This document shows positions 1 through 64,000 of a stretch of DNA of 64,000 nucleotides, piece by piece (within the stretch, counting starts at the first letter, position 1; every line of letters starts with the position of its first letter). The stretch spans positions 918,619 through 982,618 of the forward strand of contig CAWDFY010000005.1 in the NCBI GenBank assembly GCA_963801745.1. Reading direction: 5' to 3'. Below the pieces are notes generated by a model, which did not search any database, was not told the DNA's origin, and worked only from the letters and a program-made list of their open reading frames with translations. The stretch is from an uncultured Chloroflexia bacterium (GTDB lineage: Bacteria; Chloroflexota; Limnocylindria; Limnocylindrales; CSP1-4). A program made the translations under genes and the position numbers.

Positions 1-848
1 GGCGACCTGCTGGAAGCTGTGCTCGCCGTGCACCAGCCCGTAGTGCGAGTGAGCTCCGAAGGGCTCGTACTCGGCGTCCAGCCACTCGGCCAGCCGCTCG
101 GCGTCATCGAGCGACGTGCCCCGGTCGAGGCCACCGCTGATGACGAGGCGCGGGATGTCCGAGACGACGCGCCGATCGACCGGCACGCCGGCCAGCACCT
201 GCCGCCGGGCTGCACCCGATTCGTGCGGCTTCTGGCCGAGCAGGTGCTGGATGCGCAGCACGTCGGCGAGGGTCAGGTCGCGCTGATCGCGCAGCAGCTT
301 CTCAGGGAGGGTCTCCCAGCCGATCACGTTCCGGCCGTAGACCTCGGGGATCTCCCGCAGCTGGTACGGGCGGGCGGGTGGGCGCAGGCCGCGCGGCAGC
401 TCCGGAGCGATGAGCACCATGCCCGAGATCGCCACCCGCTCGGCGGCCTTGAGGACGAGCAGCCCGCCCATCCCGTGTCCGACGGCCACCGTAGTCGGCC
501 CGAGCCGGTCGAGCGCCGCGACGACGTCCTCGACATACGTGTCGAAGGACAGCGTCGTCGGGTCCTCGGTCCGCGACCAGTAGTGGTTCTGGAGGTTGAT
601 CGCGTGGCCTTCCCAGCCTCGCCCGGCGAAGTAGCCGAGGTAGCGCTCCCAGACCCACGACCCGGCGAGCTCACCGTGGACGAACGCGAGCGGCTTGCGC
701 CGGGAACGACGCTCGGGCAGCCACGACTCGATGTAGACGCCGCGGTCGTGCAGCTCGATCTCGTCCTTGCGCACCGGCCGGCCGCTCGAAGGCGGGACCT
801 GGGCAGCGCGCGACAGGATGGGCTCCGGGATCGGGTCGGGCATGCGGT

Positions 849-855
<7 letters not shown>
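1..855 (-). CDS. alpha/beta-fold hydrolase, partial (C-terminus beyond window start); nucleophile position is Gly (G-H-G-M-G-G)
   Basis: My own minus-strand translation. The frame is open from the ATG at 855..853 to the window edge. Conceptual translation reads MVNRMPDP...HGELAGSWVWERYLGYFAGRGWEGHAINL...VAVGHGMGGLLVLKAAERVAISGMVLIAPE...HYGLVHGEHSFQQVA. The order HGxxG, nucleophile elbow, downstream His is that of the alpha/beta hydrolase fold. It is absent from the ORF track because there is no stop codon inside the window. The start overlaps the stop of the upstream DUF1015 gene. Confidence 0.6.
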
Positions 856-2291
<1,436 letters not shown>

Positions 2292-2386
2292 CTTTCGCCG
2301 GGGGTGGGGCGTCCATGCTCCGACTCATCCCGCCTACCGGCAGCATCGGAGTCTGCGTGCGTCAACGAGGATTCAAGGGGGTTTCG

Positions 2387-4837
2387 ATGGTCGCGCGTGT
2401 CGGCGCAGCCATCGCGCTGTTGACGGGCCTCGTCGCGGCCCCGGCGGCGGCCGGGCGGCCCGTCCATGCGGTCGCGCCGCCACCCGGTCTGACCATGGAG
2501 GCCCGGGTCCTGCTGAACGGCCACGCCCGGGTCGGGTCGTGGATGGCCATCGACGTGCATCTCGCGAACGAGGGCCCGCCGATCTCCGGCGAGCTGCGGA
2601 TGCCGGGCGGCGTCCAGGGCCGCACGGTGTTCGGCACCGTCGTCGACGTCCCCACCCAGTCCGACAAGACGTACCGCCTGTACGCGCAGCCGCCGGGCTT
2701 CGGCCGCGAGCTCGAGATCAGCCTGGTCGACGGCCCCTCGACCATCGCGACCGCCGCCGCGGAGTTCTCGGTGCACGACATCGGGCAGCTGACCGTCGGC
2801 ATCGTGGCCGAGGATCCGGGCGAGATCATCGGCGACCTCGACCTCCTGCCGAACGCGAGCAACGTCAAGCCGCTTACGGTGGGCCTGGCGCCGGCCGACC
2901 TGCCCACGCGGGTCGAGGCGTGGGGCGCGGTCGACCGGCTGATCTGGCAGGACACCGACTCGACGGCCCTCGACGCCGACCAGCTGGCGGCATTGCGCGG
3001 TTGGGTCGCCGGTGGCGGTCGCATGATCATCGCGGGCGGGACCGCCGGACCGGCCAGCCTGTCGGCGTTCCCTGACGACATCCTCCCCTACCGCCCTTCG
3101 ACGACCACGGACGTCGCGGCGTCGTCGCTCGAGTCGCTGCTCGGCCGGGTCCCGGACGGCGCGACCGACCTGCCTGCTCTCTCTGGCGAGCTGACGGCCG
3201 GTCGGGCCCTCGCCAGCGTCGGCGACCGTGCGGTGGCCGCGGAGCGGGCGTACGGGGCGGGCTCCGTCACGATCATCGGGTTCGACCCGACGGCCGAGTG
3301 GCTGGCGGGCACCTCCCAGGCGGAGGGCCTCTGGCGTCGCCTCATCCCGAGCCGCACGCCGGGCGCGGCGCTGGGCGGCGACGACAGCCAGATCGTCCAG
3401 GCGGCCTCGCAGCTGCCGACCCTCGCGCTGCCGCCGATCGAGGGCCTCATCGCGCTGCTCGGCGGCTACATCCTCCTGATCGGCCCGATCAACTACCTGA
3501 TCCTGCGCCACTTCGACAAGCGCGAGTGGGCGTGGGTCACGATGCCGGCGCTGATCGTCGCGTTCGCCGTGGGTGCATACGGCTTCGGATCGCTCCTCCG
3601 CGGCAGCGACGTCATCATCAACGAAGTCGCCATCGTGCGCGGCGCCCCCGGCGCCACCGAAGGCATCGCCCAGGCGTACTACGGGATCTTCTCGCCGACC
3701 CGGCGCACCTACCAGATCCGCGTGCCGGGTGGTGCGCTGCTGTCGACCCCGGTCAGCGGCGACTTCGGCGGCGCGCAGGCCGGCGGGACCGGCCTCGACG
3801 TGCTCCAGGGCGACCCGTCGCGGATCCGCGACCTGGGCGTCGGCTTCGGGTCGCTGCGGACGATCAAGGCCGAGAGCGCCGTCGACGTGCCCCTCATCCG
3901 GACCGACCTGCGGCTCGAGGACGGGCGGCTCAAGGGGACTATCACCAACGCCTCCGAGGAGACCGTCCTGGAGCCGGCCATCGTCCTCGGCGGCAGCGTC
4001 GCGCGCCTCGACGACCTCGCGCCGGGGGCGTCGGTGCCGGTCGACACCGCGATCCAGCCCGCCCAGATCAACCAGCAGCTGTCCGACAAGGTGGTCGGCT
4101 CGATGTTCTTCGGCGAGCCGGAGCGCGTCGGCGAGGACGGGGCTCGCCAGAACACCCGGCACCTCATCATCGACCAGCTGACGTTCGACCCGCAGTTCGG
4201 GTCGAGCGTCCAGCTGGCCGTCGACGGCCCGGTCCTGCTCGGCTGGTCGGAGCGCGAGCTGCTGCCGATCCAGATCGAGGGCCAGGCGGCCCGCCACACG
4301 GGCAGCATCCTGTGGTTCCTGCCGGCGGACATCGCGATCAGCGGCAAGACCTCGTTCCACCGGGACCTGATCCAGAGCACGGTCCTCGCCAGCGACGCCG
4401 CGATGTTCAACAAGGACCAGGTCAACATCAACTTCGGCCGGGGCAGCGCCGAGGTGTCCTATCGCCCGATGTCGTTCGACGGGACGATGAAGGCGACCGA
4501 GCTCGTGATCGGCTTCAACTTCGGCGACATCGTCGCCGGCGACCCGCAGCCGATCGAGCCGATCACCGACATCCCGGTGATCTGCGAGGCAGGCGAGATC
4601 GTCGACGGCTGCGTCGAGCGCGACTTCGACGGCCTGCCGGAGGTCGAGCTGTACGACCTGACCGGTGACATGTGGCGCCGCCTGCCGCACATGACCGGTG
4701 GCTGGACGTACCGGGTCGCCGACCCCGCCCGATACGTCGATCCCGCGACCGGCACGGTCCTCGCCCGCTACGTCAACGAGTCGAACGACGGTGTCAGCTT
4801 CAACTTCGACCTGACCATCAAGGGTGACGTGTCGTGA
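2387..4837 (+). CDS. large secreted/membrane protein, first gene of the operon (possible GldG-like ABC-exporter auxiliary protein)
   Basis: A strong RBS (AAGGGGG) lies 6 nt upstream of the ATG at 2387. The N-terminal signal peptide reads MVARVGAAIALLTGLVAAPAAAG. An internal pair of TM helices follows (LIALLGGYILLIGPINYLIL / WVTMPALIVAFAVGAYGFGSLL). The remainder is extracytoplasmic. The gene is translationally coupled (GTGA overlap) to the downstream ABC ATPase. Confidence 0.6.
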   Translation: MVARVGAAIALLTGLVAAPAAAGRPVHAVAPPPGLTMEARVLLNGHARVGSWMAIDVHLANEGPPISGELRMPGGVQGRTVFGTVVDVPTQSDKTYRLYAQPPGFGRELEISLVDGPSTIATAAAEFSVHDIGQLTVGIVAEDPGEIIGDLDLLPNASNVKPLTVGLAPADLPTRVEAWGAVDRLIWQDTDSTALDADQLAALRGWVAGGGRMIIAGGTAGPASLSAFPDDILPYRPSTTTDVAASSLESLLGRVPDGATDLPALSGELTAGRALASVGDRAVAAERAYGAGSVTIIGFDPTAEWLAGTSQAEGLWRRLIPSRTPGAALGGDDSQIVQAASQLPTLALPPIEGLIALLGGYILLIGPINYLILRHFDKREWAWVTMPALIVAFAVGAYGFGSLLRGSDVIINEVAIVRGAPGATEGIAQAYYGIFSPTRRTYQIRVPGGALLSTPVSGDFGGAQAGGTGLDVLQGDPSRIRDLGVGFGSLRTIKAESAVDVPLIRTDLRLEDGRLKGTITNASEETVLEPAIVLGGSVARLDDLAPGASVPVDTAIQPAQINQQLSDKVVGSMFFGEPERVGEDGARQNTRHLIIDQLTFDPQFGSSVQLAVDGPVLLGWSERELLPIQIEGQAARHTGSILWFLPADIAISGKTSFHRDLIQSTVLASDAAMFNKDQVNINFGRGSAEVSYRPMSFDGTMKATELVIGFNFGDIVAGDPQPIEPITDIPVICEAGEIVDGCVERDFDGLPEVELYDLTGDMWRRLPHMTGGWTYRVADPARYVDPATGTVLARYVNESNDGVSFNFDLTIKGDVS

Positions 4838-5796
4838 CCGAGATCGTGCGGACCGAGGGTCTCGTCAAGCGCTACGACGGCACGCTCGCCGTGGCGGGCG
4901 TCGACCTGAGCGTCCAGTCGGGCGAGATCTTCGGGCTGGTCGGCCCGAATGGGGCCGGCAAGACGACCACGCTGCGAATCCTGGCCACGCTGCTCCAGCC
5001 ATCGGCCGGCTCAGCCGAGATCGCCGGCATGTCGGTGACCCGGAACCCGGACCACGTCCGACGCGTCCTCGGGTTCATGCCGGACGCGTTCGGGGTGTAC
5101 GACGACATGAAGGTCTGGGAGTACCTGGACTTCTTCGCCCGCTGCTACGGCCTCACCCCGGCCGCACGACGACGGGTCATCGCCGACCTGCTCGAGCTGG
5201 TCGACCTCGGCGACAAGCGCGACGCCTACGTCCAGACGCTGTCGCGCGGCATGCAGCAGCGGCTGTGCCTCGCGCACGCGCTCGTCCACGACCCGCAGGT
5301 CCTGCTGCTCGACGAGCCGGCGTCGGGCCTGGATCCACGCGCCCGCGTCGAGCTGCGCGAGCTGCTCCGCGAGCTGCGGGCGATGGGCAAGACGATCCTC
5401 ATCAGCAGCCACATCCTTCCCGAGCTCGAGGAGCTGTGCACGAGCGTCGCGATCATCGACCGCGGCCAGGTGCTGGCCCAGGGCCGGGTGGCCGACATCG
5501 AGCGACGGCTGCGCTTCGGGGCCGTGCTCCGGGTCCGGCTACTGCTCGAGGGTGAGGCGCTCGACGCCGCGCGCGACCGGTTCGCCGCCGATCCCGACGT
5601 CGCCTCGGCCGTCGTGCTCGAGGATGGGACGATCGAGCTCGGGTTCCGCGGCGACGACGAGGCGACGGCACGCCTCCTCGCGTCATCGATCGCGGCCGGG
5701 CTGCCGATCCTGACCTTCGCCCGCGCTGCCAGCGACCTCGAGGAGCTGTTCCTCCAGGTGACGTCGCCCGACCGCGAACCGGTGGCCGTGGCATGA
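4834..5796 (+). CDS. ABC transporter ATP-binding protein (ABC-2 / GldA-NosF-CcmA type)
   Basis: Walker A is GPNGAGKTT. The ABC signature is LSRGMQQRL. Walker B is LLLDEPASGLD. The H-loop is SSHIL. Confidence 0.9.
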   Translation: MTEIVRTEGLVKRYDGTLAVAGVDLSVQSGEIFGLVGPNGAGKTTTLRILATLLQPSAGSAEIAGMSVTRNPDHVRRVLGFMPDAFGVYDDMKVWEYLDFFARCYGLTPAARRRVIADLLELVDLGDKRDAYVQTLSRGMQQRLCLAHALVHDPQVLLLDEPASGLDPRARVELRELLRELRAMGKTILISSHILPELEELCTSVAIIDRGQVLAQGRVADIERRLRFGAVLRVRLLLEGEALDAARDRFAADPDVASAVVLEDGTIELGFRGDDEATARLLASSIAAGLPILTFARAASDLEELFLQVTSPDREPVAVA

Positions 5797-5806
5797 GGCA
5801 CCGCCG

Positions 5807-6985
5807 ATGACCGAGCTGACCGCGACGACCACGCCGGTCCCGCCGCAGGCGCCGCGCTGGTCGTCGTTCGCGCGCACTGTCGGCGGCGTGACCGCGATCG
5901 GGGTCAAGGAGCTGCGCGGCCGGATGCGCGGCCGTCGGGCCTTCGTGATCCTGACCATCTACCTCGTGCTGCTCGGCCTGTTCGCCCTCATGGTCGAACG
6001 GGTCATGGAGGCGGATTACGCCGAGCGCCTGATCGGGACGCCCGCTTCGGCGGGTCCGGCGATAGGCCAGGGGATCTTCGCCGCCCTGCTGATGCTGATG
6101 ACGCTCCAGGTGGTCTTCCTCGCCCCATCGTCAACCGCGGGCGCGATCTCGCTCGAGCGTGAGAAGCAGACCCTCGATCTGCTGGTCACGACGCCGATCA
6201 GCTCGCTCGCGATCGTCATCGGCAAGCTGCTTTCGGCGCTGGTCTACGTCTTCCTGCTGATCGCGGCGTCGATCCCGTTGATGGCCGTCGTGTTCGTGTT
6301 CGGCGGCGTCGGCCCGGATGATGTGATCCGCGGCTACCTAGTGCTGATCGTCGCGGCCATCGGCTTCGGTGCCTTCGGGTTGTTCTGCTCGAGCCTCGTG
6401 AAGCGGACGACCGCCTCGACCGCGATCACGATCTTCGGTGTGTTGGCGATCACCATCGGGACGATCTTCGTGCTCGTGTTCTGGCAGGCGTTGTCGGACG
6501 TGGACGACAACGGCAACCAGCGCCCGGGCGTGCTCGGGATCCGAACGCCGGCGGTGCTCGCCTGGATGAACCCGTTCGTGGCCCAGGCAGACGTGCTGTG
6601 CGGCACCGAGTCGACGTTCAGCGGCGGCTGGTGCCAGTTCGTCAACGGCCTCGTCCCGAACGACAACGGCGTCGTGATCCGCGACGGCGGCGTGATCCCG
6701 GTGCCGCCACCGCCGGGCCTCGGCGGAGAGCGGGCACCCGTCGCGGTCGGCGGCGTCGCCGTGGGTGGCGGCCAGACCGAGCCCGGGATCGGGGTGAACG
6801 CCGTCCAGGCCTTCGGCCCCGAGCGAGATCGGTTGTGGACGAAGAGCGTCGTGACCTGGCTCGTCCTGTCGGTGGTCTTCATCGCCCTGTCGGTCCAGGC
6901 GGTCTCGCCGACCCGCCGCTGGCAGGTCCGGCGTGGGCCTCGCACGCCGGCGCCGCCGGTGGACAGCGCCGGGCCGGTGGCATGA
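5807..6985 (+). CDS. ABC-2 family permease with large extracytoplasmic insert
   Basis: There are six hydrophobic helices. A long Gly/Pro-rich loop sits between TM5 and TM6. The stop overlaps the next start (ATGA), indicating coupling. Confidence 0.8.
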   Translation: MTELTATTTPVPPQAPRWSSFARTVGGVTAIGVKELRGRMRGRRAFVILTIYLVLLGLFALMVERVMEADYAERLIGTPASAGPAIGQGIFAALLMLMTLQVVFLAPSSTAGAISLEREKQTLDLLVTTPISSLAIVIGKLLSALVYVFLLIAASIPLMAVVFVFGGVGPDDVIRGYLVLIVAAIGFGAFGLFCSSLVKRTTASTAITIFGVLAITIGTIFVLVFWQALSDVDDNGNQRPGVLGIRTPAVLAWMNPFVAQADVLCGTESTFSGGWCQFVNGLVPNDNGVVIRDGGVIPVPPPPGLGGERAPVAVGGVAVGGGQTEPGIGVNAVQAFGPERDRLWTKSVVTWLVLSVVFIALSVQAVSPTRRWQVRRGPRTPAPPVDSAGPVA

Positions 6986-8902
6986 GCCTGACGCTGCGCG
7001 TCCCCGCCGCGCTGCGACCGGCCCGGCCGGCGCACGGCGGCGCCATGGTCCCGCCCGATCCGCGCGAGGCCCTCGACGGCCCGCTCGACCCGACGCTCGA
7101 GACCATCCGCACCTCGCTCGCCCCGCACCGGCGGCGTCTCTGGCTGCGCCGGATCGTCCGCCGTGGATGGATGGCGCTCGCGGCGATCGCCGTCGGCGAG
7201 GTCGCGATCTGGACGATCGCCCGGTTCGTGCCGCTCGAGACGGCCCCGCTGGTCGCGGCAGTGATCCCGGTGGTGGTGCTGCTCGTCTGGCTCGCGGCGT
7301 GCATCCTGGCGCGTCCGTCGCTCGGCGAGACGGCGCTGGCGGTCGACGTCGAGGGCGGGCTCGGAGACCGCGTCTCGTCGGCGCTCGAGCTGGCCGTCGC
7401 GTTCCCAGGCTCGGCAACGCCCCCCGCGGACAGCGTCGACCTCGACGCCCCGGTCGCCGCGGTCGACGAGGCCGCCGAGACCGACCGGTTTGTCCGACGT
7501 CAGCGACGAGATGCGCTGCAGTCGCTGCGCACCGTGCCGGCGTTGTTCAAGCCACGCTTCTCGCGGGATCCTGCGATCGCCGCGGTTGTGGCCGTCGCAC
7601 TGCTCGTTCCGGTGGTCGCCCTGCCCAATCCGCAGAACGCCGTCATCGCCGAGCGACAGGAGGTCCGCGAGGCCGCGGACCGCCAGGCCGATCGACTCGA
7701 GGAGATCGCCCGCGATCTCGAGACCAGGGGTCGCGACTCCGAGGACCCGCGGACCCGGCTCGCCGAGGAGCTGCGCGAGCTCGCTCGCCAGCTGCGCGAC
7801 CGGCCCGGTGAGCTCGCCGCGAACCTGCGCCAGCTCGGTGCGGTCGAGAGCGACGTCCGCGCGCGCATCGACCCCGCGACCGAGCAGCGCGCCTCAGCGA
7901 TGACCTCGCTCGCGCGCTCGCTGTCGCGGGCGGCGACCGGCAACCCCGACGCGAACCGCGACGGCGAGCCGGAGAAGACCAGGGACGACCTGGAGGAGCT
8001 CGGCGACAAGCTCGACGACATGACCGAGGCCGAGCGCCGGGCGCTCGCACAGCGGCTGGCGGAGATGCAATCGACGGCATCGAGTGCCGATGGTGGCGCC
8101 GCGACCGCCCTGCGCGATGCCGCGCAAAGCCTCGCCCAGGGCGACGCCGCGGGTGCACGCTCCGCGCTCGACCGGCTCGGCGAGTCGATGGCCGGGGCGC
8201 AGGCGAGCATCGACACCAACCGTGATCTGGCAGAGGCGGCTTCACGGCTCCAGGACGCCCGTCGCGACCTGGCCGATGCCGGCCAGCCGGGAGATCAGCA
8301 GGGCCAGGGGCAAGGTCAAGGCCAACGCCAAGGTCAAGGCCAGGGGCAGGGCAGCCCGCAGCCCAGCGGTCAAGGCCAGGGTCAGGGTCAAGGCCAGGGT
8401 CAAGGCCAGGGCCAGGGTCAGGGTCAGGGCCAAGGCCAGGGTCAGGGCCAAGGTCAAGGTCAGGGCCAGGGCCAAGGCCAGGGCCAAGGTCAAGGCCAGG
8501 GCCAAGGTCAGGGCCAGGCAGGGCCAGGGCGCCATCGGCGGCGGCGGGTCGAACGCCCGCTCGCTCGGCCAGGGCACCGGTGGCAACGGCCGCCCTGCCG
8601 GGCCGACCAACCCGAACCGTCCTTCCGAGCTGGGCGAGGACCTCTCGTCGGTGTTCGCGCCGTTCGACCGCGTCGGTCGGCCGGGTGACCCGTCGTACGT
8701 CGCCGGTACCGGCGGCGACGGCCAGACCCAGCAGGGGTCCGGCACCGGCTCCGGCACGAACAACGGCGCGCTGACCCCGTACCAGCAGGTCTACGCCGAT
8801 TTCTTCGACTACGCGCAGACGTCGCTCGACCGCGGCTACGTGCCGCTCTCGATCAAGGACTACGTGCGCGACTACTTCAGCTCGCTCGACCCGTCGAACT
8901 AG
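6982..8902 (+). CDS. membrane-anchored coiled-coil protein with a (Gly-Gln)~50 repeat and conserved C-terminal domain; apparent +/-1 frameshift near 8517
   Basis: An ATGA overlap couples it to the permease. Two N-terminal TM helices are present. The middle is rich in E/R/A/L and looks like coiled coil. The GQ repeat in one frame runs into junk (AGPGRHRRRR). The continuation that looks like real protein, QGQGAIGGGGSNARSLGQG...LTPYQQVYADFFDYAQTSLDRGYVPLSIKDYVRDYFSSLDPSN, is in the ORF-track frame 8084..8902. The two frames are reconciled by a 1-nt indel in ggccaggcagggccagggc. Confidence 0.55.
8299..8536 (+). repeat. tandem hexanucleotide repeat (GGN-CAR)n, about 38 units, encoding poly(Gly-Gln)
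   Basis: Direct reading shows ggtcaaggccagggtcagggtcaaggccagggc... repeated continuously. The three frames encode GQ, VKAR/AKVR and SRPGPG respectively. Confidence 0.9.
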
Positions 8903-8942
8903 GGGCGTCGACCACCCGTCGACGGCCGCATCCGGAGGCCGC

Positions 8943-9956
8943 ATGGAATCGCCAGCCACGATCGATCCGACCCAGCGACTCACGCCCGAGGCGTTCGCCG
9001 AACGCGCCGGGGCGATCGAGCGCGAGGTCGGGCGCGTCATCGTCGGCCAGCGGGATCTCGTCCGTCAGACGATGACCGGACTGCTCGCGAACAGCCACGT
9101 GCTGTTGGAGGGCGTGCCCGGGCTGGGCAAGACGATGCTCGTGCGGACCATCGCCGACGTCATCGACTGCACGTTCAACCGCATCCAGTTCACGCCGGAC
9201 CTGATGCCGGCCGACATCACCGGCACGAACATCCTCGTCGAGGAGGATGGCCAGCGGGTCTTCAGGTTCCAGCCGGGCCCGGTCTTCGCGAACCTGGTCC
9301 TCGCCGACGAGATCAACCGGGCGACCCCCAAGACCCAGTCGAGCCTCCTCGAGGCGATGCAGGAGCACCAGGTCACGGTCGCCCGACAGCGCTACAAGCT
9401 CGACCCGCCGTTCTTCGTCCTCGCCACCCAGAACCCGCTCGAGATGGAGGGCACCTATCCCCTCCCCGAGGCGCAGCTCGACCGGTTCATGTTCAAGGTC
9501 ATGGTCCCCTTCCCGTCGGAGGAGGACCTGGTCGCGATCATGGACCGCACGACCGGCGCGGAGGGCGTGTCGGCGAGCAAGATCTGCACGGCGGCGGAGA
9601 TCGTCGAGATGCAGCGCCTGGCCCGGGCCGTCCCGATCGCACCGCACGTGACGGCCTACGCGGTCAGCCTCCTCGCCGCGACCCATCCTGACAGCGGCCG
9701 GGCGCCGGGTCTCGTCCGCGAGTACGTCCGCTACGGTGGATCGCCGCGCGGCGCCCAGGCGCTCGTCACGGCGGGCAAGATCTACGCGCTGCTCGACGGT
9801 CGCTTCAACGTCTCGACCGACGACATCCGGGCGGTGGCGCTCCCGTCCCTCCGCCATCGGATCATCCTCAACTTCGAGGGTGAGGCCGAGGGCATCACCA
9901 GCGAGTCGGCCATCCGCGCGATCCTCGACGCCGTCGCCGTCCCGACCGTCGAATAG
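8943..9956 (+). CDS. MoxR-family AAA+ ATPase
   Basis: Walker A reads GVPGLGKT. Walker B reads LADEINRATPKTQSSLLEAMQE. The sequence ...VLATQNPLE...PEAQLDRF is typical of MoxR/RavA. Confidence 0.9.
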   Translation: MESPATIDPTQRLTPEAFAERAGAIEREVGRVIVGQRDLVRQTMTGLLANSHVLLEGVPGLGKTMLVRTIADVIDCTFNRIQFTPDLMPADITGTNILVEEDGQRVFRFQPGPVFANLVLADEINRATPKTQSSLLEAMQEHQVTVARQRYKLDPPFFVLATQNPLEMEGTYPLPEAQLDRFMFKVMVPFPSEEDLVAIMDRTTGAEGVSASKICTAAEIVEMQRLARAVPIAPHVTAYAVSLLAATHPDSGRAPGLVREYVRYGGSPRGAQALVTAGKIYALLDGRFNVSTDDIRAVALPSLRHRIILNFEGEAEGITSESAIRAILDAVAVPTVE

Positions 9957-9965
9957 TCGGGCGAC

Positions 9966-10946
9966 ATGACCGAGCGGACGAGCCTCGACGCCGGGGCCTC
10001 GCAGCCCACGGGCACGAGCCAGCCGCCGGCGGCCGGGACGCGACAGGCGTTCCTGCCGAGCGAGGTCGACCCGACGGTCTTCGACGAGGCGTTCCTGCGC
10101 CAGCTCGAGCGGCTGCTGCTGCTGATGCGGTCGCCGGTCCGCGGCGGGCTCAAGGGCGGACGGCGCAGCGTCAAGCGCGGCCAGTCGGTCGAGTTCGCGG
10201 ACTACCGCGAATACACGATGGGCGACGATCTGCGCCAGCTCGACTGGAACGTCTACGCCCGTCTCGAGCGGTTGTTCGTGAAGCTCTTCGTCGAGGAGGA
10301 GGACGTCACGGTCACGCTGCTCGTCGATGCGTCGGCGTCGATGGCGACCGGCCGGCCGTCCAAGCTCGTCTTCGCCAAGCGGGCCGCGGCCGCCCTGGGC
10401 TACATCGGTCTCGCCAGCGAGGACCGGGTGGCGGTCAGCTCGTTGGCCGGGCGCGCGGCGCGCCGTCGCGCGTCGCTACGCGGCTCCGGCCGGGTGTTCC
10501 GGCTGCTGGCCGACCTGTCGGCGATCGAACCGGCGGACGGGCCGACCGACCTCGTCGCCGCCGCCAGGCACGCGGCCGCCCAGCTCCATGGGCGAGGCGT
10601 CATCGTGCTGCTGAGCGACCTGCTCGACCCGAACGCCGATCGGATCATCCGCGAGCTGGCGGCGACGGGTTCCGAGCTGATCGTCCTGCACGTCCTCTCG
10701 CCGGACGAGCTCGAACCGCCGCTCGAGGGCGATCTGCGTCTGGTCGACACCGAGACCGGTGACCGGGTCGACATCACGGCCGATCTAGCGACGATCGACG
10801 CGTACAAGGAGCGCCTCGTCGCATGGAAGGCCACGTTCGCCGACCTCGCGGCGCGCCGCGGGGCGAGCTACGTCGACCTCGCATCGGATGTGAACCTCGC
10901 CGAGCTGATGTTCGCCGAGCTGCGTCGCCGTCGAGTGCTGGGCTAG
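9966..10946 (+). CDS. DUF58 domain protein (MoxR partner)
   Basis: The core DYREYTMGDDLRQLDWNVYARLERLFVKLFVEEED is followed by VTLLVDASASM. It starts 9 nt after the MoxR stop. Confidence 0.85.
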   Translation: MTERTSLDAGASQPTGTSQPPAAGTRQAFLPSEVDPTVFDEAFLRQLERLLLLMRSPVRGGLKGGRRSVKRGQSVEFADYREYTMGDDLRQLDWNVYARLERLFVKLFVEEEDVTVTLLVDASASMATGRPSKLVFAKRAAAALGYIGLASEDRVAVSSLAGRAARRRASLRGSGRVFRLLADLSAIEPADGPTDLVAAARHAAAQLHGRGVIVLLSDLLDPNADRIIRELAATGSELIVLHVLSPDELEPPLEGDLRLVDTETGDRVDITADLATIDAYKERLVAWKATFADLAARRGASYVDLASDVNLAELMFAELRRRRVLG

Positions 10947-10955
10947 GGACGGCCG

Positions 10956-13022
10956 ATGCCCTTCACGACACCGCTGGCGCTGCTCGGCCTGCTGTTCATC
11001 CCGGCGGTCATCGCGATGTACCTGCTCAAGCTGCGTCGCGACGAGACGGTCGTGCCTTCGACGCTGCTGTGGACACGTCTGGTCGCCGACGTCGAGGCCA
11101 ACGCGCCGTGGCAGAAGCTGCGACGCAGCCTGCTGCTGCTCCTCCAGCTGCTGCTCGTCGCGGCGCTCGCCCTGCTCGCGGCGCGGCCGTTCCTCGATCG
11201 TCCCGCCGGGCTGGCCCGCGACATCGTCCTGGTCATGGACACATCGGCGAGCATGGCCGCGACCGACGTCGTGCCGAACCGGCTGACGGCCGCCAAGCAG
11301 GTCGCCATCGACGCGCTCAAGGAGCTGCCGACCGGCGGCAAGGTCAGCGTCATCGCGGCAGACCGGAGCGCCCGGATCGTCGTCAATGAGTCGACCGACC
11401 TGGCACGCGTGCGCCAGGCCATCGAGGGCATCGCGGCCACCCGGGCGCGGGGCGACCTCGGCGACGCGCTGGAGCTCGCGTCGAAGCTCGCGGCGCGCTC
11501 CGGGCAGGCCCAGGTCCTCGTCGCGACCGACGCCGCGCTGGCCGCGAGGCCGGCCGGCCGCGTGTCCGCGCCGGTCAAGGTGCTGTCGGTCGGTCGGGAG
11601 CGCAAGAACCAGGCGATCGTCGCGCTCGCGGTCCGGACCGCGCCATCGGCCGTGACCCGATCGGTGTTCGTCAGCGTCGCCAACCTCGACCTCGAGGCCG
11701 CCGGCCGGCGGCTAGAGGTGTGGGGCGACGACCGCCTGATCGAGGTGCGCGACGTCCAGCTCGACCCACAGGCTCGCTCCGACGTCATCATCGACGACCT
11801 GCCGCGCGACGTGCGGACCGTCGAGGTGCGCCTGACGGGCTCGGATCCCGCCGTGACGGCGGCTCCCGACCAGCTGGCGGTCGACGACCGGGCGTGGGCC
11901 GTCGTGCCGCCCGATCGGACCCGGCTCGTGCTCTTGGTCGGCGAGGGCGACCCGTATCTCGAGACGGCGCTGTCGTACCTGCCCGACGTCGAGCTGTTCG
12001 GCGTGACCCCGGCCCAGTACGGCCCGGCCACCGAGCGCACGGATGGCAGGCCATGGGACCTCGTGATCTTCGAGGGCTACCTGCCGGCATCGTTGCCGCG
12101 CAGCGCGATCCTCGCGATCGCGCCGCCCCGGACCAGCGCCCTCGGCGACGTTACCGGCAAGCTGACGAACCCGGGCATCGGCTCGCTCGACACCGATGAG
12201 CCCGTGCTGCGCTTCGTCGACCTCTCGACCACGCACATCTCCGAGGCGGTCAAGCTCACGACCCCGACCTGGGCGCGGACGATCGTGCCCGGGCCGCGCG
12301 GCGCGCCGCTGCTGTATGCCGGCACGCGCGACGGGCTGAACAGCGCGGTCATGGCCTTCGAGCCGCGGCGTTCCGACCTGCCGCTCCAGGTCGCCTTCCC
12401 GATCCTGCTGGCCAACCTGACCGGGGAGCTGCTGGGTTCGTCGACCGCACCAACGGAGGCCGTCGAGCCGGGCACACCGGTCGAGCTGCACATCCCGTCG
12501 GGCGCCGTGGGTCTGACCGTGACCGGTCCGGACGGGGCGACGACCGAGCTGGTCCCCAGCTCGACCGACCTCGGGACGACGGCCGTCACGTTCGCAGCCG
12601 CCGACCTGCCCGGTGTCTACACCGTCACGCCGAAGGTCGATCCAAACGCGTCACCGCCACCGACCTCGAGCGGGGCGGCGTCGCCCCGACCGTCCGTCGC
12701 TCCGTCGGGCTCGCCGGTCGTCGACGACCCGCTCGCCCCGGTGCGCTTCGTGGTCGACCTGTTCGACGTCGACGAATCGACCATCGCGCCCGGGTCGGTC
12801 GCGGCGATCGAGGCACTCGGGACGGCACCCGATGGCGGAGCCGGGGCAGGCGCAACCCCGGTCGAGCGCCCGACCACCCGGGACGAGCTATGGGTGCCGA
12901 TCGTCCTGGCGATCCTCGCCTTCCTGTGCGTCGAATGGGCGCTCTACCACCGTGATGGGCTCGTCCGGGTCCGCCGCTCGCTGTCGGCCCGCTTCGGGCG
13001 CGACGCGGGGAGCGCGACCTGA
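10956..13022 (+). CDS. BatA-like membrane protein: aerotolerance-regulator N-terminal domain plus VWA domain
   Basis: The N-terminus reads MPFTTPLALLGLLFIPAVIAMYLLKLRR...LLLLLQLLLVAALALLAARPF. The MIDAS motif is DIVLVMDTSASM. There is a C-terminal TM helix. It starts 9 nt after DUF58. Confidence 0.8.
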   Translation: MPFTTPLALLGLLFIPAVIAMYLLKLRRDETVVPSTLLWTRLVADVEANAPWQKLRRSLLLLLQLLLVAALALLAARPFLDRPAGLARDIVLVMDTSASMAATDVVPNRLTAAKQVAIDALKELPTGGKVSVIAADRSARIVVNESTDLARVRQAIEGIAATRARGDLGDALELASKLAARSGQAQVLVATDAALAARPAGRVSAPVKVLSVGRERKNQAIVALAVRTAPSAVTRSVFVSVANLDLEAAGRRLEVWGDDRLIEVRDVQLDPQARSDVIIDDLPRDVRTVEVRLTGSDPAVTAAPDQLAVDDRAWAVVPPDRTRLVLLVGEGDPYLETALSYLPDVELFGVTPAQYGPATERTDGRPWDLVIFEGYLPASLPRSAILAIAPPRTSALGDVTGKLTNPGIGSLDTDEPVLRFVDLSTTHISEAVKLTTPTWARTIVPGPRGAPLLYAGTRDGLNSAVMAFEPRRSDLPLQVAFPILLANLTGELLGSSTAPTEAVEPGTPVELHIPSGAVGLTVTGPDGATTELVPSSTDLGTTAVTFAAADLPGVYTVTPKVDPNASPPPTSSGAASPRPSVAPSGSPVVDDPLAPVRFVVDLFDVDESTIAPGSVAAIEALGTAPDGGAGAGATPVERPTTRDELWVPIVLAILAFLCVEWALYHRDGLVRVRRSLSARFGRDAGSAT

Positions 13023-15946
13023 TGGGCATCAGCTTCGACGCGCCGCTCGCGCTGCTGCTGCTGGTCCCGGTCATGGCGCTGACCGTCGGCCTGTACCTGA
13101 GCGCACGTCGGCGCGTCGGCGTGGGTCGGAGGCGGGTCGCCCTGGTCGTCCGCACGCTGCTCCTGTCGTCGCTTGTCCTCGCCCTCGCGGGCTTCCGCAT
13201 CGTGCTGCCGGTCGATCGCCTGGCGACGGTGTTCGTCGTCGACCTGTCCGACTCGGTCGGGGGCGACGGTCGCGAGGACGCGCTCGCGTTCCTGCGCGAG
13301 ACCCTCGCCGCGATCCCCGACGGCGACGTCGCCGGCATCGTCGCGTTCGGCAAGGAGGCGCTCGTCGAGCGGCTGCCGTCCGACCTCGCCGAGATCGACC
13401 GCCTCGCGTCGACGCCGGTCACGACCGCCACCGACATCGGCGCGGCGCTGCGCCTGGCGACCGCGTTGTTCCCCGACGACACCCAGAAGCGGATCGTCCT
13501 GATGTCGGACGGCAACGACACGACCGGCGGCGGCCAGGCCGAGGCGGCGCTGGCCGCGACCCGCGACATCCGCATCGAGACCCGCACCATCGGGCTCGGG
13601 GCGACCGACGAGGTGCTCGTCGAGCGGGTGACGACGCCGACGACGGCGAACCTCGGCGAGACGATCGAGATCACCGCCGACATCCGCTCGTCGGTCGAGC
13701 AGCCCGCGACCGTGCGCCTGTTCATGAACGGCGACGCGGCCGGAACGCCGCAGCGCCTGACGCTCGAGGCCGGGACCAACCGCGTGGCCTTCGACGTCGA
13801 GCCCGGCGAGGCCGGGCTGCACACGTTCCGGATCGTCGTCGAGGCGGCCCGCGACACGTTCAGCCAGAACGACCGGGGCGACTCGATCACGATCGTCAAG
13901 GGCGAGCCGCGGACGCTCATCCTCGCCGGCGACGAGGTCGTGGCGCGGGAGCTCGTCGAGGCGCTGACGACGCAGCGCCAGCAGGTCGACACGATCGCCC
14001 CCGAGGCGCTCCCGACCGACTTCGGCCGGCTGGCGGCGTACGACAGTGTCGTGCTGGTCGACGTCCATCGCTCACGCCTGTCCGACCGGCAGCTGACCGC
14101 GCTCCAGGTCTACGTGCGCGACGTCGGCAAGGGCCTGGTCATGATCGGCGGTCCCGATTCGTACGGCGCCGGCGGCTACCAGAAGACGCCGCTCGAGGAG
14201 ACGCTGCCGGTCGACATGGGCGTGCGCGACCGACAGAAGCAGCCGGACGTGGCACTCGTCGTCGTCATCGACCAGTCGGGTTCGATGGACGCCTGCCACT
14301 GCAACACGTTCGACGGCGGGCAGGGCGGCGGGACCGGGATCGGCGGTGTCCGCAAGGTCGACATCGGCAAGGAGGCGATCCTCCGGGCCGCCGCGGCCCT
14401 GACCGAACGTGACGAGCTTGGCGTCGTGTCCTTCAACGAGCAGGCGCACTGGGTCGTGCGCACCCAGCCGCTGGGAAGCGTCGCCGACCTGCAGGGCAGC
14501 ATCGCGGGCATCCAGCCGGTCGGCCAGACCAACATCTTCGCGGGTCTCGAGCAGGCGGTCGACTCGCTCGAGGGTGCGACCGCGACGCGTCGGCACATCA
14601 TCCTGCTGACCGACGGCTGGTCGAGTTCGGGTCAGTACGACGCGATCATCGAGCGCATGAAGGCGGCCGGCATCACGCTGTCGACGGTCGGCGCCGGCGG
14701 TGGCTCGAACCCGTTCCTGCAGGGTCTCGCCGACCAGGGCGGCGGGCGCTTCTACGACGCGGCCAACCCCGGGAGCATCCCCGACATCTTCCTCAAGGAG
14801 ACCCAGCAGGTCTCAGGCCAGCAGATCATCGAGGAACCGTTCTTCCCGATCCTGACCTCGTCGTCGCCGATCCTGCGCGGCCTCGACGACGGGCTACCCC
14901 GGCTGCGCGGCTACAACGGCACGACGGCCAAGGCCGCCGCGCAGACCGTGCTCGTGTCGTCGCGCGACGACCCGGTGCTCGCGCAGTGGCAGTACGGCCT
15001 GGGCCGGTCGGTGGCGTGGACCTCGGACTCGACCGGTCGCTGGGCGCGCGACTGGCTCGCCTGGGGCGGGTTCGCGCAGTTCTTCAGCCAGCTCGTGTCG
15101 TGGACGTTCCCGGGCGAGGAGACCGGCGGCATCGAGGCCGGGTTCGACGTCCGCGGCGGCCAGACGACGCTCCACGTCGAGAGCGTGGAGTCGGACGGCT
15201 CGCCCCGCGATTTCTACTCGACGGCGGCCGTCGTCGTCGCGCCCGACTTCAGCTCGAGCGAGGTCAAGCTCGTCCAGATCGCGCCCGGCGTGTACGAGGC
15301 GCCGCTCGGCGAGATCGACCCGGGGGCGTACGGCGTGCGGGTCACCCAGACGCGACCCGGCTCGACGCCGCTCGGACGGACCGTGGGGCTGGTCGCGCCG
15401 ACCGCCGCCGAATACCGGCTGCTGGGCACCAACGAACCGTTCCTGACCGCGCTGCGCACGGCGACCGGCGGGGCCGAGGTCGTGACGCCACTCGACCCGT
15501 GGGTCCACGACCTGCGGACGACGTCGCGCTCCACCGACCTGTGGCCGCTACTGCTAGTCCTGGCGTTGCTGCTCTGGCCGCTCGACATCGCGTTGCGACG
15601 CGTGTCGATCGGACGGCGCGAGTTCGCGGCGGCCGGGGCCTGGGTGCGGGCGCTGCCGCGACGGCGGACCGTCACGGCCGCCCGGACCGCGACCGGCGAG
15701 TCGATGCTCGCCACGCGAGCCAGGGCGACATCGGCCGAGACGCGCGCCGCCCTGCTCCGACCCGCCGACACATCGACGGCCGGGACTGCCCCGGCGGCGT
15801 CCCAGCCGGCGGCGACCCCCGCCCCAACGCCTCAGACTCCCGCGCCGCCGGCGCCGGCGCCCGCGTCACCCGTGGCCGAACCCGCGCCGCCCGCCGACAC
15901 CATGGCCCGTCTTCGCGACGCGAAGCGCCGGGCACGCGAGCGCTAG
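13022..15946 (+). CDS. BatB-like membrane protein with two VWA domains and Pro-rich C-terminus
   Basis: MIDAS 1 is VFVVDLSDSV. MIDAS 2 is VVVIDQSGSMD. It has an N-terminal TM pair and a C-terminal TM. Its start overlaps the previous stop by 1 nt. Confidence 0.75.
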   Translation: MGISFDAPLALLLLVPVMALTVGLYLSARRRVGVGRRRVALVVRTLLLSSLVLALAGFRIVLPVDRLATVFVVDLSDSVGGDGREDALAFLRETLAAIPDGDVAGIVAFGKEALVERLPSDLAEIDRLASTPVTTATDIGAALRLATALFPDDTQKRIVLMSDGNDTTGGGQAEAALAATRDIRIETRTIGLGATDEVLVERVTTPTTANLGETIEITADIRSSVEQPATVRLFMNGDAAGTPQRLTLEAGTNRVAFDVEPGEAGLHTFRIVVEAARDTFSQNDRGDSITIVKGEPRTLILAGDEVVARELVEALTTQRQQVDTIAPEALPTDFGRLAAYDSVVLVDVHRSRLSDRQLTALQVYVRDVGKGLVMIGGPDSYGAGGYQKTPLEETLPVDMGVRDRQKQPDVALVVVIDQSGSMDACHCNTFDGGQGGGTGIGGVRKVDIGKEAILRAAAALTERDELGVVSFNEQAHWVVRTQPLGSVADLQGSIAGIQPVGQTNIFAGLEQAVDSLEGATATRRHIILLTDGWSSSGQYDAIIERMKAAGITLSTVGAGGGSNPFLQGLADQGGGRFYDAANPGSIPDIFLKETQQVSGQQIIEEPFFPILTSSSPILRGLDDGLPRLRGYNGTTAKAAAQTVLVSSRDDPVLAQWQYGLGRSVAWTSDSTGRWARDWLAWGGFAQFFSQLVSWTFPGEETGGIEAGFDVRGGQTTLHVESVESDGSPRDFYSTAAVVVAPDFSSSEVKLVQIAPGVYEAPLGEIDPGAYGVRVTQTRPGSTPLGRTVGLVAPTAAEYRLLGTNEPFLTALRTATGGAEVVTPLDPWVHDLRTTSRSTDLWPLLLVLALLLWPLDIALRRVSIGRREFAAAGAWVRALPRRRTVTAARTATGESMLATRARATSAETRAALLRPADTSTAGTAPAASQPAATPAPTPQTPAPPAPAPASPVAEPAPPADTMARLRDAKRRARER

Positions 15947-18235
15947 CTAGCGCCGGGTCTCGAGGCCGGCGCCCGGCGGGAGGTCCTCGATCTCGGGCCG
16001 AGCGGCGTCGTCGAACAGACCGATCGACCAGGCCGTCGCCTCGACCCCGTCGGCACGCCTGCCGGCCGCTCGCAACCCGCGGGCGGCCACCGAGGCCAAC
16101 AGGATCAGGGCGACGATGAGCGCCCACGGGAAGCGCCGGTAGTCGATCCCGCCGATGACCGAGAACTCGGCGGTCGAGGCGTTGCCGGAGGCGTCGGTGG
16201 CCGTCAGGCGCAGCGTCTGGGGCCACGGAGCGAGGCGCGTCTCGACGCGGAACCGGCCGCGGTCGTCGATCGCCATCTCGCCGACGCCGTCGAGGCGGAT
16301 CGTCGAACCCGGCTCGGTCCGCCCCGGCAGGCTGCTCAGCACCGGCCAGACGGGCGTCGTGAACGGGACCTCCATCGCGAGCGTCGGGCCGGTCACGTCG
16401 CGGGCGACGGTCCCGACCACCGGGAACCCGACCTCGCCCCAGTCGTTGATCGGGATGACCCGGATCGACCAGCGCTTCGGTCGCTGGTCGTCGCGGAGCC
16501 GGACGTCGCCGATCGGCAGGGACGCGAACGACCCGTCCCGCCCGGATTCGTTGCCGGGCGGGACCGGCACCCGAACGGTGCGGAGGATGCCATCGCGACC
16601 CGCTCCCTGGCGGAAGCTGTCCAACCGCGTCGGCGGCAGATCGGACACGACCTGGCCCTCGGCGAGGGGCGTCACGCTGGCGAACATCCGCGTGCCCGTG
16701 AAGCCCGGCAGCAGCGTCGACCCATCGCCGCCCACGACGGTGTCGATCGTCGCCTTCGGCACCGGGAACTCCGCGAAGTACGCGATGTCCGTCGCCCGGA
16801 TCTCCGACAGGGCGAACGGCGTGGACGGGCCGTGCCGCCATCGACCCTCCGGACCCGCGGCCCATGGTGACGGTGCGGCGGGAAGCAGCCCGGCCGCCGC
16901 GTCCCAGCCCAGGCCGGCCGCCACGAGGACGCCGCGGCGACCCTCGATCGGCATCGCTGCTACCGGCCGGGTCGCGAGCCAGGCCGCGCCTGGGCGAAGC
17001 TCGGTGGCACCGCACGGCATGATCGCGCCGGGCAGGATCAGGTCGGGACAGGCCGGGTCCGACACGCTCCCCAGCCAGGCGCTGGACAGCCCATGGCGGG
17101 AGAGGTCCTCGACGGTCGCCCGGTACAGCAGCTCCCAGCGATCCGCATCAGGTCCGGCGATCGCGACGTCCGTGCGGTCCGTCGCGGCGATCCCGCCCGC
17201 CTCGCGCCGCAGCCGCTGGGCGTGAAGGCCGTCCGCGTCGATCCACGCCATCCGCACGGCCTGGCCGCCGGTCCCGGCGTCGGGCCCGGCGACGAGCGGC
17301 ATCGATGACCCTTCGGCGACCGTCACGGGCGGCCGGTCGATGCCATCCACGAGCCCGAGCCCGGCCGTCGTCCAGACCACGGCCTGGTCGTTGTCGCCGT
17401 CGTCGAGGCGGACCCGCAGTGGGGCCGGATAGCTGGCGACGTCCAGCTCCGTCCGCGCGATCGTCGACCCGGTCCCGTCGCGCAGCCGCAGCGAGACCAG
17501 TCGCGCGCCGCTCGAACCGCCGGGCGGACATTCGGGCGATGCGAACGCGAGGAGATCGTCGCCGGGAACGCCATCCCAACGCCCGATCGCCCCGACGCCG
17601 AGCCGGCCCGGGACATCGATGCGGAGCCGCGGTCCGAGGGTCGCTCCGTCGTGCACGACGATCGGACTCACGCCGCAGGAGCCGCTCGCGTCGACGACCG
17701 GCCGGAGGCCCAGCGCGAGCTCCGCCGTCCCGGCCCCGTCGATGTCGGCCGGCGCCGCGTACTCCACGGCTCGCCCGAGCCGCTCACGGGCGACCTCGAC
17801 GAGGGCCGGCGTCCCACCATCATCGCGCACCTCCAGGCCGACGATCACGGTGCTGCCGGTCCCGGGCATGGCGGTGGAGCTGGTCGCGATCAGCGCGAAC
17901 CGACGGTCGGTGAGCCCGACGAGCCACCGGGCGGGGAGTGCGTCGTGCTCGAGGTCCACGGTCGCGGTCGCGACCGGGTCCCATCGGCCGGTCCGCCGAA
18001 GGATCGACAGACGCGCCGAGTCGCTGCGAGCCTGGGCGGCGTCGAGAACGAGCAGGTCCGGCGTGGACCCCTCGGCGGCGGACTGGATCACGGCGACATC
18101 GGCCATCGGCGATTCGAGGCGGTTGTCCGATGGCGGATCGGCGGCCGCTGCCGGCGGGACGAGGCCGACCACGAGGGTCATGCCCAGCACGGCACCCCAC
18201 CGGAAGCTTCGTCGCGCTCGGATCGCAGCAGTCAC
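15947..18235 (-). CDS. large secreted cell-surface protein with C-terminal TM anchor and Ig-like C-terminal domain
   Basis: The RBS GAGAGG lies 5 nt before the GTG at 18235. The signal peptide is VTAAIRARRSFRWGAVLGMTLVVGLVPPAAAADP. The C-terminal TM is FPWALIVALILLASVAA. The first 200 residues of the ORF-track entry are off-protein junk. Confidence 0.6.
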   Translation of the reverse strand: MTAAIRARRSFRWGAVLGMTLVVGLVPPAAAADPPSDNRLESPMADVAVIQSAAEGSTPDLLVLDAAQARSDSARLSILRRTGRWDPVATATVDLEHDALPARWLVGLTDRRFALIATSSTAMPGTGSTVIVGLEVRDDGGTPALVEVARERLGRAVEYAAPADIDGAGTAELALGLRPVVDASGSCGVSPIVVHDGATLGPRLRIDVPGRLGVGAIGRWDGVPGDDLLAFASPECPPGGSSGARLVSLRLRDGTGSTIARTELDVASYPAPLRVRLDDGDNDQAVVWTTAGLGLVDGIDRPPVTVAEGSSMPLVAGPDAGTGGQAVRMAWIDADGLHAQRLRREAGGIAATDRTDVAIAGPDADRWELLYRATVEDLSRHGLSSAWLGSVSDPACPDLILPGAIMPCGATELRPGAAWLATRPVAAMPIEGRRGVLVAAGLGWDAAAGLLPAAPSPWAAGPEGRWRHGPSTPFALSEIRATDIAYFAEFPVPKATIDTVVGGDGSTLLPGFTGTRMFASVTPLAEGQVVSDLPPTRLDSFRQGAGRDGILRTVRVPVPPGNESGRDGSFASLPIGDVRLRDDQRPKRWSIRVIPINDWGEVGFPVVGTVARDVTGPTLAMEVPFTTPVWPVLSSLPGRTEPGSTIRLDGVGEMAIDDRGRFRVETRLAPWPQTLRLTATDASGNASTAEFSVIGGIDYRRFPWALIVALILLASVAARGLRAAGRRADGVEATAWSIGLFDDAARPEIEDLPPGAGLETRR

Positions 18236-18308
18236 GGCGGCCTCTCTCGAGCCGCATCGTACTCCGGGCCCGGCGCACCGACCCTCGCGGTGATAGCCTT
18301 CCGGCCCG

Positions 18309-18766
18309 TGCCTCCACTTCGAACGTTCGCGGCGAGCCTCGCGCTCATGCTCGCGACGTCGGCCTGCGGGGCGATCTCGCTGACGCCGCCGGCCCCCACG
18401 CCGGCCGACTTCCCTGGCATCGAGACCCACCTTGCGAACCACTCGATCATCGCGAGCCTGATGGTGTCCGGCGACGCCGGCTGCGACGACCCGAGGCTGA
18501 TCCCGACCGCGATCGCGTTCGACGCACGTGGCCTCGACCAGGCCGACCCGGTCCGCATCTACCTGTACATCTTCCGCAACCGCGGCGCGTTCGAGCGCCT
18601 GCGCGCCAGCGTCGACCTGTGCGCCCGCTCGTTCGTCACCGATCCCGAGACCTTCGAGTCGATCGAGCAGTCGCCGTACGTCCTGGCGGGCCAGGGCCCG
18701 TGGGCGCCGGGGTTCGAGGCGGCGATGCGCGACGCGCTGATGGTCGCCGCCGGTACCGGGAACTAA
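18309..18766 (+). CDS. small lipoprotein (unknown function)
   Basis: GTG start. The signal and lipobox read PPLRTFAASLALMLATSAC. The remainder has protein-like composition. It is divergent from the surface-protein gene. Confidence 0.5.
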
Positions 18767-18846
18767 GTCAGGGGCTCGTCCTTCCCATCGTCGATGGGAC
18801 GACAGGGTGAGGTCCGCGACCCCCTCGCGGTCGCGATGCTCCGCCA

Positions 18847-19464
18847 ATGCCCACCAAATCGCGCCTCTCGCGGTCGGTCCTTGCCATCGCGGTCGTCGTC
18901 AGCCTCCTGTCGGGTGCGCCGACGGTCGTGCTCGCAGCATCCCGGCCAGGTGACGACGGGGCGTCCGCCCCGACCCTGCTGCGGCCGGCGGTCGCACAGG
19001 CCCGGGTCACCACAGTCTCGGCCGCGCCGACCGCGCAGCCGCGTGTCACTACCTCGACCTCGTCCTCGTACCGGGGTCGCAACCACGTCTGGATCCCGAG
19101 CCTCGGGATCGACCGGTCGGTGAGTGGCTACAGCTGCGCGTCGTCGTACTACCCGAGCAACCGGGTCTACCGGTGGGGCTGTGGCGGCAGGAACAACCTG
19201 TACCTGTTCGGGCACGCCCATAGCGTGTTCAAGCCGCTCCACGACGCGTACGTCCGGGGCCGGCTGCGCAAGGGCATGAAGGTCATCTACGCCGACAGCG
19301 GCGGACGGCTCGGCACCTATTCCGTGGTGTGGTGGAAGGTCACGACCCCGACCAACGGCTATTGGGCCTACGCCCCTCTGGCCAAGCCGGGCATGACGCT
19401 CCAGACGTGCGTCGGGGCGAACAGCAGGTACCGGCTGATCGTCCGGCTGTACAAGGTCGGATAG
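18847..19464 (+). CDS. sortase-like cysteine transpeptidase (membrane-anchored)
   Basis: There is an N-terminal TM/signal anchor. A His motif NLYLFGHAH is present. The Cys motif GMTLQTC matches TLxTC. Arg lies 6-8 residues after the Cys (RYRLIVRL). Length is 205 aa. Confidence 0.45.
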   Translation: MPTKSRLSRSVLAIAVVVSLLSGAPTVVLAASRPGDDGASAPTLLRPAVAQARVTTVSAAPTAQPRVTTSTSSSYRGRNHVWIPSLGIDRSVSGYSCASSYYPSNRVYRWGCGGRNNLYLFGHAHSVFKPLHDAYVRGRLRKGMKVIYADSGGRLGTYSVVWWKVTTPTNGYWAYAPLAKPGMTLQTCVGANSRYRLIVRLYKVG

Positions 19465-19470
19465 CGGTCC

Positions 19471-20625
19471 CTAGACCACCCGCAGCCCGAGGATCCTGCG
19501 GGCGATCACCAGGCGCTGGACCTGGCTGGTGCCCTCGCCGATCTCGGTCAGCTTCGCGTCGCGCAGGAAGCGCTCGACCGGATAGTCGGTCGTGTAGCCG
19601 TAGCCGCCGTGGACCTGGATCGCGGCGTTCGTCGCCCGCGAGCTCACCTCGGACGCGAACAGCTTGGCCTCCGCAGCCACCAAGCCGTAGTCGCGACCCT
19701 GGTCCTTGAGCCAGGCCGACTTCCAGACGAGCGACCGGGCCGCCTCGATCTCGGTCGCCATGTCGGCGACCATGAACGCCACGCCCTGGAACGTGCCGAT
19801 CGGCCGCCCGAACTGCTCGCGCGTCTGCGCGTACGGGATGCTGGCATCGAGCGCGGCCTGGGCCAGCCCGACCGCGAGCGCTCCGATCGAGATGCGCCCG
19901 CCGTCGAGGATCTTGAGGAACGTCCGGAAGCCCTCGCCCTCGGTCCCGAGCAGGTTGTCGGCCGGGATGCGCGCGCCGTCGAAGCGCAGCTCGCCGGTGG
20001 CCGAGGCGTGCAGGCCGAGCTTGTCCTCGAGGCGTCCCACGCTGAAGCCCGGCGTGTCGGCCGGCACGATGAATGCGCTGATCGCGGCATCGCCCCGGTC
20101 GGTCGTGCCGGTCCGGGCGGTCACCACGTACGTGCCGGCGTGACCGGCGTTGGTGATGAACCGCTTGGCACCGTCGATGACCCACTCATCGCCATCGCGG
20201 CGCGCGGTCGTGCGGGTGCCGCCGGCGTCCGAGCCCGCGCCCGGCTCGGTCAACCCGTAGGCACCCAGCACCCTGCCGCTCGCCATCGGGACGAGGTAGC
20301 GCTGCTTCTGCTCGTCGGTCCCGGCCAGGTGGAGCGGCCCGCAGCCGAGGCTGGTGTGGGCGGCGACGATGAGACCGAGCGAGCCCCACACGCGGCCGAT
20401 CTCCTCGACCGCGATCGCGTAGGCGAGCGTGTCGAGGCCGGCCCCGCCCTCGTCCTCCGGGATCGGGATGCCGAGCCAGCCGAGCTCGCCGATGCGGCGG
20501 ACGATGTCGGTCGGAAAGCGGCGGTCGCGCTCGTGCTCGTCGACCACCGGGGCGACCTCGGTCGTCATGAAGTCCCGGACCGTGTCGCGCAGGAGTGCGT
20601 GCTCCGGGCCCAGATCGAGGTCCAT
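19471..20625 (-). CDS. acyl-CoA dehydrogenase
   Basis: Full-length ACAD: ...[13 protein letters not shown]...FITNAGHAG...[40 protein letters not shown]. Confidence 0.9.
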
Positions 20626-20687
20626 CGGCCGAGCCTACCATCGCCCGGACAGCGTGACCGCGGCCCCGGTGCTAGCCTTCCCGGACC

Positions 20688-21381
20688 ATGCCCGAGCCGC
20701 ATGCCGACCCGAGCGCGCCCGACGCCCCGCGGCCACCGAGCCCGGTCCAGGAACGTGGCACGGTGCGGCACAACCTGCTCCTGCAGCTCCGCCACGACGG
20801 GCCATCGGCCCCCGAGGAGCTGGCTGCCAGCCTCGGGGCGAGCCGGACGGGAGTCCTGCAGCAGCTCCACGCGCTGGAGATCGGCCGGCCTGGTCAGCCG
20901 GAAGGCGGTTCGCCACGGGGTCGGGCGGCCGCGTCACGTGTACGACGTGACCGACGCGGCCCAGGACCTCTTCCCGACCAACTACGACGGTCTCGCCGAT
21001 GGCCTGCTCAGCGCGATCCGGGCGATCGGCGGCGAGACGCTGGTCGATGACGTGTTCGAGGAACGGCGGCGCCTGACCACCGCGAAGGTGCGCCAGCAGC
21101 TCGCGGACCGGCTGCCGACCGACGCGCCGCTGGTCGATCGGGCGCGTGAGCTGGCGGTCATCCAGGATGAGCAGGGCTACCTGGCGGAGGTGGCGATCGG
21201 TGCGGACGGGGTGATCCGGCTGGTCGAGCGCAACTGCGCGATCCATCACATCGCCGCCGGGAACGCCGCGGCCTGCCAGGCGGAGCTGGACCTGTTCCGT
21301 GACGTGCTCGGCGCCGACGTCGAGCGCGAGACGCACATCGTGGCCGGCGACCGCTGCTGCACCTATCGCATCGGCGGGTAG
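20688..21381 (+). CDS. HTH transcriptional regulator (COG2345-like winged helix) with 1-nt frameshift near 20885
   Basis: Frame A reads RHNLLLQLRHDGPSAPEELAASLGASRTGVLQQLHALE. Frame B continues AGLVSRKAVRHGVGRPRHVYDVTDAAQDLF... through the stop at 21381. One extra G in atcggccgg separates the frames. It is divergent from the ACAD gene. Confidence 0.65.
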
Positions 21382-21430
21382 GAGCGCTCGCGGCCACCAC
21401 GGTGCGGGCCCGCCGAACGGCGCCGAAGAC

Positions 21431-22483
21431 CTAGGCTTCCTCGCGCTCCACGGCACCGCGCGACGCGGGCTCGAGGCGCGGCGCCGGCACGTCGGACACG
21501 TTCGGCACGAACGACGCGGCGAGCGACGTCGCGGCCGCCTGCTCCTGGTCGTCGGCCGACAGGATCCCGAGACGCCCGAGCGTCGCCATCTCGTCGCGGA
21601 TGTACGTCTTGAGCATCTCGGGGCCGTCGGTGTTGATCGTGTACCGGATGCCGTTGCGCCGGAACGTGTCGAAGATCCAGCGGAACTCGTCCCAGCCCGA
21701 CACGACCCGGGTGTTGAGGTTCGAGGTCGGGCAGATCTCGAGGACGATGCCGCGCTCGCGGATCATCTCCATCGCGCGCGGGTCGTACGCGGACTTGACG
21801 CCGTGGCCGATGCGGTCGGGCTCGAGCAGCTCGACGACCCGGGCGATCTCGTCGACCGGACCGGCCTCGCCGGTGTGGACCGTGATCCCCAGCCCGAACT
21901 GGCGGGCCCGCCGGAAGAGCCGCCGGTAGTCGGCGACCCGGAAGGTCGATGCCTCGGGGCCGGCGATGTCGATGCCGACCACGCCCCGGTCGCGCCAGCC
22001 GATCGCCTTCTCCGCGATGATCTCGTTGAGCTCGTACGGGAACGCCCGGTCGAGGCAGAAGATCAGCCCGGGCTTCACCGGGTACTCGAGCGTCGCCTTG
22101 TCCATGCCGCGCAGGGCCGCCGCGATGATGTGGTCGAGGTCCTGCTCGCCGCCGCGGTTCCGCTTCATCGGGTTGAAGCGGAGCTCCATCGTCGTGATGT
22201 TGTTCTTGCGGTAGGCGCCGCCGACGACCTCGTACACGGCCCGCTCGACCGCGATCGGGGAGCTCTGGATCAGCTCGGTCCAGTGGAAGAGCTGGAGGTA
22301 GCCGTCGAAGCTCTGGGAGCGCTTCGAGACCGTGATCATGTCCCGGAACTCCCAGTAGTCCTTGGTCGGGAGCTTGATGCCCTGGGCGTGGGCGATGCCC
22401 CACATGATCGCCGGGGTGACGGCGCCGCCGAGATGGCAGTGCAGCTCCGCGAGGGGGATCTTGCGGGCGAGCTGGCGGGCCAT
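21431..22483 (-). CDS. add: adenosine deaminase family protein
   Basis: The sequence reads MARQLARKIPLAELHCHLGG...ITVHTGE...INTDGPEM. The ATG lies at 22483. Upstream ORF-track residues are a different, frameshifted gene. Confidence 0.85.
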   Translation of the reverse strand: MARQLARKIPLAELHCHLGGAVTPAIMWGIAHAQGIKLPTKDYWEFRDMITVSKRSQSFDGYLQLFHWTELIQSSPIAVERAVYEVVGGAYRKNNITTMELRFNPMKRNRGGEQDLDHIIAAALRGMDKATLEYPVKPGLIFCLDRAFPYELNEIIAEKAIGWRDRGVVGIDIAGPEASTFRVADYRRLFRRARQFGLGITVHTGEAGPVDEIARVVELLEPDRIGHGVKSAYDPRAMEMIRERGIVLEICPTSNLNTRVVSGWDEFRWIFDTFRRNGIRYTINTDGPEMLKTYIRDEMATLGRLGILSADDQEQAAATSLAASFVPNVSDVPAPRLEPASRGAVEREEA

Positions 22484-22512
22484 CACCCGCAGGATAGCGT
22501 CGGCGGTCGCTG

Positions 22513-23213
22513 TCAGTCGCACATCGGCAGGTACTTCTCGCCGTCGCGCCGGAGCAGCTGCACGGTCAGCCCGCCCTTCGACGTGAAGATCGCGTGCTCC
22601 GGGTCGATGATCGCCATCGTCCCGTCCGCGGCGTTGATCGCGTCGGGATGGTCGCCGTCGACCCCGCCGACCGGGTCCCACCACGAGCCGCCGACGTCGA
22701 TCCCGCTCCACAATCCGCAGTGACCGAGCGAGAACGGCCGGGGGCCGAGCCCGGCGGGCGGCGGCGAGCTCGGGCCCAGCGAGCACGCCGAATGCGTCCT
22801 GGCGGTCGATCGTGAGGCCGGCCTCCGGGCCGGTCGAGGTGACGTGGTACGACAGCGCACCGGCGCCCGCCTCGAGCGTGATGTCGCCCTGGGGTCGGAC
22901 GGCGAGCGATGTCGCGCAGCCCTCACCGGCCGCGCAGCCGAACGGGCCGACCTGGACGTAGCGCACCTCCGTCCCGGCCGGCACGACGCTCGCGGTCTGG
23001 GCTAGCACCCGGCTGCAATCCTGCGGGCCGAGGCTGACGCACGCGGTCGGGACGTTCGTGAGGTCGACTCCGGCCGCGCGCCGCGGCCGAGGCCGAGGCT
23101 GACGCGGACGCGACGCTCGCTGATGGGGCCGTGGAGGCCCGTGCGGCGGGTCCGGAGCAGGCCGCGACCACGAGCGCGGCGACCGCGAGGACGACCAGCG
23201 GCGAACGGGCCAT
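22513..23213 (-). CDS. lipoprotein with at least 2 frameshifts (about 22750 and about 23060)
   Basis: The lipoprotein signal is MARSPLVVLAVAALVVAACSGP. A middle frame reads TNVPTACVSLGPQDCSRVLAQTASVVPAGTEVRYVQVGPFGCAAGEGCA...LAGPELAAA. A third frame reads PFSLGHCGLWSGIDVGGSWWDPVGGVDGDHPDAINAADGTMAIIDPEHAIFTSKGGLTVQLLRRDGEKYLPMCD*. The switches occur at GC homopolymers (cggcccccggcc). Confidence 0.4.
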
Positions 23214-23257
23214 GCGCCCCGGGACGCCGCGACGGTCCGGTCGGTTCCGAGGTCGGG

Positions 23258-24289
23258 TCAGCCGGCGAGCGGGACGATGCGGCCGTCGACGTCGACCGTG
23301 GCCTGACGGCGTCGTGCGGCACGCAGCTCCGCGCCCGGCACCTGGTCGCGGGCGTGGTAGCTGGAGCGCACCAGCGGCGCCGACTCGACGTGCCTGAACC
23401 CGAGCGCCAACGCGGCCGACTTCATCTCGGCGAACTCGTCGGGGTGGTAGTAGCGCTCGAGCGGCAGGTGCTGCATCGACGGCCGGAGATACTGGCCGAC
23501 CGTGAGGATGTCGACGTCGTTCGCGCGCAGCGCCTCGAACGCCTCCTGCAGCTCGTCGCGGGTCTCGCCCAGCCCGACCATCAGGCTCGACTTGGTGTGG
23601 ACGGCGTAGCCGACGTCGACCGCCATCTCCTTGGCCCGTCGCAGGACGTACAGCGATCGATCCCAGCGTGCCCGCTTGCGGACCGGCTTCTGCAGGCGGC
23701 GGACGGTCTCGAGATTGTGGTTGAGGATGTCGGGCCGGGCGTCCATCACGATCCGGAGTCGGTCGTCCGAGCCGTCGAAGTCGGGGATCAGCACCTCGAT
23801 GCCCATGCCGGGGCTTGTCGATCGCATCCGGGTGATGGTCTCCGCGAAGACCGTCGAGCCGCCGTCGGGCAGGTCGTCGCGGGCCACGCTCGTGACCACG
23901 ACGTGCTCGAGCCCCATGGCGGCGACCGCGACCGCGACCCGCCGCGGCTCGTCGTCGTCGAACCAGGTCGGTCGGCCGGTCTTGACGGCGCAGAACCCGC
24001 ACGCCCGGGTGCACGTGTCGCCGAGGATCATGATCGTGGCCGTGCGCTGGTCCCAGCACTCCCCGATGTTCGGGCAATGCGCTTCCTCGCAGACGGTGTT
24101 GAGCTCGAGCCCGCGCAGCAGCCGCTTCAGGTCGTGGTAGTTGTCGCCGGACGGCATCCGTGCACGGATCCAGTCCGGGTGACGACGGAGGGGCTGCGCC
24201 GAGCCGCCCATCGCGATCGTGTCGGGGACGGGTGGCGGATGATGCCCGCCGGTCGTCGGCGGCTCGAACATCGGCAGCTCACGGGCCAT
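23258..24289 (-). CDS. lipA: lipoyl synthase
   Basis: It contains [12 protein letters not shown] and the radical-SAM CxxxCxxC motif ([15 protein letters not shown]). The ATG at 24289 is at index 125 of the ORF-track entry. Confidence 0.9.
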
Positions 24290-24324
24290 CGTCGGAGTGT
24301 AGTCGCGTTCCGCTAAGGCGGCGG

Positions 24325-24774
24325 TCAGGACGGGACGCCGCCGGGCGGGGCATGGAACTGGCTCCGGACGGCGCTCGCCACCCGGGTCCCGTCCAGGTCG
24401 ACGATGAGCAGGAACCAGTCGGGCGCCGCATCGAAGGCCGGCGCGCGGTCCGCATCGAGGGCGCTGAGCGGGAGGCTCGTCTTGAGCCCGTCGGCCGTTG
24501 GGAACGTCCCGAAGTCCTGGCAACCGGCGCCGGGCGTCCAGCCGTCCCGTTCCCTGGCACCGTCCGGCAGGCGCGGGGGGTCCGCCGGACACAGGTAGAC
24601 CCTGGATATGTCGGCGAACCAGCCGGGCGCGTCGACCTCGACCGAGGTCGGGGTCGTCCACACATGCAGGTTGATCGGCGTCCCGATGTCGAGCGGCTGG
24701 CCGCCGACGCAGCCTCCGACCAGGAACGACACCGCCAGGGCTCCGGCGACGAGGGCCCGGCGGTCAGCGCGCAT
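24325..24774 (-). CDS. small lipoprotein (unknown function)
   Basis: The signal and lipobox are [22 protein letters not shown]. It occupies the position where lipB normally sits between the epimerase and lipA. Confidence 0.55.
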
Positions 24775-25735
24775 CGAAGGTCGTGCGCAGACCGCTGGCG
24801 AGGTCGCGAGGCTGGTAGCCGAGCTCGGTCGCCGCCTTGGCCGACGAACCCCAGAACGTGACGCCGAGGCTCGTCCGCAGCACCTCGCCCAGGTCGTCGG
24901 GCATGCCGATGGCTCGCGCGAGCGCCGCCGGTGCTCGCGATCCGAGCTTCACGAATGCGGTCGGGATCTCGAGCCGTGGCAGGGAGCGGCCGCCGAGGCG
25001 GGCGGCCATCTCCATGGCGTCGCGCAGTCGCAGGTTCGGGCCGCCGAGGAAGTACGACTCGCCGATCCGGCCGCGGTCGAGCGCCGCGACGATCCCGGCC
25101 GCCACGTCGTCGACGTAGGCCGGCGAGATCCCGATGTCGGCCAGCGCGATGTAGCGCAGCGTCCCGTCGTGGGCGGCCTTGAGCTGCTGGCCGATGGCCG
25201 AATGGTCGTTCGGACCGTAGGTCGTGCCCGGCATCGCGATCACGATCCGCGCGCCGGACCCGATCCGTTCGAGCACGGACCGGTGCGACAGGAACTTGGT
25301 CTCGTCGTAGTAGCTGAGGAATCCCTCGGTCAGGTCGCGGCGGTAGCGCTCGTCGACGATCCGACCGTGCGTGTTGCCGGCCACGTTGATCGTCGTGATC
25401 GCGACCATCCGATCGAGACCGGCGGTGGCGAATGCCTCGAGCACCCGGTGGGTGGCGCCCACGTTCGCGTCGTGCATGGCCGGTCGCTCGCTCGCCGGGA
25501 TCCCGACGCGGTACATGCCCGCGAGGTGAATGGCTGCCTCGGTGCCGCGCATCGCGTCGACGATCGACGCGGTTCGCGAGAGGTCGCTCGCCCGGACGTC
25601 GACGCCGAGCTCGGACAGCTCCTCGGCCCGGTCGGGGTCGCGAACGGCGGCGGTGACGGCGTCGCCGCGGGCGATGAGCCTGCGGACCACGGCCGCGCCG
25701 ATGAACCCGGCGCCACCGGTCACGAAGACGCGCAT
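24764..25735 (-). CDS. NAD-dependent epimerase/dehydratase family protein (SDR, Rv2216-like)
   Basis: The N-terminus reads MRVFVTGGAGFIGAAVVRRL, a Rossmann GxxGxxG. Residues upstream of this Met in the ORF-track entry are junk. Confidence 0.8.
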   Translation of the reverse strand: MRVFVTGGAGFIGAAVVRRLIARGDAVTAAVRDPDRAEELSELGVDVRASDLSRTASIVDAMRGTEAAIHLAGMYRVGIPASERPAMHDANVGATHRVLEAFATAGLDRMVAITTINVAGNTHGRIVDERYRRDLTEGFLSYYDETKFLSHRSVLERIGSGARIVIAMPGTTYGPNDHSAIGQQLKAAHDGTLRYIALADIGISPAYVDDVAAGIVAALDRGRIGESYFLGGPNLRLRDAMEMAARLGGRSLPRLEIPTAFVKLGSRAPAALARAIGMPDDLGEVLRTSLGVTFWGSSAKAATELGYQPRDLASGLRTTFDAR

Positions 25736-25772
25736 CAGCGCACCGACGCCCGCCCCGGAGGCGGGGCGATGC

Positions 25773-27197
25773 TCAGTAGATCGGTGTCTCGGGCCCGACG
25801 GCCTCGAGCCATGCCTTGATGTCGCGCAGGAGGGCGGCCCCACCGGCGCCGTCATTCGCGCGATGGTCGACGCCGAGGACCATGTTCATGACCGGACGGA
25901 TCGCGATGACGTCGCCGTCGGGTGTCGACTGGACGACCGGGCGCTTGGTGATCGCCTCCATCGTCACGATGCCGACCTCGGGCACGTTGAGGATCGGCAT
26001 CACGAGGTTGGTCCCGAGGTACCCGGTGTTGTCGACGGTGAACGTGCCGCCGCCGAAGTCGTCGAGACGCAGCTTGTTCGCGCGAGCCCGGTTGGCGACG
26101 TCGGTGATGGCGACGTTGAGACCGTGGATCGACAGTGTGTCGGCATCGCGGATGACCGGGACGAGCAGGCCGTCGTCGACCGCGACGGCAACGCCGATGT
26201 TGACGCGGCGCTTGGCTAGGAGGCCCCCCTCGGTCCAGTGCGCGTTGAACGTCGGATTGCGCTTCAGGGCCTCGGCCGACGCCTTGACGACGAACGGCAC
26301 GAAGCTCAGCGAGATGCCCTCCTTGGCCTGATATGCCCTCTTGGCACGCTCCCGGAGCGCGACCAGCCGGGTGGCATCGACCTCCATCTGGACATATGCG
26401 TGCGGTGCCTGGAGCGCCCGCGTCATCTGGGCCGCGATGCCCTTGCGCATCTGGGTCATCGGCAGGAGGACTTCGTCGCTGCCCTCGGGGAAGTCGACGG
26501 TCGCAGCGGTCGGGAGACCGGACCGGGGCTGTGCCGGTGCGGTCGGCGGGACTGCGGCTCCGTCGGGCTGGGCCTTCGGGGCCGGGGCGGGTTGCGCGGC
26601 CGGTGCGGGCGCCTCGCCGCCGGTCCGGATCCGTTCGACCACCGCCAGGACGTCGTCGCGAGTGATGCGGCCGCCGCCACCGGTCCCGACGATCTGCTCC
26701 GCGCTTAGGCCGTGCTCACGAAGGAGCCGGCGGACGGCGGGCGTCATCCGCGCGTCCGGGTCACCCTGGGCGGTGGGCAGGGCGGCCGTCGCGGCGGGGG
26801 CTGTGGCCGCGGGCTCGGCGGGCTTGACCGGCCTGGCTTCGGGCGCTGGTTCTTCAGCTGGAGGTGCCGCCTCGGCCTTGTCGTCGGGCGCGACCTCGGA
26901 CGCCTTCGCCTCGGCCGGCTTGGCCTCGGCGGGAGCGGACGCCCCGTTCGACGACCCTTCGTCGGCCGTCTCGATCACCGCGATCTCTGCGTTGTTCGGG
27001 ACGGTCGCGCCCTCCTCCGCCAGGATCTCCTTCAGGACGCCCTCGAACGGCGACGGCACCTCGGCGTTGACCTTGTCGGTGATGACCTCGAGGAGCGGCT
27101 CGTACTTGTCGACATGGTCGCCCGGCTGCTTGAGCCACTTTCCGATCGTCCCCTCAGCGACGCTCTCGCCGAGCTGGGGCATCGTCACCTTCGCCAC
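25773..27197 (-). CDS. dihydrolipoamide acyltransferase, E2 component of a 2-oxoacid dehydrogenase complex
   Basis: The lipoyl domain reads MAKVTMPQLGESVAEGTIGKWLK...EVITDKVNAEV. An Ala/Pro linker follows. Then a PSBD domain (TPAVRRLLREHGL) and a catalytic domain (...DHRANDGAGGAALL). Confidence 0.9.
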   Translation of the reverse strand: MAKVTMPQLGESVAEGTIGKWLKQPGDHVDKYEPLLEVITDKVNAEVPSPFEGVLKEILAEEGATVPNNAEIAVIETADEGSSNGASAPAEAKPAEAKASEVAPDDKAEAAPPAEEPAPEARPVKPAEPAATAPAATAALPTAQGDPDARMTPAVRRLLREHGLSAEQIVGTGGGGRITRDDVLAVVERIRTGGEAPAPAAQPAPAPKAQPDGAAVPPTAPAQPRSGLPTAATVDFPEGSDEVLLPMTQMRKGIAAQMTRALQAPHAYVQMEVDATRLVALRERAKRAYQAKEGISLSFVPFVVKASAEALKRNPTFNAHWTEGGLLAKRRVNIGVAVAVDDGLLVPVIRDADTLSIHGLNVAITDVANRARANKLRLDDFGGGTFTVDNTGYLGTNLVMPILNVPEVGIVTMEAITKRPVVQSTPDGDVIAIRPVMNMVLGVDHRANDGAGGAALLRDIKAWLEAVGPETPIY

Positions 27198-27356
27198 GTT
27201 CGCTGTTCCTCCGAGGATCGGGGCACGCGTCGGCGACTAGTGTCGCCCATCCGGGCGAGGTCGGTCGAGTGGCGGTGGTAGCGCTGGTGATGGCTGCGAG
27301 CGATCATTTTTCGCACTAACGGGTCTGCGGGCCCCTCGATCCGCCGATCGACGGCA

Positions 27357-27381
27357 GATCGATCGCCGCGCGCGATCGATC
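27357..27381. promoter_or_regulatory. 10-bp inverted repeat GATCGATCGC-cgcgc-GCGATCGATC in the divergent E2 / cNMP-transporter promoter region, within a cluster of CGATCG motifs
   Basis: Direct reading of 27330..27540 shows repeated cgatcg / gatcgat motifs and one 25-nt dyad. Coordinates are +/-2 nt. Confidence 0.35.
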
Positions 27382-27554
27382 CGTGGCCGAAGTGGCCCGC
27401 GAGTTGGCGGAACTGGAGCTTGGGCGCGAAAACGATCGCCGGCCGTTATCGCCAGGGGGCGAGGCGGCCGCGTCGCGGCGCCTGGGGCCGAAATCGATCC
27501 CTCACAGCGATCGACGCGCGCCGCGGCCACACCTCGCGGGTACGGTACGGAACG

Positions 27555-30344
27555 ATGGACGCCCTCCAGCGCATCCTCGGCATCCGGCCCGGCGAGGGGC
27601 GGATCGTGGCTGGCGTCGCGGCGCTGTTCGCGCTCCTCGAGGCGGCGCGCGGGTTCGGCGAGGTCGGGGCCGACTCGCTGGTCCTGGCCACGTATGGTCC
27701 GGACGCGCTCCCGACCACCCTGCCGTACCTGTTCATCGCGCTCGGGCTCGTCAGCCTCGCGGTCTCCCTCGCCTACTCGGTCGCCCTCGGGCGCCTGCCC
27801 CGGATCCCGCTCTTCCTGGGCGTGCTGCTCGGGATCGCGGCGCTGCTGATCCTGCTGCGGATCGGCCTGGCATCGGGAATCGGGGCCCTCGTGCCGGTCG
27901 TGTGGCTCATCGTGTTCGCGTCGACCGCCATCAACCTGACGATCGCATGGACCGTGAGCGGCGCAACGTTCGATGCCCGGCAGGCCAAGCGCCTCTTCCC
28001 GATGCTGACCGCCGCGGCGATCGGCGGGAGCTTCGTCGGCACGCTCGCCGCCGGGCCGGTCGCTGGGCTGATCGGGGTCGAGTCGCTGGTCGTGGTCCAG
28101 GCGCTGCTGCTCGCGGCCGCGGCCGTCCTGCTGGGCCGCCTGCCCCGGCGACCACGACGGTCGACTGCGGTGGTCGAGCCCACCTCCGTCATCGACGACC
28201 TGCGTGCCGGCTTCGACACCGTCATCCGCTCGCCGCTCATGCGTCTCGTGGCGCTCGCGTACGTCCTGCTGGCGGTGCTGATGTTCTCGCTCAACTACCC
28301 GTTCATGATCGCCGCCGCGCGTCAGTTCCCGAACGACGTCGAGCTCGCGACGGCGCTCGGGCTCCTGTCGGCCGCGATCACCGCGACCTCGTTCGTGATC
28401 TCGCTGGCCCTCGCCAACCGCATCTACGCGCGGTTTGGGATCTCCGCCGGGGCGCTGGCACTGCCGCTCGTGTACGCGGTCGGCTTTGCCGGCTGGCTGG
28501 TCCAGTTCTCGTTCGCGTCCGCGGCCGCGTTCCGGTACGCCCAACAGGCCACGCAGCGGGGCGTCTCGAATGCAGCATGGAGCGCGTTCTACAACGTCGT
28601 CCCCGCGTCGCGTCGGGCCCAGGCGCTGGCGTTCAATGACGGGGTCCCCGGCCAGGTCGGCACCGTGCTGTCCGGGCTCCTGCTGCTGGTGGTGGCGAAC
28701 CTCAGTGGCCTGGAGCCGGTCTTCTGGCTGGGGCTGGCGACGGCCGTCGTCGCCACGGCCATCGTGCTCGCGATCCGGCGGCGCTACGCCGACAGCCTCC
28801 TCGCCGCGCTCCGATCCGGCCTGGCCGAGCAGGTCCTCGAGGGGGGGCCGGGACTGCCATACGCGATCGACCGACCGGAGGAGCGCGCGGCGGTCGTGGC
28901 GATGCTGGATGCGGCCGAGCCGGCCACGCGCCGCCTCGCCACGTCGATCCTCGGACGGGCCGCGAACCTCCGCCCCGAGGACCGCGCCCGGCTGGTCGGT
29001 CTGCTCGACGACCCCGATCCCGCGGTCCGAGCCGAAGCCGCGGTCGCCGCATTGACGGATCACCCGGACGACGAGCACTCGAACGCGACGCTCGCTGCCC
29101 TGCTCCTGAGCACCGACGACGAGGCGCGTATCGCCGGTCTGGATGCGGCCGCCCGGATCCCCGAGTGCGTTCCATCCGAGCTCCTAGCGCCACTCCTGTC
29201 CGCGGAGCGACCGGCCGTGCGGGCGGCCGCGATCACGGCGGCAGCGGCCCGCCGCGACGCAACGCATGTCGCCCCGACGCCGGCGCTCATCGCCGCGCTC
29301 GACGATCCCGCACGTGTCGTCAGGTCCGCCTCCGCCGACGCGCTGGCGATCCGGCCCGGTGCAGGACCCGGTCTCATCGAGGTCCTGCGCGACGGGGGGC
29401 CCGACGCGATCGACGCCGCCCTCGCCGCGGTGGGCGGACACGCGTCCGACGTCGAGGACGACCTGCTCGGCTGGGCGCGTGGGCGGATCGAGCGGGCCGA
29501 GGACCTCCATCGGGCGCACACGTCGGTCGTGATGCTGGCCGGTCGGACCGAGACGCTCGATTTCCTCGACGCGGTCCTCGATCAGCGTGCCCGCGCCGCC
29601 GAGGACCGCGCGATCGCCGCCGTCGTGGCGGTCGGGGCACCATCGGCCGGTGGCCTGATGCGACGCTCGCTGCGTTCGTCAGACCAGGACGCCCGGGCGC
29701 AGGCCATCGAAGCGCTCGACTCGTTGGGAGGACGCGACCTCGGCCGCGCATTGACCGCGTGCCTCGAGGCGGTCGCCGACCGGCACGGCAGCGATCCACT
29801 GGCGACGCTCGTGGACCTGACGCAAGATGACGATCCGTGGATCGCGTCGCTGAGTCGGAGCGTCCGCGAGGAGATGAGCGGAAACGCAGCGGATGAGAGG
29901 TCGATGTCGGGTCAGGACGGCGCCGCGAGCGAGCTCGAGACGATGCTGCTCTTGCGTCGCGTCCCGCTGTTCGCCGGCCTCGAGCCGGAGGACCTCCAGC
30001 GCGTCGCCGCCGTCGCCGTCGAACGCGAGTACCCGTCGGGCGTCGCGCTCATGCGCGAGGGTGACCTCGGCGACGAGCTGATCGTCCTCGTCGATGGCTC
30101 GGTGCGGGTCGTCCAGGCCGGACCGAACGGCGAGGAGCGGTTCATCCGGCGGTACGAGGCGGGCGAGCACATCGGCGAGCTCGCCGTGCTGCGCGACCGG
30201 CCTCGGATCGCCACGGTGATCGCCGAGGGCGAGGTCCGCGGCCTCGTGCTCGGTGGGGACGGTCTTCGGGCGATCCTGCGCGAGCGTCCCGAGGCGGCCA
30301 TGGCGATGCTCGCCACGCTCGCGGAGCGCATCTCCAGCCAGTAG
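27555..30344 (+). CDS. 12-TM transporter domain (MFS / ADP-ATP-translocase-like) fused to HEAT repeats and a C-terminal cyclic-nucleotide-binding (CNB) domain
   Basis: The ATG is at 27555. About 12 hydrophobic helices span residues 1-440. HEAT-like repeats follow (DPDPAVRAEAAVAAL, ERPAVRAAAITAAA, DDPARVVRSASADALA). The CNB domain reads LLRRVPLFAGLEPEDL...GDELIVLVDGSVRV...GEHIGELAVL...RIATVIAEGEVRGLVL. Confidence 0.8.
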   Translation: MDALQRILGIRPGEGRIVAGVAALFALLEAARGFGEVGADSLVLATYGPDALPTTLPYLFIALGLVSLAVSLAYSVALGRLPRIPLFLGVLLGIAALLILLRIGLASGIGALVPVVWLIVFASTAINLTIAWTVSGATFDARQAKRLFPMLTAAAIGGSFVGTLAAGPVAGLIGVESLVVVQALLLAAAAVLLGRLPRRPRRSTAVVEPTSVIDDLRAGFDTVIRSPLMRLVALAYVLLAVLMFSLNYPFMIAAARQFPNDVELATALGLLSAAITATSFVISLALANRIYARFGISAGALALPLVYAVGFAGWLVQFSFASAAAFRYAQQATQRGVSNAAWSAFYNVVPASRRAQALAFNDGVPGQVGTVLSGLLLLVVANLSGLEPVFWLGLATAVVATAIVLAIRRRYADSLLAALRSGLAEQVLEGGPGLPYAIDRPEERAAVVAMLDAAEPATRRLATSILGRAANLRPEDRARLVGLLDDPDPAVRAEAAVAALTDHPDDEHSNATLAALLLSTDDEARIAGLDAAARIPECVPSELLAPLLSAERPAVRAAAITAAAARRDATHVAPTPALIAALDDPARVVRSASADALAIRPGAGPGLIEVLRDGGPDAIDAALAAVGGHASDVEDDLLGWARGRIERAEDLHRAHTSVVMLAGRTETLDFLDAVLDQRARAAEDRAIAAVVAVGAPSAGGLMRRSLRSSDQDARAQAIEALDSLGGRDLGRALTACLEAVADRHGSDPLATLVDLTQDDDPWIASLSRSVREEMSGNAADERSMSGQDGAASELETMLLLRRVPLFAGLEPEDLQRVAAVAVEREYPSGVALMREGDLGDELIVLVDGSVRVVQAGPNGEERFIRRYEAGEHIGELAVLRDRPRIATVIAEGEVRGLVLGGDGLRAILRERPEAAMAMLATLAERISSQ

Positions 30345-30353
30345 AGTCGGGTC

Positions 30354-32988
30354 GTGGTCGAGAGCGACATCACCGACCGGACGCTGCCGACCGGCACCGT
30401 CACGTTCCTCCGGACCGATGTCGAGGGCTCGATGGCCCTCAGCCGAGCCCTCGGGTCGCGCTGGGACGCGCTGAACGACCGGCACCTCGGGCTCATCCGC
30501 GGGGCGGTCGACGCGGCCGGCGGGGTGGTCGTCCGGACCGAGGGGGACGCCGTCTTCGCGGCCTTCCAGGAAGCCGGTGCCGGCGTCCGGGCGGCCATCG
30601 AGGCGCAACGGGCCCTCGTCGAGGCCGACTGGCCGGCGGACGCGCAGATCCGCGTCCGGATGGGTCTCCACAGCGGCGAGGCGCACCTGGCCGGCGACGA
30701 CTACGGCGGTTTCGACGTCAATCGGGCAGCGCGCGTCGCTGCCACCGGTCACGGCGGCCAGATCATCCTCAGCTCCACGACCCGCGGTCTGGTCGAGTCG
30801 TCACTGCCGGATGGCGTGGACCTCCGCGACCTCGGACGGCATGCGTTGCGCGACCTGCCGCAACCCGAGCAGCTGTTCCAGCTCGACGTGCCAGGCCTTC
30901 GAACGGCATTCCCGGCGCTGCGCACCGCCATGCCGACCATCGGTGATCTGCCATCGCGGATGACCAGCTTCGTCGGTCGCGAGGCCGAGCTCGATGAGCT
31001 ACGCGAGCTGCTGGGCGAGCAGCGGCTGGTGACGCTGACCGGTCCTGGCGGGATCGGCAAGACGAGCCTGGCCGTAGAGACGGCGCGCTCCGTGGCCCAC
31101 CGCTTTGCCGACGGGGCGTGGTTCGTGCCGCTCGCCCAGGTCGACGAGCCGTCGATCGTAGCCTCGGTCATCGCCCGCACGATCGGCCTGTTCGACGGAC
31201 CCGCGAGGCCCGCCAGAGATGCCCTCGGCCCCTACCTCGCCGAGCGGTCGGTCCTGCTCGTGCTCGACAACTTCGAGCGCCTGCTCGACGCGTCGAGCGA
31301 TGTCGCCGACATCCTCCGCGCGTCATCAGCTTCGAGGATCCTGTTGACCAGCCGGGCGCCACTGCGGATCCCAGGCGAGCAGGAGTATCCGGTCAGGCCG
31401 CTGGTCGAAGCCTGCCCGACGCTGTTCGTGGAGCGCGCACGAGCGGTCAAACCTGGCTGGGAGCCCGGGGCCGAAGCAGCAGTCCTCGATGACGTGTGCT
31501 CCCTGCTCGACGGGCTGCCGCTCGGGGTCGAGCTGGCAGCGGCCCGCGTCGCGCACCTACCGGTGACCGCCATCCGGGACCGCCTGGCTGCGCGCTTGCC
31601 GCTCCCGGGTGCGGGCCCGCGCGATGTGCCGGACCGGCAGCGCACGCTGGCGGCCGCCTTCGAGTGGAGCCACGACATGCTCTCGACCGGATCGCAGCAT
31701 GTCCTGCACGATCTGGCCGTATTCGAAGGTGGGTTCGACCTCGACCAGGCCACGCAGGTGGTTCAGCCGACCGATGACGGCGTCGACGTGCTCGATCACC
31801 TCGTGGCGCTCGTCGACCAGAGCCTCGTCAAGCGCGATGCGGAGGACTCGGTCGGATCCGGGATCCGCTTCCGGCTGCTCGCGACGATCCGTGGCTTCGC
31901 GCTCGAGCGACTTGACGGCGAGGGCCGATCGGAGGAGGCCCGGCGGCGGCACGCCGTCGCGTACCTCGCGCTGGCCGAACAGGCGGCGCCGACGATGCCG
32001 GGACCAAACCAGCCGCGGTGGCTAGCGCGCCTGACCATCGACTACGACAACATCCGCGCGGCGATCCGATGGACCATCGACGCCGGTGAGGTCGAGCTCG
32101 CGTTGCGGTTCGTGGCCGCGATGTGGCGCTATTGGCAGCAGGATGGCCATCTTGTCGAAGGCGCCGACCTGGCGGAGGCGGCGCTTGCGATGCCCGGTGC
32201 CGATGCCACGACGGAGCATCGGCTTGCTGCCGTCACGGCGGCGGGTGGGATCGCGTACTGGCAGAACCGGCGAGCGGACGCGCTCGGGTGGTACGAGGAG
32301 GAGCTCGCGGTCGCACGCCGGCTCGGACACGTGGCAGGCGAGGCGGACGCCCTCTGGAACCTGGCCTACGGACGATATGTCGCCGAGGATACGTCGGGTG
32401 CGGAGGAGCTCCTGCGACGGTCTCGTCGGCTGTTCGAGCAAGTCGGTGACGAGCGAGCGATCGCGCGTGTCGATTGGTCGATAGCGACGCTGCTTGGCGC
32501 GATCGCGATGAGTCGGGAACAACTGCCAGTGTTCGAGTCTCTGCTGGACAGAATTCGAGCGCCTCGGCGACCCGTGGTACGCCTCTCAAGCGAAGTCCAG
32601 CATCGCCTGGGTGCTGTTCATGACCGGCGACCTGCCCGGCGCCAGTCGCTGGTACATCCGCGGGCTGACGACGGCGCTTGGCCTTCGAGACCTTACCGGG
32701 GCGACCATCTCGCTCGAGGTCGCGGCTGTGGTGGCCGCGGAAGCCGGGCGGCCCGAGGAGGGTGCGGCGATGATGGGGGCGTCCGAGCACCTTCGCGAGC
32801 TGTACGGGGTGGAGCCACCACAGGGTTTGCAGGAGCTCATCGGACAGGCGTCGCCGCGCGAGCGTCTCGTGGCGCTGCTCCTCCCGGACCGCTTCGCGGC
32901 CTCGTTCGACCGCGGCCGGCAGATGACGATCGATGAGGCGGTCGCCCTGATCATCCGGGTCCAGGACGAGACCTGGGGTGGCGCTTGA
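30354..32988 (+). CDS. class III nucleotidyl (adenylyl/guanylyl) cyclase + NB-ARC/AAA ATPase + TPR (STAND) protein, copy 1; frameshift near 32552
   Basis: The cyclase domain reads TVTFLRTDVEGSMALS...RTEGDAVFAAF...RVRMGLHSGEAHLAGDDYGGFDVNRAARVAATGHGGQII. Walker A is LTGPGGIGKTSLA. The C-terminal 125 aa (ORF 32611..32988) is homologous to the end of copy 2 but lies in a different frame. The gene begins 10 nt after the CNB-transporter stop. Confidence 0.75.
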
Positions 32989-35633
32989 CACACGCAGGTA
33001 CCGACCGGACGCTGCCGACCGGCACCGTCACGTTCCTCCGGACCGATGTCGAGGGCTCCATGGCCCTCAGCCGAGCCCTCGGGTCGCGCTGGGACGCGCT
33101 GAACGACCGGCACCTCGGGCTCATCCGCTCGGCGGTCGACGCGGCCGGCGGGGTGGTCGTCCGGACCGAGGGGGACGCCGTCTTCGCGGCCTTCCAGGAA
33201 GCCGGTGCCGGCGTCCGGGCGGCCATCGAGGCGCAACGGGCCCTCGTCGAGGCCGACTGGCCGGCGGACGCGCAGATCCGCGTCCGGATGGGTCTCCACA
33301 GCGGCGAGGCGCACCTGGCCGGCGACGACTACGGCGGTTTCGACGTCAATCGGGCAGCGCGCGTCGCTGCCACCGGGCACGGCGGCCAGATCCTTCTGTC
33401 GGGCGCATCGCAGGCGCTCGTCGCCGACGCACTGCCCGACGGCGTCACGCTGCGCGACCTTGGCACGTACGTGCTGCGCGACGTGCCGCGCCCGGAGCGG
33501 CTGTTCCAGGCCGACGCCTCCGGCCTGCCGACAGCGTTCCCGCCGCCGCGCGCCGGTCGGGTCGAGATCGGCAACCTCGACGATCGACTCACGACGTTCG
33601 TCGGTCGGGACGAGCCCGTCCGAGAGCTGCGGGAGCTCCTCGGGACGTCACGGCTGGTGACGCTCACCGGGGCGGGCGGCATCGGCAAGTCGAGTCTCGC
33701 GTTGGAGACAGCTCGGGCAGCCCAGGAGGGGTTCGCCGACGGGGCGTGGTTCGTCCCGCTTGCGACCATCGATGGGACCGAGGAGGTGCTGCCTCTCGTC
33801 GCCCGGACGCTCGGGCTGTACGACGGTTCGGCGAGCTCGGCTGCCGACACGCTTCCGCGCTTCATGGCCGATCGCTCGCTCTTACTCCTCCTCGACAACT
33901 TCGAGCACGTCGTCGATGCGGCGCCGGTCGTGGCGAACCTCGTCCGGTGGTCGTCTCGATCGCGAGTCCTGGTCACGAGTCGGACGCCACTGCGTCTCGC
34001 CGCCGAGCAGGAATATCCGGTCGCCCCGCTCACGGTCGAGGCAGGTGCAGACGTGAGTCCGCCCGACGGCGACACTCCCGCTCGACGATTGTTCGTGGAT
34101 CGGGCTCGGGCCGTCCGTCCAGGCTGGGATCCCGGGACGGAGATCTCGGTCGTGGACGAGATCTGCCGGCTCGTCGACGGCCTGCCGCTCGGGATCGAGC
34201 TGGCCGCCGCCCGAGTGGCGCTGCTGCCGCTCGGCGCGATCCGTGATCGCCTGGCCGCGTCGCTACCGCTGCCCGGCGCCGGGTCCCGCGACGCTCCAGC
34301 GCGCCAGCGGACGCTTGAGGCCACCGTCGAGTGGAGCCACGGCCTGCTGAGCCCCGATCTCCAACGCGCACTGCACCGGTTCTCGGTATTCGAGGGCGGC
34401 GCGGATGTCGACCAGGCCCAGGACGTGTTGGTGGATCACGGCGCCGCCGACGACGTCCTCGACCGACTCGTCGAGCTCGCCGAACGAAGCCTGCTCGAGC
34501 GCGACCCCTCGCCGCTCGGCATCCGATTCCGGATGCTCCGAACGATCCAGACCTTCGCCGAGGTGAGACTCGAGCACGACGATGACGAAACGGCGGTCCG
34601 CCGCCGGCACGCCCAGACCTTCCTGGATCTCGCCCGGCAAGCGCAACGAGACGAGGGCACGGCTGCACAGGTCCCCTGGATCGAGCGCCTGTCGATCGAC
34701 GATGCCAACCTTCGCGCGGCGATCCGTTGGGCGATCGACCACGACGCGCGTCTTGCGCTCGCACTCGTGGCGGCCGCCTGGCGGTTCTGGCAGACCGACG
34801 GCCATCTCACCGAGGGCCGCACGCTCGCCGACCGGGCCCTCGCGTTGCCCGATGCCGCCGCCCCGACGGTCGAGCGGATGTGGGCGGTGGGTGCCGCGGG
34901 GAGCATCGCATACTGGCAAGCCGACTCAGAGACGGCACAACGTCGCTACGAAGAGCAGGTCGCCCTGGCCCGGGCGCTCGACGACGAGCGGGGCATCGCC
35001 GACGCCCTCTTCAACCTCGCCCATACGGAGTTCATCCATCTGGCCGATGCGGAAGCGGCGCACGTCCTGCTCGATGACGTCGTCTCGCGATACCGGGATC
35101 TGGGCGACGAGCGCGGGGTAGTCCGGGCGGAGTGGGCGGCCAGCAACGTGCTCCTCGACGAGCACCGGACCGAGGAGGCGACGGCCTTGATGCAGCGGCT
35201 GCTGCTCGAGTTCGAGCGACTCGGCGACACGCAGTATCACGCGATGGCGCTCGGGAGCCTGTCCTGGGCGGCATTCATGGCCGGGGACACGCAGGATTCG
35301 ATCGGCTACGCCGCGGGTGCGCTGCGCGAGTCGTACGACATGCGCGACCTCGGGACCACGACGATCTCGATGCATGTCGGCGTCCTGATCGCGCTGATCA
35401 CCGGGCGACCGGAGGTGGCTGCACGGCTGACCGGTGTCTTCGACGCCGCGAGCGAGCGCTATGGCGTCAGGCCGCCGGCCGCGCTGGACCGGTTCCTCGC
35501 CGACCAAGATCCGTTCAGCGCGGCCCGGGAAGCGCTCACGCCCGAGCGATGGGAGATCGAATACGCGGCGGGCCGCCGGATGAGCCTGGGTGAGGCCGTG
35601 GACGTCGTGGAGTCCATGGCCCCGACCCGCTGA
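32985..35633 (+). CDS. class III nucleotidyl cyclase + NB-ARC/AAA ATPase + TPR (STAND) protein, copy 2 (intact)
   Basis: The N-terminal 150 aa are near-identical to copy 1 at the protein and DNA level. Walker A is LTGAGGIGKSSLA. The C-terminus is a TPR-like helical region. The TTG start overlaps the copy-1 stop (TTGA). Confidence 0.85.
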   Translation: MTHAGTDRTLPTGTVTFLRTDVEGSMALSRALGSRWDALNDRHLGLIRSAVDAAGGVVVRTEGDAVFAAFQEAGAGVRAAIEAQRALVEADWPADAQIRVRMGLHSGEAHLAGDDYGGFDVNRAARVAATGHGGQILLSGASQALVADALPDGVTLRDLGTYVLRDVPRPERLFQADASGLPTAFPPPRAGRVEIGNLDDRLTTFVGRDEPVRELRELLGTSRLVTLTGAGGIGKSSLALETARAAQEGFADGAWFVPLATIDGTEEVLPLVARTLGLYDGSASSAADTLPRFMADRSLLLLLDNFEHVVDAAPVVANLVRWSSRSRVLVTSRTPLRLAAEQEYPVAPLTVEAGADVSPPDGDTPARRLFVDRARAVRPGWDPGTEISVVDEICRLVDGLPLGIELAAARVALLPLGAIRDRLAASLPLPGAGSRDAPARQRTLEATVEWSHGLLSPDLQRALHRFSVFEGGADVDQAQDVLVDHGAADDVLDRLVELAERSLLERDPSPLGIRFRMLRTIQTFAEVRLEHDDDETAVRRRHAQTFLDLARQAQRDEGTAAQVPWIERLSIDDANLRAAIRWAIDHDARLALALVAAAWRFWQTDGHLTEGRTLADRALALPDAAAPTVERMWAVGAAGSIAYWQADSETAQRRYEEQVALARALDDERGIADALFNLAHTEFIHLADAEAAHVLLDDVVSRYRDLGDERGVVRAEWAASNVLLDEHRTEEATALMQRLLLEFERLGDTQYHAMALGSLSWAAFMAGDTQDSIGYAAGALRESYDMRDLGTTTISMHVGVLIALITGRPEVAARLTGVFDAASERYGVRPPAALDRFLADQDPFSAAREALTPERWEIEYAAGRRMSLGEAVDVVESMAPTR

Positions 35634-35649
35634 CCACCGAGATCCTGAT

Positions 35650-36615
35650 TCAGCTCGGGTCGATCCCCCAGTCGACGAAGTACTCGTTGTCGTTCGGCGT
35701 GTTCGTGACCTGGACGAGGTCCGACCCGTCGAGCGCCATCGTGTAGATATCGGCGTTGTCGGACGTGCCGACGGCCATGTTGAACACAAGCCGGGAACCG
35801 TCAGGCGAGAACGTCGGTGCGTTCCCCCAATTGTGGTCCGGGGGAAGGTCGATCATCCGTAGGTCGGACCCGTCGGGTCGCACGAGGATGAACCGGGTCT
35901 CGGTGTACGGCACCAAGGCGCGACCGGCGGCCAGCCACTGGCCGTCGCGCGACCAGCTCACCTCGTTGCCGACCGGGTCGGGGATGACCTGGTGTGCCGC
36001 ACCGGTGTTCACGTCGGCGACCCAGATCGTACCGGTGTCCTCACCCGCATCGCCACGCACGAAGGCGAGCTGCCGGCCGTCCGGCGAGAAGTCACCGGGG
36101 ATGTCGTTGCCGCCTTGGCCGTTCGTCGTCAGCCGGGTCGGGCCCGAACCGTCGGCGGCGTTGGCGAGGAAGATCCCGTTGCGGGACGTGTCCTGATCGT
36201 TCCATCCTTCGGACGCGAGCCGGCGCCCGTCGGGGGACCATGTCGAGCAGCCGAGCGTCACGCCGTCGCCCGTGTTCGGGAACGCGGTCTGGCCCGATCC
36301 GTCGACGTTGATGGTCCCGAAGCCCACGGACAGACGGCGACCGTCCGGCGAGAACTGCGGGCATTCGTTCGGACCAGGGATGACCACGTGGACGTCCGAC
36401 CCATCCGGGCGAGCGATATGGACGACTGTGTCATCGACGGCTGCGGAGAAACGGCCGAAGACGATCGGGCCGTTCTGGACCGGGATCGGTGTCAGTCGCC
36501 AGCCGCCGACCGTGAGGCCGACGGCGACGATGGCGATCAGCAACGCGAGGACGAGGAGGAACGCCCAGACCGGTGCGATGTGCATCCGGCCGAACGAGCG
36601 TGCAGTGGTAGTCAT
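35650..36615 (-). CDS. TolB-like / PD40 WD40 beta-propeller protein with N-terminal TM anchor
   Basis: AGGAG lies 8 nt before the ATG at 36615. The TM helix is MHIAPVWAFLLVLALLIAIVAVGLTV. PD40 repeats recur (FSPDGRRL, WSPDGRRLA, FSPDGRQLAF, WSRDGQWLA, FSPDGSRLVF). Confidence 0.7.
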   Translation of the reverse strand: MTTTARSFGRMHIAPVWAFLLVLALLIAIVAVGLTVGGWRLTPIPVQNGPIVFGRFSAAVDDTVVHIARPDGSDVHVVIPGPNECPQFSPDGRRLSVGFGTINVDGSGQTAFPNTGDGVTLGCSTWSPDGRRLASEGWNDQDTSRNGIFLANAADGSGPTRLTTNGQGGNDIPGDFSPDGRQLAFVRGDAGEDTGTIWVADVNTGAAHQVIPDPVGNEVSWSRDGQWLAAGRALVPYTETRFILVRPDGSDLRMIDLPPDHNWGNAPTFSPDGSRLVFNMAVGTSDNADIYTMALDGSDLVQVTNTPNDNEYFVDWGIDPS

Positions 36616-36768
36616 CGGATGGCTCCTGAGGGACGCCAGCCAGACCGGCTGCTGCCGGCGACCGGCAGTCGTGTCGAGGATCGCGTTCGACCTGGCCATC
36701 CACGATGGTTCGGTCGGCGGTGATCTCGAGATGGGCGCGGAGGATCAGCTCGACGTCTCGCTGTGCGT

Positions 36769-37322
36769 TCATGTCGGGCGCTCCGCTGGACGTGCGATGG
36801 GCCGATCAGCCGCGTCGACGCTGGCCCGCAGGGCCGCGAGGGCGCGGTGGATCCGGGACTTCATCGGCCGGTCGGGATGCCAAGGACTGATGCTGCCTCG
36901 GCGACCGGGAGGTCGAGGTAGTAGATCAATACGAGCACAGTCCGCTGATCGAGCGTGAGACCCTGGAGGCCGCGCTCGATCTGGTCGGTGACCGCGAAAG
37001 TCGATTGAAGGTCGGCGCCGTCAGGATGGTCGGTCGACTGGAGGGGCAGCTCGACGACGCGCCGGCGGGCCCGCCGGCGCGAGTCCTGACAGGATCTGAC
37101 GAGGAGACGAGTCAGCCAGGCTTGGAACTTGTCGGGCTCACGCAGCCCGGGAAGACTCCGCCACGCGTCGACGAAGGCGTCCTGGACCGCGTCCTCGGCG
37201 AGGCCATAGTCGCGAAGGATCAGCCGCGCGATCGCGTTGAGCCGGCCGATCGAATCCGCGACGAGGCGCGCGAAGGCGTCATGATCGCCTTCCCTCGCCA
37301 GGATCACGAGATCTCGATCCAT
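36769..37322 (-). CDS. ECF (sigma-70 family) RNA polymerase sigma factor with 1-nt frameshift near 36862
   Basis: Region 2 reads DAVQDAFVDAWRSLPG...FQAWLTRLL. Region 4 reads LTLDQRTVLVLIYYLDLPVAEAASVLGIPTG. The ORF then stops. The next frame reads MKSRIHRALAALRASVDAADRPIARPAERPT*, the canonical region-4 end. The indel is in accggccgatg. Confidence 0.7.
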
Positions 37323-37368
37323 CCTTGCCGCCTGACCTGACGCGGATATCTTCCGCGCTCGACGTGTA

Positions 37369-37396
37369 TGTCCGTCGCGGTCTGGGGTTTGGTTCC
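37369..37396 (-). promoter_or_regulatory. candidate autoregulated ECF-type promoter (GGAAC -35 ... CGAC -10-like) upstream of the sigma factor gene
   Basis: The minus-strand sequence reads tatGGAACcaaaccccagaccgCGACggaca, about 60 nt upstream of the sigma ATG. The match is weak. Confidence 0.2.
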
Positions 37397-37554
37397 ATAT
37401 TCGTCGCCGCGACTCGACCTACCCCTCCGTCTCCGGCGTCGGCCAAAACCTGCCATATGTTCATCAGGCGCACACAGGACAGAGTTCCGTGCGCGGCCGC
37501 GGGAGGGAGACGCATCTCGGACGAACGGTGCACAGATGGCAGGAAGCCGGGCCG

Positions 37555-38340
37555 TCAGTCGGGTCGGCCGGCCATCAACTCGCGCATCGCGGCCAGCTCG
37601 GATCGGATCTGCGCGAGCTCGACCTCCAGGCGCGAGGTCGCCTCCGCGGTCGCCGCTGTGTCGTCGTCATCGTCCGGCACCAGCACGCTGGCCAGGATGC
37701 TGGCGAGCGACCCGATGATCCCGACGCCAGCGAACATCACGAACACGGCGGTCACTCGACCGAGGGTGGTCACCGGGAACGCGTCCCCGTAGCCCACCGT
37801 CGTGATCGTCGCGAGTCCCCACCACAGCGCGTCGCCGCCGGTGGTGATGTTCGCGTCGGGTGAGCGAACCTCGAACTGGAGAATGAGCACGGACGATGCG
37901 GACAGGACGATGAACGCCGAGAGGAACGTGATGAACAGGGCGTACTTACTCCGGTTCTCGATGACGTCGCGCATGATCGAGCTCTGGTCCTTCGCCCGCA
38001 TCAGGCGGAGGATCCGCGCGACGCGGCCGAGGCGGGCCAGGCGGAACAGCACGGTCAACCGGAACATCCCCAGGCTGGGGATCGAGCCGAGCAGGTCCAG
38101 CCAGCCGCCGCCGCTGATGAAGTACTCGCGCCTCGAACGGGACCGCGCGATGTTCATCGCGAAGTCAACCAGGAAGATCACGCAGATCACATTGTCGAAG
38201 ACCGACAGTGCCGTGAGGGTCGCGTCATCGAGCGGGAGCAGCAGTAGCGCCATGATGACCAGCGACTGGATCGTCAGGACCAGGATGAAGATGTCGTAGG
38301 CGTTGCTGTGCTGCGGCACGGCGCGAGTGTCGGCGGTCAC
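37555..38340 (-). CDS. voltage-gated potassium channel (6-TM, Kv/KvAP-like)
   Basis: The S4 voltage sensor reads RLTVLFRLARLGRVARILRLMR. The pore selectivity filter is TTVGYGD. S1-S6 hydrophobic helices are present. The acidic C-tail is DDDDD. Confidence 0.85.
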   Translation of the reverse strand: MTADTRAVPQHSNAYDIFILVLTIQSLVIMALLLLPLDDATLTALSVFDNVICVIFLVDFAMNIARSRSRREYFISGGGWLDLLGSIPSLGMFRLTVLFRLARLGRVARILRLMRAKDQSSIMRDVIENRSKYALFITFLSAFIVLSASSVLILQFEVRSPDANITTGGDALWWGLATITTVGYGDAFPVTTLGRVTAVFVMFAGVGIIGSLASILASVLVPDDDDDTAATAEATSRLEVELAQIRSELAAMRELMAGRPD

Positions 38341-38467
38341 CCAGAAGCCTCCCTTCCCCGGCGGATACAGCTCCGCCGATCCCTCTTATGCCCGGCCATC
38401 CTGGGTAGATCGATCCCGGATCGCGCGGCCCGGTGGATCGTAGCGGCGCCACCGCTCCTGGCGTGTC

Positions 38468-38878
38468 TTAGGTGCGCGCCGCCTTGTGACCGCCCTCGGC
38501 TCGGCGCGCGGCGCCCCAGCCCGGATCGCCCGCGGTCGCTGCGTAGCCACGGTTGGTGAGGTCCTCGAGCTCCGACAGCAGCACCTCGTCGACCTTCGCG
38601 AAGTTGAAGCACGACTTGCCCTGCATGCGCTTGCGGAGCGCTGGCGACACGTCGTCGAGCAGGTCCGGCTTCGCGTACACCGGCATCAGGTAGTAGCTGA
38701 CGTAGCGCTTGCCGACCCGCGTCGCGCCGAACCACGTCGACGGGTCGCGCTCGGCCTCGGGCGCCATGTCGACGCCGAACCACTGCGGCGAGTCGGCGGA
38801 GACGTACATCTCCCTGGCGTACGGCGCGAGCATCCCCTTGAACCGCTCGAACAGCTGGCCGAACTCGGCCTCCGACAT
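38468..38878 (-). CDS. DUF1801 (YdhG-like) domain protein
   Basis: 136 aa with protein-like composition. It lies 14 nt downstream of the E1beta stop. Confidence 0.55.
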   Translation of the reverse strand: MSEAEFGQLFERFKGMLAPYAREMYVSADSPQWFGVDMAPEAERDPSTWFGATRVGKRYVSYYLMPVYAKPDLLDDVSPALRKRMQGKSCFNFAKVDEVLLSELEDLTNRGYAATAGDPGWGAARRAEGGHKAART

Positions 38879-38892
38879 GGTGGATCCCCTTC

Positions 38893-39876
38893 TCAGTAGG
38901 CCGCCAGCTTGCGGATCGCGTCGGCGATCTTGTCGGGGCTGACCATGAACCAGTCCTCAAGGACGTGGTTGTACGGCACACCGGGCACCTCAGGGCCGGC
39001 GATCCGGGTGACCGGGCCGTCGAGGTAATCGAAGGCCTCCTCCGCGACGAGTGCCGCGACCTCGGCGCCGTATCCCCCGAAGCGGTTGTCCTCGTAGACG
39101 ACGAGGCACTTGCCGGTCTTGCGCACCGACTCGAGGACGGTCTCGGTGTCGAGCGGGCGGAGTGTGCGCAGGTCGACCACCTCGACGCTGATGCCCTCCT
39201 CGGCGACCCGATCGGCGGCCTCCAGCGCGTAGTGCGCCATCAGCCCGTAGGCGAACACCGAGATCTGCGTCCCTGGGTGGGTGATCGCCGCCTTGCCGAG
39301 CGGGACCGTGTAATCGGTGTCGGGGACGTCACCGCGCACTGAGCGATACATCTTCTTGTGCTCGAAGAACAGCACGGGGTCGTCGTCGCGGATCGACGAG
39401 CGAAGCAGGCCGCGCGCGTCGTATGGCGTGGACGGGACCACGACCTTGAGCCCCGGAACGTGGGTGAAGAAGCCCTCGACGCTCTGCGAGTGGTACAACG
39501 CGCCGTGAACGCCGCCGCCGTATGGCGCCCGGACGACCATGGGCACGCCGTAGCCGTTGTTCGAGCGGTAGCGCATCCGGGCCGCCTCTGACACGAGCTG
39601 GTTGAACGCGGGAAAGATGAAGTCCGCGAACTGGATCTCGGCGACCGGCCGCAGCCCATTGACCGCCGCGCCGATCGACGCACCCACGATCATCGACTCG
39701 GACAGCGGCGTGTCGATGACGCGGTCGTCGCCGAACTCCGCCCACAGCCCGTCGGTCGCCAGGAACACGCCGCCCTTCTTGCCGACGTCCTCGCCGAGCA
39801 CGATGACCGACTCGTCACGCCGCATCTCGTCGGCGAGCGTCTCTCGGATGGCGTCGATGAAGGTCCGCGCCGGCAT
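38893..39876 (-). CDS. 2-oxoacid (branched-chain keto acid / pyruvate) dehydrogenase E1 component beta subunit
   Basis: Full-length transketolase-like E1beta: ...EIQFADFIFPAFNQLVSEAA...VVRAPYGGGVHGALYHSQS... Confidence 0.9.
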   Translation of the reverse strand: MPARTFIDAIRETLADEMRRDESVIVLGEDVGKKGGVFLATDGLWAEFGDDRVIDTPLSESMIVGASIGAAVNGLRPVAEIQFADFIFPAFNQLVSEAARMRYRSNNGYGVPMVVRAPYGGGVHGALYHSQSVEGFFTHVPGLKVVVPSTPYDARGLLRSSIRDDDPVLFFEHKKMYRSVRGDVPDTDYTVPLGKAAITHPGTQISVFAYGLMAHYALEAADRVAEEGISVEVVDLRTLRPLDTETVLESVRKTGKCLVVYEDNRFGGYGAEVAALVAEEAFDYLDGPVTRIAGPEVPGVPYNHVLEDWFMVSPDKIADAIRKLAAY

Positions 39877-40895
39877 CAGTCGACGTCCTCGGCGTAGACG
39901 TACCGGGTGGCCGTGGCCGGGTCGGGGTCGGGCTGCGCCTCCGCGTAGTCGGTCGCCTCGTCGACGGTCGCCTTGATGTCGCTACCGACCCGGTCCTCGA
40001 TCTCGTCGGTCAGGACGCCGCCGTCGCGGAGCTGGGCGCGGAATACCGGCACCGGGTCGAGCTCGCGCTCGGCCGCCAGCTCCTCCTCGGAGCGGTACTT
40101 CGTCTGCTGGTCGTCGGACGAGTGCGCGGTCAGGCGGTGGACCTTGGCCTCGATGAGCGTCGGGCCGTCGCCGGCGCGAGCCCTGGCGATCGCGTCGCGC
40201 GCGGCGACGTAGCAGGCCAGCACGTCGTTGCCGTCGACCACGACGCCCGGGATGCCGTAGCCCGGGGCGCGGTCGGCGACGTTGGGCACCGAGACCTGGC
40301 GCGCGGCCGGGACGCTGATGGCGTAGCCGTTGTTCTCGACCACGAACACGAACGGCAGCTTGTGGATGGCCGCGAAGTTCAGGCCCTCGTGGACGTCGCC
40401 CTGGTTGCTGCTGCCCTCGCCCATCGTCGTCATCGCGACCTGACCGGTCTTGCGGATCTTGGCCGCCAGCGCGATCCCGACGGCGTGGAGCAGCTGGGTC
40501 GCGACCGGCGACGAGACCGACACGAGGTTGTGCTCGTGCGACCCGTAGTGGCCGGGCATCTGGCGACCGCCGGATGACGGGTCGTTTGCGGTCGCGTACT
40601 GGGCCGTCAGGATGTCGCGCGGGCTCATTCCGAATGTCAGGCACGTGGCGATCGACCGGTAGAACGGGGCGATCCAGTCGTGGCCCTTCTGGAGCGGCCA
40701 GGTGATGCCGACCTGGGCGCCCTCGTGGCCCTGGCCCGAGATCACGAACGGGATGCGGCCCGCCCGGTTGAGGATCCACATCCGCTCGTCGAGCGCGCGC
40801 GCCAGCGCGACGTAGCGGTACATCTCGACGAGGTCGCCGTCGACCAGGCCGACGCTGGCCGCGAGCCCCGTCTCGCGTTCCTTCGCCACGGCCAT
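39876..40895 (-). CDS. 2-oxoacid dehydrogenase E1 component alpha subunit (TPP-dependent)
   Basis: The sequence reads ...MGEGSSNQGDVHEGLNFAAIHKLPFVFVVENNGYAIS...GYGIPGVVVDGNDV. The start was taken at the ATG at 40895. Upstream ORF-track residues are junk. Confidence 0.8.
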   Translation of the reverse strand: MAVAKERETGLAASVGLVDGDLVEMYRYVALARALDERMWILNRAGRIPFVISGQGHEGAQVGITWPLQKGHDWIAPFYRSIATCLTFGMSPRDILTAQYATANDPSSGGRQMPGHYGSHEHNLVSVSSPVATQLLHAVGIALAAKIRKTGQVAMTTMGEGSSNQGDVHEGLNFAAIHKLPFVFVVENNGYAISVPAARQVSVPNVADRAPGYGIPGVVVDGNDVLACYVAARDAIARARAGDGPTLIEAKVHRLTAHSSDDQQTKYRSEEELAAERELDPVPVFRAQLRDGGVLTDEIEDRVGSDIKATVDEATDYAEAQPDPDPATATRYVYAEDVD

Positions 40896-40902
40896 CGGTC
40901 GA

Positions 40903-42345
40903 TCAGAAGTTGATCGAGCGCCCGTCGACGGCCATCGCCGCCTCGCCGATGACCTCCGATAGCGTCGGATGGGCGTGGGTCGCGCCGCCGATCTCCCACG
41001 CGGTCGCGTCGAGCTCGAAGGCCAGCGACGCCTCGGCGATGAGGTCCGTGGCATGCGGACCGACGACGTGGATGCCGAGCGTGTCGTCGTTCTCGGTGCT
41101 CGAGATGACCTTGGCGAAGCCCTCGTACTCGCCGCCGATGATCGCCTTGGCGATGGCCTGGAACGGTACCTTGCCGACCTTGTACGGCGTGCCGGCGGCC
41201 TTGACCTGTTCCTCGGTCAGGCCGATCGAGGCGATCTCGGGACGGCAGTACGTCGCACGCGGCTGGCTGGCGTAGTCGATCTCATGGACGTCGCTCTCGC
41301 CGGCGATGACATGGGCGGCGGTGATGCCCTCGTGGGCGGCCGTGTGGGCCAGCCACAGCCCGCCGACGATGTCTCCGATCGCGTAGACGTGCGGCTCCCT
41401 GGTCCGCATCCGCCCGTTGACCTTGATGATGCCCTTGTCCGTCTCGACCTTCGTCGTCTCGAGGCCGATGTCCTCGATGTTGGCGGCGCGACCGGTGGCG
41501 ACGAGCATGATCTCGGCGCGGACCTCGCCCTGGTCCTTGCCATCCGGCCCGACCATCAGACAGATGCCGTCCTTCTCGACGCTCACCTTGGCGGGGTCGA
41601 AGCGTGCGTTGGTCATCACCGTCATCCCGCGCTTCTCGAAGCTGCGCTGGACGACACGGCTCACCTCGGCGTCCTCGAGCGGGACGATCTGGGGCAGGTA
41701 CTCAAGCACCGTCACCGCGACACCCATGTCCGCATAGAAGCTGGCGAACTCGACGCCGACCGCACCGGCTCCGACGATCACCACGTCCTTCGGCAGCGCC
41801 TCGGCCTTGAGGACGTCGTCGCTGGTCACGATGCGCTTGCCGTCGGGCGTCAGACCCGGCAGCGACTTGACCCGCGAGCCGGTCGCGAGGATCACGTCGG
41901 TCGCCTGGAGGACCCGCTCGCCACCCTTGCCCGGTGCGCCATCCTCACCTGGCTGGCTGACGCGGATCTTGTTCGGGCCGTCCAGCCGGCCGCGGCCCTC
42001 GACCCACGTCACCTTGTTCTTGGTGACCAGTGACTTCACGCCCGTCCACATCCGCTTGACGACCGCGTCGCGCCGGGCGGCGATGGCGGGGTAGTCGATC
42101 TCGGGCTCACCCGGCAGGATCAGGCCGTAGTCCTTCGCGTGGCGGACCTTCTCGGTGAAGGCCGCCGACTCGAGCAGGGCCTTGGTCGGGATGCAGCCGC
42201 GGTGGAGGCACGTCCCGCCGATCTTGTCCTCGTCGACGAGCGCCACCTTGAGCCCGAGCTGGGCGGCGCGGAAGGCCGCCGTGTAGCCGCCGGTGCCGGC
42301 ACCGAGGACGACGACGTCGAAGTCGTTGGACGAGCCGACGGCCAT
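40903..42345 (-). CDS. lpd: dihydrolipoyl dehydrogenase (E3)
   Basis: The FAD site is GAGTGGY. The redox-active disulfide is GGTCLHRGCIPTK. The second nucleotide-binding site is GAGAVGVEFA. The C-terminal HAHPTLSE is present. Confidence 0.9.
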   Translation of the reverse strand: MAVGSSNDFDVVVLGAGTGGYTAAFRAAQLGLKVALVDEDKIGGTCLHRGCIPTKALLESAAFTEKVRHAKDYGLILPGEPEIDYPAIAARRDAVVKRMWTGVKSLVTKNKVTWVEGRGRLDGPNKIRVSQPGEDGAPGKGGERVLQATDVILATGSRVKSLPGLTPDGKRIVTSDDVLKAEALPKDVVIVGAGAVGVEFASFYADMGVAVTVLEYLPQIVPLEDAEVSRVVQRSFEKRGMTVMTNARFDPAKVSVEKDGICLMVGPDGKDQGEVRAEIMLVATGRAANIEDIGLETTKVETDKGIIKVNGRMRTREPHVYAIGDIVGGLWLAHTAAHEGITAAHVIAGESDVHEIDYASQPRATYCRPEIASIGLTEEQVKAAGTPYKVGKVPFQAIAKAIIGGEYEGFAKVISSTENDDTLGIHVVGPHATDLIAEASLAFELDATAWEIGGATHAHPTLSEVIGEAAMAVDGRSINF

Positions 42346-42541
42346 CGCTCAGGGAGCCTCGGATCGCCTCGGCGCGGAGGCCGTCGAACAGATGTCGAAG
42401 GTCTGCGCGGGCGGGTGGATCATCGCGTTCGATGGTACGCGTGCCCTCGCGACGGACGCAACCGACCGGGGGTCCCGGCGGGCGTCGAGGCCGGTGCTAT
42501 GCTCGCGCGACCCGAGTCGCAAACTCGAACCTGGAGCATCG

Positions 42542-43189
42542 ATGGGACCGGACATCCTGCGCACGGTCGGCCTCATGCTCGTGGCCTATCTTGCCGGCTC
42601 GATCCCCGTCGGTGCGATCGTCGCCCAGCGGGTCGGCGGGCCGGACCTCCGGTCGATCGGGTCGGGGCGGACCGGCGGCACGAACGCGCTGCGGGCGCTC
42701 GGTCGGAAGTGGGCGGTCGTCGTGGTCATCGGCGACCTGTTGAAGGGTGCGCTGCCTGTGCTCCTGGCGCGGGCCGTCACGGGCGACCCGCTCGTCGAGG
42801 TCCTGTGCGGCGTGGCCGCGGTCGCGGGCGCGATCTGGAGCGTGTTCGCGGGCTTCCGCAGCGGTCGAGGCGTCGGGACCGGCGTCGGGACGATGCTCGT
42901 GATCCAGCCGGTCGCCGTGCTGCTCGCCGCCCCGGTGTTCGTGGTGGTGATCCTGCTGACGCGGTACGTGTCGCTCGGGTCCCTGCTTGGGTCAGCGGCC
43001 ATGATCCCGGCGATGCTCCTCATGATGCTGGTGGTGCCGGAGACGCCGTTGCCGTACGTCATCTACACGGCTGTCGGCGTGGCGCTCATCTGGCTCGCCC
43101 ACGCCGACAACATCGAGCGGCTGCTGCACGGCACCGAGCGCAAGTTCGACCTGGGCCTGCTGGCAGGGAAGCCTCCCAGCGGCGGGTAG
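42542..43189 (+). CDS. plsY: glycerol-3-phosphate acyltransferase PlsY
   Basis: GGAG lies 7 nt before the ATG. The motif IGSGRTGGTNALRALG is present. There are 5-6 TM helices. Length is 215 aa. Confidence 0.85.
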   Translation: MGPDILRTVGLMLVAYLAGSIPVGAIVAQRVGGPDLRSIGSGRTGGTNALRALGRKWAVVVVIGDLLKGALPVLLARAVTGDPLVEVLCGVAAVAGAIWSVFAGFRSGRGVGTGVGTMLVIQPVAVLLAAPVFVVVILLTRYVSLGSLLGSAAMIPAMLLMMLVVPETPLPYVIYTAVGVALIWLAHADNIERLLHGTERKFDLGLLAGKPPSGG

Positions 43190-43287
43190 CAGCGGGTTAG
43201 CCGCGGGTCGCGGCGGCCGTTGACTCCCAAACCACGCCACGCCTTCGTAGCGTTGACAGTCCACAGCCGCGCGTTCCGGTCGCGGTT

Positions 43288-43303
43288 TCTGCTCCCAGCA
43301 GAA
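43288..43303. repeat. perfect palindrome TCTGCT-CCC-AGCAGA(A), copy 1
   Basis: Direct reading. It lies in the convergent plsY / LLM intergenic region. Confidence 0.7.
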
Positions 43304-43402
43304 GATCCGGGGCTCCGGTGATGGCTAGAGCCCAGGTCGGCGCGGTGCCGCGCGTGGCTCGAGTCGCGGGTGGGCCGTTATCGGTCGCCGACGGCCGAAT
43401 CG

Positions 43403-43418
43403 TCTGCTCCCAGCAGAA
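43403..43418. repeat. perfect palindrome TCTGCT-CCC-AGCAGA(A), copy 2 (115 nt from copy 1)
   Basis: Direct reading. It is identical to copy 1, and flanking gaatcg is also shared. Confidence 0.7.
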
Positions 43419-43467
43419 TCGAACTCAGTAACAGACAAAGCCTCGCAAGACGCGAGCGGATGGCCGC

Positions 43468-44401
43468 CTAGCGAGTGGCCTCGGCGCCGGCAGCCACCCG
43501 CGCCCGCGCGACCTCCGCCGCGGCACCCAGCAGCTCGACTGCCTCGGACGTCCGCGGCCAGACGTGCACGATCAGGTGGGAGATCCCAAGGTCCGCGTAC
43601 CCGGCGAGTGCAGTTCCGACCTCGTCGATGCTGCCGCGGATCGCCTCCTCGGGGCGGTCGTCGTCGCCGGGCGCGATCGCGACGAACACGCCGACGGTCC
43701 GTTCCATCGAATCGCGCGGTCGGCCGGCCGCGTCGAGCGCCTCGTCGAGCCGCGCGAGGCGCTCACGCAGCTCGTCGGCCTCGTCGGGATGTCCGTACCA
43801 CGCCGCATTCCAGGCGTCCGCGTGGCGGGCCACCAGCTCGAGCATGCGCGGCCCCTTGCCGGCGATGAGGATCGGCAGGCCGTCCGGCCGCGGACCGGGC
43901 GGCGCCAGTCGCGCATCGGCCGCATGCTGCCAGCGGCCGTCGAACGTGGCCGTGCCGGTCCGCAGCATCGGCGCGATGATCTCGAGCGCCTCGGCGAACT
44001 GGCTGACGCGGTGGTCGAACTCGTAGCCGAACGCGTCGAACTCGGGCTCATGCCAGCCGCACCCGAGACCCAGCACCAGGCGGCCGCCGCTGATCTCGTC
44101 GAGTGTCGTCGCCATCTTCGCGGTCAGGGCCGGGTTCCGGAACGGCACGCACAGCACGAGTGGGCCGACCTCGACCCGTGACGTGATGGCGGCCACGGCT
44201 GCGAGCACGGTCCACGCCTCGTGGATCCCGTCGGTCCGGTCACCGTCCTCGTCGTCGCGGAACAGCAGGTGGTCCGCACACCACACCGAATCGAGCCCGC
44301 TCGCCTCGGCGGCAAGGACCATTTCCCGGAGCGGCGACCACCTGTCGGGACACGGTCAGGAGCTCCTGCTGGCCGATGGGCAGCATCAGACCGATCTTCA
44401 T
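43468..44401 (-). CDS. LLM-class (luciferase-like) F420-dependent oxidoreductase, 1-nt frameshift near 44330
   Basis: The N-terminus MKIGLMLPIGQQELLTVSRQVVAAP is in one frame. The body EMVLAAEASGLDSVWCADHLLF... continues in the next frame. The indel is in gctccgggaaatgg. Confidence 0.7.
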
Positions 44402-44521
44402 GGCGACGATCGTAGCGGCGGAGCTCGCCACGAATCATTCGACCCGGGTCGGCTGACGACCCGGGTCGGGGATCACGCTGGTTCGGCGGGCCGTGGGTCG
44501 GCCCGCGCCGAGAGGATGTGA

Positions 44522-44911
44522 CTAGGCGCCGCGCATGCTCCGGAAGCAGTCGCTGCAGTAGACGGGCTTGCCGCTCGTCGGGCGGAATGGGACCTGGGCC
44601 TCGCGACCGCAATTCGAGCAGGTGGCTGCGAACATCTCGCGCGGACCGCGGTCGCGGTACCCACCGCCACCACCGTACCCGCCGCCGCCGCCACCACCAC
44701 CGGCGGAATAGCCGCCGCTGGCACCGTAGCTGCCGTACGAGCCGCCGCCGCCGCCGGTGTCCGCGTTGCGCGCCGCCTTGCGGCTGGCGCGGCACGAAGC
44801 GCAGCGGCGCGGCTCGGTGAAGCCACGCTGTGCGTAGAAGTCCTGCTCGGACGCGGTGAACACGAACTCCTGTCCACAGTCCGCGCAGGTCAGGTTCTTG
44901 TCGCTGTACAA
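44522..44911 (-). CDS. CxxC-x17-CxxC zinc-ribbon protein with Gly-rich linker
   Basis: GAGAGGAG lies 8 nt before the TTG start. The sequence reads YSDKNLTCADCGQEFVFTASEQDFYAQRGFTEPRRCASC. Then a GGGGGSYGSYGASGGYSAGGGGGGGGYGGGGG linker. A second ribbon follows (CSNCGREAQVPFRPTSGKPVYCSDC). Confidence 0.7.
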   Translation of the reverse strand: MYSDKNLTCADCGQEFVFTASEQDFYAQRGFTEPRRCASCRASRKAARNADTGGGGGSYGSYGASGGYSAGGGGGGGGYGGGGGYRDRGPREMFAATCSNCGREAQVPFRPTSGKPVYCSDCFRSMRGA

Positions 44912-45111
44912 GGAACAGACTCCTCTCGGTAGCCGGCGCGATCCCGTCGGGTTTCTCGCGTCAGCCGTGAGAGGAGTCCGAGTGCGTCGAGCTACGTCTC
45001 TGGCCACGGACGCTTCCGTGGCGTTTGCAGCGCGATGCTACGCGGTCAGAACGTCGATGTACAGCCCTGACTTTCGTGAGATTCGCGCACCGCCGGCGGT
45101 CCCGGGCACGC

Positions 45112-45819
45112 TCAGAAAGGCGCGACCGCGAACAGGTGGCTGAACTGCTTGCACCAGATGATCGCGCTGCGGAATCGGTCCGGGTCGGTGCCTGCCGGCA
45201 GGTCGTAGCCGAAGGAGCCGTCGGTCGCCTTGAGCACCCCGACTTCGAGCGCGTCGTCAGCGTAGTCATCGGCGGCCGTCGACAGGTACACGTAGAGGTC
45301 GGGGCCGTTGCGGACGCTGAAATCCTGGAGCCGCAGGTGGAAGCGACCCGGCTCCACCTCGACGATCGATGCGGTCCCGCGGCCGAAGTGGAACTCGTCG
45401 GTGCCGGAGAACTCGCCCGTCGCTAGCGTCACAGGCTCGAACGGCGTCGGCGAGGGCGCCCGGGTGGGTTCGGGCGAGCGGGTCGGCGTGGCGGACGGAG
45501 GCGCCGTCGGCGCCGAGCTGGCGACCGACGGCGCCGGGTCGGACGCGACCGAGGGAGCCGCCGGGCCTGCCTCGACCAGTGACGTCCGGATCCAGATGGG
45601 CGAGGCGAGATACCAGACCAGCGGCGCCCCGACCGCGATCGCGAGCGCGGCGACCGCGGTCGACCTGCCCGGGTGGCGCCGAGCGGCCGCGAACCAGCCG
45701 CGCCGCCAGGCGGCGGCGAGCAGGACGACGACCACCAGCGCCGTCGCGATCGCGATCGGGAAGCGGAAGTCGTACAGCGCTTCGAAGAACGTCCGTCCGA
45801 TGTCGGCCGCGTCATCCAT
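45112..45819 (-). CDS. DM13 domain-containing membrane-anchored protein
   Basis: There is an N-terminal TM and a Pro/Ser/Ala linker. The C-terminal portion reads GEFSGTDEFHFGRGTASIVEVEPGRFHLRLQDFSVRNGPDLYVYLS...AIIWCKQFSHLFAVAPF, as expected for DM13. Confidence 0.65.
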   Translation of the reverse strand: MDDAADIGRTFFEALYDFRFPIAIATALVVVVLLAAAWRRGWFAAARRHPGRSTAVAALAIAVGAPLVWYLASPIWIRTSLVEAGPAAPSVASDPAPSVASSAPTAPPSATPTRSPEPTRAPSPTPFEPVTLATGEFSGTDEFHFGRGTASIVEVEPGRFHLRLQDFSVRNGPDLYVYLSTAADDYADDALEVGVLKATDGSFGYDLPAGTDPDRFRSAIIWCKQFSHLFAVAPF

Positions 45820-45873
45820 CGCCCCGAACGGTGACCCGCCCCGATGACGACCTGATGACCGACCCGCGTCGGG

Positions 45874-47555
45874 TCAGCCGGCCGGTGGCGGCACCCCGTA
45901 CTCGCGGCGGGCGCTGGCAAGGTACGCGTCGCGCTCGCGTTCGCACTCGTCGTCGTCCCAGCCGAGCTCGCGGGCCATGATCGCCGCCACCCTCGGCGCG
46001 ACGGCCTGACCGCGGTCGGCGAGCTCGGGACTCAACCGGAAGCGGCGCGACAGGACGTCGTCGACGGACATGGCCAGCTCGTGACGCACCGCCCACGCCA
46101 CCTCGGCCTCGAGGAACGGCCGCTCCGGCACGAGCGGCCGGATGAGGTCCAGCTCCTCCCCGAGCGGCCACGACGGCGGACGCCTGGGATCCGTGCCGCG
46201 CGACCAGGCGCGCCTGCGGCGTCAGGGTGCGCCGCGGCCACGGCCGGGTGCGCCGCGATCTCCGTCACGAGCCGCGGCAGTGCATCGGCATCGGCCGCCC
46301 CGACCAGCCGGTGCTCGGCCGTTCCGCTGGGCCGCCGCCGCGCTTCCTCGGGCCCGAGGGCGGCATCGATCACGTCTGCGCGCCATGACCCGGTACGTCG
46401 TGTACTTGCCACCACCGATGCGGACGACACCGTTCGACTCGACCGTTACCCGATGCTCGCGCGACGCCTTGACGGTCGAGCCTCCCGACGGCGCGATGAG
46501 CGGCCGCAGCCCGGCGTAGGTGCCGACCACGTCGGTCCGTTCGAGGTCGACGTCGAGCGTGCCGTTGACGGTCGCCAGCAGCTCGTCGACCTCCCAGCCG
46601 TCGGCCACGGGTCGCTCGAACGGCCCCGTGTACGGTGCGTCGGTCGTGCCGATGACCCAGTGATCCGGCCAGGGCACGAGGAACACGACCTTGCCCGGGA
46701 CGCGGATCGTCAGGCCGGCCGACATCGGGATCCGCTCGCGCGGAACTACGACGTGTGCGCCCCTGCTCGGCTGGATGCGCAGCGACTCGCTCGAGAACGG
46801 GTGATCGGCCTCGGCCGCCCACGCACCCGTCGCGTCGACCACGAGGCGTGTTCGGACCTCGTGCTCGTCGCCGGTCACTCGGTCGACCACGAACAGCGTC
46901 CGCAGCCCGCCCGGCGCCGCGTCGCCGAGGCCGGTCGCTCGGGCTCGCGTCAGGACGACTGGCGCGGCATCCGTCGCGAGCGCGGTCCTGGCCACCGCGA
47001 GGGCGAGGCGAGCGTCGTCCTCGACACCGTCGTGGTAAAGGAGCGCCGCCGCGCAGCCGGTCCCGGCGGAGCGCGGGCGCGACCTCGAGGGTGGCAGCGA
47101 CGCCGAGGCGCCGATGCCAGCCGCCGTCGTGACGGGCGCCCAGCAGGTCGTACAGCGTGAGGCCGGTGTCGTAGAACGCCTTGTGGACGACCGGCAGGCC
47201 GTAGATCGGGAAGAGCTGCGGCTCGAGCGTCACGAGGTGCGGGGCGTTGCGCAGGAGCCGGCCACGCTCCGCGCAGCCCCTCGCGGACCAGCGGGAAGTG
47301 GAGCTGCTCGAGGTAGCGCAGCCCGCCGTGGATGAGTCGCGACGATCGCGACGACGTCCCCGACGCGATGTCGTCCTGTTCGACGAGCGCGGCGCGCAGC
47401 CCGCGCGTCGCGGCGTCGAGCAGAGCGCCCGACCCGACGATGCCGCCACCGACGATCACCACGTCCCAGGTCTCGTCGACCAGGCGAGCGAGGTCGGCCG
47501 ACCGGCGCTGGAGTGGGGCCGATAGGTCCGCGGGCTTCGCTCCCGGCCCCGTCAC
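45874..47555 (-). pseudogene. glpD: FAD-dependent glycerol-3-phosphate dehydrogenase, at least 4 frameshifts
   Basis: Consecutive GlpD segments lie in four different minus-strand frames. These are the FAD site (DVVIVGGGIVGSGALLDAATRGLRAALVE...SGTSSRSSRLIHGGLRYLEQ), then RNAPHLVTLEPQLFPIYG..., then ...GAHVVVPRERIPMSAGL...GKYTTYRVMA, then the C-terminus PFLEAEVAWAVRHELAMSVDDVLSRRFRLS. Confidence 0.7.
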
Positions 47556-47782
47556 CGCTCGCCGTCGACCGGCCGGCCGCGCGAGATGCGCCACAACAGC
47601 CAGGCCGTGCCGACGATCAGGACCACGATCAGGACCGGCCCCTGGAAGATCGCCTGCTGGATCGGCGTCGGCAGGAAGCCGGTGAGCGCCGCCGCGCCGA
47701 GCACGACCACCACGACGCCGATGGCCAGCAGGACGACCTGTGGCCAGCCGGGTTCGCGACCGGGCGCCTCGGGCTCAGCCAC
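47552..47782 (-). CDS. small 2-TM membrane protein (hypothetical)
   Basis: The GTG at 47782 lies 2 nt after the YjeF_N stop. Two hydrophobic helices are QVVLLAIGVVVVVLGAAALTGFL and VLIVVLIVGTAWLLW. Confidence 0.35.
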   Translation of the reverse strand: MAEPEAPGREPGWPQVVLLAIGVVVVVLGAAALTGFLPTPIQQAIFQGPVLIVVLIVGTAWLLWRISRGRPVDGER

Positions 47783-48581
47783 GGTCCGCGTCGGCAGGGA
47801 TGCCGATCGGGGCGACCAGCACCTTGCCCGCATGCGCCGAGCCGCGTCGCGTCGCCAGGCCGGTCTTCGGGCGGTGGAACGTGACCGTCAGGTCGGCGAG
47901 CACGGCCGGATCGGAGGGTTCGCCGCTGGACAGGTCGACGGCCGTCGGCGTGTCGACGGCCACCACCGGGATGCCGGCACGGTGCGCGCGATCGATGACC
48001 TCGACCGCGCTGCGGATCGGCTCGCGAAGCGGTCCGCGAACGCCCGTTCCGAGCAGCGCGTCGACGATCACGGCGGCCTTCTCGATGCCTTGCCCGAAGA
48101 CCGCCACGTCGCGGGCGACCGCCGCGTGGACCTTGGCGATCCCCGTGTCGCGCGCGATGCGATCCCAGTTCCGGGACGACGTCGCTCCGGTCGGACGCGC
48201 CTCGGCGGCGATCACGGCGACGACGACGCGGCCACCGTTGAGGGCGAGCCGGCGGGCGGCGACATAGCCGTCGCCGCCGTTGTTGCCGGGTCCGCACAGG
48301 ATCACGATCGGTCCCTTGTCCCATCGGTCCGTGTCGACGGCGAGCGCCCGGACCGCCGCGGCGACCGCGGTCCCGGCGTGTTCCATCAGCCGTTCCTCGC
48401 TGACGCCGAGCGCCTGGGCGCGCCGGTCGGCACCGCGCATCGCCTCTGCGCCGATCGGAGGCAGGTCCGCGCGGTCGGCCCACCGATGTCGGAGCCCGCG
48501 CAGGTCGAGCTCGAAGATCAGGGGGTCGTCGGCGGGCAGGGGCGAGGTGGCGGACCCGCTGGCCGCCGGGCTGGACGACAT
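47775..48581 (-). CDS. NAD(P)H-hydrate epimerase (YjeF N-terminal domain)
   Basis: The sequence reads ...GPIVILCGPGNNGGDGYVAARRLALNGGRVVVAV...DALLGTGVRGPLREP. The ATG lies at 48581. Confidence 0.75.
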   Translation of the reverse strand: MSSSPAASGSATSPLPADDPLIFELDLRGLRHRWADRADLPPIGAEAMRGADRRAQALGVSEERLMEHAGTAVAAAVRALAVDTDRWDKGPIVILCGPGNNGGDGYVAARRLALNGGRVVVAVIAAEARPTGATSSRNWDRIARDTGIAKVHAAVARDVAVFGQGIEKAAVIVDALLGTGVRGPLREPIRSAVEVIDRAHRAGIPVVAVDTPTAVDLSSGEPSDPAVLADLTVTFHRPKTGLATRRGSAHAGKVLVAPIGIPADADRG

Positions 48582-48615
48582 GGTCCGCCAAGGGTATCCG
48601 ACCGTGGTCGACGGG

Positions 48616-49551
48616 TCAGGCCGTGGCCAGCCGTGCCCGCAGACCACCGGTCGACGTCATCTCCTCGAGCTCCAGCAGGCCGTCGCCGGCCATCGCCAGC
48701 GCTGCCGTCCGGACCCGCCCGAGATCGTGTGCGCCGATCGGCTCGTCGAGGGCGACCCAGCTGTCGCCCGGAGCTGCCCGCAGCCGGTCGAGGATGCGGC
48801 CGCGAAGCCAGCGGGTCGTGGCCGGGAACGCCTGCGGCGGTCGACGACGTGACAGCCGAGCTGCGTCCCCCGGCTCCCGTCCGCCACTCGCCGCGAAGCG
48901 ACACCAGGCGCGCATCGGGCAGTCGTCGCAACGCGGCCCGCGCGGGCGGCAGATCGTGGCGCCGAGATCCATGACCGCGTGGGTCCAGGCGGCGGGTCGG
49001 TCGGTCGGGACGGCTCTGTCGGCAAGGGCCTGCAGCGCTCGCGTCGACAGCACTCCCGGGTCGCCGGCGACGATGCGGCCGAGGACCCGACGGACGTTGA
49101 CGTCGACCGCTCCGACCGGCCGGTCGAACGCGATGGCCGCGACCGCCCGGGCGGTGTACGGACCAACGCCGGGCAGGGCCTCGAGCGCCTCGACCGAGTC
49201 GGGGACTCGACCGCCATGCTCGTCGCGGATCATGATCGCGGCCCGTCGAAGGGCGAGCGCGCGACGGTCGTAGCCGAGCCCGCGCCACGCCCGGAGGACC
49301 TCCGCCGGGGAGGCAGACGCGAGCGACTCGACCGTCGGGAAGCGCGCCATGAAGCGCTCCCAGCTGGCGGCGGCGCGCGCGGCCTGGGTCTGCTGGGCCA
49401 TCGCCTCCGACACGAGGACCGCGTAGGGATCGGCGGTCCGGCGGAACGCGAGGGGACGCCCACGCTCCGCGTACCAGTCGAGAAGGGCGTCTCTCGCCGC
49501 GGGCTCGATGCCGGCCGGGTGCTCCACGCGGCGAGGATAGCCTCGGTGCAT
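48616..49551 (-). CDS. mutY: A/G-specific adenine DNA glycosylase (HhH-GPD, 4Fe-4S)
   Basis: The HhH region is LPGVGPYTARAVAAIAFD. The Fe-S cluster loop is CRPRGPRCDDCPMRAWC. The ATG lies at 49551. Confidence 0.8.
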   Translation of the reverse strand: MHRGYPRRVEHPAGIEPAARDALLDWYAERGRPLAFRRTADPYAVLVSEAMAQQTQAARAAASWERFMARFPTVESLASASPAEVLRAWRGLGYDRRALALRRAAIMIRDEHGGRVPDSVEALEALPGVGPYTARAVAAIAFDRPVGAVDVNVRRVLGRIVAGDPGVLSTRALQALADRAVPTDRPAAWTHAVMDLGATICRPRGPRCDDCPMRAWCRFAASGGREPGDAARLSRRRPPQAFPATTRWLRGRILDRLRAAPGDSWVALDEPIGAHDLGRVRTAALAMAGDGLLELEEMTSTGGLRARLATA

Positions 49552-49630
49552 CGACAAGTGAGCGACGGTTGACCGGGCGATGACCGACGACGCGTACGAT
49601 GCTCGTGCATCCGCCCGGGAGGTTCGTTCC

Positions 49631-50343
49631 ATGGCCGTCGCCACGCTGCCCTTCACCGGCTTCCGCCCCGAGGCGATCGACTTCCTCGCGGACCTCGCCC
49701 AGAACAACGACCGCTCCTGGTTCCAGCCGCGCAAGGCCGACTACGAGCGGCTCCTCAAGGAGCCGATGGAGGCATTCGTCGAGGCCCTGGCCGAGCGGCA
49801 TTCGAACGCCGAGACCTGCCGCTCCAGGCCGATCCGAAGCGGTCGATCTTCCGGATCTACCGCGACACACGCTTCGCCAAGGACAAGTCGCCCTACAAGA
49901 CCCACCTGGGCGCGAGCTTCCCGTGGGTGGAGGGCATGGACCCGGACACGGCGATGTCCCACGGCGAGCACCGCAACGGCGCGTACTTCCACCTCCAGCC
50001 GGGCAACAACTACGCCGGTGGCGGGATGTGGCGCGCCTCGAAGGCCGTCCTCGACGCCTTCCGCCAGGCCATCCTCGACGACGAGGCGCGGGTCCGCGCG
50101 GCGCTCGAGGACCCCCGGTTCATCGCCGAGTTCGGGCCGGTCGAGAGCCACGACACCCTCAAGCGCGTGCCGCCGGGCTACCCGCCCGACCACCCGATGG
50201 CCGAGCTGTTCCGCTACAAGGACGTGGTCTTCGGGCGACGGCTGTCCGACGACGAGGTCTACTCCGCCGAGCTGCCCGACATCCTGGCGACGGCGTACGC
50301 CTCGGCGACGCCGGTGTTCCGGTTCCTGTCCTCGCTCGACTGA
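49631..50343 (+). CDS. DUF2461 / TIGR02453 family protein, 1 frameshift near 49815
   Basis: The N-terminus reads MAVATLPFTGFRPEAIDFLADLAQNNDRSWFQPRKADYERLLKEPMEAFVEALAE. The next frame reads DPKRSIFRIYRDTRFAKDKSPYKTHLGASF...RVPPGYPPDHPMAELFRYKDVVF. Confidence 0.7.
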
Positions 50344-50352
50344 CGACGGAGG

Positions 50353-51295
50353 ATGCGGTTCGGCGCTGCGTTCTGGATCCAGCGCACCAGCTGGCCCGAC
50401 CTGCGCGATGCGTGCCTCGCCGTCGAGGCGGCGGGCTGGGACTCGATCTGGCTCGACGACCACCTGCTGTCGGACGAGGGGGACTGGAGCGACCCGAAGC
50501 TGGAGGGCTGGGCGTCGCTCGCCGCGGTCGCATCGCTGACGACGCGCGTCCGCCTCGGGCTGCTGGTGTCGTCGACGACGTTCCGGAACCCGGGGCTCAT
50601 CGCCAAGCTGGCGACGACGCTGGACCACGTGTCGGGCGGGCGGAGCGTGCTCGGGCTCGGCGGCGGCTGGTTCGGCCGCGAGCACGACGCCTTCGGCATC
50701 GATTTCGGGACAGGCTTCGGGGAACGGCTCGACCGGCTCGACGAGGCGACGATGATCGTCCGGCGGCTGCTCGACGGCGAGCGGTTCTCACACGCCGGCC
50801 GCTTCTTCCGGGTCGACGACGCGGTGTGCGAACCGCGCCCCGTGCAGGAGCGGCTGCCGATCCTGATCGGCGGCTCCGGGCCGACCAAGACGCTGCGCAC
50901 GACGGCCCGGTACGCCGACCTGTGGAACGGCTATGGCGACCCGGACCGCATCGCCGACGTGTCCGAGGTCCTGCGCACCCGCTGCGGGGAGGATCGGCCG
51001 TCCGTTCGAGTCGATCGAGCGGACCGTGACGGTCCACGCCGTCGTGCGCGACACCGCGGCGCACGCGGTCGAGGCGTGGACGCCGATCGCCAAGCGGCAC
51101 GGCCTGGTCGACCGCGTGGCCGCCGACGGCACCGATCGGGGCCTCACCGTCGGTGGTTCGCCGCAAGAAGTAGCCGCGTACCTCGACGGCTATCGCCGCA
51201 TCGGGGTCGGCGAGGTGGTGTTCGTGTTCCGCCACCCCTTCGACCTGGAGACCGTCGGGCGGCTCGACGAGGTCCGGGCCGCGCTCGGCGGCTAG
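50353..51295 (+). CDS. LLM-class F420-dependent oxidoreductase (second copy), 1 frameshift near 50990
   Basis: The N-terminus reads MRFGAAFWIQRTSWPDLRDACLAVEAAGWDSIWLDDHLL. The C-terminus GRPFESIERTVTVHAVV...GVGEVVFVFRHPFDLETVGRL is in the +1 frame after the cggggag run. Confidence 0.7.
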
Positions 51296-52270
51296 GTCCC
51301 TGACCGCTCCTCGGCGGTCGTGCGTCGCCACAGCTCGGCCGCGAGCAGCTCGGCCACCACCGAGGCGACGATCGCCCGCTCGAAGCGATCGGCCGCCGGA
51401 CGCGGCGGGACCGGGATCGTCAGCGCGGCGCCATCGACCGCGTCTCCGACGACGATCGTCTCCCCTCCCCGGCGGGCGATCGTGCGGACGACCTCCGCGT
51501 CGGCCGGCGCGCCGCCGAAGAGCAGCGCCCGGTGGCCGGGCAGCGCGAGGTAGACCGCGGTGTGCAGCCAGTCGCCGGTGTCGTGTCGCGGTGCGCCGGC
51601 AGACGCGGCGCCTCGCGCAGCATGAGCGCCGCCTGCTGGACCAGCGCCGAGTCGGCCGCGTCGCCGACGACGTCGATCGCCGTGGCGCCGTCGAGGAGAT
51701 CGGCCGCGTCGGACAGCCACGCATCGCGGCCGTCGATCGCGGCCCCCAGTGCCTCGACCGCCGGGCGGAACGAGCCGGCGCTCGGACCGTCCGCCGACCC
51801 AGCGACCGGCGAGCATCGCCGAGCACCGCGACCGTGGCCCGGAACGTGCGCGTGGCGATGCCGGACGCCTCTTGCCGCGCGAACAGCGGCAACACGTGAT
51901 CGGCGGCCTCGGCCAGCGGCGACTCGATCCTGTCGGTCACCGCCACGACCCGGCCGTGGCCGCGATGGCGTCGGGCCGCCTCGACGACCTCCGGCGTGTG
52001 GTCCCGGACGCCGACACCGCGACCACGACGAGGTCCCCGGACGGTGCGGTCGGCGCGCCGCTCGACGCGTACTCGGACCAGGCCGCGACACCGCGGCTCC
52101 GGAGCTCCGCGGCGGCGGTCAGCGCCGCGTACCGCGAGCTGCCGAGCCCGACGAACGCGACCCGGCCGGGCGCCGCGCCGATGCCCGCGAGGGGTCCGCG
52201 CGGGTCCCCGTACGCGTCGAGCAGCTCGGCCAGGGCGGACGGCCCGGCGAGGATGTCGTCGAGCAGCGCG
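51292..52270 (-). pseudogene. SIS-domain sugar-phosphate isomerase/deaminase-like protein, at least 2 frameshifts
   Basis: The N-terminal SIS segment is RVAFVGLGSSRYAALTAAAELRSRGVAAWSEYAS...DLVVVAVSASGTT. The C-terminal segment DWLHTAVYLALPGHRALLF...AIVASVVAELLAAELWRR lies in another frame. Confidence 0.5.
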
Positions 52271-52286
52271 TCGGCGCGATCGGCGC

Positions 52287-53500
52287 TCACGCCCCTGCCC
52301 CGGCGTCCTCGAACAGCGCCCGCATCCCCTCGGTCGGCGCGTACAGCCACGCGGGCAGGTAGGTCGTGGCGTAGGCGAACTCGTACAGCTCCTTGTCGAC
52401 CTCGAAGGCGTGGAGGAGGTCCGGGTCGACGTCGACCCAGACCCGCCGCTCCGCCAGCTCGGCGCGGTACGCCTCGAGGAACCGTTCGCGGGCCCGCCGG
52501 ATCCAGGCCTCGGGGTCGAGCCCGGTGTGGTCCAGCGGGCCGCCGTGACGCGTCTCGGCACGTCGACGCGCGCTCCGCGCGACGTGATCGAGCGACCGCA
52601 GCATGGACGCCACGTCGCGGAGCGGCCGGCCGGTGCGCTCGGCGCTCCTCGGGCGTGGCGAGCGGCTCGCCCTCGAAGTCGATGATCCGGAAGCCGTCAG
52701 GTGCGATGAGCACCTGGCCCAGGTGGTAGTCGCCATGGGCACGGATCACCTCCGGCGCGGAGGCCAGCGCGTCGATCACGGTGATCGCCTCGGCGATGCG
52801 CGGCGCGAGGTCGCGGACGAGTCGCCCGGCGTCGCCGGACGTGGCCTCCAGCGCGGCGGCGAGATGCTCGTGCGCGGCCGTCGCCCAGCCCCGGATCTCG
52901 TCTCGGGTCGCGTTCCGCGGCGCCATGTCGGGCAGCCCGTGGCCGTCCGCGACCGCCGCGTGGAGCCCGGCCGTCAGCGTGCCCAGGTCGGCCGCGATCT
53001 CGGTCGCGAACTCGAGGCTCACCTCGCCGGGCGCCAGCGATCCACTCCGCGAGGGCCTCGGCCAGCGACTCGAACGCGTCGGCGCCGTCGGCCACGAACT
53101 CCTGGAGCATCGCGACCGTGGTCGAGCCATCGCGCTGGGTGATCACCTCGGCGAAGCCGGCGAGGCGGGGGATCGCCGGGAAGCCGGCGTCCTCGCTCAG
53201 GAACGCCGTCATCTCGAGGTCCGGGTTGAGGCCGGGCTGGAGCCGGCGGAACGCCTTGAGCAGGAGCGCGTCCCGCCAGCACCACCGAGGTGTGCGACTG
53301 GTCCGCCCCGAGGTCGCGCTCCGGGCCCGGCGCGTCAGGAGCCAGGTCGCGGAGAGCACGGGCCGGGCGGGCCACCAGGGCGGCCGTCGGACCCGTACCC
53401 GGGGTCGTCGACCCGCGCCAGCGCGGCGATGGTCCGGCCCTCGGCCATCGCCACGGCCAGCGTCCGCCACGTCCCGTCGCCGGGCGCCGCGACCCGCAGC
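52287..53500 (-). pseudogene. maltokinase-like (aminoglycoside-phosphotransferase-fold) kinase, at least 3 frameshifts
   Basis: Fragments lie in different frames. These are ALLLKAFRRLQPGLNPDLEMTAFL..., then HGDYHLGQVLIAPDGFRIIDFEGEP..., then the C-terminus ERRVWVDVDPDLLHAFEVDKELYEFAYATTYLPAWL. The 5-prime boundary is uncertain. Confidence 0.45.
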
Positions 53501-53729
53501 GGGTCGGCCGGTCAGCGCGAGGCTGTATCGCTCGCGGACGCCGTCGTCGAGCCGGACGACGATCGTCGCGAGGACGTGCGGACCGGCCTCGTCGAGGACG
53601 AACGCCTCCTCGAGCGACGCCTCGCCGATGGTCCGGCCCTTGGCGCCGAACCAGCGCGCCCCGGCGACCGCGTCGAGGTCGAGCGCCGAGATCGCCGCGG
53701 CGACCTCGGCTCGGGTGGGACCGCCGACG

Positions 53730-55183
53730 TCAGCCGCCCGTGTTGATCATCACGTGCTTGACGAACGTGTAGTCCTCGAGCGCGTACTTCGAGCCGTCCT
53801 TGCCGTAGCCGGACTGCTTCACGCCGCCGTGCGGTGTCTCCGACGCCAGCGTGAAGTGCTCGTTGATCCAGACGTGGCCGAACTCGAGCGCCTTGGCGAC
53901 GCGCATCGCCTTGCCGATGTCGCTCGTGAAGATCGACGACGCGAGGCCGTAGGGCGTGTCGTTCGCCCACTGCGATCGCCGTGTCCTCGTCGCTGAAGCG
54001 CTGGACCGTGACGACCGGCCCGAAGATCTCGTCCTGGATGATCTCGGACTTCTGGTCGGGGCCGGCGATGATCGTCGGCTCGTAGTAGGCGCCAGGCCGG
54101 TCGGGCCGCTTGCCGCCGACGACGACCTCGGCGCCGCCGCGCGCGCGGTCGACCATGCCCTCGACCTTGTCGGCCTGGGCCTTGGCGATGAGCGAGCCCA
54201 TCTCGATGTCGTCGCCCTCGGCCGGGTCGCCCCACTTGATCGTGCGGACCTGGTCGGCGAGCGCCGAGACGAAGTTGTCGTAGACCTTCGGCCCGGCGAT
54301 GACGCGGGTCGCGGCCGTGCAGTCCTGGCCGGAGTTCCAGTAGCCGGCCGAGCGCAGGGTCTCGGCGGCGAGGTCGATGTCGGCGTCGTCGAAGACGATG
54401 ATCGGCGCCTTGCCGCCGAGCTCGAGGTGCAGCCGCTTGACGGTGTCGGCGGCGATCTTGGCGATGCGCTTGCCGGTCGCCGTGTCGCCGGTGATCGAGA
54501 CCATCCGGACCTTCGGATGGCCGACCAGCGCGTCGCCGATGTCGGCGCCCGAGCCGGACAGGACGTTGACCACGCCCGGCGGCAGGATGTCGGCGAGGAT
54601 CTGGGCGAACGCCAGTGCGGTCAGCGGGGTGCGGGCCGAGGGCTTCAGCACGACGGTGTTGCCGGTCGCGAGCGCCGGGCCCGAGCTTCCACGTCGCCAT
54701 GTAGAGCGGGTAGTTCCACGGCGCGATCGACGCGACGACGCCGATCGGGTCGCGCCGGATGATCGACGTGTGGCCGGCCAGGAACTCGTTGGCGGCGAGG
54801 CCGTCCATCACCCGCGCGGCGCCGGCGAAGAAGCGGAACAGGTCGGCGCAGGTGGCCATCTCGTCGATCGCCGCACCGACCGGCTTGCCGGCGTTGGCGC
54901 TCTCGAGCCGGCCGAGCTCGTCGGCCTTGGCATCGAGCGCGTCGGCGATCTTGAGCATCAGCAGCGAGCGGTCCTGCGGGGTCGTCTGCTTCCACGTCTC
55001 GAAGGCCGTGTCGGCGGCCTCGACGGCCCGATCGACGTCCTCCTGCGAGCTCGCCGGCACGTTGGCGATGACCTCGTCGTTGGCCGGGTTGACGACCTCG
55101 GCGGTCTTGCCGTCGGCGGCATCGACGAAGTCGCCGCCGATGAGCTGCTGGTAGGTCTTGGCTCGTTCGAGGGTCTCGGTCAC
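53730..55183 (-). CDS. aldehyde dehydrogenase (NAD(P)+), 2 frameshifts (about 54645 and about 53935)
   Basis: GTG start. The N-terminus up to [17 protein letters not shown] is in frame 1. The middle [14 protein letters not shown]...ELGGKAP...GQDCTAATR... is in frame 2. The C-terminus [15 protein letters not shown]...[24 protein letters not shown]...INTGG* returns to another frame. Confidence 0.8.
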
Positions 55184-55500
55184 GGGTCGCTCCTCCGGGC
55201 GTGACGGATCGGGTGGGAAAGTGTCGCCATCCTAGTCCCGGACCGGTAGCGGCGTCCCGCAGCGTGGGCGCCGGGAGCGCCGGGAATGCTCGGCCTGTGC
55301 TGTGGCGCCCGGGCGGTCGGGATCGTCGCTCAGCGGTGCTATCGACGAAGGACGGCCCGCTGTTCGGTCGATGTCGTCGCCCAGCGACGCAATTGACCAC
55401 GAAGCTCGATCCCAAGGGTCGAACGCACCGGCCAGCGACAGGTTCAACCAAGGTGCTCGGTCCATAGCACCGCCTGGCGACGATGGCGGCGCCACCGCGT

Positions 55501-55776
55501 TCAGCCGGGACGCAGCACCATCAGCACGACGATGACCACCACCAGCGCCAGCTCGATCCAGCCGAGCAACCGCGCTCGCGGCTCGGTGAGCAGTTCGATC
55601 ACACCCGCGTCGTCGCCGGCATCGGCGGTCGCCCGCACCATCGCCGATCGGCGGCGCCAGACGACGGACCCGATGAACACGACGATCGCGTACAGCACGA
55701 TCGAGGCGAGGACCCAGGCTTGGGTCAGCGCGGAGCCGATGTGGACGAGCGCCAGGATCGGCCTCAGGACCTCCAT
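55501..55776 (-). CDS. small 3-TM membrane protein (hypothetical)
   Basis: 91 aa. Hydrophobic helices are ILALVHIGSALTQAWVLASIVLYAIVVFIGSVVW and LLGWIELALVVVIVVLMVL. Confidence 0.4.
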   Translation of the reverse strand: MEVLRPILALVHIGSALTQAWVLASIVLYAIVVFIGSVVWRRRSAMVRATADAGDDAGVIELLTEPRARLLGWIELALVVVIVVLMVLRPG

Positions 55777-55885
55777 CGCCCCATCCTAGTGGCGCCCCTT
55801 GCACCCTAGGATGACGGACGGGAGGCCGATGTCGGCCTCCCGATCGCCGTTTGCGCCGCCCGGTGCAACGCCCGGGAGAAGTAGG

Positions 55886-56191
55886 TCAGTCCGTCTTGCG
55901 ACCGCCTCGCGGCCCGCACTTGGTGGACGCTGCGCGGAGCGACCTGGTCGGCTTCGCGATGCTCGAGTCCTCGTCGACCTCGATCTCGAAGCGCTTCGCG
56001 GCGCTCAGCACCTTCTTGCGGGCGCGTTCCTTGGCGGCCTTGCTCTCGAACCCGGTCTGGTTGAACCGGGCGATCGCGTTGCGCACGTGTGATGCGTCGT
56101 TGATCGGCAGATGCTCGCCGCCATCGGAATCGACATAAGCGAACTGGTTCGACCGGAGCTTGTCGCGGTCACTGGCATCGAGCTGGGTCAT
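55886..56191 (-). CDS. small conserved hypothetical protein (101 aa)
   Basis: A strong RBS GGTGGAGGTGA lies just before the ATG at 56191. The sequence reads MTQLDASDRDKLRSNQFAYVDSDGGEHLPINDASHVRNAIARFNQTGFES.... It abuts the glycosyltransferase stop. Confidence 0.5.
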   Translation of the reverse strand: MTQLDASDRDKLRSNQFAYVDSDGGEHLPINDASHVRNAIARFNQTGFESKAAKERARKKVLSAAKRFEIEVDEDSSIAKPTRSLRAASTKCGPRGGRKTD

Positions 56192-56195
56192 GTGG

Positions 56196-57621
56196 TCACC
56201 TCCACCTGAACACCCTCGCACGCGGCACGTCACCAACGGTCCGCCGGACGCTTGCGAGCCCTTTCAGGGGCGTTTCGGTCGTCCAGGGGGACGCGTCGCT
56301 CCGACGGCCGGTCGCAGCGATCTGCTCGACGAGGTCGGCGGCCCGGACGGTGCCCGACGAGGCCTTGATCCGGTCCGACATCGCCGCGAGTCGGCTCGCC
56401 AGCGCCCGATCGGCGAGCAGCCGGTCGATGGCGCCCGTCAGCTCGTCGTCCTCGAAGCCGTAGGTCGAGAGACGCCTGCCGAAGCCCGGTCTCGTCGACC
56501 CGCTGGGCGTTGTCGACCTGGTCCCAGAACAGGGGCAGCACGATCATCGGCTTGCCGTGGTGGAACGCCTCGGTGACGGTGTTGTTGCCGCCGTGGGTGA
56601 TGACCAGGTCGACCTGCGGCAGGATCGCCGGCTGGGGCAGGAAGCCCTCGCCGGTCTGGTTGTCGTGCAGCCGTGATCTGGTCGGCGAGCGGCCCCTTCG
56701 ACACGATCACCCGGTGCGGCGTCGTCGGCCAGCACGTCGACCAGCCGCTGCATCAGCTCGACGTCGGCCGAGCCGAGCGACCCCAGGGAGAGGTAGATCA
56801 GCGCTCCATCCCGCTCGGCCAGGTCCTCGGGCAGCGACCACGTCGCCTCCGGCGCGCGGACCGTCGAGTCGAGCCGATGCCACGTCGGGCCGAGCGGCGC
56901 CGACCGCTCGTAGTCGGCCTCGGCCGGGTACGAGTACAGGTTGAGGTACGGCGACTCGGCGATGAACTCGGGTCCGAGCATCGCCGTAGGTCAGGCCGGT
57001 CTCGCCGTGCGTCCGGCAGAACGCGTCGAAGTCCGCCCACATGTCGGCGTGCGTCCGGCGGACCTCGTCGAGGAACGCCGGCCAGCCGCTCTGGTCGGCG
57101 ACCGGATAGCCGCTGCGAGAACGGCGCGATCCGCGGATCCTTCATCTCCATCGGGTTGCACGACACGATCCGCACCCACGGCCGCCCGACTGGCGGCGAT
57201 GGCCGGGAAGGCGACGACGTTGTCCTCGACGATGACGTCGGGCGCGACCTCGTCGAAGATCTCGGTCGAGGCGCGGGTCCACGTACTTCGCACCGTCGAT
57301 GAGCGCCTGCCAGGTCGGCGCGATGAAGTCGCCCAGCTGCTCGAGCGTCGTCTTGCGGAAGACCGGCGCGGTGTCGCGGATGAAGTCGATCCAGAACTGG
57401 CCCGGGACCTCGGGCTCGGCCGGCGGCGGGCCGAGGCGCATCAGCCGCTCCTCGAACCCCTTGGCCTCGAGCGTGCCCGCGAACGACTCCTCGACGATGA
57501 ACACGACCCGGTGCCCGCGGGCCCGCAGCACCTGCCCGATGCCGACGCAGTTGTTCGTCGGACCGTAGGCGCCCTCGGGGAAGAAGACGATCGTGCGCGC
57601 GTCGGTCACGTGCCCCTCCAT
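56196..57621 (-). pseudogene. UDP-glycosyltransferase (GT1 / MGT family), at least 4 frameshifts
   Basis: The N-terminus is MEGHVTDARTIVFFPEGAYGPTNNCVGIGQVLRARGHRVVF. The middle is PWVRIVSCNPMEMKDPRIAP. The donor-binding region is HHGG..MIVLPLFWDQVDNAQRVDETGLR. The C-terminus is SDRIKASSGTVRAADLVEQIAATG. Each lies in a different frame. Confidence 0.5.
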
Positions 57622-57639
57622 TGCGGCGATGTCGGGCGA

Positions 57640-60480
57640 ATCTACCGTCCCAGGATGCAGGGCGATCGCGAGGATCGCGACGGCCGCGACCGCGACCGCC
57701 GGGTCGAGCCACGACCAGCGCATGATCCGGTAGTAGGTGCGCGGCCCGGACCCGAACGCGCGCGCGTCCATCGACACCGCCATCCGGTCGCCGTGGCGGA
57801 TCGCGAGCACGAGCAGGCCGACGAACAGGCGCGGGTGCCAGCCGCCACGCAACCCGCGGATCCGCCGGGCCTCGCGGAGCGTCTGTGAGGTCGTCGGCGA
57901 AGCGCGGGATCGCCTGGTACGCGGCCAGCGCCCCGTACGCGAACCGCGCCGGCACACGGCGCCTGCTGGACGAGCGAGTCGACCAGCCGGGTCGAGTCGG
58001 TCGTCAGCGCGAAGACCGCCCCGACGCAGGCGATCGCTACGACCCGCATCGCGATCGCGAACCCATGCGACCACGGCCTCGTCGGCGATGCGGATCGGCC
58101 CGACCGTCAGGAACGTCGGCCGTCGTCGGATCGCCGTTGGCCGCCGAGAACAGCGTGTTCGACACGCCGATCGCCAGCGCCGCCAGCCACAGCGGGGTCG
58201 AGTGTCCGGAGCAGGTTCGCGGGCGTGATGCCGCCGAGGACGAGGCCGGCGACCAGCACGACCACGGCCAGCACGACCGGGGGCACCGGGTGGAGCGTGA
58301 ACGCCAGGCCGATCAGCCACAGCAACGCGATCGCCAGCTTCACGATCGGGCTGGTCCGGCCGAGGACGCTGTCGAGCTGGGCGTCCGCGACCTCGAACCG
58401 TCCGGCGATCACGCGACGGCCTCGTCGCGCACGATCCAGCCCTCGTCGAGCTGCGACGACGCGGACGGCGACGTCCCGCGACGAAGCGCTCGTCGTGGGT
58501 CGCGGCGATGAGGCACGCCCCGTCGTCGAGATGCTCGCCGAGGATGCCGAGCAGGCCCTCGTAGCCGAGCCGGTCCTGCCCGAACGTCGGCTCGTCGAGG
58601 ACCAGCACCTCCGGGCGGCGGACCAGCACGCACGCCAGGGACAGCCGCCGCTGCTCACCGCCGGACAGCCGGTACGGGCTGCGCGCGCCCGAACTCGCTC
58701 GAGCGGCAGCCCGAGCCGGGCCATCAGGTCGTCGAGCCGCGGCCTCCTCGTCGACCGGCAGCCCGAGCGACACCTCGTCGGCGACGGTCTGGGCGAGGAA
58801 CTGGCGCTCCGGCTCCTGGAAGACGTAGCCGGCGTGCCGGGCGAGCGTCGCGGGCGGCAGGTCGGCCGGGTCGCTCGCCGTCGAGTCGGACGCGTGCCCT
58901 GGTCGGGACGCAGCAGCCCGACCAGGAGACGACCGAGCGTCGACTTGCCGCTGCCGTTCGCGCCGACGAGCGCGATGCGCTCGCCGACCGCCGCCTCGAG
59001 GTCGACATCGCGAAGGACCGGGTCGCGCGCGGTCGTACCCGAACCGGACGGCGTCGGCGCGGACGGCGACCGCGGCCCGGCGATGGCGTGCTTCGAGAGC
59101 CGGCTCGTGCGCGACCTCGCCGGGCAGCCAGATGCCCGGCCGCCCGCATCGCGTCGGCGGAACGCGCCAGGACGTCGGCCGGGACGCCCGACGTCGATCG
59201 GGCGGCCGTCGGGGCCGAGCGCCAGCACGATGTCGGCGAGCGGCCACGCCGGTCGACCCGGTGCTCGATCAGCACGACGGTCGTCGGAGCGCGCGCTCGC
59301 GCAGCGACGCGAGGGCGATCATGAGCGCCTCGGCGCCGGCGCGGTCGAGGTTGGCGGTCGGCTCGTCGAGGACGAGCAGCCCGGGTCGCGGCGCGAGCGC
59401 GCCGGCCAGCGCGAGCCGCTGCTGCTGACCGCCCGACAGCCGGCGCGACCGTCGCCGCTCCATGCTCGCCCAGGCCCGACCGTCGCCGAGCGCCTCGGGC
59501 ACGCGCGCCTGCATGTCGCTCAGCGGCCAGGCCCGGTTCTCGAGCCCGAACGCGACATCGTCCTCGACGCGCTCCATGACGAGCTGGACGGACGGGTCCT
59601 GGAGCACGAGGCCGACGCGGGCACCGACGTCGACCGGGCCGAGCGTCCGGACGTCCTCGCCGTCGAGCTCGAGCGACCCCGTCATCGTGGCCGGGAGCTC
59701 GCGCGGGCACCAGGCCCGCGACCGCCAGCGCGAGCGTGCTCTTGCCCGAGCCCGACGGCCCGACGACCAGCAGCACCGCGCCCGGCTCGAGGTCGAGGTC
59801 GACCGCCTCGAGCGCCGGCCGCTCGGCGCCGGCGTAGGTGACCCCGAGGTCACGGGCCCGGAGCGCGACGGGGCGTCAGTCCGGGAACCCTTCGAGCACG
59901 CCGGCCTGCTTGAGCGCGCGGTGGAGCACCACCGACCCACCCGCAACGATGACCACCGCCGAGATGCGCCATCGCGACGCCGCGGACGATCTGGACGACC
60001 GGGTCGAACGCCCGCGTAGTAGACGACCCAGTCGTGGATCCAGGCGGCGGCGCGCTGGCGACGGCGGCGACGGCGAGGACCGGGAACGTCCAGATCCGGT
60101 ACAGCGTGAACGCGAACACGAGCTCGGCGGCCGCGCCCTGGACGAACCCGGACAGCAGCGTGTCGACACCCCACAGGCTGCCCAGCAGCGCCGACACGCC
60201 GGCCGCCACCATCTCGGCGAACAGCGCGGCGCCAGGCTTGCGGATGATCAGCGGCGCGAGCACGGCAGGGATGAGCCAGACCGCGTAGAACAGGTCGCGC
60301 AGCGGCGGGGCGATCGCGTTGATGGCCGCGAGCGGGCCGTCCCAGACGATGCCCCAGACCCAGAACACGACGCCGAACGCGACGCCGATGACCGCGGCGA
60401 CGACGATGTCGCGCGTCCGCCAGCGCGTATCGGGGTAGGCGGTCGGCGCCGGCGCGTCGATGGTCGTCGGTCATGATGTC
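57640..60480 (-). pseudogene. ECF-type (energy-coupling factor) transporter module: EcfT, two ABC ATPase domains (EcfA/EcfA') and an S component; heavily frameshifted
   Basis: Recognisable pieces are scattered over all three minus frames. These are EcfT (IVKLAIALLWLIGLAFTL..., ...MAVSMDARAFGSGPRTYYR). ATPase 1 (LVGANGSGKSTLGRLL; YRLSGGEQRRLSLACVLVRRPEVLVLDEPT). ATPase 2 (LSGGQQQRLALAGALAPRPGLLVLDEPTANLD). An S-component-like helical protein (MFWVWGIVWDGPLAAINAIAPPLRDLFYAVWLIP...). Internal gene boundaries were not resolved. Confidence 0.4.
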
Positions 60481-60512
60481 CGAACCTCCTCGGTCGATCT
60501 CGAGCGACGCCG

Positions 60513-61440
60513 TCACCGACTCCGGTCGGGCGTCATGGATCGATGTGGCCTGCTTCCTTCGCCGGTACGAGCCGGATCAGGTTCGGCGGGTCTGTGGCGT
60601 CGCCACACTCTCAGCGCGCAGGGCGCTCCCCGGAGGCGGTGTTCGGTTGTGCCGGAAGCGTAGCACGCGGGCGGAGCCAGCCGATGACGTCGTCGAGGAC
60701 GGCGGGCCACTCCGGTTCGTTGTGCAGCTCGTGGCGAAGGCCCGGGTACGTCCGCCGCTCGACGCCGGGCGCGCCCTCGAACACCTCGGTGGCCGCGGGC
60801 GGGACGAGCCCGTCGTCGAGACCGTGCAGGACCAGCGTCGGCCCGCCGATCGACCGCGCGCCGGCGCGGACACGGGCCTGCTCGGCGAGCGCCTCGGCGC
60901 CGAACCGGGTGGTGCTGGTCCGGACGTTCAGCGGATCGGCGGCCGAGCGCCGACCGACCTCCGGATCGCGCGACAGCGCCTCGGGCCGCGATGTCGTTCG
61001 AGATCGACAGGGTCGGGACGAGCCTGCCGAGGATCGGCGCCAGGCGTCGCTTCCACCAGGCCAGCGTCGAGTCGAGGCCCGGTGCCGAGAGCACCGTCAG
61101 GTCCGGCCGCGGCCGGTCGGTCAGCAGGTAGCCCGCCCCGACGAGCCCGCCCATCGAATGGGCGTACAGCGCGACCGGCCGGCCGTCGGCGCCGGCGCGC
61201 ACCGCCGCCAGGCGCTCCTCGAGGTCGTCGTGGTAGCGACTCCAGCGGTCGATGTCACCGCGCCGGCCATCGCTGCCGCCGTTCCCGCGCTGGTCGTACG
61301 CGTGCGCGTCGAGGCCGGCGGCGGCGAAGTGCTCGCCGACGTGCTCGTACCGGCCCGACTGCTCGCCGAGCCCGTGCACGATCAGGACGGTCGCCCACGG
61401 ATCGGCCGCGCGGCCAGTGGCGGGTACGCAGGCCGATGCC
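60513..61440 (-). CDS. alpha/beta hydrolase (lysophospholipase / monoacylglycerol-lipase-like), frameshifted C-terminus
   Basis: The N-terminus reads VLIVHGLGEQSGRYEHVGEHFAAAGLDAHAYDQRGNGGSDGRRG. The nucleophile elbow is YAHSMGGLVG. The C-terminal 120 aa continue in another frame. Confidence 0.6.
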
Positions 61441-61498
61441 GTCGGCGGTGACGACACGCCCGATGTCGGAGGGCATCGGGCCGTAGGATGCACCAGCG

Positions 61499-62336
61499 AT
61501 GGGTGTGTCCGACGGATGGGTCGAGATCGGTGACCGCGTCTTCGTGCGCCGGTACGAGTTCTACGACCAGAACATCGGCGTCGTGCTCGGGCGCGCTGAG
61601 GCGCTCGTCATCGACACGCGCTCGACCTATGCGCAGGCGCGCGAGATCCAGGCCGACCTGCGCGAGCTGACCGACGACCCGGTCGGCGTCGTCGTCGACA
61701 CGCACGGCCACTTCGACCACGTCTTCGGCAACGGCATCTTCCGCCCGGCGACGATCTGGGGCCACGAGCGCTGTGTCACGTTCATGGTCCGCACCGGCGA
61801 AGCGCGCAAGAAGACCATCGCGGCCGAGGAGCCGCTCCTCGCCGACGAGCTCGCGGAGATCGTCATCGACCCGCCCGATCGCGTCTTCGCGACGAAGACG
61901 CGGGTCGAGGTCGGCGGTCGCGAGGTCGTGCTCCGCCATCTCGGCCGCGGCCACACCGACCACGACATCGTGATCGAGGTGCCGGGCACCGACGTCCTGT
62001 TCGCCGGCGACCTGCTCGAGAACGGCAGCGTGCCGTTCTTCGGCGATGCCTATCCGCTCGAATGGCCGGCGACAGCCGCCGCGCTCGCCGTGCGGGTGCA
62101 CCCTGACCGGGGCGTCGTCGTGCCGGGCCACGGCGACCATGGCGGGCGGGCCGTCGCCGACGCCCAGGCGGCGTCGCTTGAAGCGCTGGCGGATCTCGCC
62201 CGACGCGTGGAGGCCGGGGAGCTGCCGTTCGAGGAGGCGATCGCCGCGCAGGCCGTTCCCCGACCACCCGGCCGAGGATGCCCGCCGCGGCTTCGAGCGC
62301 GCCCGGCGCCAGATCCGCGGCGAGCTCGACTGACGG
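61499..62336 (+). CDS. MBL-fold metallo-hydrolase, frameshift near 62255
   Basis: The HxHxDH motif is DTHGHFDH. Later motifs are GHTDHDIV and HGD. The last 25 aa (FPDHPAEDARRGFERARRQIRGELD*) are in the adjacent frame. Confidence 0.7.
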
Positions 62337-62340
62337 CGGG

Positions 62341-62544
62341 TCAGTCGTCGAGGATGAACGTGATCAGCAGGTTGACCCGGTAGCCGACGATCCGGCCGTC
62401 CTCGACGTCGACCGCCTGCTCCTTGATCCAGCCGCCCTTGACGTTGCGGAGCGTCTTGTTGGCCCGTTCGATCCCCTGGTTGATGGCGTCCTCGAAGCTC
62501 GCCTCCGAGCGCGAGCTGATCTCCGTCACACGTGCGACCGACAT
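62341..62544 (-). CDS. dodecin family flavin-binding protein
   Basis: 67 aa. It reads MSVARVTEISSRSEASFEDAINQGIERANKTLRNVKGGWIKEQAVDVEDGRIVGYRVNLLITFILDD, as expected for dodecin. Confidence 0.85.
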   Translation of the reverse strand: MSVARVTEISSRSEASFEDAINQGIERANKTLRNVKGGWIKEQAVDVEDGRIVGYRVNLLITFILDD

Positions 62545-62584
62545 GTCGGCACCTCCTGGAGCGTTCGGGGGACGAGGGACTACC

Positions 62585-63601
62585 TTACCGCTCGCCCACC
62601 CTGACGACCCAGCGACCCCGCGCGCCGCCGGCGATGATCCCGTCGAGGGCGCCGTCGAGCGTGTCGAGCGTCACCTCGGTCAGCCCATCGCCGAGCGCCC
62701 GCGGTCGCAGGTCGGTCGCGAGCCGCGCCCAGATCGCCCGGCGTCGGTCGATCGGCATCTGCGCCGAGTCCATCCCGAGCAACGCCACGCCGCGCAGGAT
62801 GAACGGGAACACCGTCGTGTCGAGCTTGGGGCCGCTCGCGTTCCCGCTCGACGCCACCGCGGCACCGGTGCGCAGCGTGCGCAGCACGTACGGAAGCGTC
62901 GCCGCACCGACCGGGTCGACCGCCCCGGCCCACCGCTCCGACTCGAGCGGCCGGCCCTCGCCGGTCACCTCGTCACGGCCGAGGATGCCGGCGGCACCCA
63001 GCCCGCGCAGCCGGTCGGCCTCGTCGGCCTTGCCGGTCGCCGCCCAGACCTCGTGGCCGCGCTGGGCGAGGATCGCGACGGCGGTGCTGCCGACGCCGCC
63101 GCTGGCACCCGTGACGAGGACCGGTCCATCGCCCGGCGTGAGGCCGCGCTCCTCCAGTGCCACCACCGACATCGCCGCGGTGAAACCGGCGGTCCCGATG
63201 GCCATCGCGTCGTGCGCCGACAACCCGCGGTCGAGCGGCACGATCCAGTCCGCCGGCACCCGCTGGTACTCGGTGTAGCCGCCGTGGCGCGACACGCCGA
63301 GCTCGTAGCCATGGGCGAGCACCGGCGCGCCGACCGCGATCGACGGATCCGCGCTTTCGACGACCTCGCCGGCCAGGTCGATGCCGGGGATGATCGGGTT
63401 GATCCGGGCGACCTTGCCGTCGACCCGCGTCGCGAGGCCGTCCTTGTAGTTGACGCTCGACCAGCCGACCCGCACGGCGACCTCGCCCGGCGGCAGGTCG
63501 GTCGCGTCGAAGTCACGCACGCCGCGTTCGACCCGCGGCTCGCGCGCCGGTCTCGACCCGCTCGGCGACGTACGCGCGGAATGTGGCGGGGATCGCGCCC
63601 A
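62585..63601 (-). CDS. MDR-superfamily quinone oxidoreductase (YhdH / acryloyl-CoA reductase-like), frameshift near 63535
   Basis: The N-terminus MGAIPATFRAYVAERVETGA is in one frame. The body continues EPRVERGVRDFDATDLPPGEVAVRVGWSSVNYKDGLA...VLVTGASGGVGSTAVAILAQRGHEVWAATG.... Confidence 0.7.
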   Translation of the reverse strand, partial: WARSPPHSARTSPSGSRPAREPRVERGVRDFDATDLPPGEVAVRVGWSSVNYKDGLATRVDGKVARINPIIPGIDLAGEVVESADPSIAVGAPVLAHGYELGVSRHGGYTEYQRVPADWIVPLDRGLSAHDAMAIGTAGFTAAMSVVALEERGLTPGDGPVLVTGASGGVGSTAVAILAQRGHEVWAATGKADEADRLRGLGAAGILGRDEVTGEGRPLESERWAGAVDPVGAATLPYVLRTLRTGAAVASSGNASGPKLDTTVFPFILRGVALLGMDSAQMPIDRRRAIWARLATDLRPRALGDGLTEVTLDTLDGALDGIIAGGARGRWVVRVGER

Positions 63602-63648
63602 TGGCCCAAGCGTAGCGCGCCGACCGACCCACCGGGCGGGCGGCGACG

Positions 63649-64000
63649 TCAGCGCTTGAAGAACTCGTGATAGCGGGAGCGGAACGACTCGATGTCGCGG
63701 CTCACCGCCCGCCACTCGGCGGATCCCTCCGGGACATCGGCGAGCTTCCGCTCGGCGGCACGCCACTCGGCCAGGACCTGTCCGGCGGTGTATAGGACCG
63801 GCGGCGCCTCGACCGTGGTCGCGACCGGCTCCATCACGGCCACGAAGCGACCCTCCTCGATGGGCGAGATCCCGAACTTCACCCTGACCTGCGAGCCGTC
63901 GAGCCGCTGGATCGTCGCCTCACCGCCGATGTCGGGGTTGCCGACCCGCTCCCACTCCGAGCGGAACGCGGCCTGCGCCTCGGGGTCCGGTTCCTCCGGC
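63649..64000 (-). CDS. hypothetical protein, partial (N-terminus beyond window end)
   Basis: The frame is open from the window edge. It reads ...PEEPDPEAQAAFRSEWERVGNPDIGGEATIQRLDGSQVRVKFGISPIEEGRFVAVMEPVATTVEAPPVLYTAGQVLAEWRAAERKLADVPEGSAEWRAVSRDIESFRSRYHEFFKR*. Composition is protein-like. Confidence 0.4.
   Translation of the reverse strand, partial: PEEPDPEAQAAFRSEWERVGNPDIGGEATIQRLDGSQVRVKFGISPIEEGRFVAVMEPVATTVEAPPVLYTAGQVLAEWRAAERKLADVPEGSAEWRAVSRDIESFRSRYHEFFKR

Follow-up and report, generated by a model that had tools for sequence, protein, structure and literature searches.

The Mycobacterium tuberculosis proteins Rv0386, Rv1358 and Rv2488c have been described as consisting of a class IIIc adenylyl cyclase, a MalT-like ATPase, TPR repeats and a LuxR helix-turn-helix (HTH) domain, and to this group has been ascribed an adenylyl and guanylyl cyclase activity that depends on a Gln-Asn pair (bioRxiv 10.1101/2024.03.06.583649). 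For Ma1120, a minimal class III cyclase of Mycobacterium avium (PDB 4WP3, 4WP9 and 5D15), residue roles have been described for K101, D157, A164 and R168 (PMC4215837). A third point of comparison is PH0952 of Pyrococcus horikoshii (PDB 6MFV), a STAND protein with a TPR sensor. Proteins that unite a cyclase with a STAND module are numerous: among 8,000 candidates scored, more than 7,900 matched at E ≤ 1e-10 and more than 7,600 at E ≤ 1e-50, many of them already named 'predicted ATPase/class 3 adenylate cyclase'. The architecture was found in Chloroflexota, Acidimicrobiia, Gaiellales and Thermoleophilia, with tandem arrays elsewhere. The two genes described here are ordinary members of this very large, already catalogued sensor family, and a domain architecture that has been catalogued for two decades in a family of thousands matters little as it stands.

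The stretch of DNA that was analysed (hereafter, the window) comprises 64,000 nt of a Chloroflexota-like metagenome-assembled genome. An initial annotation of this DNA had described two tandem paralogous class III cyclase/NB-ARC/TPR-like genes of about 880 aa, and translation and Pfam searches bore this out, with both genes on the + strand. Copy 1 (30354–32988) encodes a protein of 877 aa after the removal of one base, and copy 2 (32985–35633) is intact and encodes 882 aa. Copy 1 starts at a GTG codon. The two genes overlap by 4 nt, at the TGA stop of copy 1 and the TTG start (32985) of copy 2. The corrected copy 1 protein has full-length homologues of 61–71% identity at a coverage of 99–100%. 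Copy 2 aligned without indels to its counterparts in two related genomes, L001 and L002, and the AlphaFold2 model of its product has a mean pLDDT of 88. Overall, the two proteins are 56% identical in amino acid sequence, and they are old, divergent paralogues. As the initial annotation had stated, they share the NB-ARC Walker A and B regions and then diverge in the TPR-like region, where amino acid identity is 30–48%. It was further claimed that the C-termini become similar again, but the last 180 aa were found to be the least similar part, with an identity of 22–36%.

The N-terminal domains of both copies are predicted class III cyclases, with activity ascribed by homology. In copy 2, the catalytic domain extends over residues 10–178 (33012–33518, + strand), as judged by phmmer alignment to Ma1120 and by Foldseek. 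With the Pfam model Guanylate_cyc (PF00211), copies 1 and 2 scored 24.1 and 23.4 bits, respectively, a small margin over the cut-off of 21.9. The best match of the cyclase in both sequence and fold was Ma1120, with a phmmer E value of 1.7e-21 and 34–37% identity against PDB sequences; the AlphaFold2 model, in which most of the domain has a pLDDT above 90, superimposed on Ma1120 with a target-normalised TM-score of 0.91 at about 2 Å and on Rv1900c with a target-normalised TM-score of 0.84–0.89 (Foldseek). The motifs FLRTDVEGS and RTEGDAVF, in which the metal-binding Asp residues had been placed beforehand, both align with the metal-binding positions of Ma1120. In copy 2, the alignment assigns D21 and D64 to metal binding, R60 and D115 to the substrate pair, and N122 and R126 to the transition state. 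D21, R60, D64, D115 and R126 were invariant in an alignment of 42 homologues (A2), in which position 122 is N or S, and the predicted cyclase has all of the catalytic residues. The metal Asp residues and the equivalents of Asp157 (here Asp115) and Arg168 are common to Ma1120 and the window proteins, whereas Ala164 of Ma1120 is replaced by the canonical Asn, and Lys101 by Arg60, which is invariant in A2. The alignment to Ma1120 and A2 thus showed neither the canonical adenine-specifying Lys/Asp pair nor a Glu/Cys-type guanine pair, but an Arg/Asp pair instead. Because Arg60 sits in the Lys101 position, substrate specificity is not readable from the sequence. Judged by these alignments, the invariant Arg that replaces the adenine-specifying Lys is the one unusual feature of the genes.

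Downstream of the cyclase, an NB-ARC module was located in copy 2 at residues of about 200–531 (33582–34577, + strand) by Pfam, A2 and Foldseek. Its motifs are a Walker A sequence GAGGIGKS, a Walker B sequence LLLLDNFE, a TSR sensor motif and DGLPLG (the GxP motif), and a winged-helix region is also present; in the two copies together, the Walker motifs read GxGGIGK[ST] and LL(V/L)LDNFE, and the sensor Arg and GxP motifs are likewise found in both. Invariant positions in A2 were G229, G231, G232, G234 and K235, D304 and N305, T331, S332 and R333, and L400, P401, L402 and G403. The Pfam NB-ARC model gave 25.6 bits and, for copy 2, 27.3 bits (cut-off 23.5), with AAA_16 and nSTAND1 also matching. 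PF25872 (HTH_77) is precomputed on homologues, and the NCBIfam models AfsR, FxSxx_TPR and HaaT match the NB-ARC region in part. Foldseek matched the NB-ARC part to 6MFV, Apaf-1 and CED-4.

The remainder of copy 2, residues of about 535–878 (34587–35618, + strand), is an all-helical, TPR-like repeat region and the presumed sensor, as delimited by the model and Foldseek. In the model, it consists of 18 helices in succession, for the most part with a pLDDT of more than 90. In Pfam, TPR_12 reached 19–20 bits, under its cut-off of 30.1, and by sequence, the NB-ARC/TPR part gave only weak matches in the PDB to the TPR repeats of LGN/Pins. The top whole-protein fold match was 6MFV (Foldseek, E 7e-11). 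These data support the interpretation of both proteins as STAND NTPases in which an N-terminal class III cyclase serves as output and a helical-repeat region as sensor.

Compared with the described systems, the window proteins have the same order of N-terminal class III cyclase, STAND/P-loop ATPase and TPR-like repeats as the mycobacterial group. The substrate pair is non-canonical in both, being Arg/Asp in the window genes and Gln-Asn in Rv0386, the enzyme with the dual activity. Apart from the actinobacterial host, the mycobacterial proteins differ in the C-terminal LuxR-type HTH: Pfam found no GerE/LuxR domain in the window proteins, and the model shows helical repeats through residue 877. 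Therefore, the output of the window proteins would be the cyclase alone and not transcription. Ma1120 is unlike them in that the solved chains, of 171–210 residues, have no NB-ARC or TPR module. The expected logic, an autoinhibited NB-ARC module freed by its sensor, is that of PH0952 and of the MalT- and AfsR-type regulators, but the effector of the window proteins is a nucleotidyl cyclase rather than a DNA-binding domain, and the sequence identity is only about 14%.

The initial annotation had called the N-terminal cyclase domains near-identical, and this was confirmed at the nucleotide level. The copy 1 segment 30372–30764 (cyclase residues 7–137) and the copy 2 segment 33000–33392, both on the + strand, align over 393 nt with 4 mismatches (99% identity), and at the edges of this tract, the identity drops sharply to about 60%. 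The tract contains both metal Asp residues, Arg60, Asp115, Asn122 and Arg126. The four-sequence alignment A1 has a pattern of concerted evolution. In L002, the tract is longer, with the first 450 nt 100% identical and the next 90-nt window 92% identical, and in L001, the tract is 98–99% identical. The shared 393-nt head is a gene-conversion tract, as shown by concerted evolution in these two related genomes, and ongoing gene conversion keeps the two cyclase heads nearly identical. In three other tandem arrays (L046, L020 and L016), no tracts of this grade were found, the cyclase region being only 75–92% identical. The locus is a clean example of tandem sensor paralogues in which conversion is restricted to the catalytic head.

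The stop codon of the upstream gene lies 9 nt before the start of copy 1. This gene (27555–30344, + strand; likely start ATG 27555, 929 aa, in a frame that is open from 27420) encodes a predicted membrane protein, which has HEAT repeats between an MFS-like, multi-pass region at the N-terminus and a cyclic-nucleotide-binding domain at the C-terminus. Pfam gave 66 bits for cNMP_binding, 45 bits for HEAT_2 and a weak match to MFS_1; the PDB matches were the cNMP-binding domains of PKA-R, PKG and CRP, and the phosphate-binding cassette reads GELAVLRDRPRIATV. Orthologues of 925–1038 aa lie directly 5′ of a cyclase-STAND gene in L001, L082, L083, L084, L085 and a JGI contig. The pairing of the cNMP/HEAT gene with a cyclase-STAND gene, inside a cluster of lipA, epimerase, E2 and E1/E3 genes, was found in L001, L002, L082, L083, L084, L085 and JGI 3300056388, and in these seven relatives, the order of the flanking genes (lipoyl synthase, epimerase, E2, PD40 protein, ECF sigma factor, K+ channel, E1 and E3) is kept. 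At least seven genomes, with identities down to 63%, retain the module at this place in the 2-oxoacid dehydrogenase cluster. These comparisons show a three-gene operon of a cNMP-binding membrane protein gene followed by two tandem cyclase-STAND paralogues; no promoter or terminator signals delimiting the operon stood above the shuffled background. Among 80 loci sampled family-wide, the cNMP-binding neighbour was confined to the lineage of the window and two isolated cases (L026 and L030), and it was absent at most distant loci.

It had been suggested beforehand that a sensed ligand is converted into a cNMP pulse. This is still the most reasonable mechanism, and it is strengthened by the adjacent gene for a cNMP-binding protein in the conserved operon. 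From homology and gene order, we infer the cyclase activity and its substrate, the oligomerisation, and a connection with the cNMP-binding neighbour. Each cyclase-STAND protein would be kept inactive as a monomer until a ligand or partner binds the TPR-like sensor, whereupon nucleotide exchange in the NB-ARC module would drive oligomerisation. This would join the cyclase domains into the obligate class III dimer and switch on cNMP synthesis, the product most likely being cAMP, with a specificity that is uncertain because of the Arg/Asp pair. The co-transcribed MFS-like/HEAT membrane protein would then sense the cNMP through its cyclic-nucleotide-binding domain, and two different sensors would share a single, identical output domain. 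The whole of this explanation, comprising the operon, gene conversion, a break in copy 1 that is probably an assembly error (see below), and a STAND-gated cyclase mechanism, appears to us to be a likely account of the locus.

A more far-reaching and doubtful proposal is that the cNMP-binding MFS-like/HEAT protein and the cyclase-STAND gene or genes constitute a self-contained, uncharacterised second-messenger circuit within the 2-oxoacid dehydrogenase/lipoate cluster. In such a circuit, the STAND sensor would gate the Arg/Asp cyclase, and the product, perhaps not cAMP, would control the transporter-like protein; in genomes with two copies, the common head kept by conversion would let the two sensors form mixed cyclase dimers, giving two inputs and one output. 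The conserved pairing of a STAND-gated Arg/Asp cyclase with a cNMP-binding membrane protein offers a concrete route to the ligands of STAND cyclases and the targets of their products.

A frame disruption in copy 1 had been placed at about 32552, and it was indeed found that the codon-position GC phase switches at about 32548–32552 and that, past this point, copy 2 and full-length homologues are matched in the +1 frame. Copy 1 is thus read in frame 0 over 30354–32546 and in frame +1 over 32548–32988. Three-way alignments identified the lesion as one extra A at 32551–32552 (+ strand), the window reading AGAATTC vs AGATTC in the orthologous copy 1 of L001 and L002, and this A is the sole length difference from these orthologues at the lesion. 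The lesion is a single-base insertion, so that the earlier description of it as more than a homopolymer slip was not confirmed, and the remaining differences from copy 2 are ordinary paralogue divergence. The inserted A also gives rise to the only GAATTC in the window. This hexamer, which had been regarded as unexpected at the local GC content, was seen once compared to 4.17 ± 1.9 occurrences expected from shuffles, and it was rejected as a meaningful signal because it is not enriched. In the list of open reading frames, an unbroken 860-aa ORF (30354–32936) covers copy 1, because the out-of-frame tail happens to have no stop codon. The codon-position GC of the post-shift segment was 0.72/0.52/0.85 in the original frame, and that of the out-of-frame tail was 0.85/0.72/0.52, a non-coding composition.

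The inserted A that breaks the frame is most probably an error in the consensus of a long-read metagenome assembly rather than a sign of the paralogue decay that the initial annotation had proposed. Relative to L002, the dN/dS of copy 1 was 0.24, similar to the 0.20–0.22 of copy 2 (0.14 for the upstream gene), and it was not raised downstream of either frameshift, that of the window or that of L002; copy 1 is under purifying selection. Only the window has the insertion, no relative sharing the frameshift. In a JGI relative (3300056388), both tandem copies are intact (894 and 881 aa), and there are also relatives with a single, intact gene of the copy 1 type. Furthermore, one-base lesions are frequent in other, conserved genes of the window: within 4.3 kb, the ECF sigma gene and the PD40 gene, both of which are intact in L001 and L002, are broken by at least two further one-base indels that are private to the window; an ABC ATPase gene has a one-base frameshift; and about 20 further stop-less frame switches occur at 46–61 kb, among them an aldehyde dehydrogenase spread over three frames. 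Because of the dN/dS of copy 1, the intact relatives and these other frameshifts, an assembly error is more likely than decay, and both genes are therefore to be treated as functional.

Genuine, recent inactivation of copy 1, a redundant copy that would gain independent frameshifts in each lineage while gene conversion refreshes its 5′ end, is the best-placed of the alternatives, although we consider it unlikely. Copy 1 is disrupted in all three tandem-copy assemblies and at different sites, namely 32552 in the window, one insertion at the equivalent of 31338 in L002, and about 12 indels that split the gene into four ORFs in L001, whereas copy 2 is intact in all three, and the copy 1 body is wholly lost in L082. 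The frame breaks at different sites in L001 and L002 could reflect a relaxed constraint on copy 1 in this clade. However, copy 1 of the window has no stop codons, deletions or other lesions, the absence of a dN/dS rise past either frameshift argues against decay, and clearly needed genes in the window bear the same type of one-base lesion. With gene-breaking private indels at a density of about one per 6 kb, a 2.6-kb gene would be struck in about one case in three. The L001 indels were rejected as evidence of decay because none of them occurs in L002, and the affected stretches look like a copy 1/copy 2 mosaic consensus of a raw metagenome assembly. L001 and L002 are 98.7% identical overall and 96% identical across copy 1, and L082, which is from the same project, also shows compensating indels. 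L001 and L002 are also long-read metagenome assemblies.

The initial annotation had hinted at an Avs-type, anti-phage role, which in its full form would comprise an Avs-like TPR sensor of a phage protein, a cyclase, and a cNMP-activated membrane effector of abortive infection, as in Pycsar. Several features lend themselves to this idea. Like Avs proteins, the window proteins follow a general plan of an effector at the N-terminus, a STAND ATPase, and a TPR-like sensor at the C-terminus, and as in Pycsar, a class III-type cyclase adjoins a protein uniting transmembrane segments and a cNMP-binding domain; the cNMP-binding domain of this neighbour matches the PADLOC PycTIR model (E 1.7e-9) and the PycTIR structure 8jsj (E 4.4e-7), the substrate pair is non-canonical, the sensor regions diverge fast, and tandem arrays exist. 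However, these PycTIR matches cover only the cNMP-binding domain, a generic likeness in which PKA, PKG and CRP match better, and the partner is an MFS-like/HEAT protein of about 930 aa rather than a TIR protein or a short transmembrane effector. PADLOC returned no family for copy 2 and only sub-threshold, generic P-loop matches for copy 1 (E 6e-4 to 7e-3), and neither copy matched an Avs or other defence STAND profile or a PycC-type cyclase. No Avs structure was among the top 50 fold matches, which were led by the STAND-TPR protein PH0952, Ma1120 and Apaf-1/CED-4. Unlike Avs, the window proteins have no toxic effector domain, and unlike the Pycsar cyclase, the cyclase is fused to a STAND sensor. 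No defence-island context was found at the locus, the genes lying instead in the housekeeping 2-oxoacid dehydrogenase cluster, and the recurrence of the module at one core-metabolic site across at least seven genomes reflects vertical inheritance and not a mobile defence island. Taken together, an anti-phage system appears highly improbable, and the STAND-gated cyclase operon remains the preferred reading.

In STAND proteins such as MalT, Apaf-1 and PH0952, autoinhibition is often relieved once the C-terminal sensor is lost. Least credible of all, nevertheless, is a real frameshift with a functional, truncated copy 1, which could form hetero-oligomers with copy 2 by way of the identical cyclase head and serve there as a decoy or a deregulated subunit. 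Although the 860-aa ORF is uninterrupted, conversion keeps the heads identical, and the fold matches 6MFV, the post-shift region is conserved in its original frame (9 of 438 nt differing from L002, 98% identity), the out-of-frame tail is non-coding in composition, and the frameshift is absent from all of the relatives compared. A truncated copy 1 would still possess both the cyclase and the NB-ARC module, but only two thirds of its sensor would be left, and an out-of-frame tail of 129 aa would follow.

The deposited annotation of this contig calls for caution. Copy 1 was deposited as an 860-aa protein of which the 129-aa tail is nonsense, and the start codon of the deposited copy 2 was placed such that one catalytic Asp is removed. 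Many further genes on the contig are frame-broken.

Three consecutive genes on the + strand were found in the window, which has a G+C content of 72%: an upstream gene ending at 30344 (929-974 aa; likely start at 27555), copy 1 (30354-32988, with a GTG start codon), and copy 2 (32985-35633, with a TTG start codon). In the ORF listing copy 1 is a single unbroken ORF of 860 aa (30354-32936). The last ~130 residues of this ORF are Arg/Pro/Gly-rich nonsense, and the +1 frame from about 32548 (EFERLGDPWY...WGGA*, with the stop at 32988) is colinear with the C terminus of copy 2. The frame switch was confirmed by the G+C content of the three codon positions, which is 0.77/0.50/0.85 before the shift and, past it, 0.72/0.52/0.85 in the new frame versus 0.85/0.72/0.52 in the frame of the listed ORF. 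The corrected copy 1 protein of 877 aa has many homologues of 870-890 aa that are 61-71% identical, with 99-100% coverage from end to end. The public call for copy 1 (P0121, 860 aa) takes in the out-of-frame tail. The call for copy 2 (P0228, 857 aa) begins at Met27 (window 32985-33065), so that the first β strand with the metal-binding Asp21 is left out; the sole in-frame start upstream of Met27 is the TTG at 32985, which overlaps the copy 1 stop codon (TTGA).

The reading of both proteins as STAND cyclases was right. The Pfam Guanylate_cyc (narrowly) and NB-ARC models scored above their cut-offs in both copies, AAA_16 reached its cut-off in copy 1 only, and nSTAND1 and TPR_12 stayed under theirs. 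The cyclase domain matched Ma1120 of Mycobacterium avium (E 1.7e-21), for which roles have been stated for K101, D157, A164, and R168 (PMC4215837). When copy 2 was aligned to Ma1120, the metal-binding residues were Asp21 and Asp64, Arg60 and Asp115 took the places of Lys101 and Asp157, respectively, and the canonical Asn122 and Arg126 were present. Asp21, Arg60, Asp64, Asp115, and Arg126 are invariant in a family alignment of 42 sequences, as are the Walker A, Walker B (D-N), TSR, and LPLG motifs. Retention of the Asp makes ATP the probable substrate, although the Lys-to-Arg replacement, invariant in the family, leaves room for another. An AlphaFold2 model of copy 2 (mean pLDDT 88) had as its best PDB fold matches 6MFV (the STAND-TPR protein PH0952), Ma1120 (target-normalised TM-score 0.91), and Rv1900c, followed by Apaf-1 and CED-4.

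This architecture is already known. The family gave more than 7,600 matches at E ≤ 1e-50 among the 8,000 candidates scored, extends over Chloroflexota and several actinobacterial classes, and is usually labeled "predicted ATPase/class 3 adenylate cyclase" at JGI. The M. tuberculosis proteins Rv0386, Rv1358, and Rv2488c have the same cyclase-ATPase-TPR order plus an HTH, whereas a LuxR HTH is absent from the cyclase-STAND proteins found here. In one MAG (L003:5642-9458; 56% identical over matched residues 393-875), the HEAT-encoding part of the upstream gene is followed almost immediately by the second half of NB-ARC, and everything between, from the cNMP-binding domain through the cyclase to the first half of NB-ARC, appears to have been deleted.

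The corrected copy 1 and copy 2 proteins are 56% identical overall. Identity is ~100% between residues 7 and 137, drops to 54-64% within the NB-ARC core and to 30-48% across the helical repeats, and is 22-36% over the final 180 residues, so the claim that the C termini become similar again does not hold. At the DNA level, only 4 of 393 positions differ between 30372-30764 and 33000-33392, and identity falls sharply to ~60% at both edges of this tract. When the two copies of the window were aligned with the two of its relative L001, at least 10 sites proved identical between the copies of one genome but different from the pair in the other, which indicates that gene conversion has been ongoing since the two lineages split. 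The tract is 98-99% identical in L001 and longer in L002, a second relative. A similarly near-identical tract was looked for in family tandem arrays of other phyla (L046, L020, and L016) and was not found, the cyclase region there being merely elevated in identity (75-92%). These arrays, with two or three cyclase-NB-ARC-TPR genes each (L046:2964-10412; L020:2791-13575; L016), show that local amplification of the family recurs. A single hybrid gene with a copy 1 5′ end, a copy 2 body, and indels of its own was seen in a further relative (L082:7000-9662); unequal crossing-over within the shared tract (393 nt) would be expected to produce such a gene, as would assembly collapse.

The nature of the lesion in copy 1 was evaluated by comparison with two relatives that have the same locus, L001 (ENA ERZ25039591) and L002 (MAG "uncultured Chloroflexia bacterium MFD02360.bin.2.141"), whose DNA is ~92-94% identical to that of the window and which are 98.7% identical to each other. 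Relative to both orthologues, copy 1 of the window has exactly one added base (AGAATTC versus AGATTC); the description of the lesion as more than a homopolymer slip arose from comparison with the divergent paralogue. The insertion creates the only GAATTC in the window, where 4.2 ± 1.9 are expected, so the site is not the surprise it was taken for. What the initial annotation observed is largely real, but its account of the lesion type, of GAATTC, and of the C termini fails.

The frameshift is most probably an assembly artefact. The decisive evidence is the large number of other frame breaks in the window: scanning codon phase across 46-61 kb (46000-61500, mostly on the − strand) revealed ~20 places where the frame changes on the same strand with no stop codon. 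Three cases were verified. An aldehyde dehydrogenase gene (55230-53712) is divided among three frames; in an ABC ATPase gene, Walker A (59985-59754) is encoded in one frame and signature/Walker B (59694-59283) in another; and the third case is an α/β hydrolase gene (61431-60630). A maltokinase-like gene (53682-52692) has out-of-frame stretches, and together these findings point to poor consensus quality in that part of the contig. The relatives of the locus derive from long-read metagenome projects, and the proteins of the window lie on a 1.93-Mb contig; the window, we infer, is a long-read consensus too. Gene-breaking private indels occur about once per 6 kb of the aligned region, so one in a 2.6-kb gene is unremarkable. 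A real and very recent inactivation is unlikely, given that other genes of the window are also frame-broken and that the dN/dS of copy 1 between the window and L002 (0.24, also outside the conversion tract, and 0.27 past the shift, where 9 of 438 nt differ) is close to that of copy 2 (0.20-0.22); the upstream gene gave 0.14. Copy 1 of L002 has another, different single insertion and that of L001 has ~12 private indels, so the lesions are not inherited. Paralogue decay is unsupported.

In the upstream gene product, a multi-pass MFS-like region and HEAT repeats accompany a cNMP-binding domain (66 bits), whose cassette, GELAVLRDRPRIATV, retains Glu and Arg. One or two cyclase-STAND genes follow this gene, either after 9 nt or overlapping it, and the module lies within a 2-oxoacid dehydrogenase cluster, between lipA/epimerase/E2 and E1/E3, in the window, L001, L002, L082-L085, and a JGI contig. 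There is a single copy 1-type gene in L083 (intact, 881 aa) and L085 (878 aa), a single copy 2-type gene in L084 (898 aa), and two intact tandem genes in the JGI contig (894 and 881 aa). In most loci, L084 excepted, PD40, ECF sigma, and K+ channel genes intervene before E1/E3. This is a place in the core genome conserved by vertical descent, rather than a defence island. The suggested Avs-type role is unsupported by PADLOC, which returned nothing for copy 2 and sub-threshold P-loop matches only for copy 1, and by the absence of an Avs structure among the top 50 fold matches of the copy 2 model. The conserved position hints at a role in metabolic signalling.

Class III cyclases are active only as dimers, with active sites at the interface, and STAND proteins oligomerise upon sensor engagement and nucleotide exchange. 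The fusion of the two predicts that cyclase dimerisation would be gated by the sensor. The obvious candidate receiver of the cyclic-nucleotide signal would be the putatively co-transcribed cNMP-binding membrane protein, and two copies with a common cyclase head and different sensors might form mixed dimers.

Several other features were also seen. The lipoyl synthase/epimerase/E2 ... E1/E3 cluster that holds the module occupies 23000-45700 in the window and is found in L083, L084, and L085, and the 9-nt intergenic gap recurs. Two genes of the window that are intact in L001 and L002 are split by private indels: the PD40/Tricorn-like gene by a 1-nt insertion at 36683 (residues 1-30 and 31-336 in different frames) and the ECF sigma gene by a 1-nt deletion at ~36866 (residues 1-152 in one frame and 154-183 in another). 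A stretch of 132 nt (37411-37542) in the window is absent from L001 and L002, and the window is missing ~330 nt of theirs at 38449-38482, in an intergenic stretch near the K+ channel gene. At two distant Thermoleophilia/Gaiellaceae loci, a cNMP-binding-domain gene is found near the cyclase-STAND gene (L026:7604-7777 and L030:13581-13823), and in L026 it lies directly upstream on the opposite strand.

Follow-up and report, generated by a model that had tools for sequence, protein, structure and literature searches.

An ECF sigma factor gene coupled to a membrane-anchored propeller gene, a candidate anti-sigma factor, in a Chloroflexota contig with two probable assembly indels

Results

Genes and features of the locus

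In the window (the whole 64,000-nt stretch of DNA that was analysed), we found that positions 35650 to 38340 hold a voltage-gated K+ (Kv) channel gene, an ECF sigma factor gene preceded by a conserved promoter candidate, and a gene for a membrane-anchored beta-propeller protein, all on the minus strand. The features are as follows, from upstream to downstream.

37555..38340, minus strand: gene for a KvAP-like voltage-gated K+ channel with six transmembrane (TM) helices, 261 aa
37367..37396, minus strand: ECF-type promoter candidate upstream of sigma (–35 GGAAC at 37392-37396; spacer of 18-19 nt; GACATA at 37367-37372)
37341..37357, minus strand: inverted repeat CGCGGA-N5-TCCGCG
36769..37322, minus strand: ECF sigma factor gene, 184 aa after repair of a 1-nt deletion at 36866/36867; as assembled, an ORF at 36861..37322 with its tail in another frame at 36769..36864
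35650..36772, minus strand: putative single-pass anti-sigma gene, 373 aa after removal of an extra base at about 36682
36772..36683, then 36681..36577, minus strand: cytoplasmic N-terminal module (N-module) of that protein, aa 1-65
36499-36576, minus strand: TM helix of that protein, aa 66-91
35653-36480, minus strand: six-bladed PD40 propeller of that protein, aa 98-373
36431..36772, minus strand: 113-aa ORF, not a gene; codons 1-30 are coding and codons 31-113 are out-of-frame read-through

Two single-base indels interrupt the sigma and propeller genes

As assembled, the sigma ORF stops at 36861 after 153 aa (...GIPTGR*). By three-frame translation and alignment to the closest relative, L001, we placed a 1-nt deletion in sigma region 4.2 at 36866/36867; region 4.2 resumes in another frame (MKSRIHRALAALRASV...PT*) and ends at the TGA at 36769-36771. 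The same approach located an extra base at about 36682, which puts the first 30 codons of the 113-aa ORF out of frame with the propeller; the uncorrected ORF of the membrane-anchored PD40 propeller covers 35650..36699 (minus strand). The DNA of the window is 93.6% identical to that of L001, with single-base differences at 36867 and 36683, and L001 is intact at both positions. The preliminary description of this DNA, made from the sequence only, had noticed neither indel.

Were the indels genuine, the sigma/anti-sigma unit and one cyclase copy would be decaying pseudogenes in this organism, and it speaks for this that three coding frameshifts fall within 4.3 kb (32553, 36683 and 36867) next to intact PDH genes and that both members of a co-functional pair are affected. 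We consider this improbable. At least eight further frameshifts lie in unrelated genes across the window: an aldehyde dehydrogenase lies in three different frames, each matching the next section of the same Pfam model, and DAO, DUF2461 and luciferase-like genes are split in the same way. Among the relatives, frameshifts in the Lpd, E1-beta, sigma and cyclase genes, the first two of them essential, were found only in loci from 'MFD' MAGs, which are Nanopore assemblies (PMC12313526), and in 0 of 7 loci from other MAGs. Indels aside, both genes of the pair keep full-length homology and the coding GC3 pattern. We also checked GATC and GAATTC methylation motifs around the indels; GATC occurs about 10 times per kb in this DNA. 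Since the breaks in the relatives are confined to Nanopore-derived MAGs, those in the window are most likely assembly errors too, judging by the frameshift density and by the sequencing technology of the relatives' MAGs. Two such single-base errors would be why the unit looks broken in the assembly.

The 113-aa ORF begins with the N-terminus of the propeller protein

The insertion near 36682 accounts for the apparent 113-aa ORF, which was previously thought to start exactly at the sigma stop codon (ATGA), to overlap the propeller gene out of frame and to be perhaps the remnant or true N-terminus of an anti-sigma factor. The out-of-frame overlap is real, and the overlap with the sigma stop appears only after the deletion at 36866/36867 is corrected. 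We found coding-type GC by codon position in codons 1-30 (0.77/0.33/0.80) and non-coding values in codons 31-113 (0.87/0.65/0.53), over which the propeller frame gives 0.65/0.53/0.86. Homologue matches to the ORF are limited to residues 1-30, and more than 60 intact homologues of the complete propeller protein, 365-375 aa in length, align at 100% coverage. The proposal thus holds for codons 1-30, where on this homology the propeller protein truly begins, and fails for codons 31-113. Because codons 1-30 match the N-terminus of intact propeller homologues, the anti-sigma candidate is the propeller protein itself, and the 113-aa ORF is not a gene in its own right. An independent, overlapping anti-sigma gene would fit with an ATG that overlaps the frame-corrected sigma stop; however, that same ATG opens a propeller gene of 365-373 aa in 16 intact loci, codons 31-113 have neither coding composition nor homologues, and the search against anti-sigma families that had been proposed for this ORF gave no Pfam match. 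We therefore give an independent gene virtually no weight.

The sigma factor is an ordinary ECF sigma with a conserved element upstream

The minus-strand ECF sigma factor reported previously is confirmed. Its gene starts at 37322, and the repaired protein matches Sigma70_r2 (3e-13) and Sigma70_r4_2 (9e-15) in Pfam, contains only these sigma-2 and sigma-4 domains and scores 66.4 bits against the NCBIfam model TIGR02937 (sigma70-ECF; cutoff 42.9). Its domains, its length (about 170-200 aa for the group) and the family model all place it by homology in the ECF (group 4) sigma-70 factors. There are 16 intact orthologues of 184 aa, and the closest solved sigma is Sigma-W (1.7e-13). Two narrower NCBIfam assignments were rejected, as the scores lie under the cutoffs for the Streptomyces SigE family (TIGR02983; 113 bits, cutoff 141.55) and for the SigM equivalog (PRK09643; 104 bits, cutoff 190). 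The protein is an ordinary stress-type (ECF) sigma factor.

Upstream of sigma, GGAAC-N18/19-GACATA has a single match in the window and a single match, at the same place, in each orthologous locus. When we aligned 18 sequences, we found variation in the spacer and none in the flanking elements. The same motif precedes sigmas that are 57-60% identical to this one on two unrelated contigs (L073 and L074). The putative –10, GACATA, differs from the classical CGT-type ECF –10, and the generic ECF consensus GGAAC-N15-18-CGTY shows no enrichment, with 9 matches in the window where 6.5 would be expected. A search for an ECF promoter motif upstream of the other genes of the block had been proposed; the motif is present upstream of sigma and absent at the neighbouring genes. 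From its conservation, we infer that GGAAC-N18/19-GACATA is the sigma's own promoter. Scans of 35-39 kb gave no match to a sigma-70-type promoter, and Rfam and terminator scans of the same region were empty. In the same alignment, the inverted repeat CGCGGA-N5-TCCGCG is invariant and sits between the putative –10 and the ribosome-binding site; its fold energy is not exceptional (z = –1.6), and it may serve as a hairpin in the 5'UTR or as an operator.

The propeller protein has the TolB fold and lies outside the TolB family

In an AF2 model of the orthologue P0002, a TM helix spans residues 66-88 and the propeller spans residues 100-373, with pLDDT >90. Foldseek searches with the propeller gave TolB propellers as the best matches (3e-15, E. 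coli TolB structures, 17-18% identity), and the protein shares the six-bladed PD40 fold with TolB of the Tol-Pal system. In contrast to TolB, which is soluble and periplasmic, the PD40 protein is TM-anchored and lacks the TolB N-terminal domain, in place of which it has an anchor module and a TM helix. It reaches 64 bits against NCBIfam TIGR02800, far under the cutoff of 343, and there are no tol-pal genes near the PD40 gene, whose neighbours are PDH and cyclase genes. Of the earlier label "TolB-like", the membrane-anchored PD40 propeller and the TolB fold can be kept and membership of the TolB family cannot.

The N-module is a candidate anti-sigma domain

To the cytoplasmic side of the TM helix lies the N-module, for which AF2 predicts three short helices (residues 7-18, 27-37 and 43-49) before the TM helix, with low confidence when deep alignments are lacking. 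Its juxtamembrane residues 37-63 are the most conserved part of the protein, with a mean pairwise identity of 75% as compared to 55% for the propeller (82% for sigma). The N-module also carries a conserved ...RQ(R/Q)PxWL... motif (RQRPxW). We rejected this motif as a Tat signal peptide: some 25 residues separate it from the hydrophobic helix that follows, and most members have no twin arginine. Residues 1-65 contain no Cys and no HxxxCxxC zinc motif, in agreement with the earlier remark that no canonical zinc-binding anti-sigma is evident. With no Hx3Cx2C and no match to an ASD family, the N-module is not a class I anti-sigma domain or a zinc-binding ZAS (zf-HC2, RskA). Searches of Pfam and NCBIfam with E values up to 10 returned no known anti-sigma family, profile and sequence searches of PDB sequences gave no anti-sigma match, and Foldseek with the N-module model found nothing significant and no solved anti-sigma fold. 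Our literature searches turned up nothing specific on a PD40, TolB or propeller domain in an ECF anti-sigma factor.

A word-indexed homologue search with the N-terminal alignment recovered one fragment only, with TM words dominating; phmmer with an N-module fragment recovered 163 clusters. The ectodomains of these proteins vary: there is one PD40 propeller, two PD40 propellers, PQQ_2 plus NHL, or an unknown domain. In 16 of 16 orthologous loci, the start codon of the propeller gene and the sigma TGA share the sequence ATGA, and in all five distant relatives with upstream DNA an ECF sigma gene lies directly upstream with the same 4-nt overlap, so that the protein adjoins and is co-transcribed with its cognate ECF sigma, as an anti-sigma factor would be. 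The sigmas of the distant pairs are 51-60% identical to the window sigma, and their neighbourhoods are otherwise unrelated.

On this pattern of homology and gene order, the repaired 373-aa protein is probably an anti-sigma factor. It could instead be a co-transcribed sigma target or effector, for example in envelope maintenance or peptide binding, with sigma controlled in another way: the N-module has no detectable similarity to known anti-sigma domains, and PD40 propellers of this type also occur as plain secreted proteins or lipoproteins. We regard this as unlikely, since sigma, the 4-nt overlap, the N-module and the TM helix stay constant across relatives while the ectodomain is swapped, since conservation peaks in the cytoplasmic segment, and since the conserved neighbourhood holds no other anti-sigma candidate. 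More tentatively, and with the odds rather against it, the anti-sigma candidate may point to an undescribed class of ECF anti-sigma domain: in soil Chloroflexota and relatives, an N-module of about 65 aa, made up of three short helices and marked by ...TRQRPxW...(ERWxPM), would connect a single dedicated clade of ECF sigmas, which has a GGAACC-N17/18-ACATA promoter, to beta-propeller sensors outside the cell that can be exchanged for one another (PD40, double PD40, PQQ/NHL).

The Kv channel and cyclase/cNMP genes are neighbours of the sigma pair

The Kv channel is as originally described, with the S4 segment RLARLGRVARILRLMR and the filter TTVGYGD. It matches Ion_trans (3e-22) and Ion_trans_2 (1e-12) in Pfam, and its best PDB relative is KvAP (6uwm, 3e-17, residues 27-242), with which it shares S1-S6, an S4 whose six Arg recur every third residue and the TVGYGD filter; these features make it a Kv-type channel, and we found no notable difference from KvAP. 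Its tail is short and carries neither an RCK nor a cNMP-binding domain, and Pfam gives Ion_trans and Ion_trans_2 only, so it is not a cyclic-nucleotide-gated channel. The Kv gene is found in just 2 of 18 syntenic loci, the window and L001, and is a lineage-specific neighbour outside the sigma module.

The preliminary description suggested that a Kv channel next to a cNMP module may link membrane potential to second-messenger output. A single module of Kv, sigma pair and cyclase/cNMP genes could draw on the tail-to-tail arrangement of sigma-PD40 with the cyclase-STAND and MFS-HEAT-cNMP genes, which is kept in 17 of 17 orthologous loci. However, all 17 loci are from close relatives in which the whole region is syntenic, including the PDH genes and PlsY. 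Around the distant sigma/N-module pairs, the gene content is unrelated and includes no cyclase, cNMP or Kv gene, and the sigma promoter motif is missing from the cyclase, cNMP and Kv genes. The orientation is convergent, and therefore the sigma pair is not co-transcribed with the cyclase/cNMP genes. Together with the rarity of the Kv gene and its lack of a cNMP-binding domain, this makes a common module very unlikely, and the proposed link is not supported.

Discussion

Taken together, these data suggest that the locus holds an intact two-gene ECF unit, made up of sigma and a membrane-anchored propeller anti-sigma factor, that is disguised by two assembly indels and has the Kv and cyclase/cNMP genes as unrelated neighbours; we put the probability of this reading at roughly 0.7. 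Sigma (184 aa) is translationally coupled through the ATGA overlap to the 373-aa single-pass membrane protein. Our analysis shows the gene structure, the indels, the coupling, the fold and the conservation, that of the promoter included. We infer the binding of sigma, the mechanism of its release and the nature of the signal as follows: the N-module would bind sigma and sequester it at the membrane, the propeller would perceive a signal outside the cell, and sigma would then be released, probably through binding of a ligand or protein and subsequent regulated proteolysis of the anchor. Free sigma would transcribe its own operon from GGAAC-N18/19-GACATA, together with further genes of its regulon.

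The proposed unit resembles RseA/sigma-E of E. coli and RsiW/sigma-W of B. subtilis, in which the ECF sigma gene is likewise followed by a co-transcribed gene for a single-pass membrane protein, with its N-terminus in the cytoplasm and its C-terminal domain on the extracytoplasmic side; an autoregulated GGAAC-type promoter is also shared. In contrast to RseA and RsiW, the cytoplasmic domain here has about 65 aa in three short helices, without a class I match or a zinc motif, the ectodomain is a PD40 propeller, and proteolytic release is only proposed. Class I anti-sigma domains average 101 ± 33 aa, and class II (CnrY/CnrH) and class III (the BldN/RsbN pair) domains are small sigma-binding modules of two or three helices (PMC7406223). 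The N-module resembles class II and III in being small, in having three short helices and in being likely to fold on its partner; the likeness is one of size and helices only, as we detected no similarity of sequence or fold. ECF57-type sigma factors carry WD40-like repeats in a C-terminal extension (PMC8999054) and thus likewise associate an ECF sigma with a beta-propeller sensory domain; however, the propeller here is on a separate membrane protein outside the cell and is not fused to sigma.

The significance of these findings is mainly corrective: two single-base assembly errors would explain an odd overlapping ORF, a truncated sigma and a truncated propeller, and therefore annotation as pseudogenes or as a new small gene is unwarranted. 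A link between membrane potential and cNMP signalling finds no support in our analysis. The analysis also defines an anti-sigma-like anchor module that is widespread and has so far gone unannotated, that always occurs with one clade of ECF sigmas and that bears exchangeable propeller sensors; in addition, the analysis provides a testable promoter motif. These would aid the annotation of ECF signalling in the Limnocylindria and in further Chloroflexota, soil bacteria that are abundant but uncultured.

Genes of the sigma factor region

Three genes lie on the minus strand between 35650 and 38340 in the window, which has a G+C content of ~70%. We found each element named in the preliminary description, including a 113-aa ORF.

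Features of the sigma factor region
37555..38340, minus strand: Kv-type channel ORF, 261 aa, with S4 RLARLGRVARILRLMR and filter TTVGYGD
start 37322, minus strand: ECF sigma factor
35650..36699, minus strand: membrane-anchored PD40 protein, ORF as assembled
36431..36772, minus strand: 113-aa ORF of the preliminary description

The channel matches Pfam Ion_trans (3e-22) and its closest solved structure is KvAP (6uwm, 3e-17), spanning S1-S6. By scanning species-representative genomes we obtained 17 orthologous loci (L001-L017). In most loci, E1-beta is separated from the sigma region by a conserved 136-aa cytoplasmic protein (window 38468-38878, minus strand) with no match in Pfam or NCBIfam.

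Two indels in the sigma factor and propeller genes

In a three-frame translation, the assembled sigma ORF stops at 36861 (...GIPTGR*) and the remainder of sigma region 4.2 (MKSRIHRALAALRASV...PT*) is found in a different frame, ending at a TGA (36769-36771) that shares bases with the ATG at 36772. The ATGA overlap first described between the 113-aa ORF and the sigma stop is thus absent from the sigma ORF as assembled but present at the frame-shifted TGA. The N-terminus of the 113-aa ORF is MNAQRDVELILRAHLEITADRTIVDGQVER, from which the propeller frame goes on as ILDTTAGRRQQPVWLASLRS...; the repaired propeller protein has 373 aa and is covered over 100% of its length, N-terminus included, by more than 60 homologues (365-375 aa), the named ones from Candidatus Limnocylindrales (Chloroflexota). 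When we compared the window with L001 (93.6% DNA identity), we found exactly two indels in the sigma and propeller genes: one base is missing from the window at 36866/36867 (sigma) and one is extra at ~36682 (propeller). Intact loci encode a sigma factor of 184 aa with a TGA/ATG overlap (ATGA) with the propeller gene (16 of 16). GC by codon position is coding-type in codons 1-30 of the 113-aa ORF (0.77/0.33/0.80) and not in codons 31-113 (0.87/0.65/0.53), where the propeller frame of the same DNA is coding-type (0.65/0.53/0.86). Because the repaired homologues, the indel comparison and the base composition agree, the 113-aa ORF is not a gene; the earlier proposal of a true N-terminus holds for codons 1-30, which are the start of the propeller gene, but not for a separate gene reaching through codons 31-113.

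A third single-base insertion relative to L001, at 32553, cuts short the first cyclase-STAND gene (a +1-nt frameshift that leaves the true C-terminus in ORF 32611..32988), and many further frameshifts are present across the window. An aldehyde dehydrogenase (53730-55210, minus) is split over three frames matching Pfam model positions 2-149, 148-388 and 387-461, and genes for a DAO oxidoreductase (46438-47513, minus), a DUF2461 protein (49607-50343, plus) and a luciferase-like protein (50347-51295, plus) are also broken across frames. Such splitting suggests that indels are frequent along the whole window. In relatives, reading frames are broken in sigma and cyclase genes and in others, Lpd and E1-beta among them; every such break is in a locus from 'MFD' MAGs, the product of deep Nanopore sequencing (PMC12313526), and 0/7 loci from other MAGs show one. 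Real pseudogenisation would also break frames, but the window-wide spread of the frameshifts and the confinement of breaks in relatives to MFD loci argue against it, and we strongly infer that the window indels are assembly errors (roughly 85:15).

A conserved candidate promoter motif upstream of the sigma factor

Aligned sigma upstream regions (window and 17 loci) share, in 18/18 sequences, an invariant AAGATGGAAC, a variable spacer of 18-19 nt and an invariant GACATA; next come a CGCGGA-N5-TCCGCG repeat, likewise invariant, and the ribosome-binding region (CAGGCGG). The promoter motif occurs once in the window (37367-37396) and once per orthologous locus in the identical place; it also precedes the sigma genes of two distant loci (L073, GGAAC-N18-CACATAC; L074, GGAAC-N18-GACATAC). 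We found no sigma-70-type promoter in the region and no enrichment of the generic GGAAC-N15-18-CGTY pattern within the window. The ECF-type promoter motif anticipated for the block is present upstream of the sigma gene but absent from its neighbours (Kv, cyclases, cNMP protein, PDH), and the sigma factor likely regulates itself through this motif.

The 6-bp inverted repeat in the sigma leader (37341-37357, minus strand; 18/18 sequences) may act as an operator or form a hairpin in the 5'UTR; its fold z-score is only -1.6 and the 18 sequences show no covariation. Compared with L001, the window has a 132-nt insertion (37413-37544) after the Kv stop and ahead of the sigma promoter. This insertion folds into an extended hairpin (151 nt, -63.6 kcal/mol) and has no further copies in the window or in the related loci examined.

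The Kv channel and cNMP neighbours

The order PlsY / Lpd-E1alpha-E1beta-p136 / sigma-PD40 / cyclase-STAND / MFS-HEAT-cNMP is kept in 17/17 loci; since all of them are closely related and syntenic over the whole region, the shared order is a poor guide to function. The Kv gene is present only in the window and L001, its product lacks a cNMP-binding domain, the cyclase and cNMP genes run convergently to the sigma operon, and distant relatives of the sigma pair have no Kv, cyclase or cNMP neighbours. The suggested link from membrane potential to second messengers is thus unsupported.

The cyclase-STAND-TPR gene is in tandem (30354-32988 and 32985-35633) only in the window and L001, and single in the other 15 loci; identity between the copies is 71.6% over 2 kb, and far higher between their N-terminal cyclase domains. 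Several relatives without Kv have in its place an opposite-strand small membrane protein ending ...WMIRIYRADPEPxExxWRYR (L007 4572-5450, L008 4588-5450, L010 4506-5450; a remnant in L001, 4073-4564).

A sigma-linked N-module with exchangeable sensors

In the AF2 model of a propeller orthologue (P0002), a TM helix (66-88) precedes a propeller (100-373, pLDDT >90) whose top Foldseek matches are TolB propellers (3e-15, identity 17-18%). The label "TolB-like" fits this fold but not the family: we rejected TolB identity, as the NCBIfam TolB score (64 bits) falls far below the cutoff (343) and both the TolB N-domain and a tol-pal context are lacking.

The cytoplasmic N-terminus (N-module, ~65 aa) contains no Cys and therefore no zinc motif, in keeping with the reported absence of a canonical zinc-binding anti-sigma factor, and the comparison with anti-sigma families proposed at that stage gave no match in Pfam, NCBIfam or PDB. 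With a deep alignment, AF2 places three short helices (7-18, 27-37, 43-49) ahead of the TM helix, a model with no Foldseek match. Cytoplasmic segment 37-63 is the best-conserved part of the propeller protein (75% mean pairwise identity among orthologues, compared with 55% for the propeller and 82% for sigma).

We used a 114-aa N-terminal fragment (P0121) as query for a full phmmer scan (E <= 0.001) and recovered 163 clusters at 50% identity. Common to them is the module M..D(F/L)(E/D)RxL..WL...A....PDYLD..L.RTA.TRQRPxW...ERWxPM ahead of a TM helix, whereas the ectodomains vary: one PD40 propeller, two (~796 aa), PQQ_2/BamB-like with NHL repeats, and others without an assigned domain. We examined six distant members, and in all five with upstream DNA an ECF sigma gene (51-60% identical to the window sigma) lies directly upstream with a 4-nt overlap, while the remaining neighbours are mutually unrelated; in three more hits, frameshifts fuse sigma and N-module in sequence. 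Because distant members keep sigma, overlap and module while ectodomains and neighbours change, the constant unit is sigma, 4-nt overlap, N-module and TM helix, with an interchangeable sensor domain. This unit fits the signature expected of a cognate single-pass anti-sigma factor, making the propeller protein a candidate anti-sigma factor and putative sigma binder. In size and helix count, the N-module is closer to the short anti-sigma domains of classes II and III than to class I, whose mean length is 101 +/- 33 aa (PMC7406223).

A second, unrelated cytoplasmic N-module (MTIDSRGRRAGxDFRR...FERVRVRK...; proteins P0108, P0116, P0119) is TM-linked to related PD40 propellers encoded immediately downstream of ECF sigma genes in MAGs of Actinomycetes (L023 7204-8687, L031 5465-6948), which suggests that propeller sensors were taken up repeatedly by different anti-sigma anchors.

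Taken together, the locus is an ordinary ECF sigma/anti-sigma unit, its anti-sigma role putative, that most likely looks odd because of assembly indels; its modest novelty is an unannotated family of anti-sigma-like N-modules with exchangeable propeller sensors.
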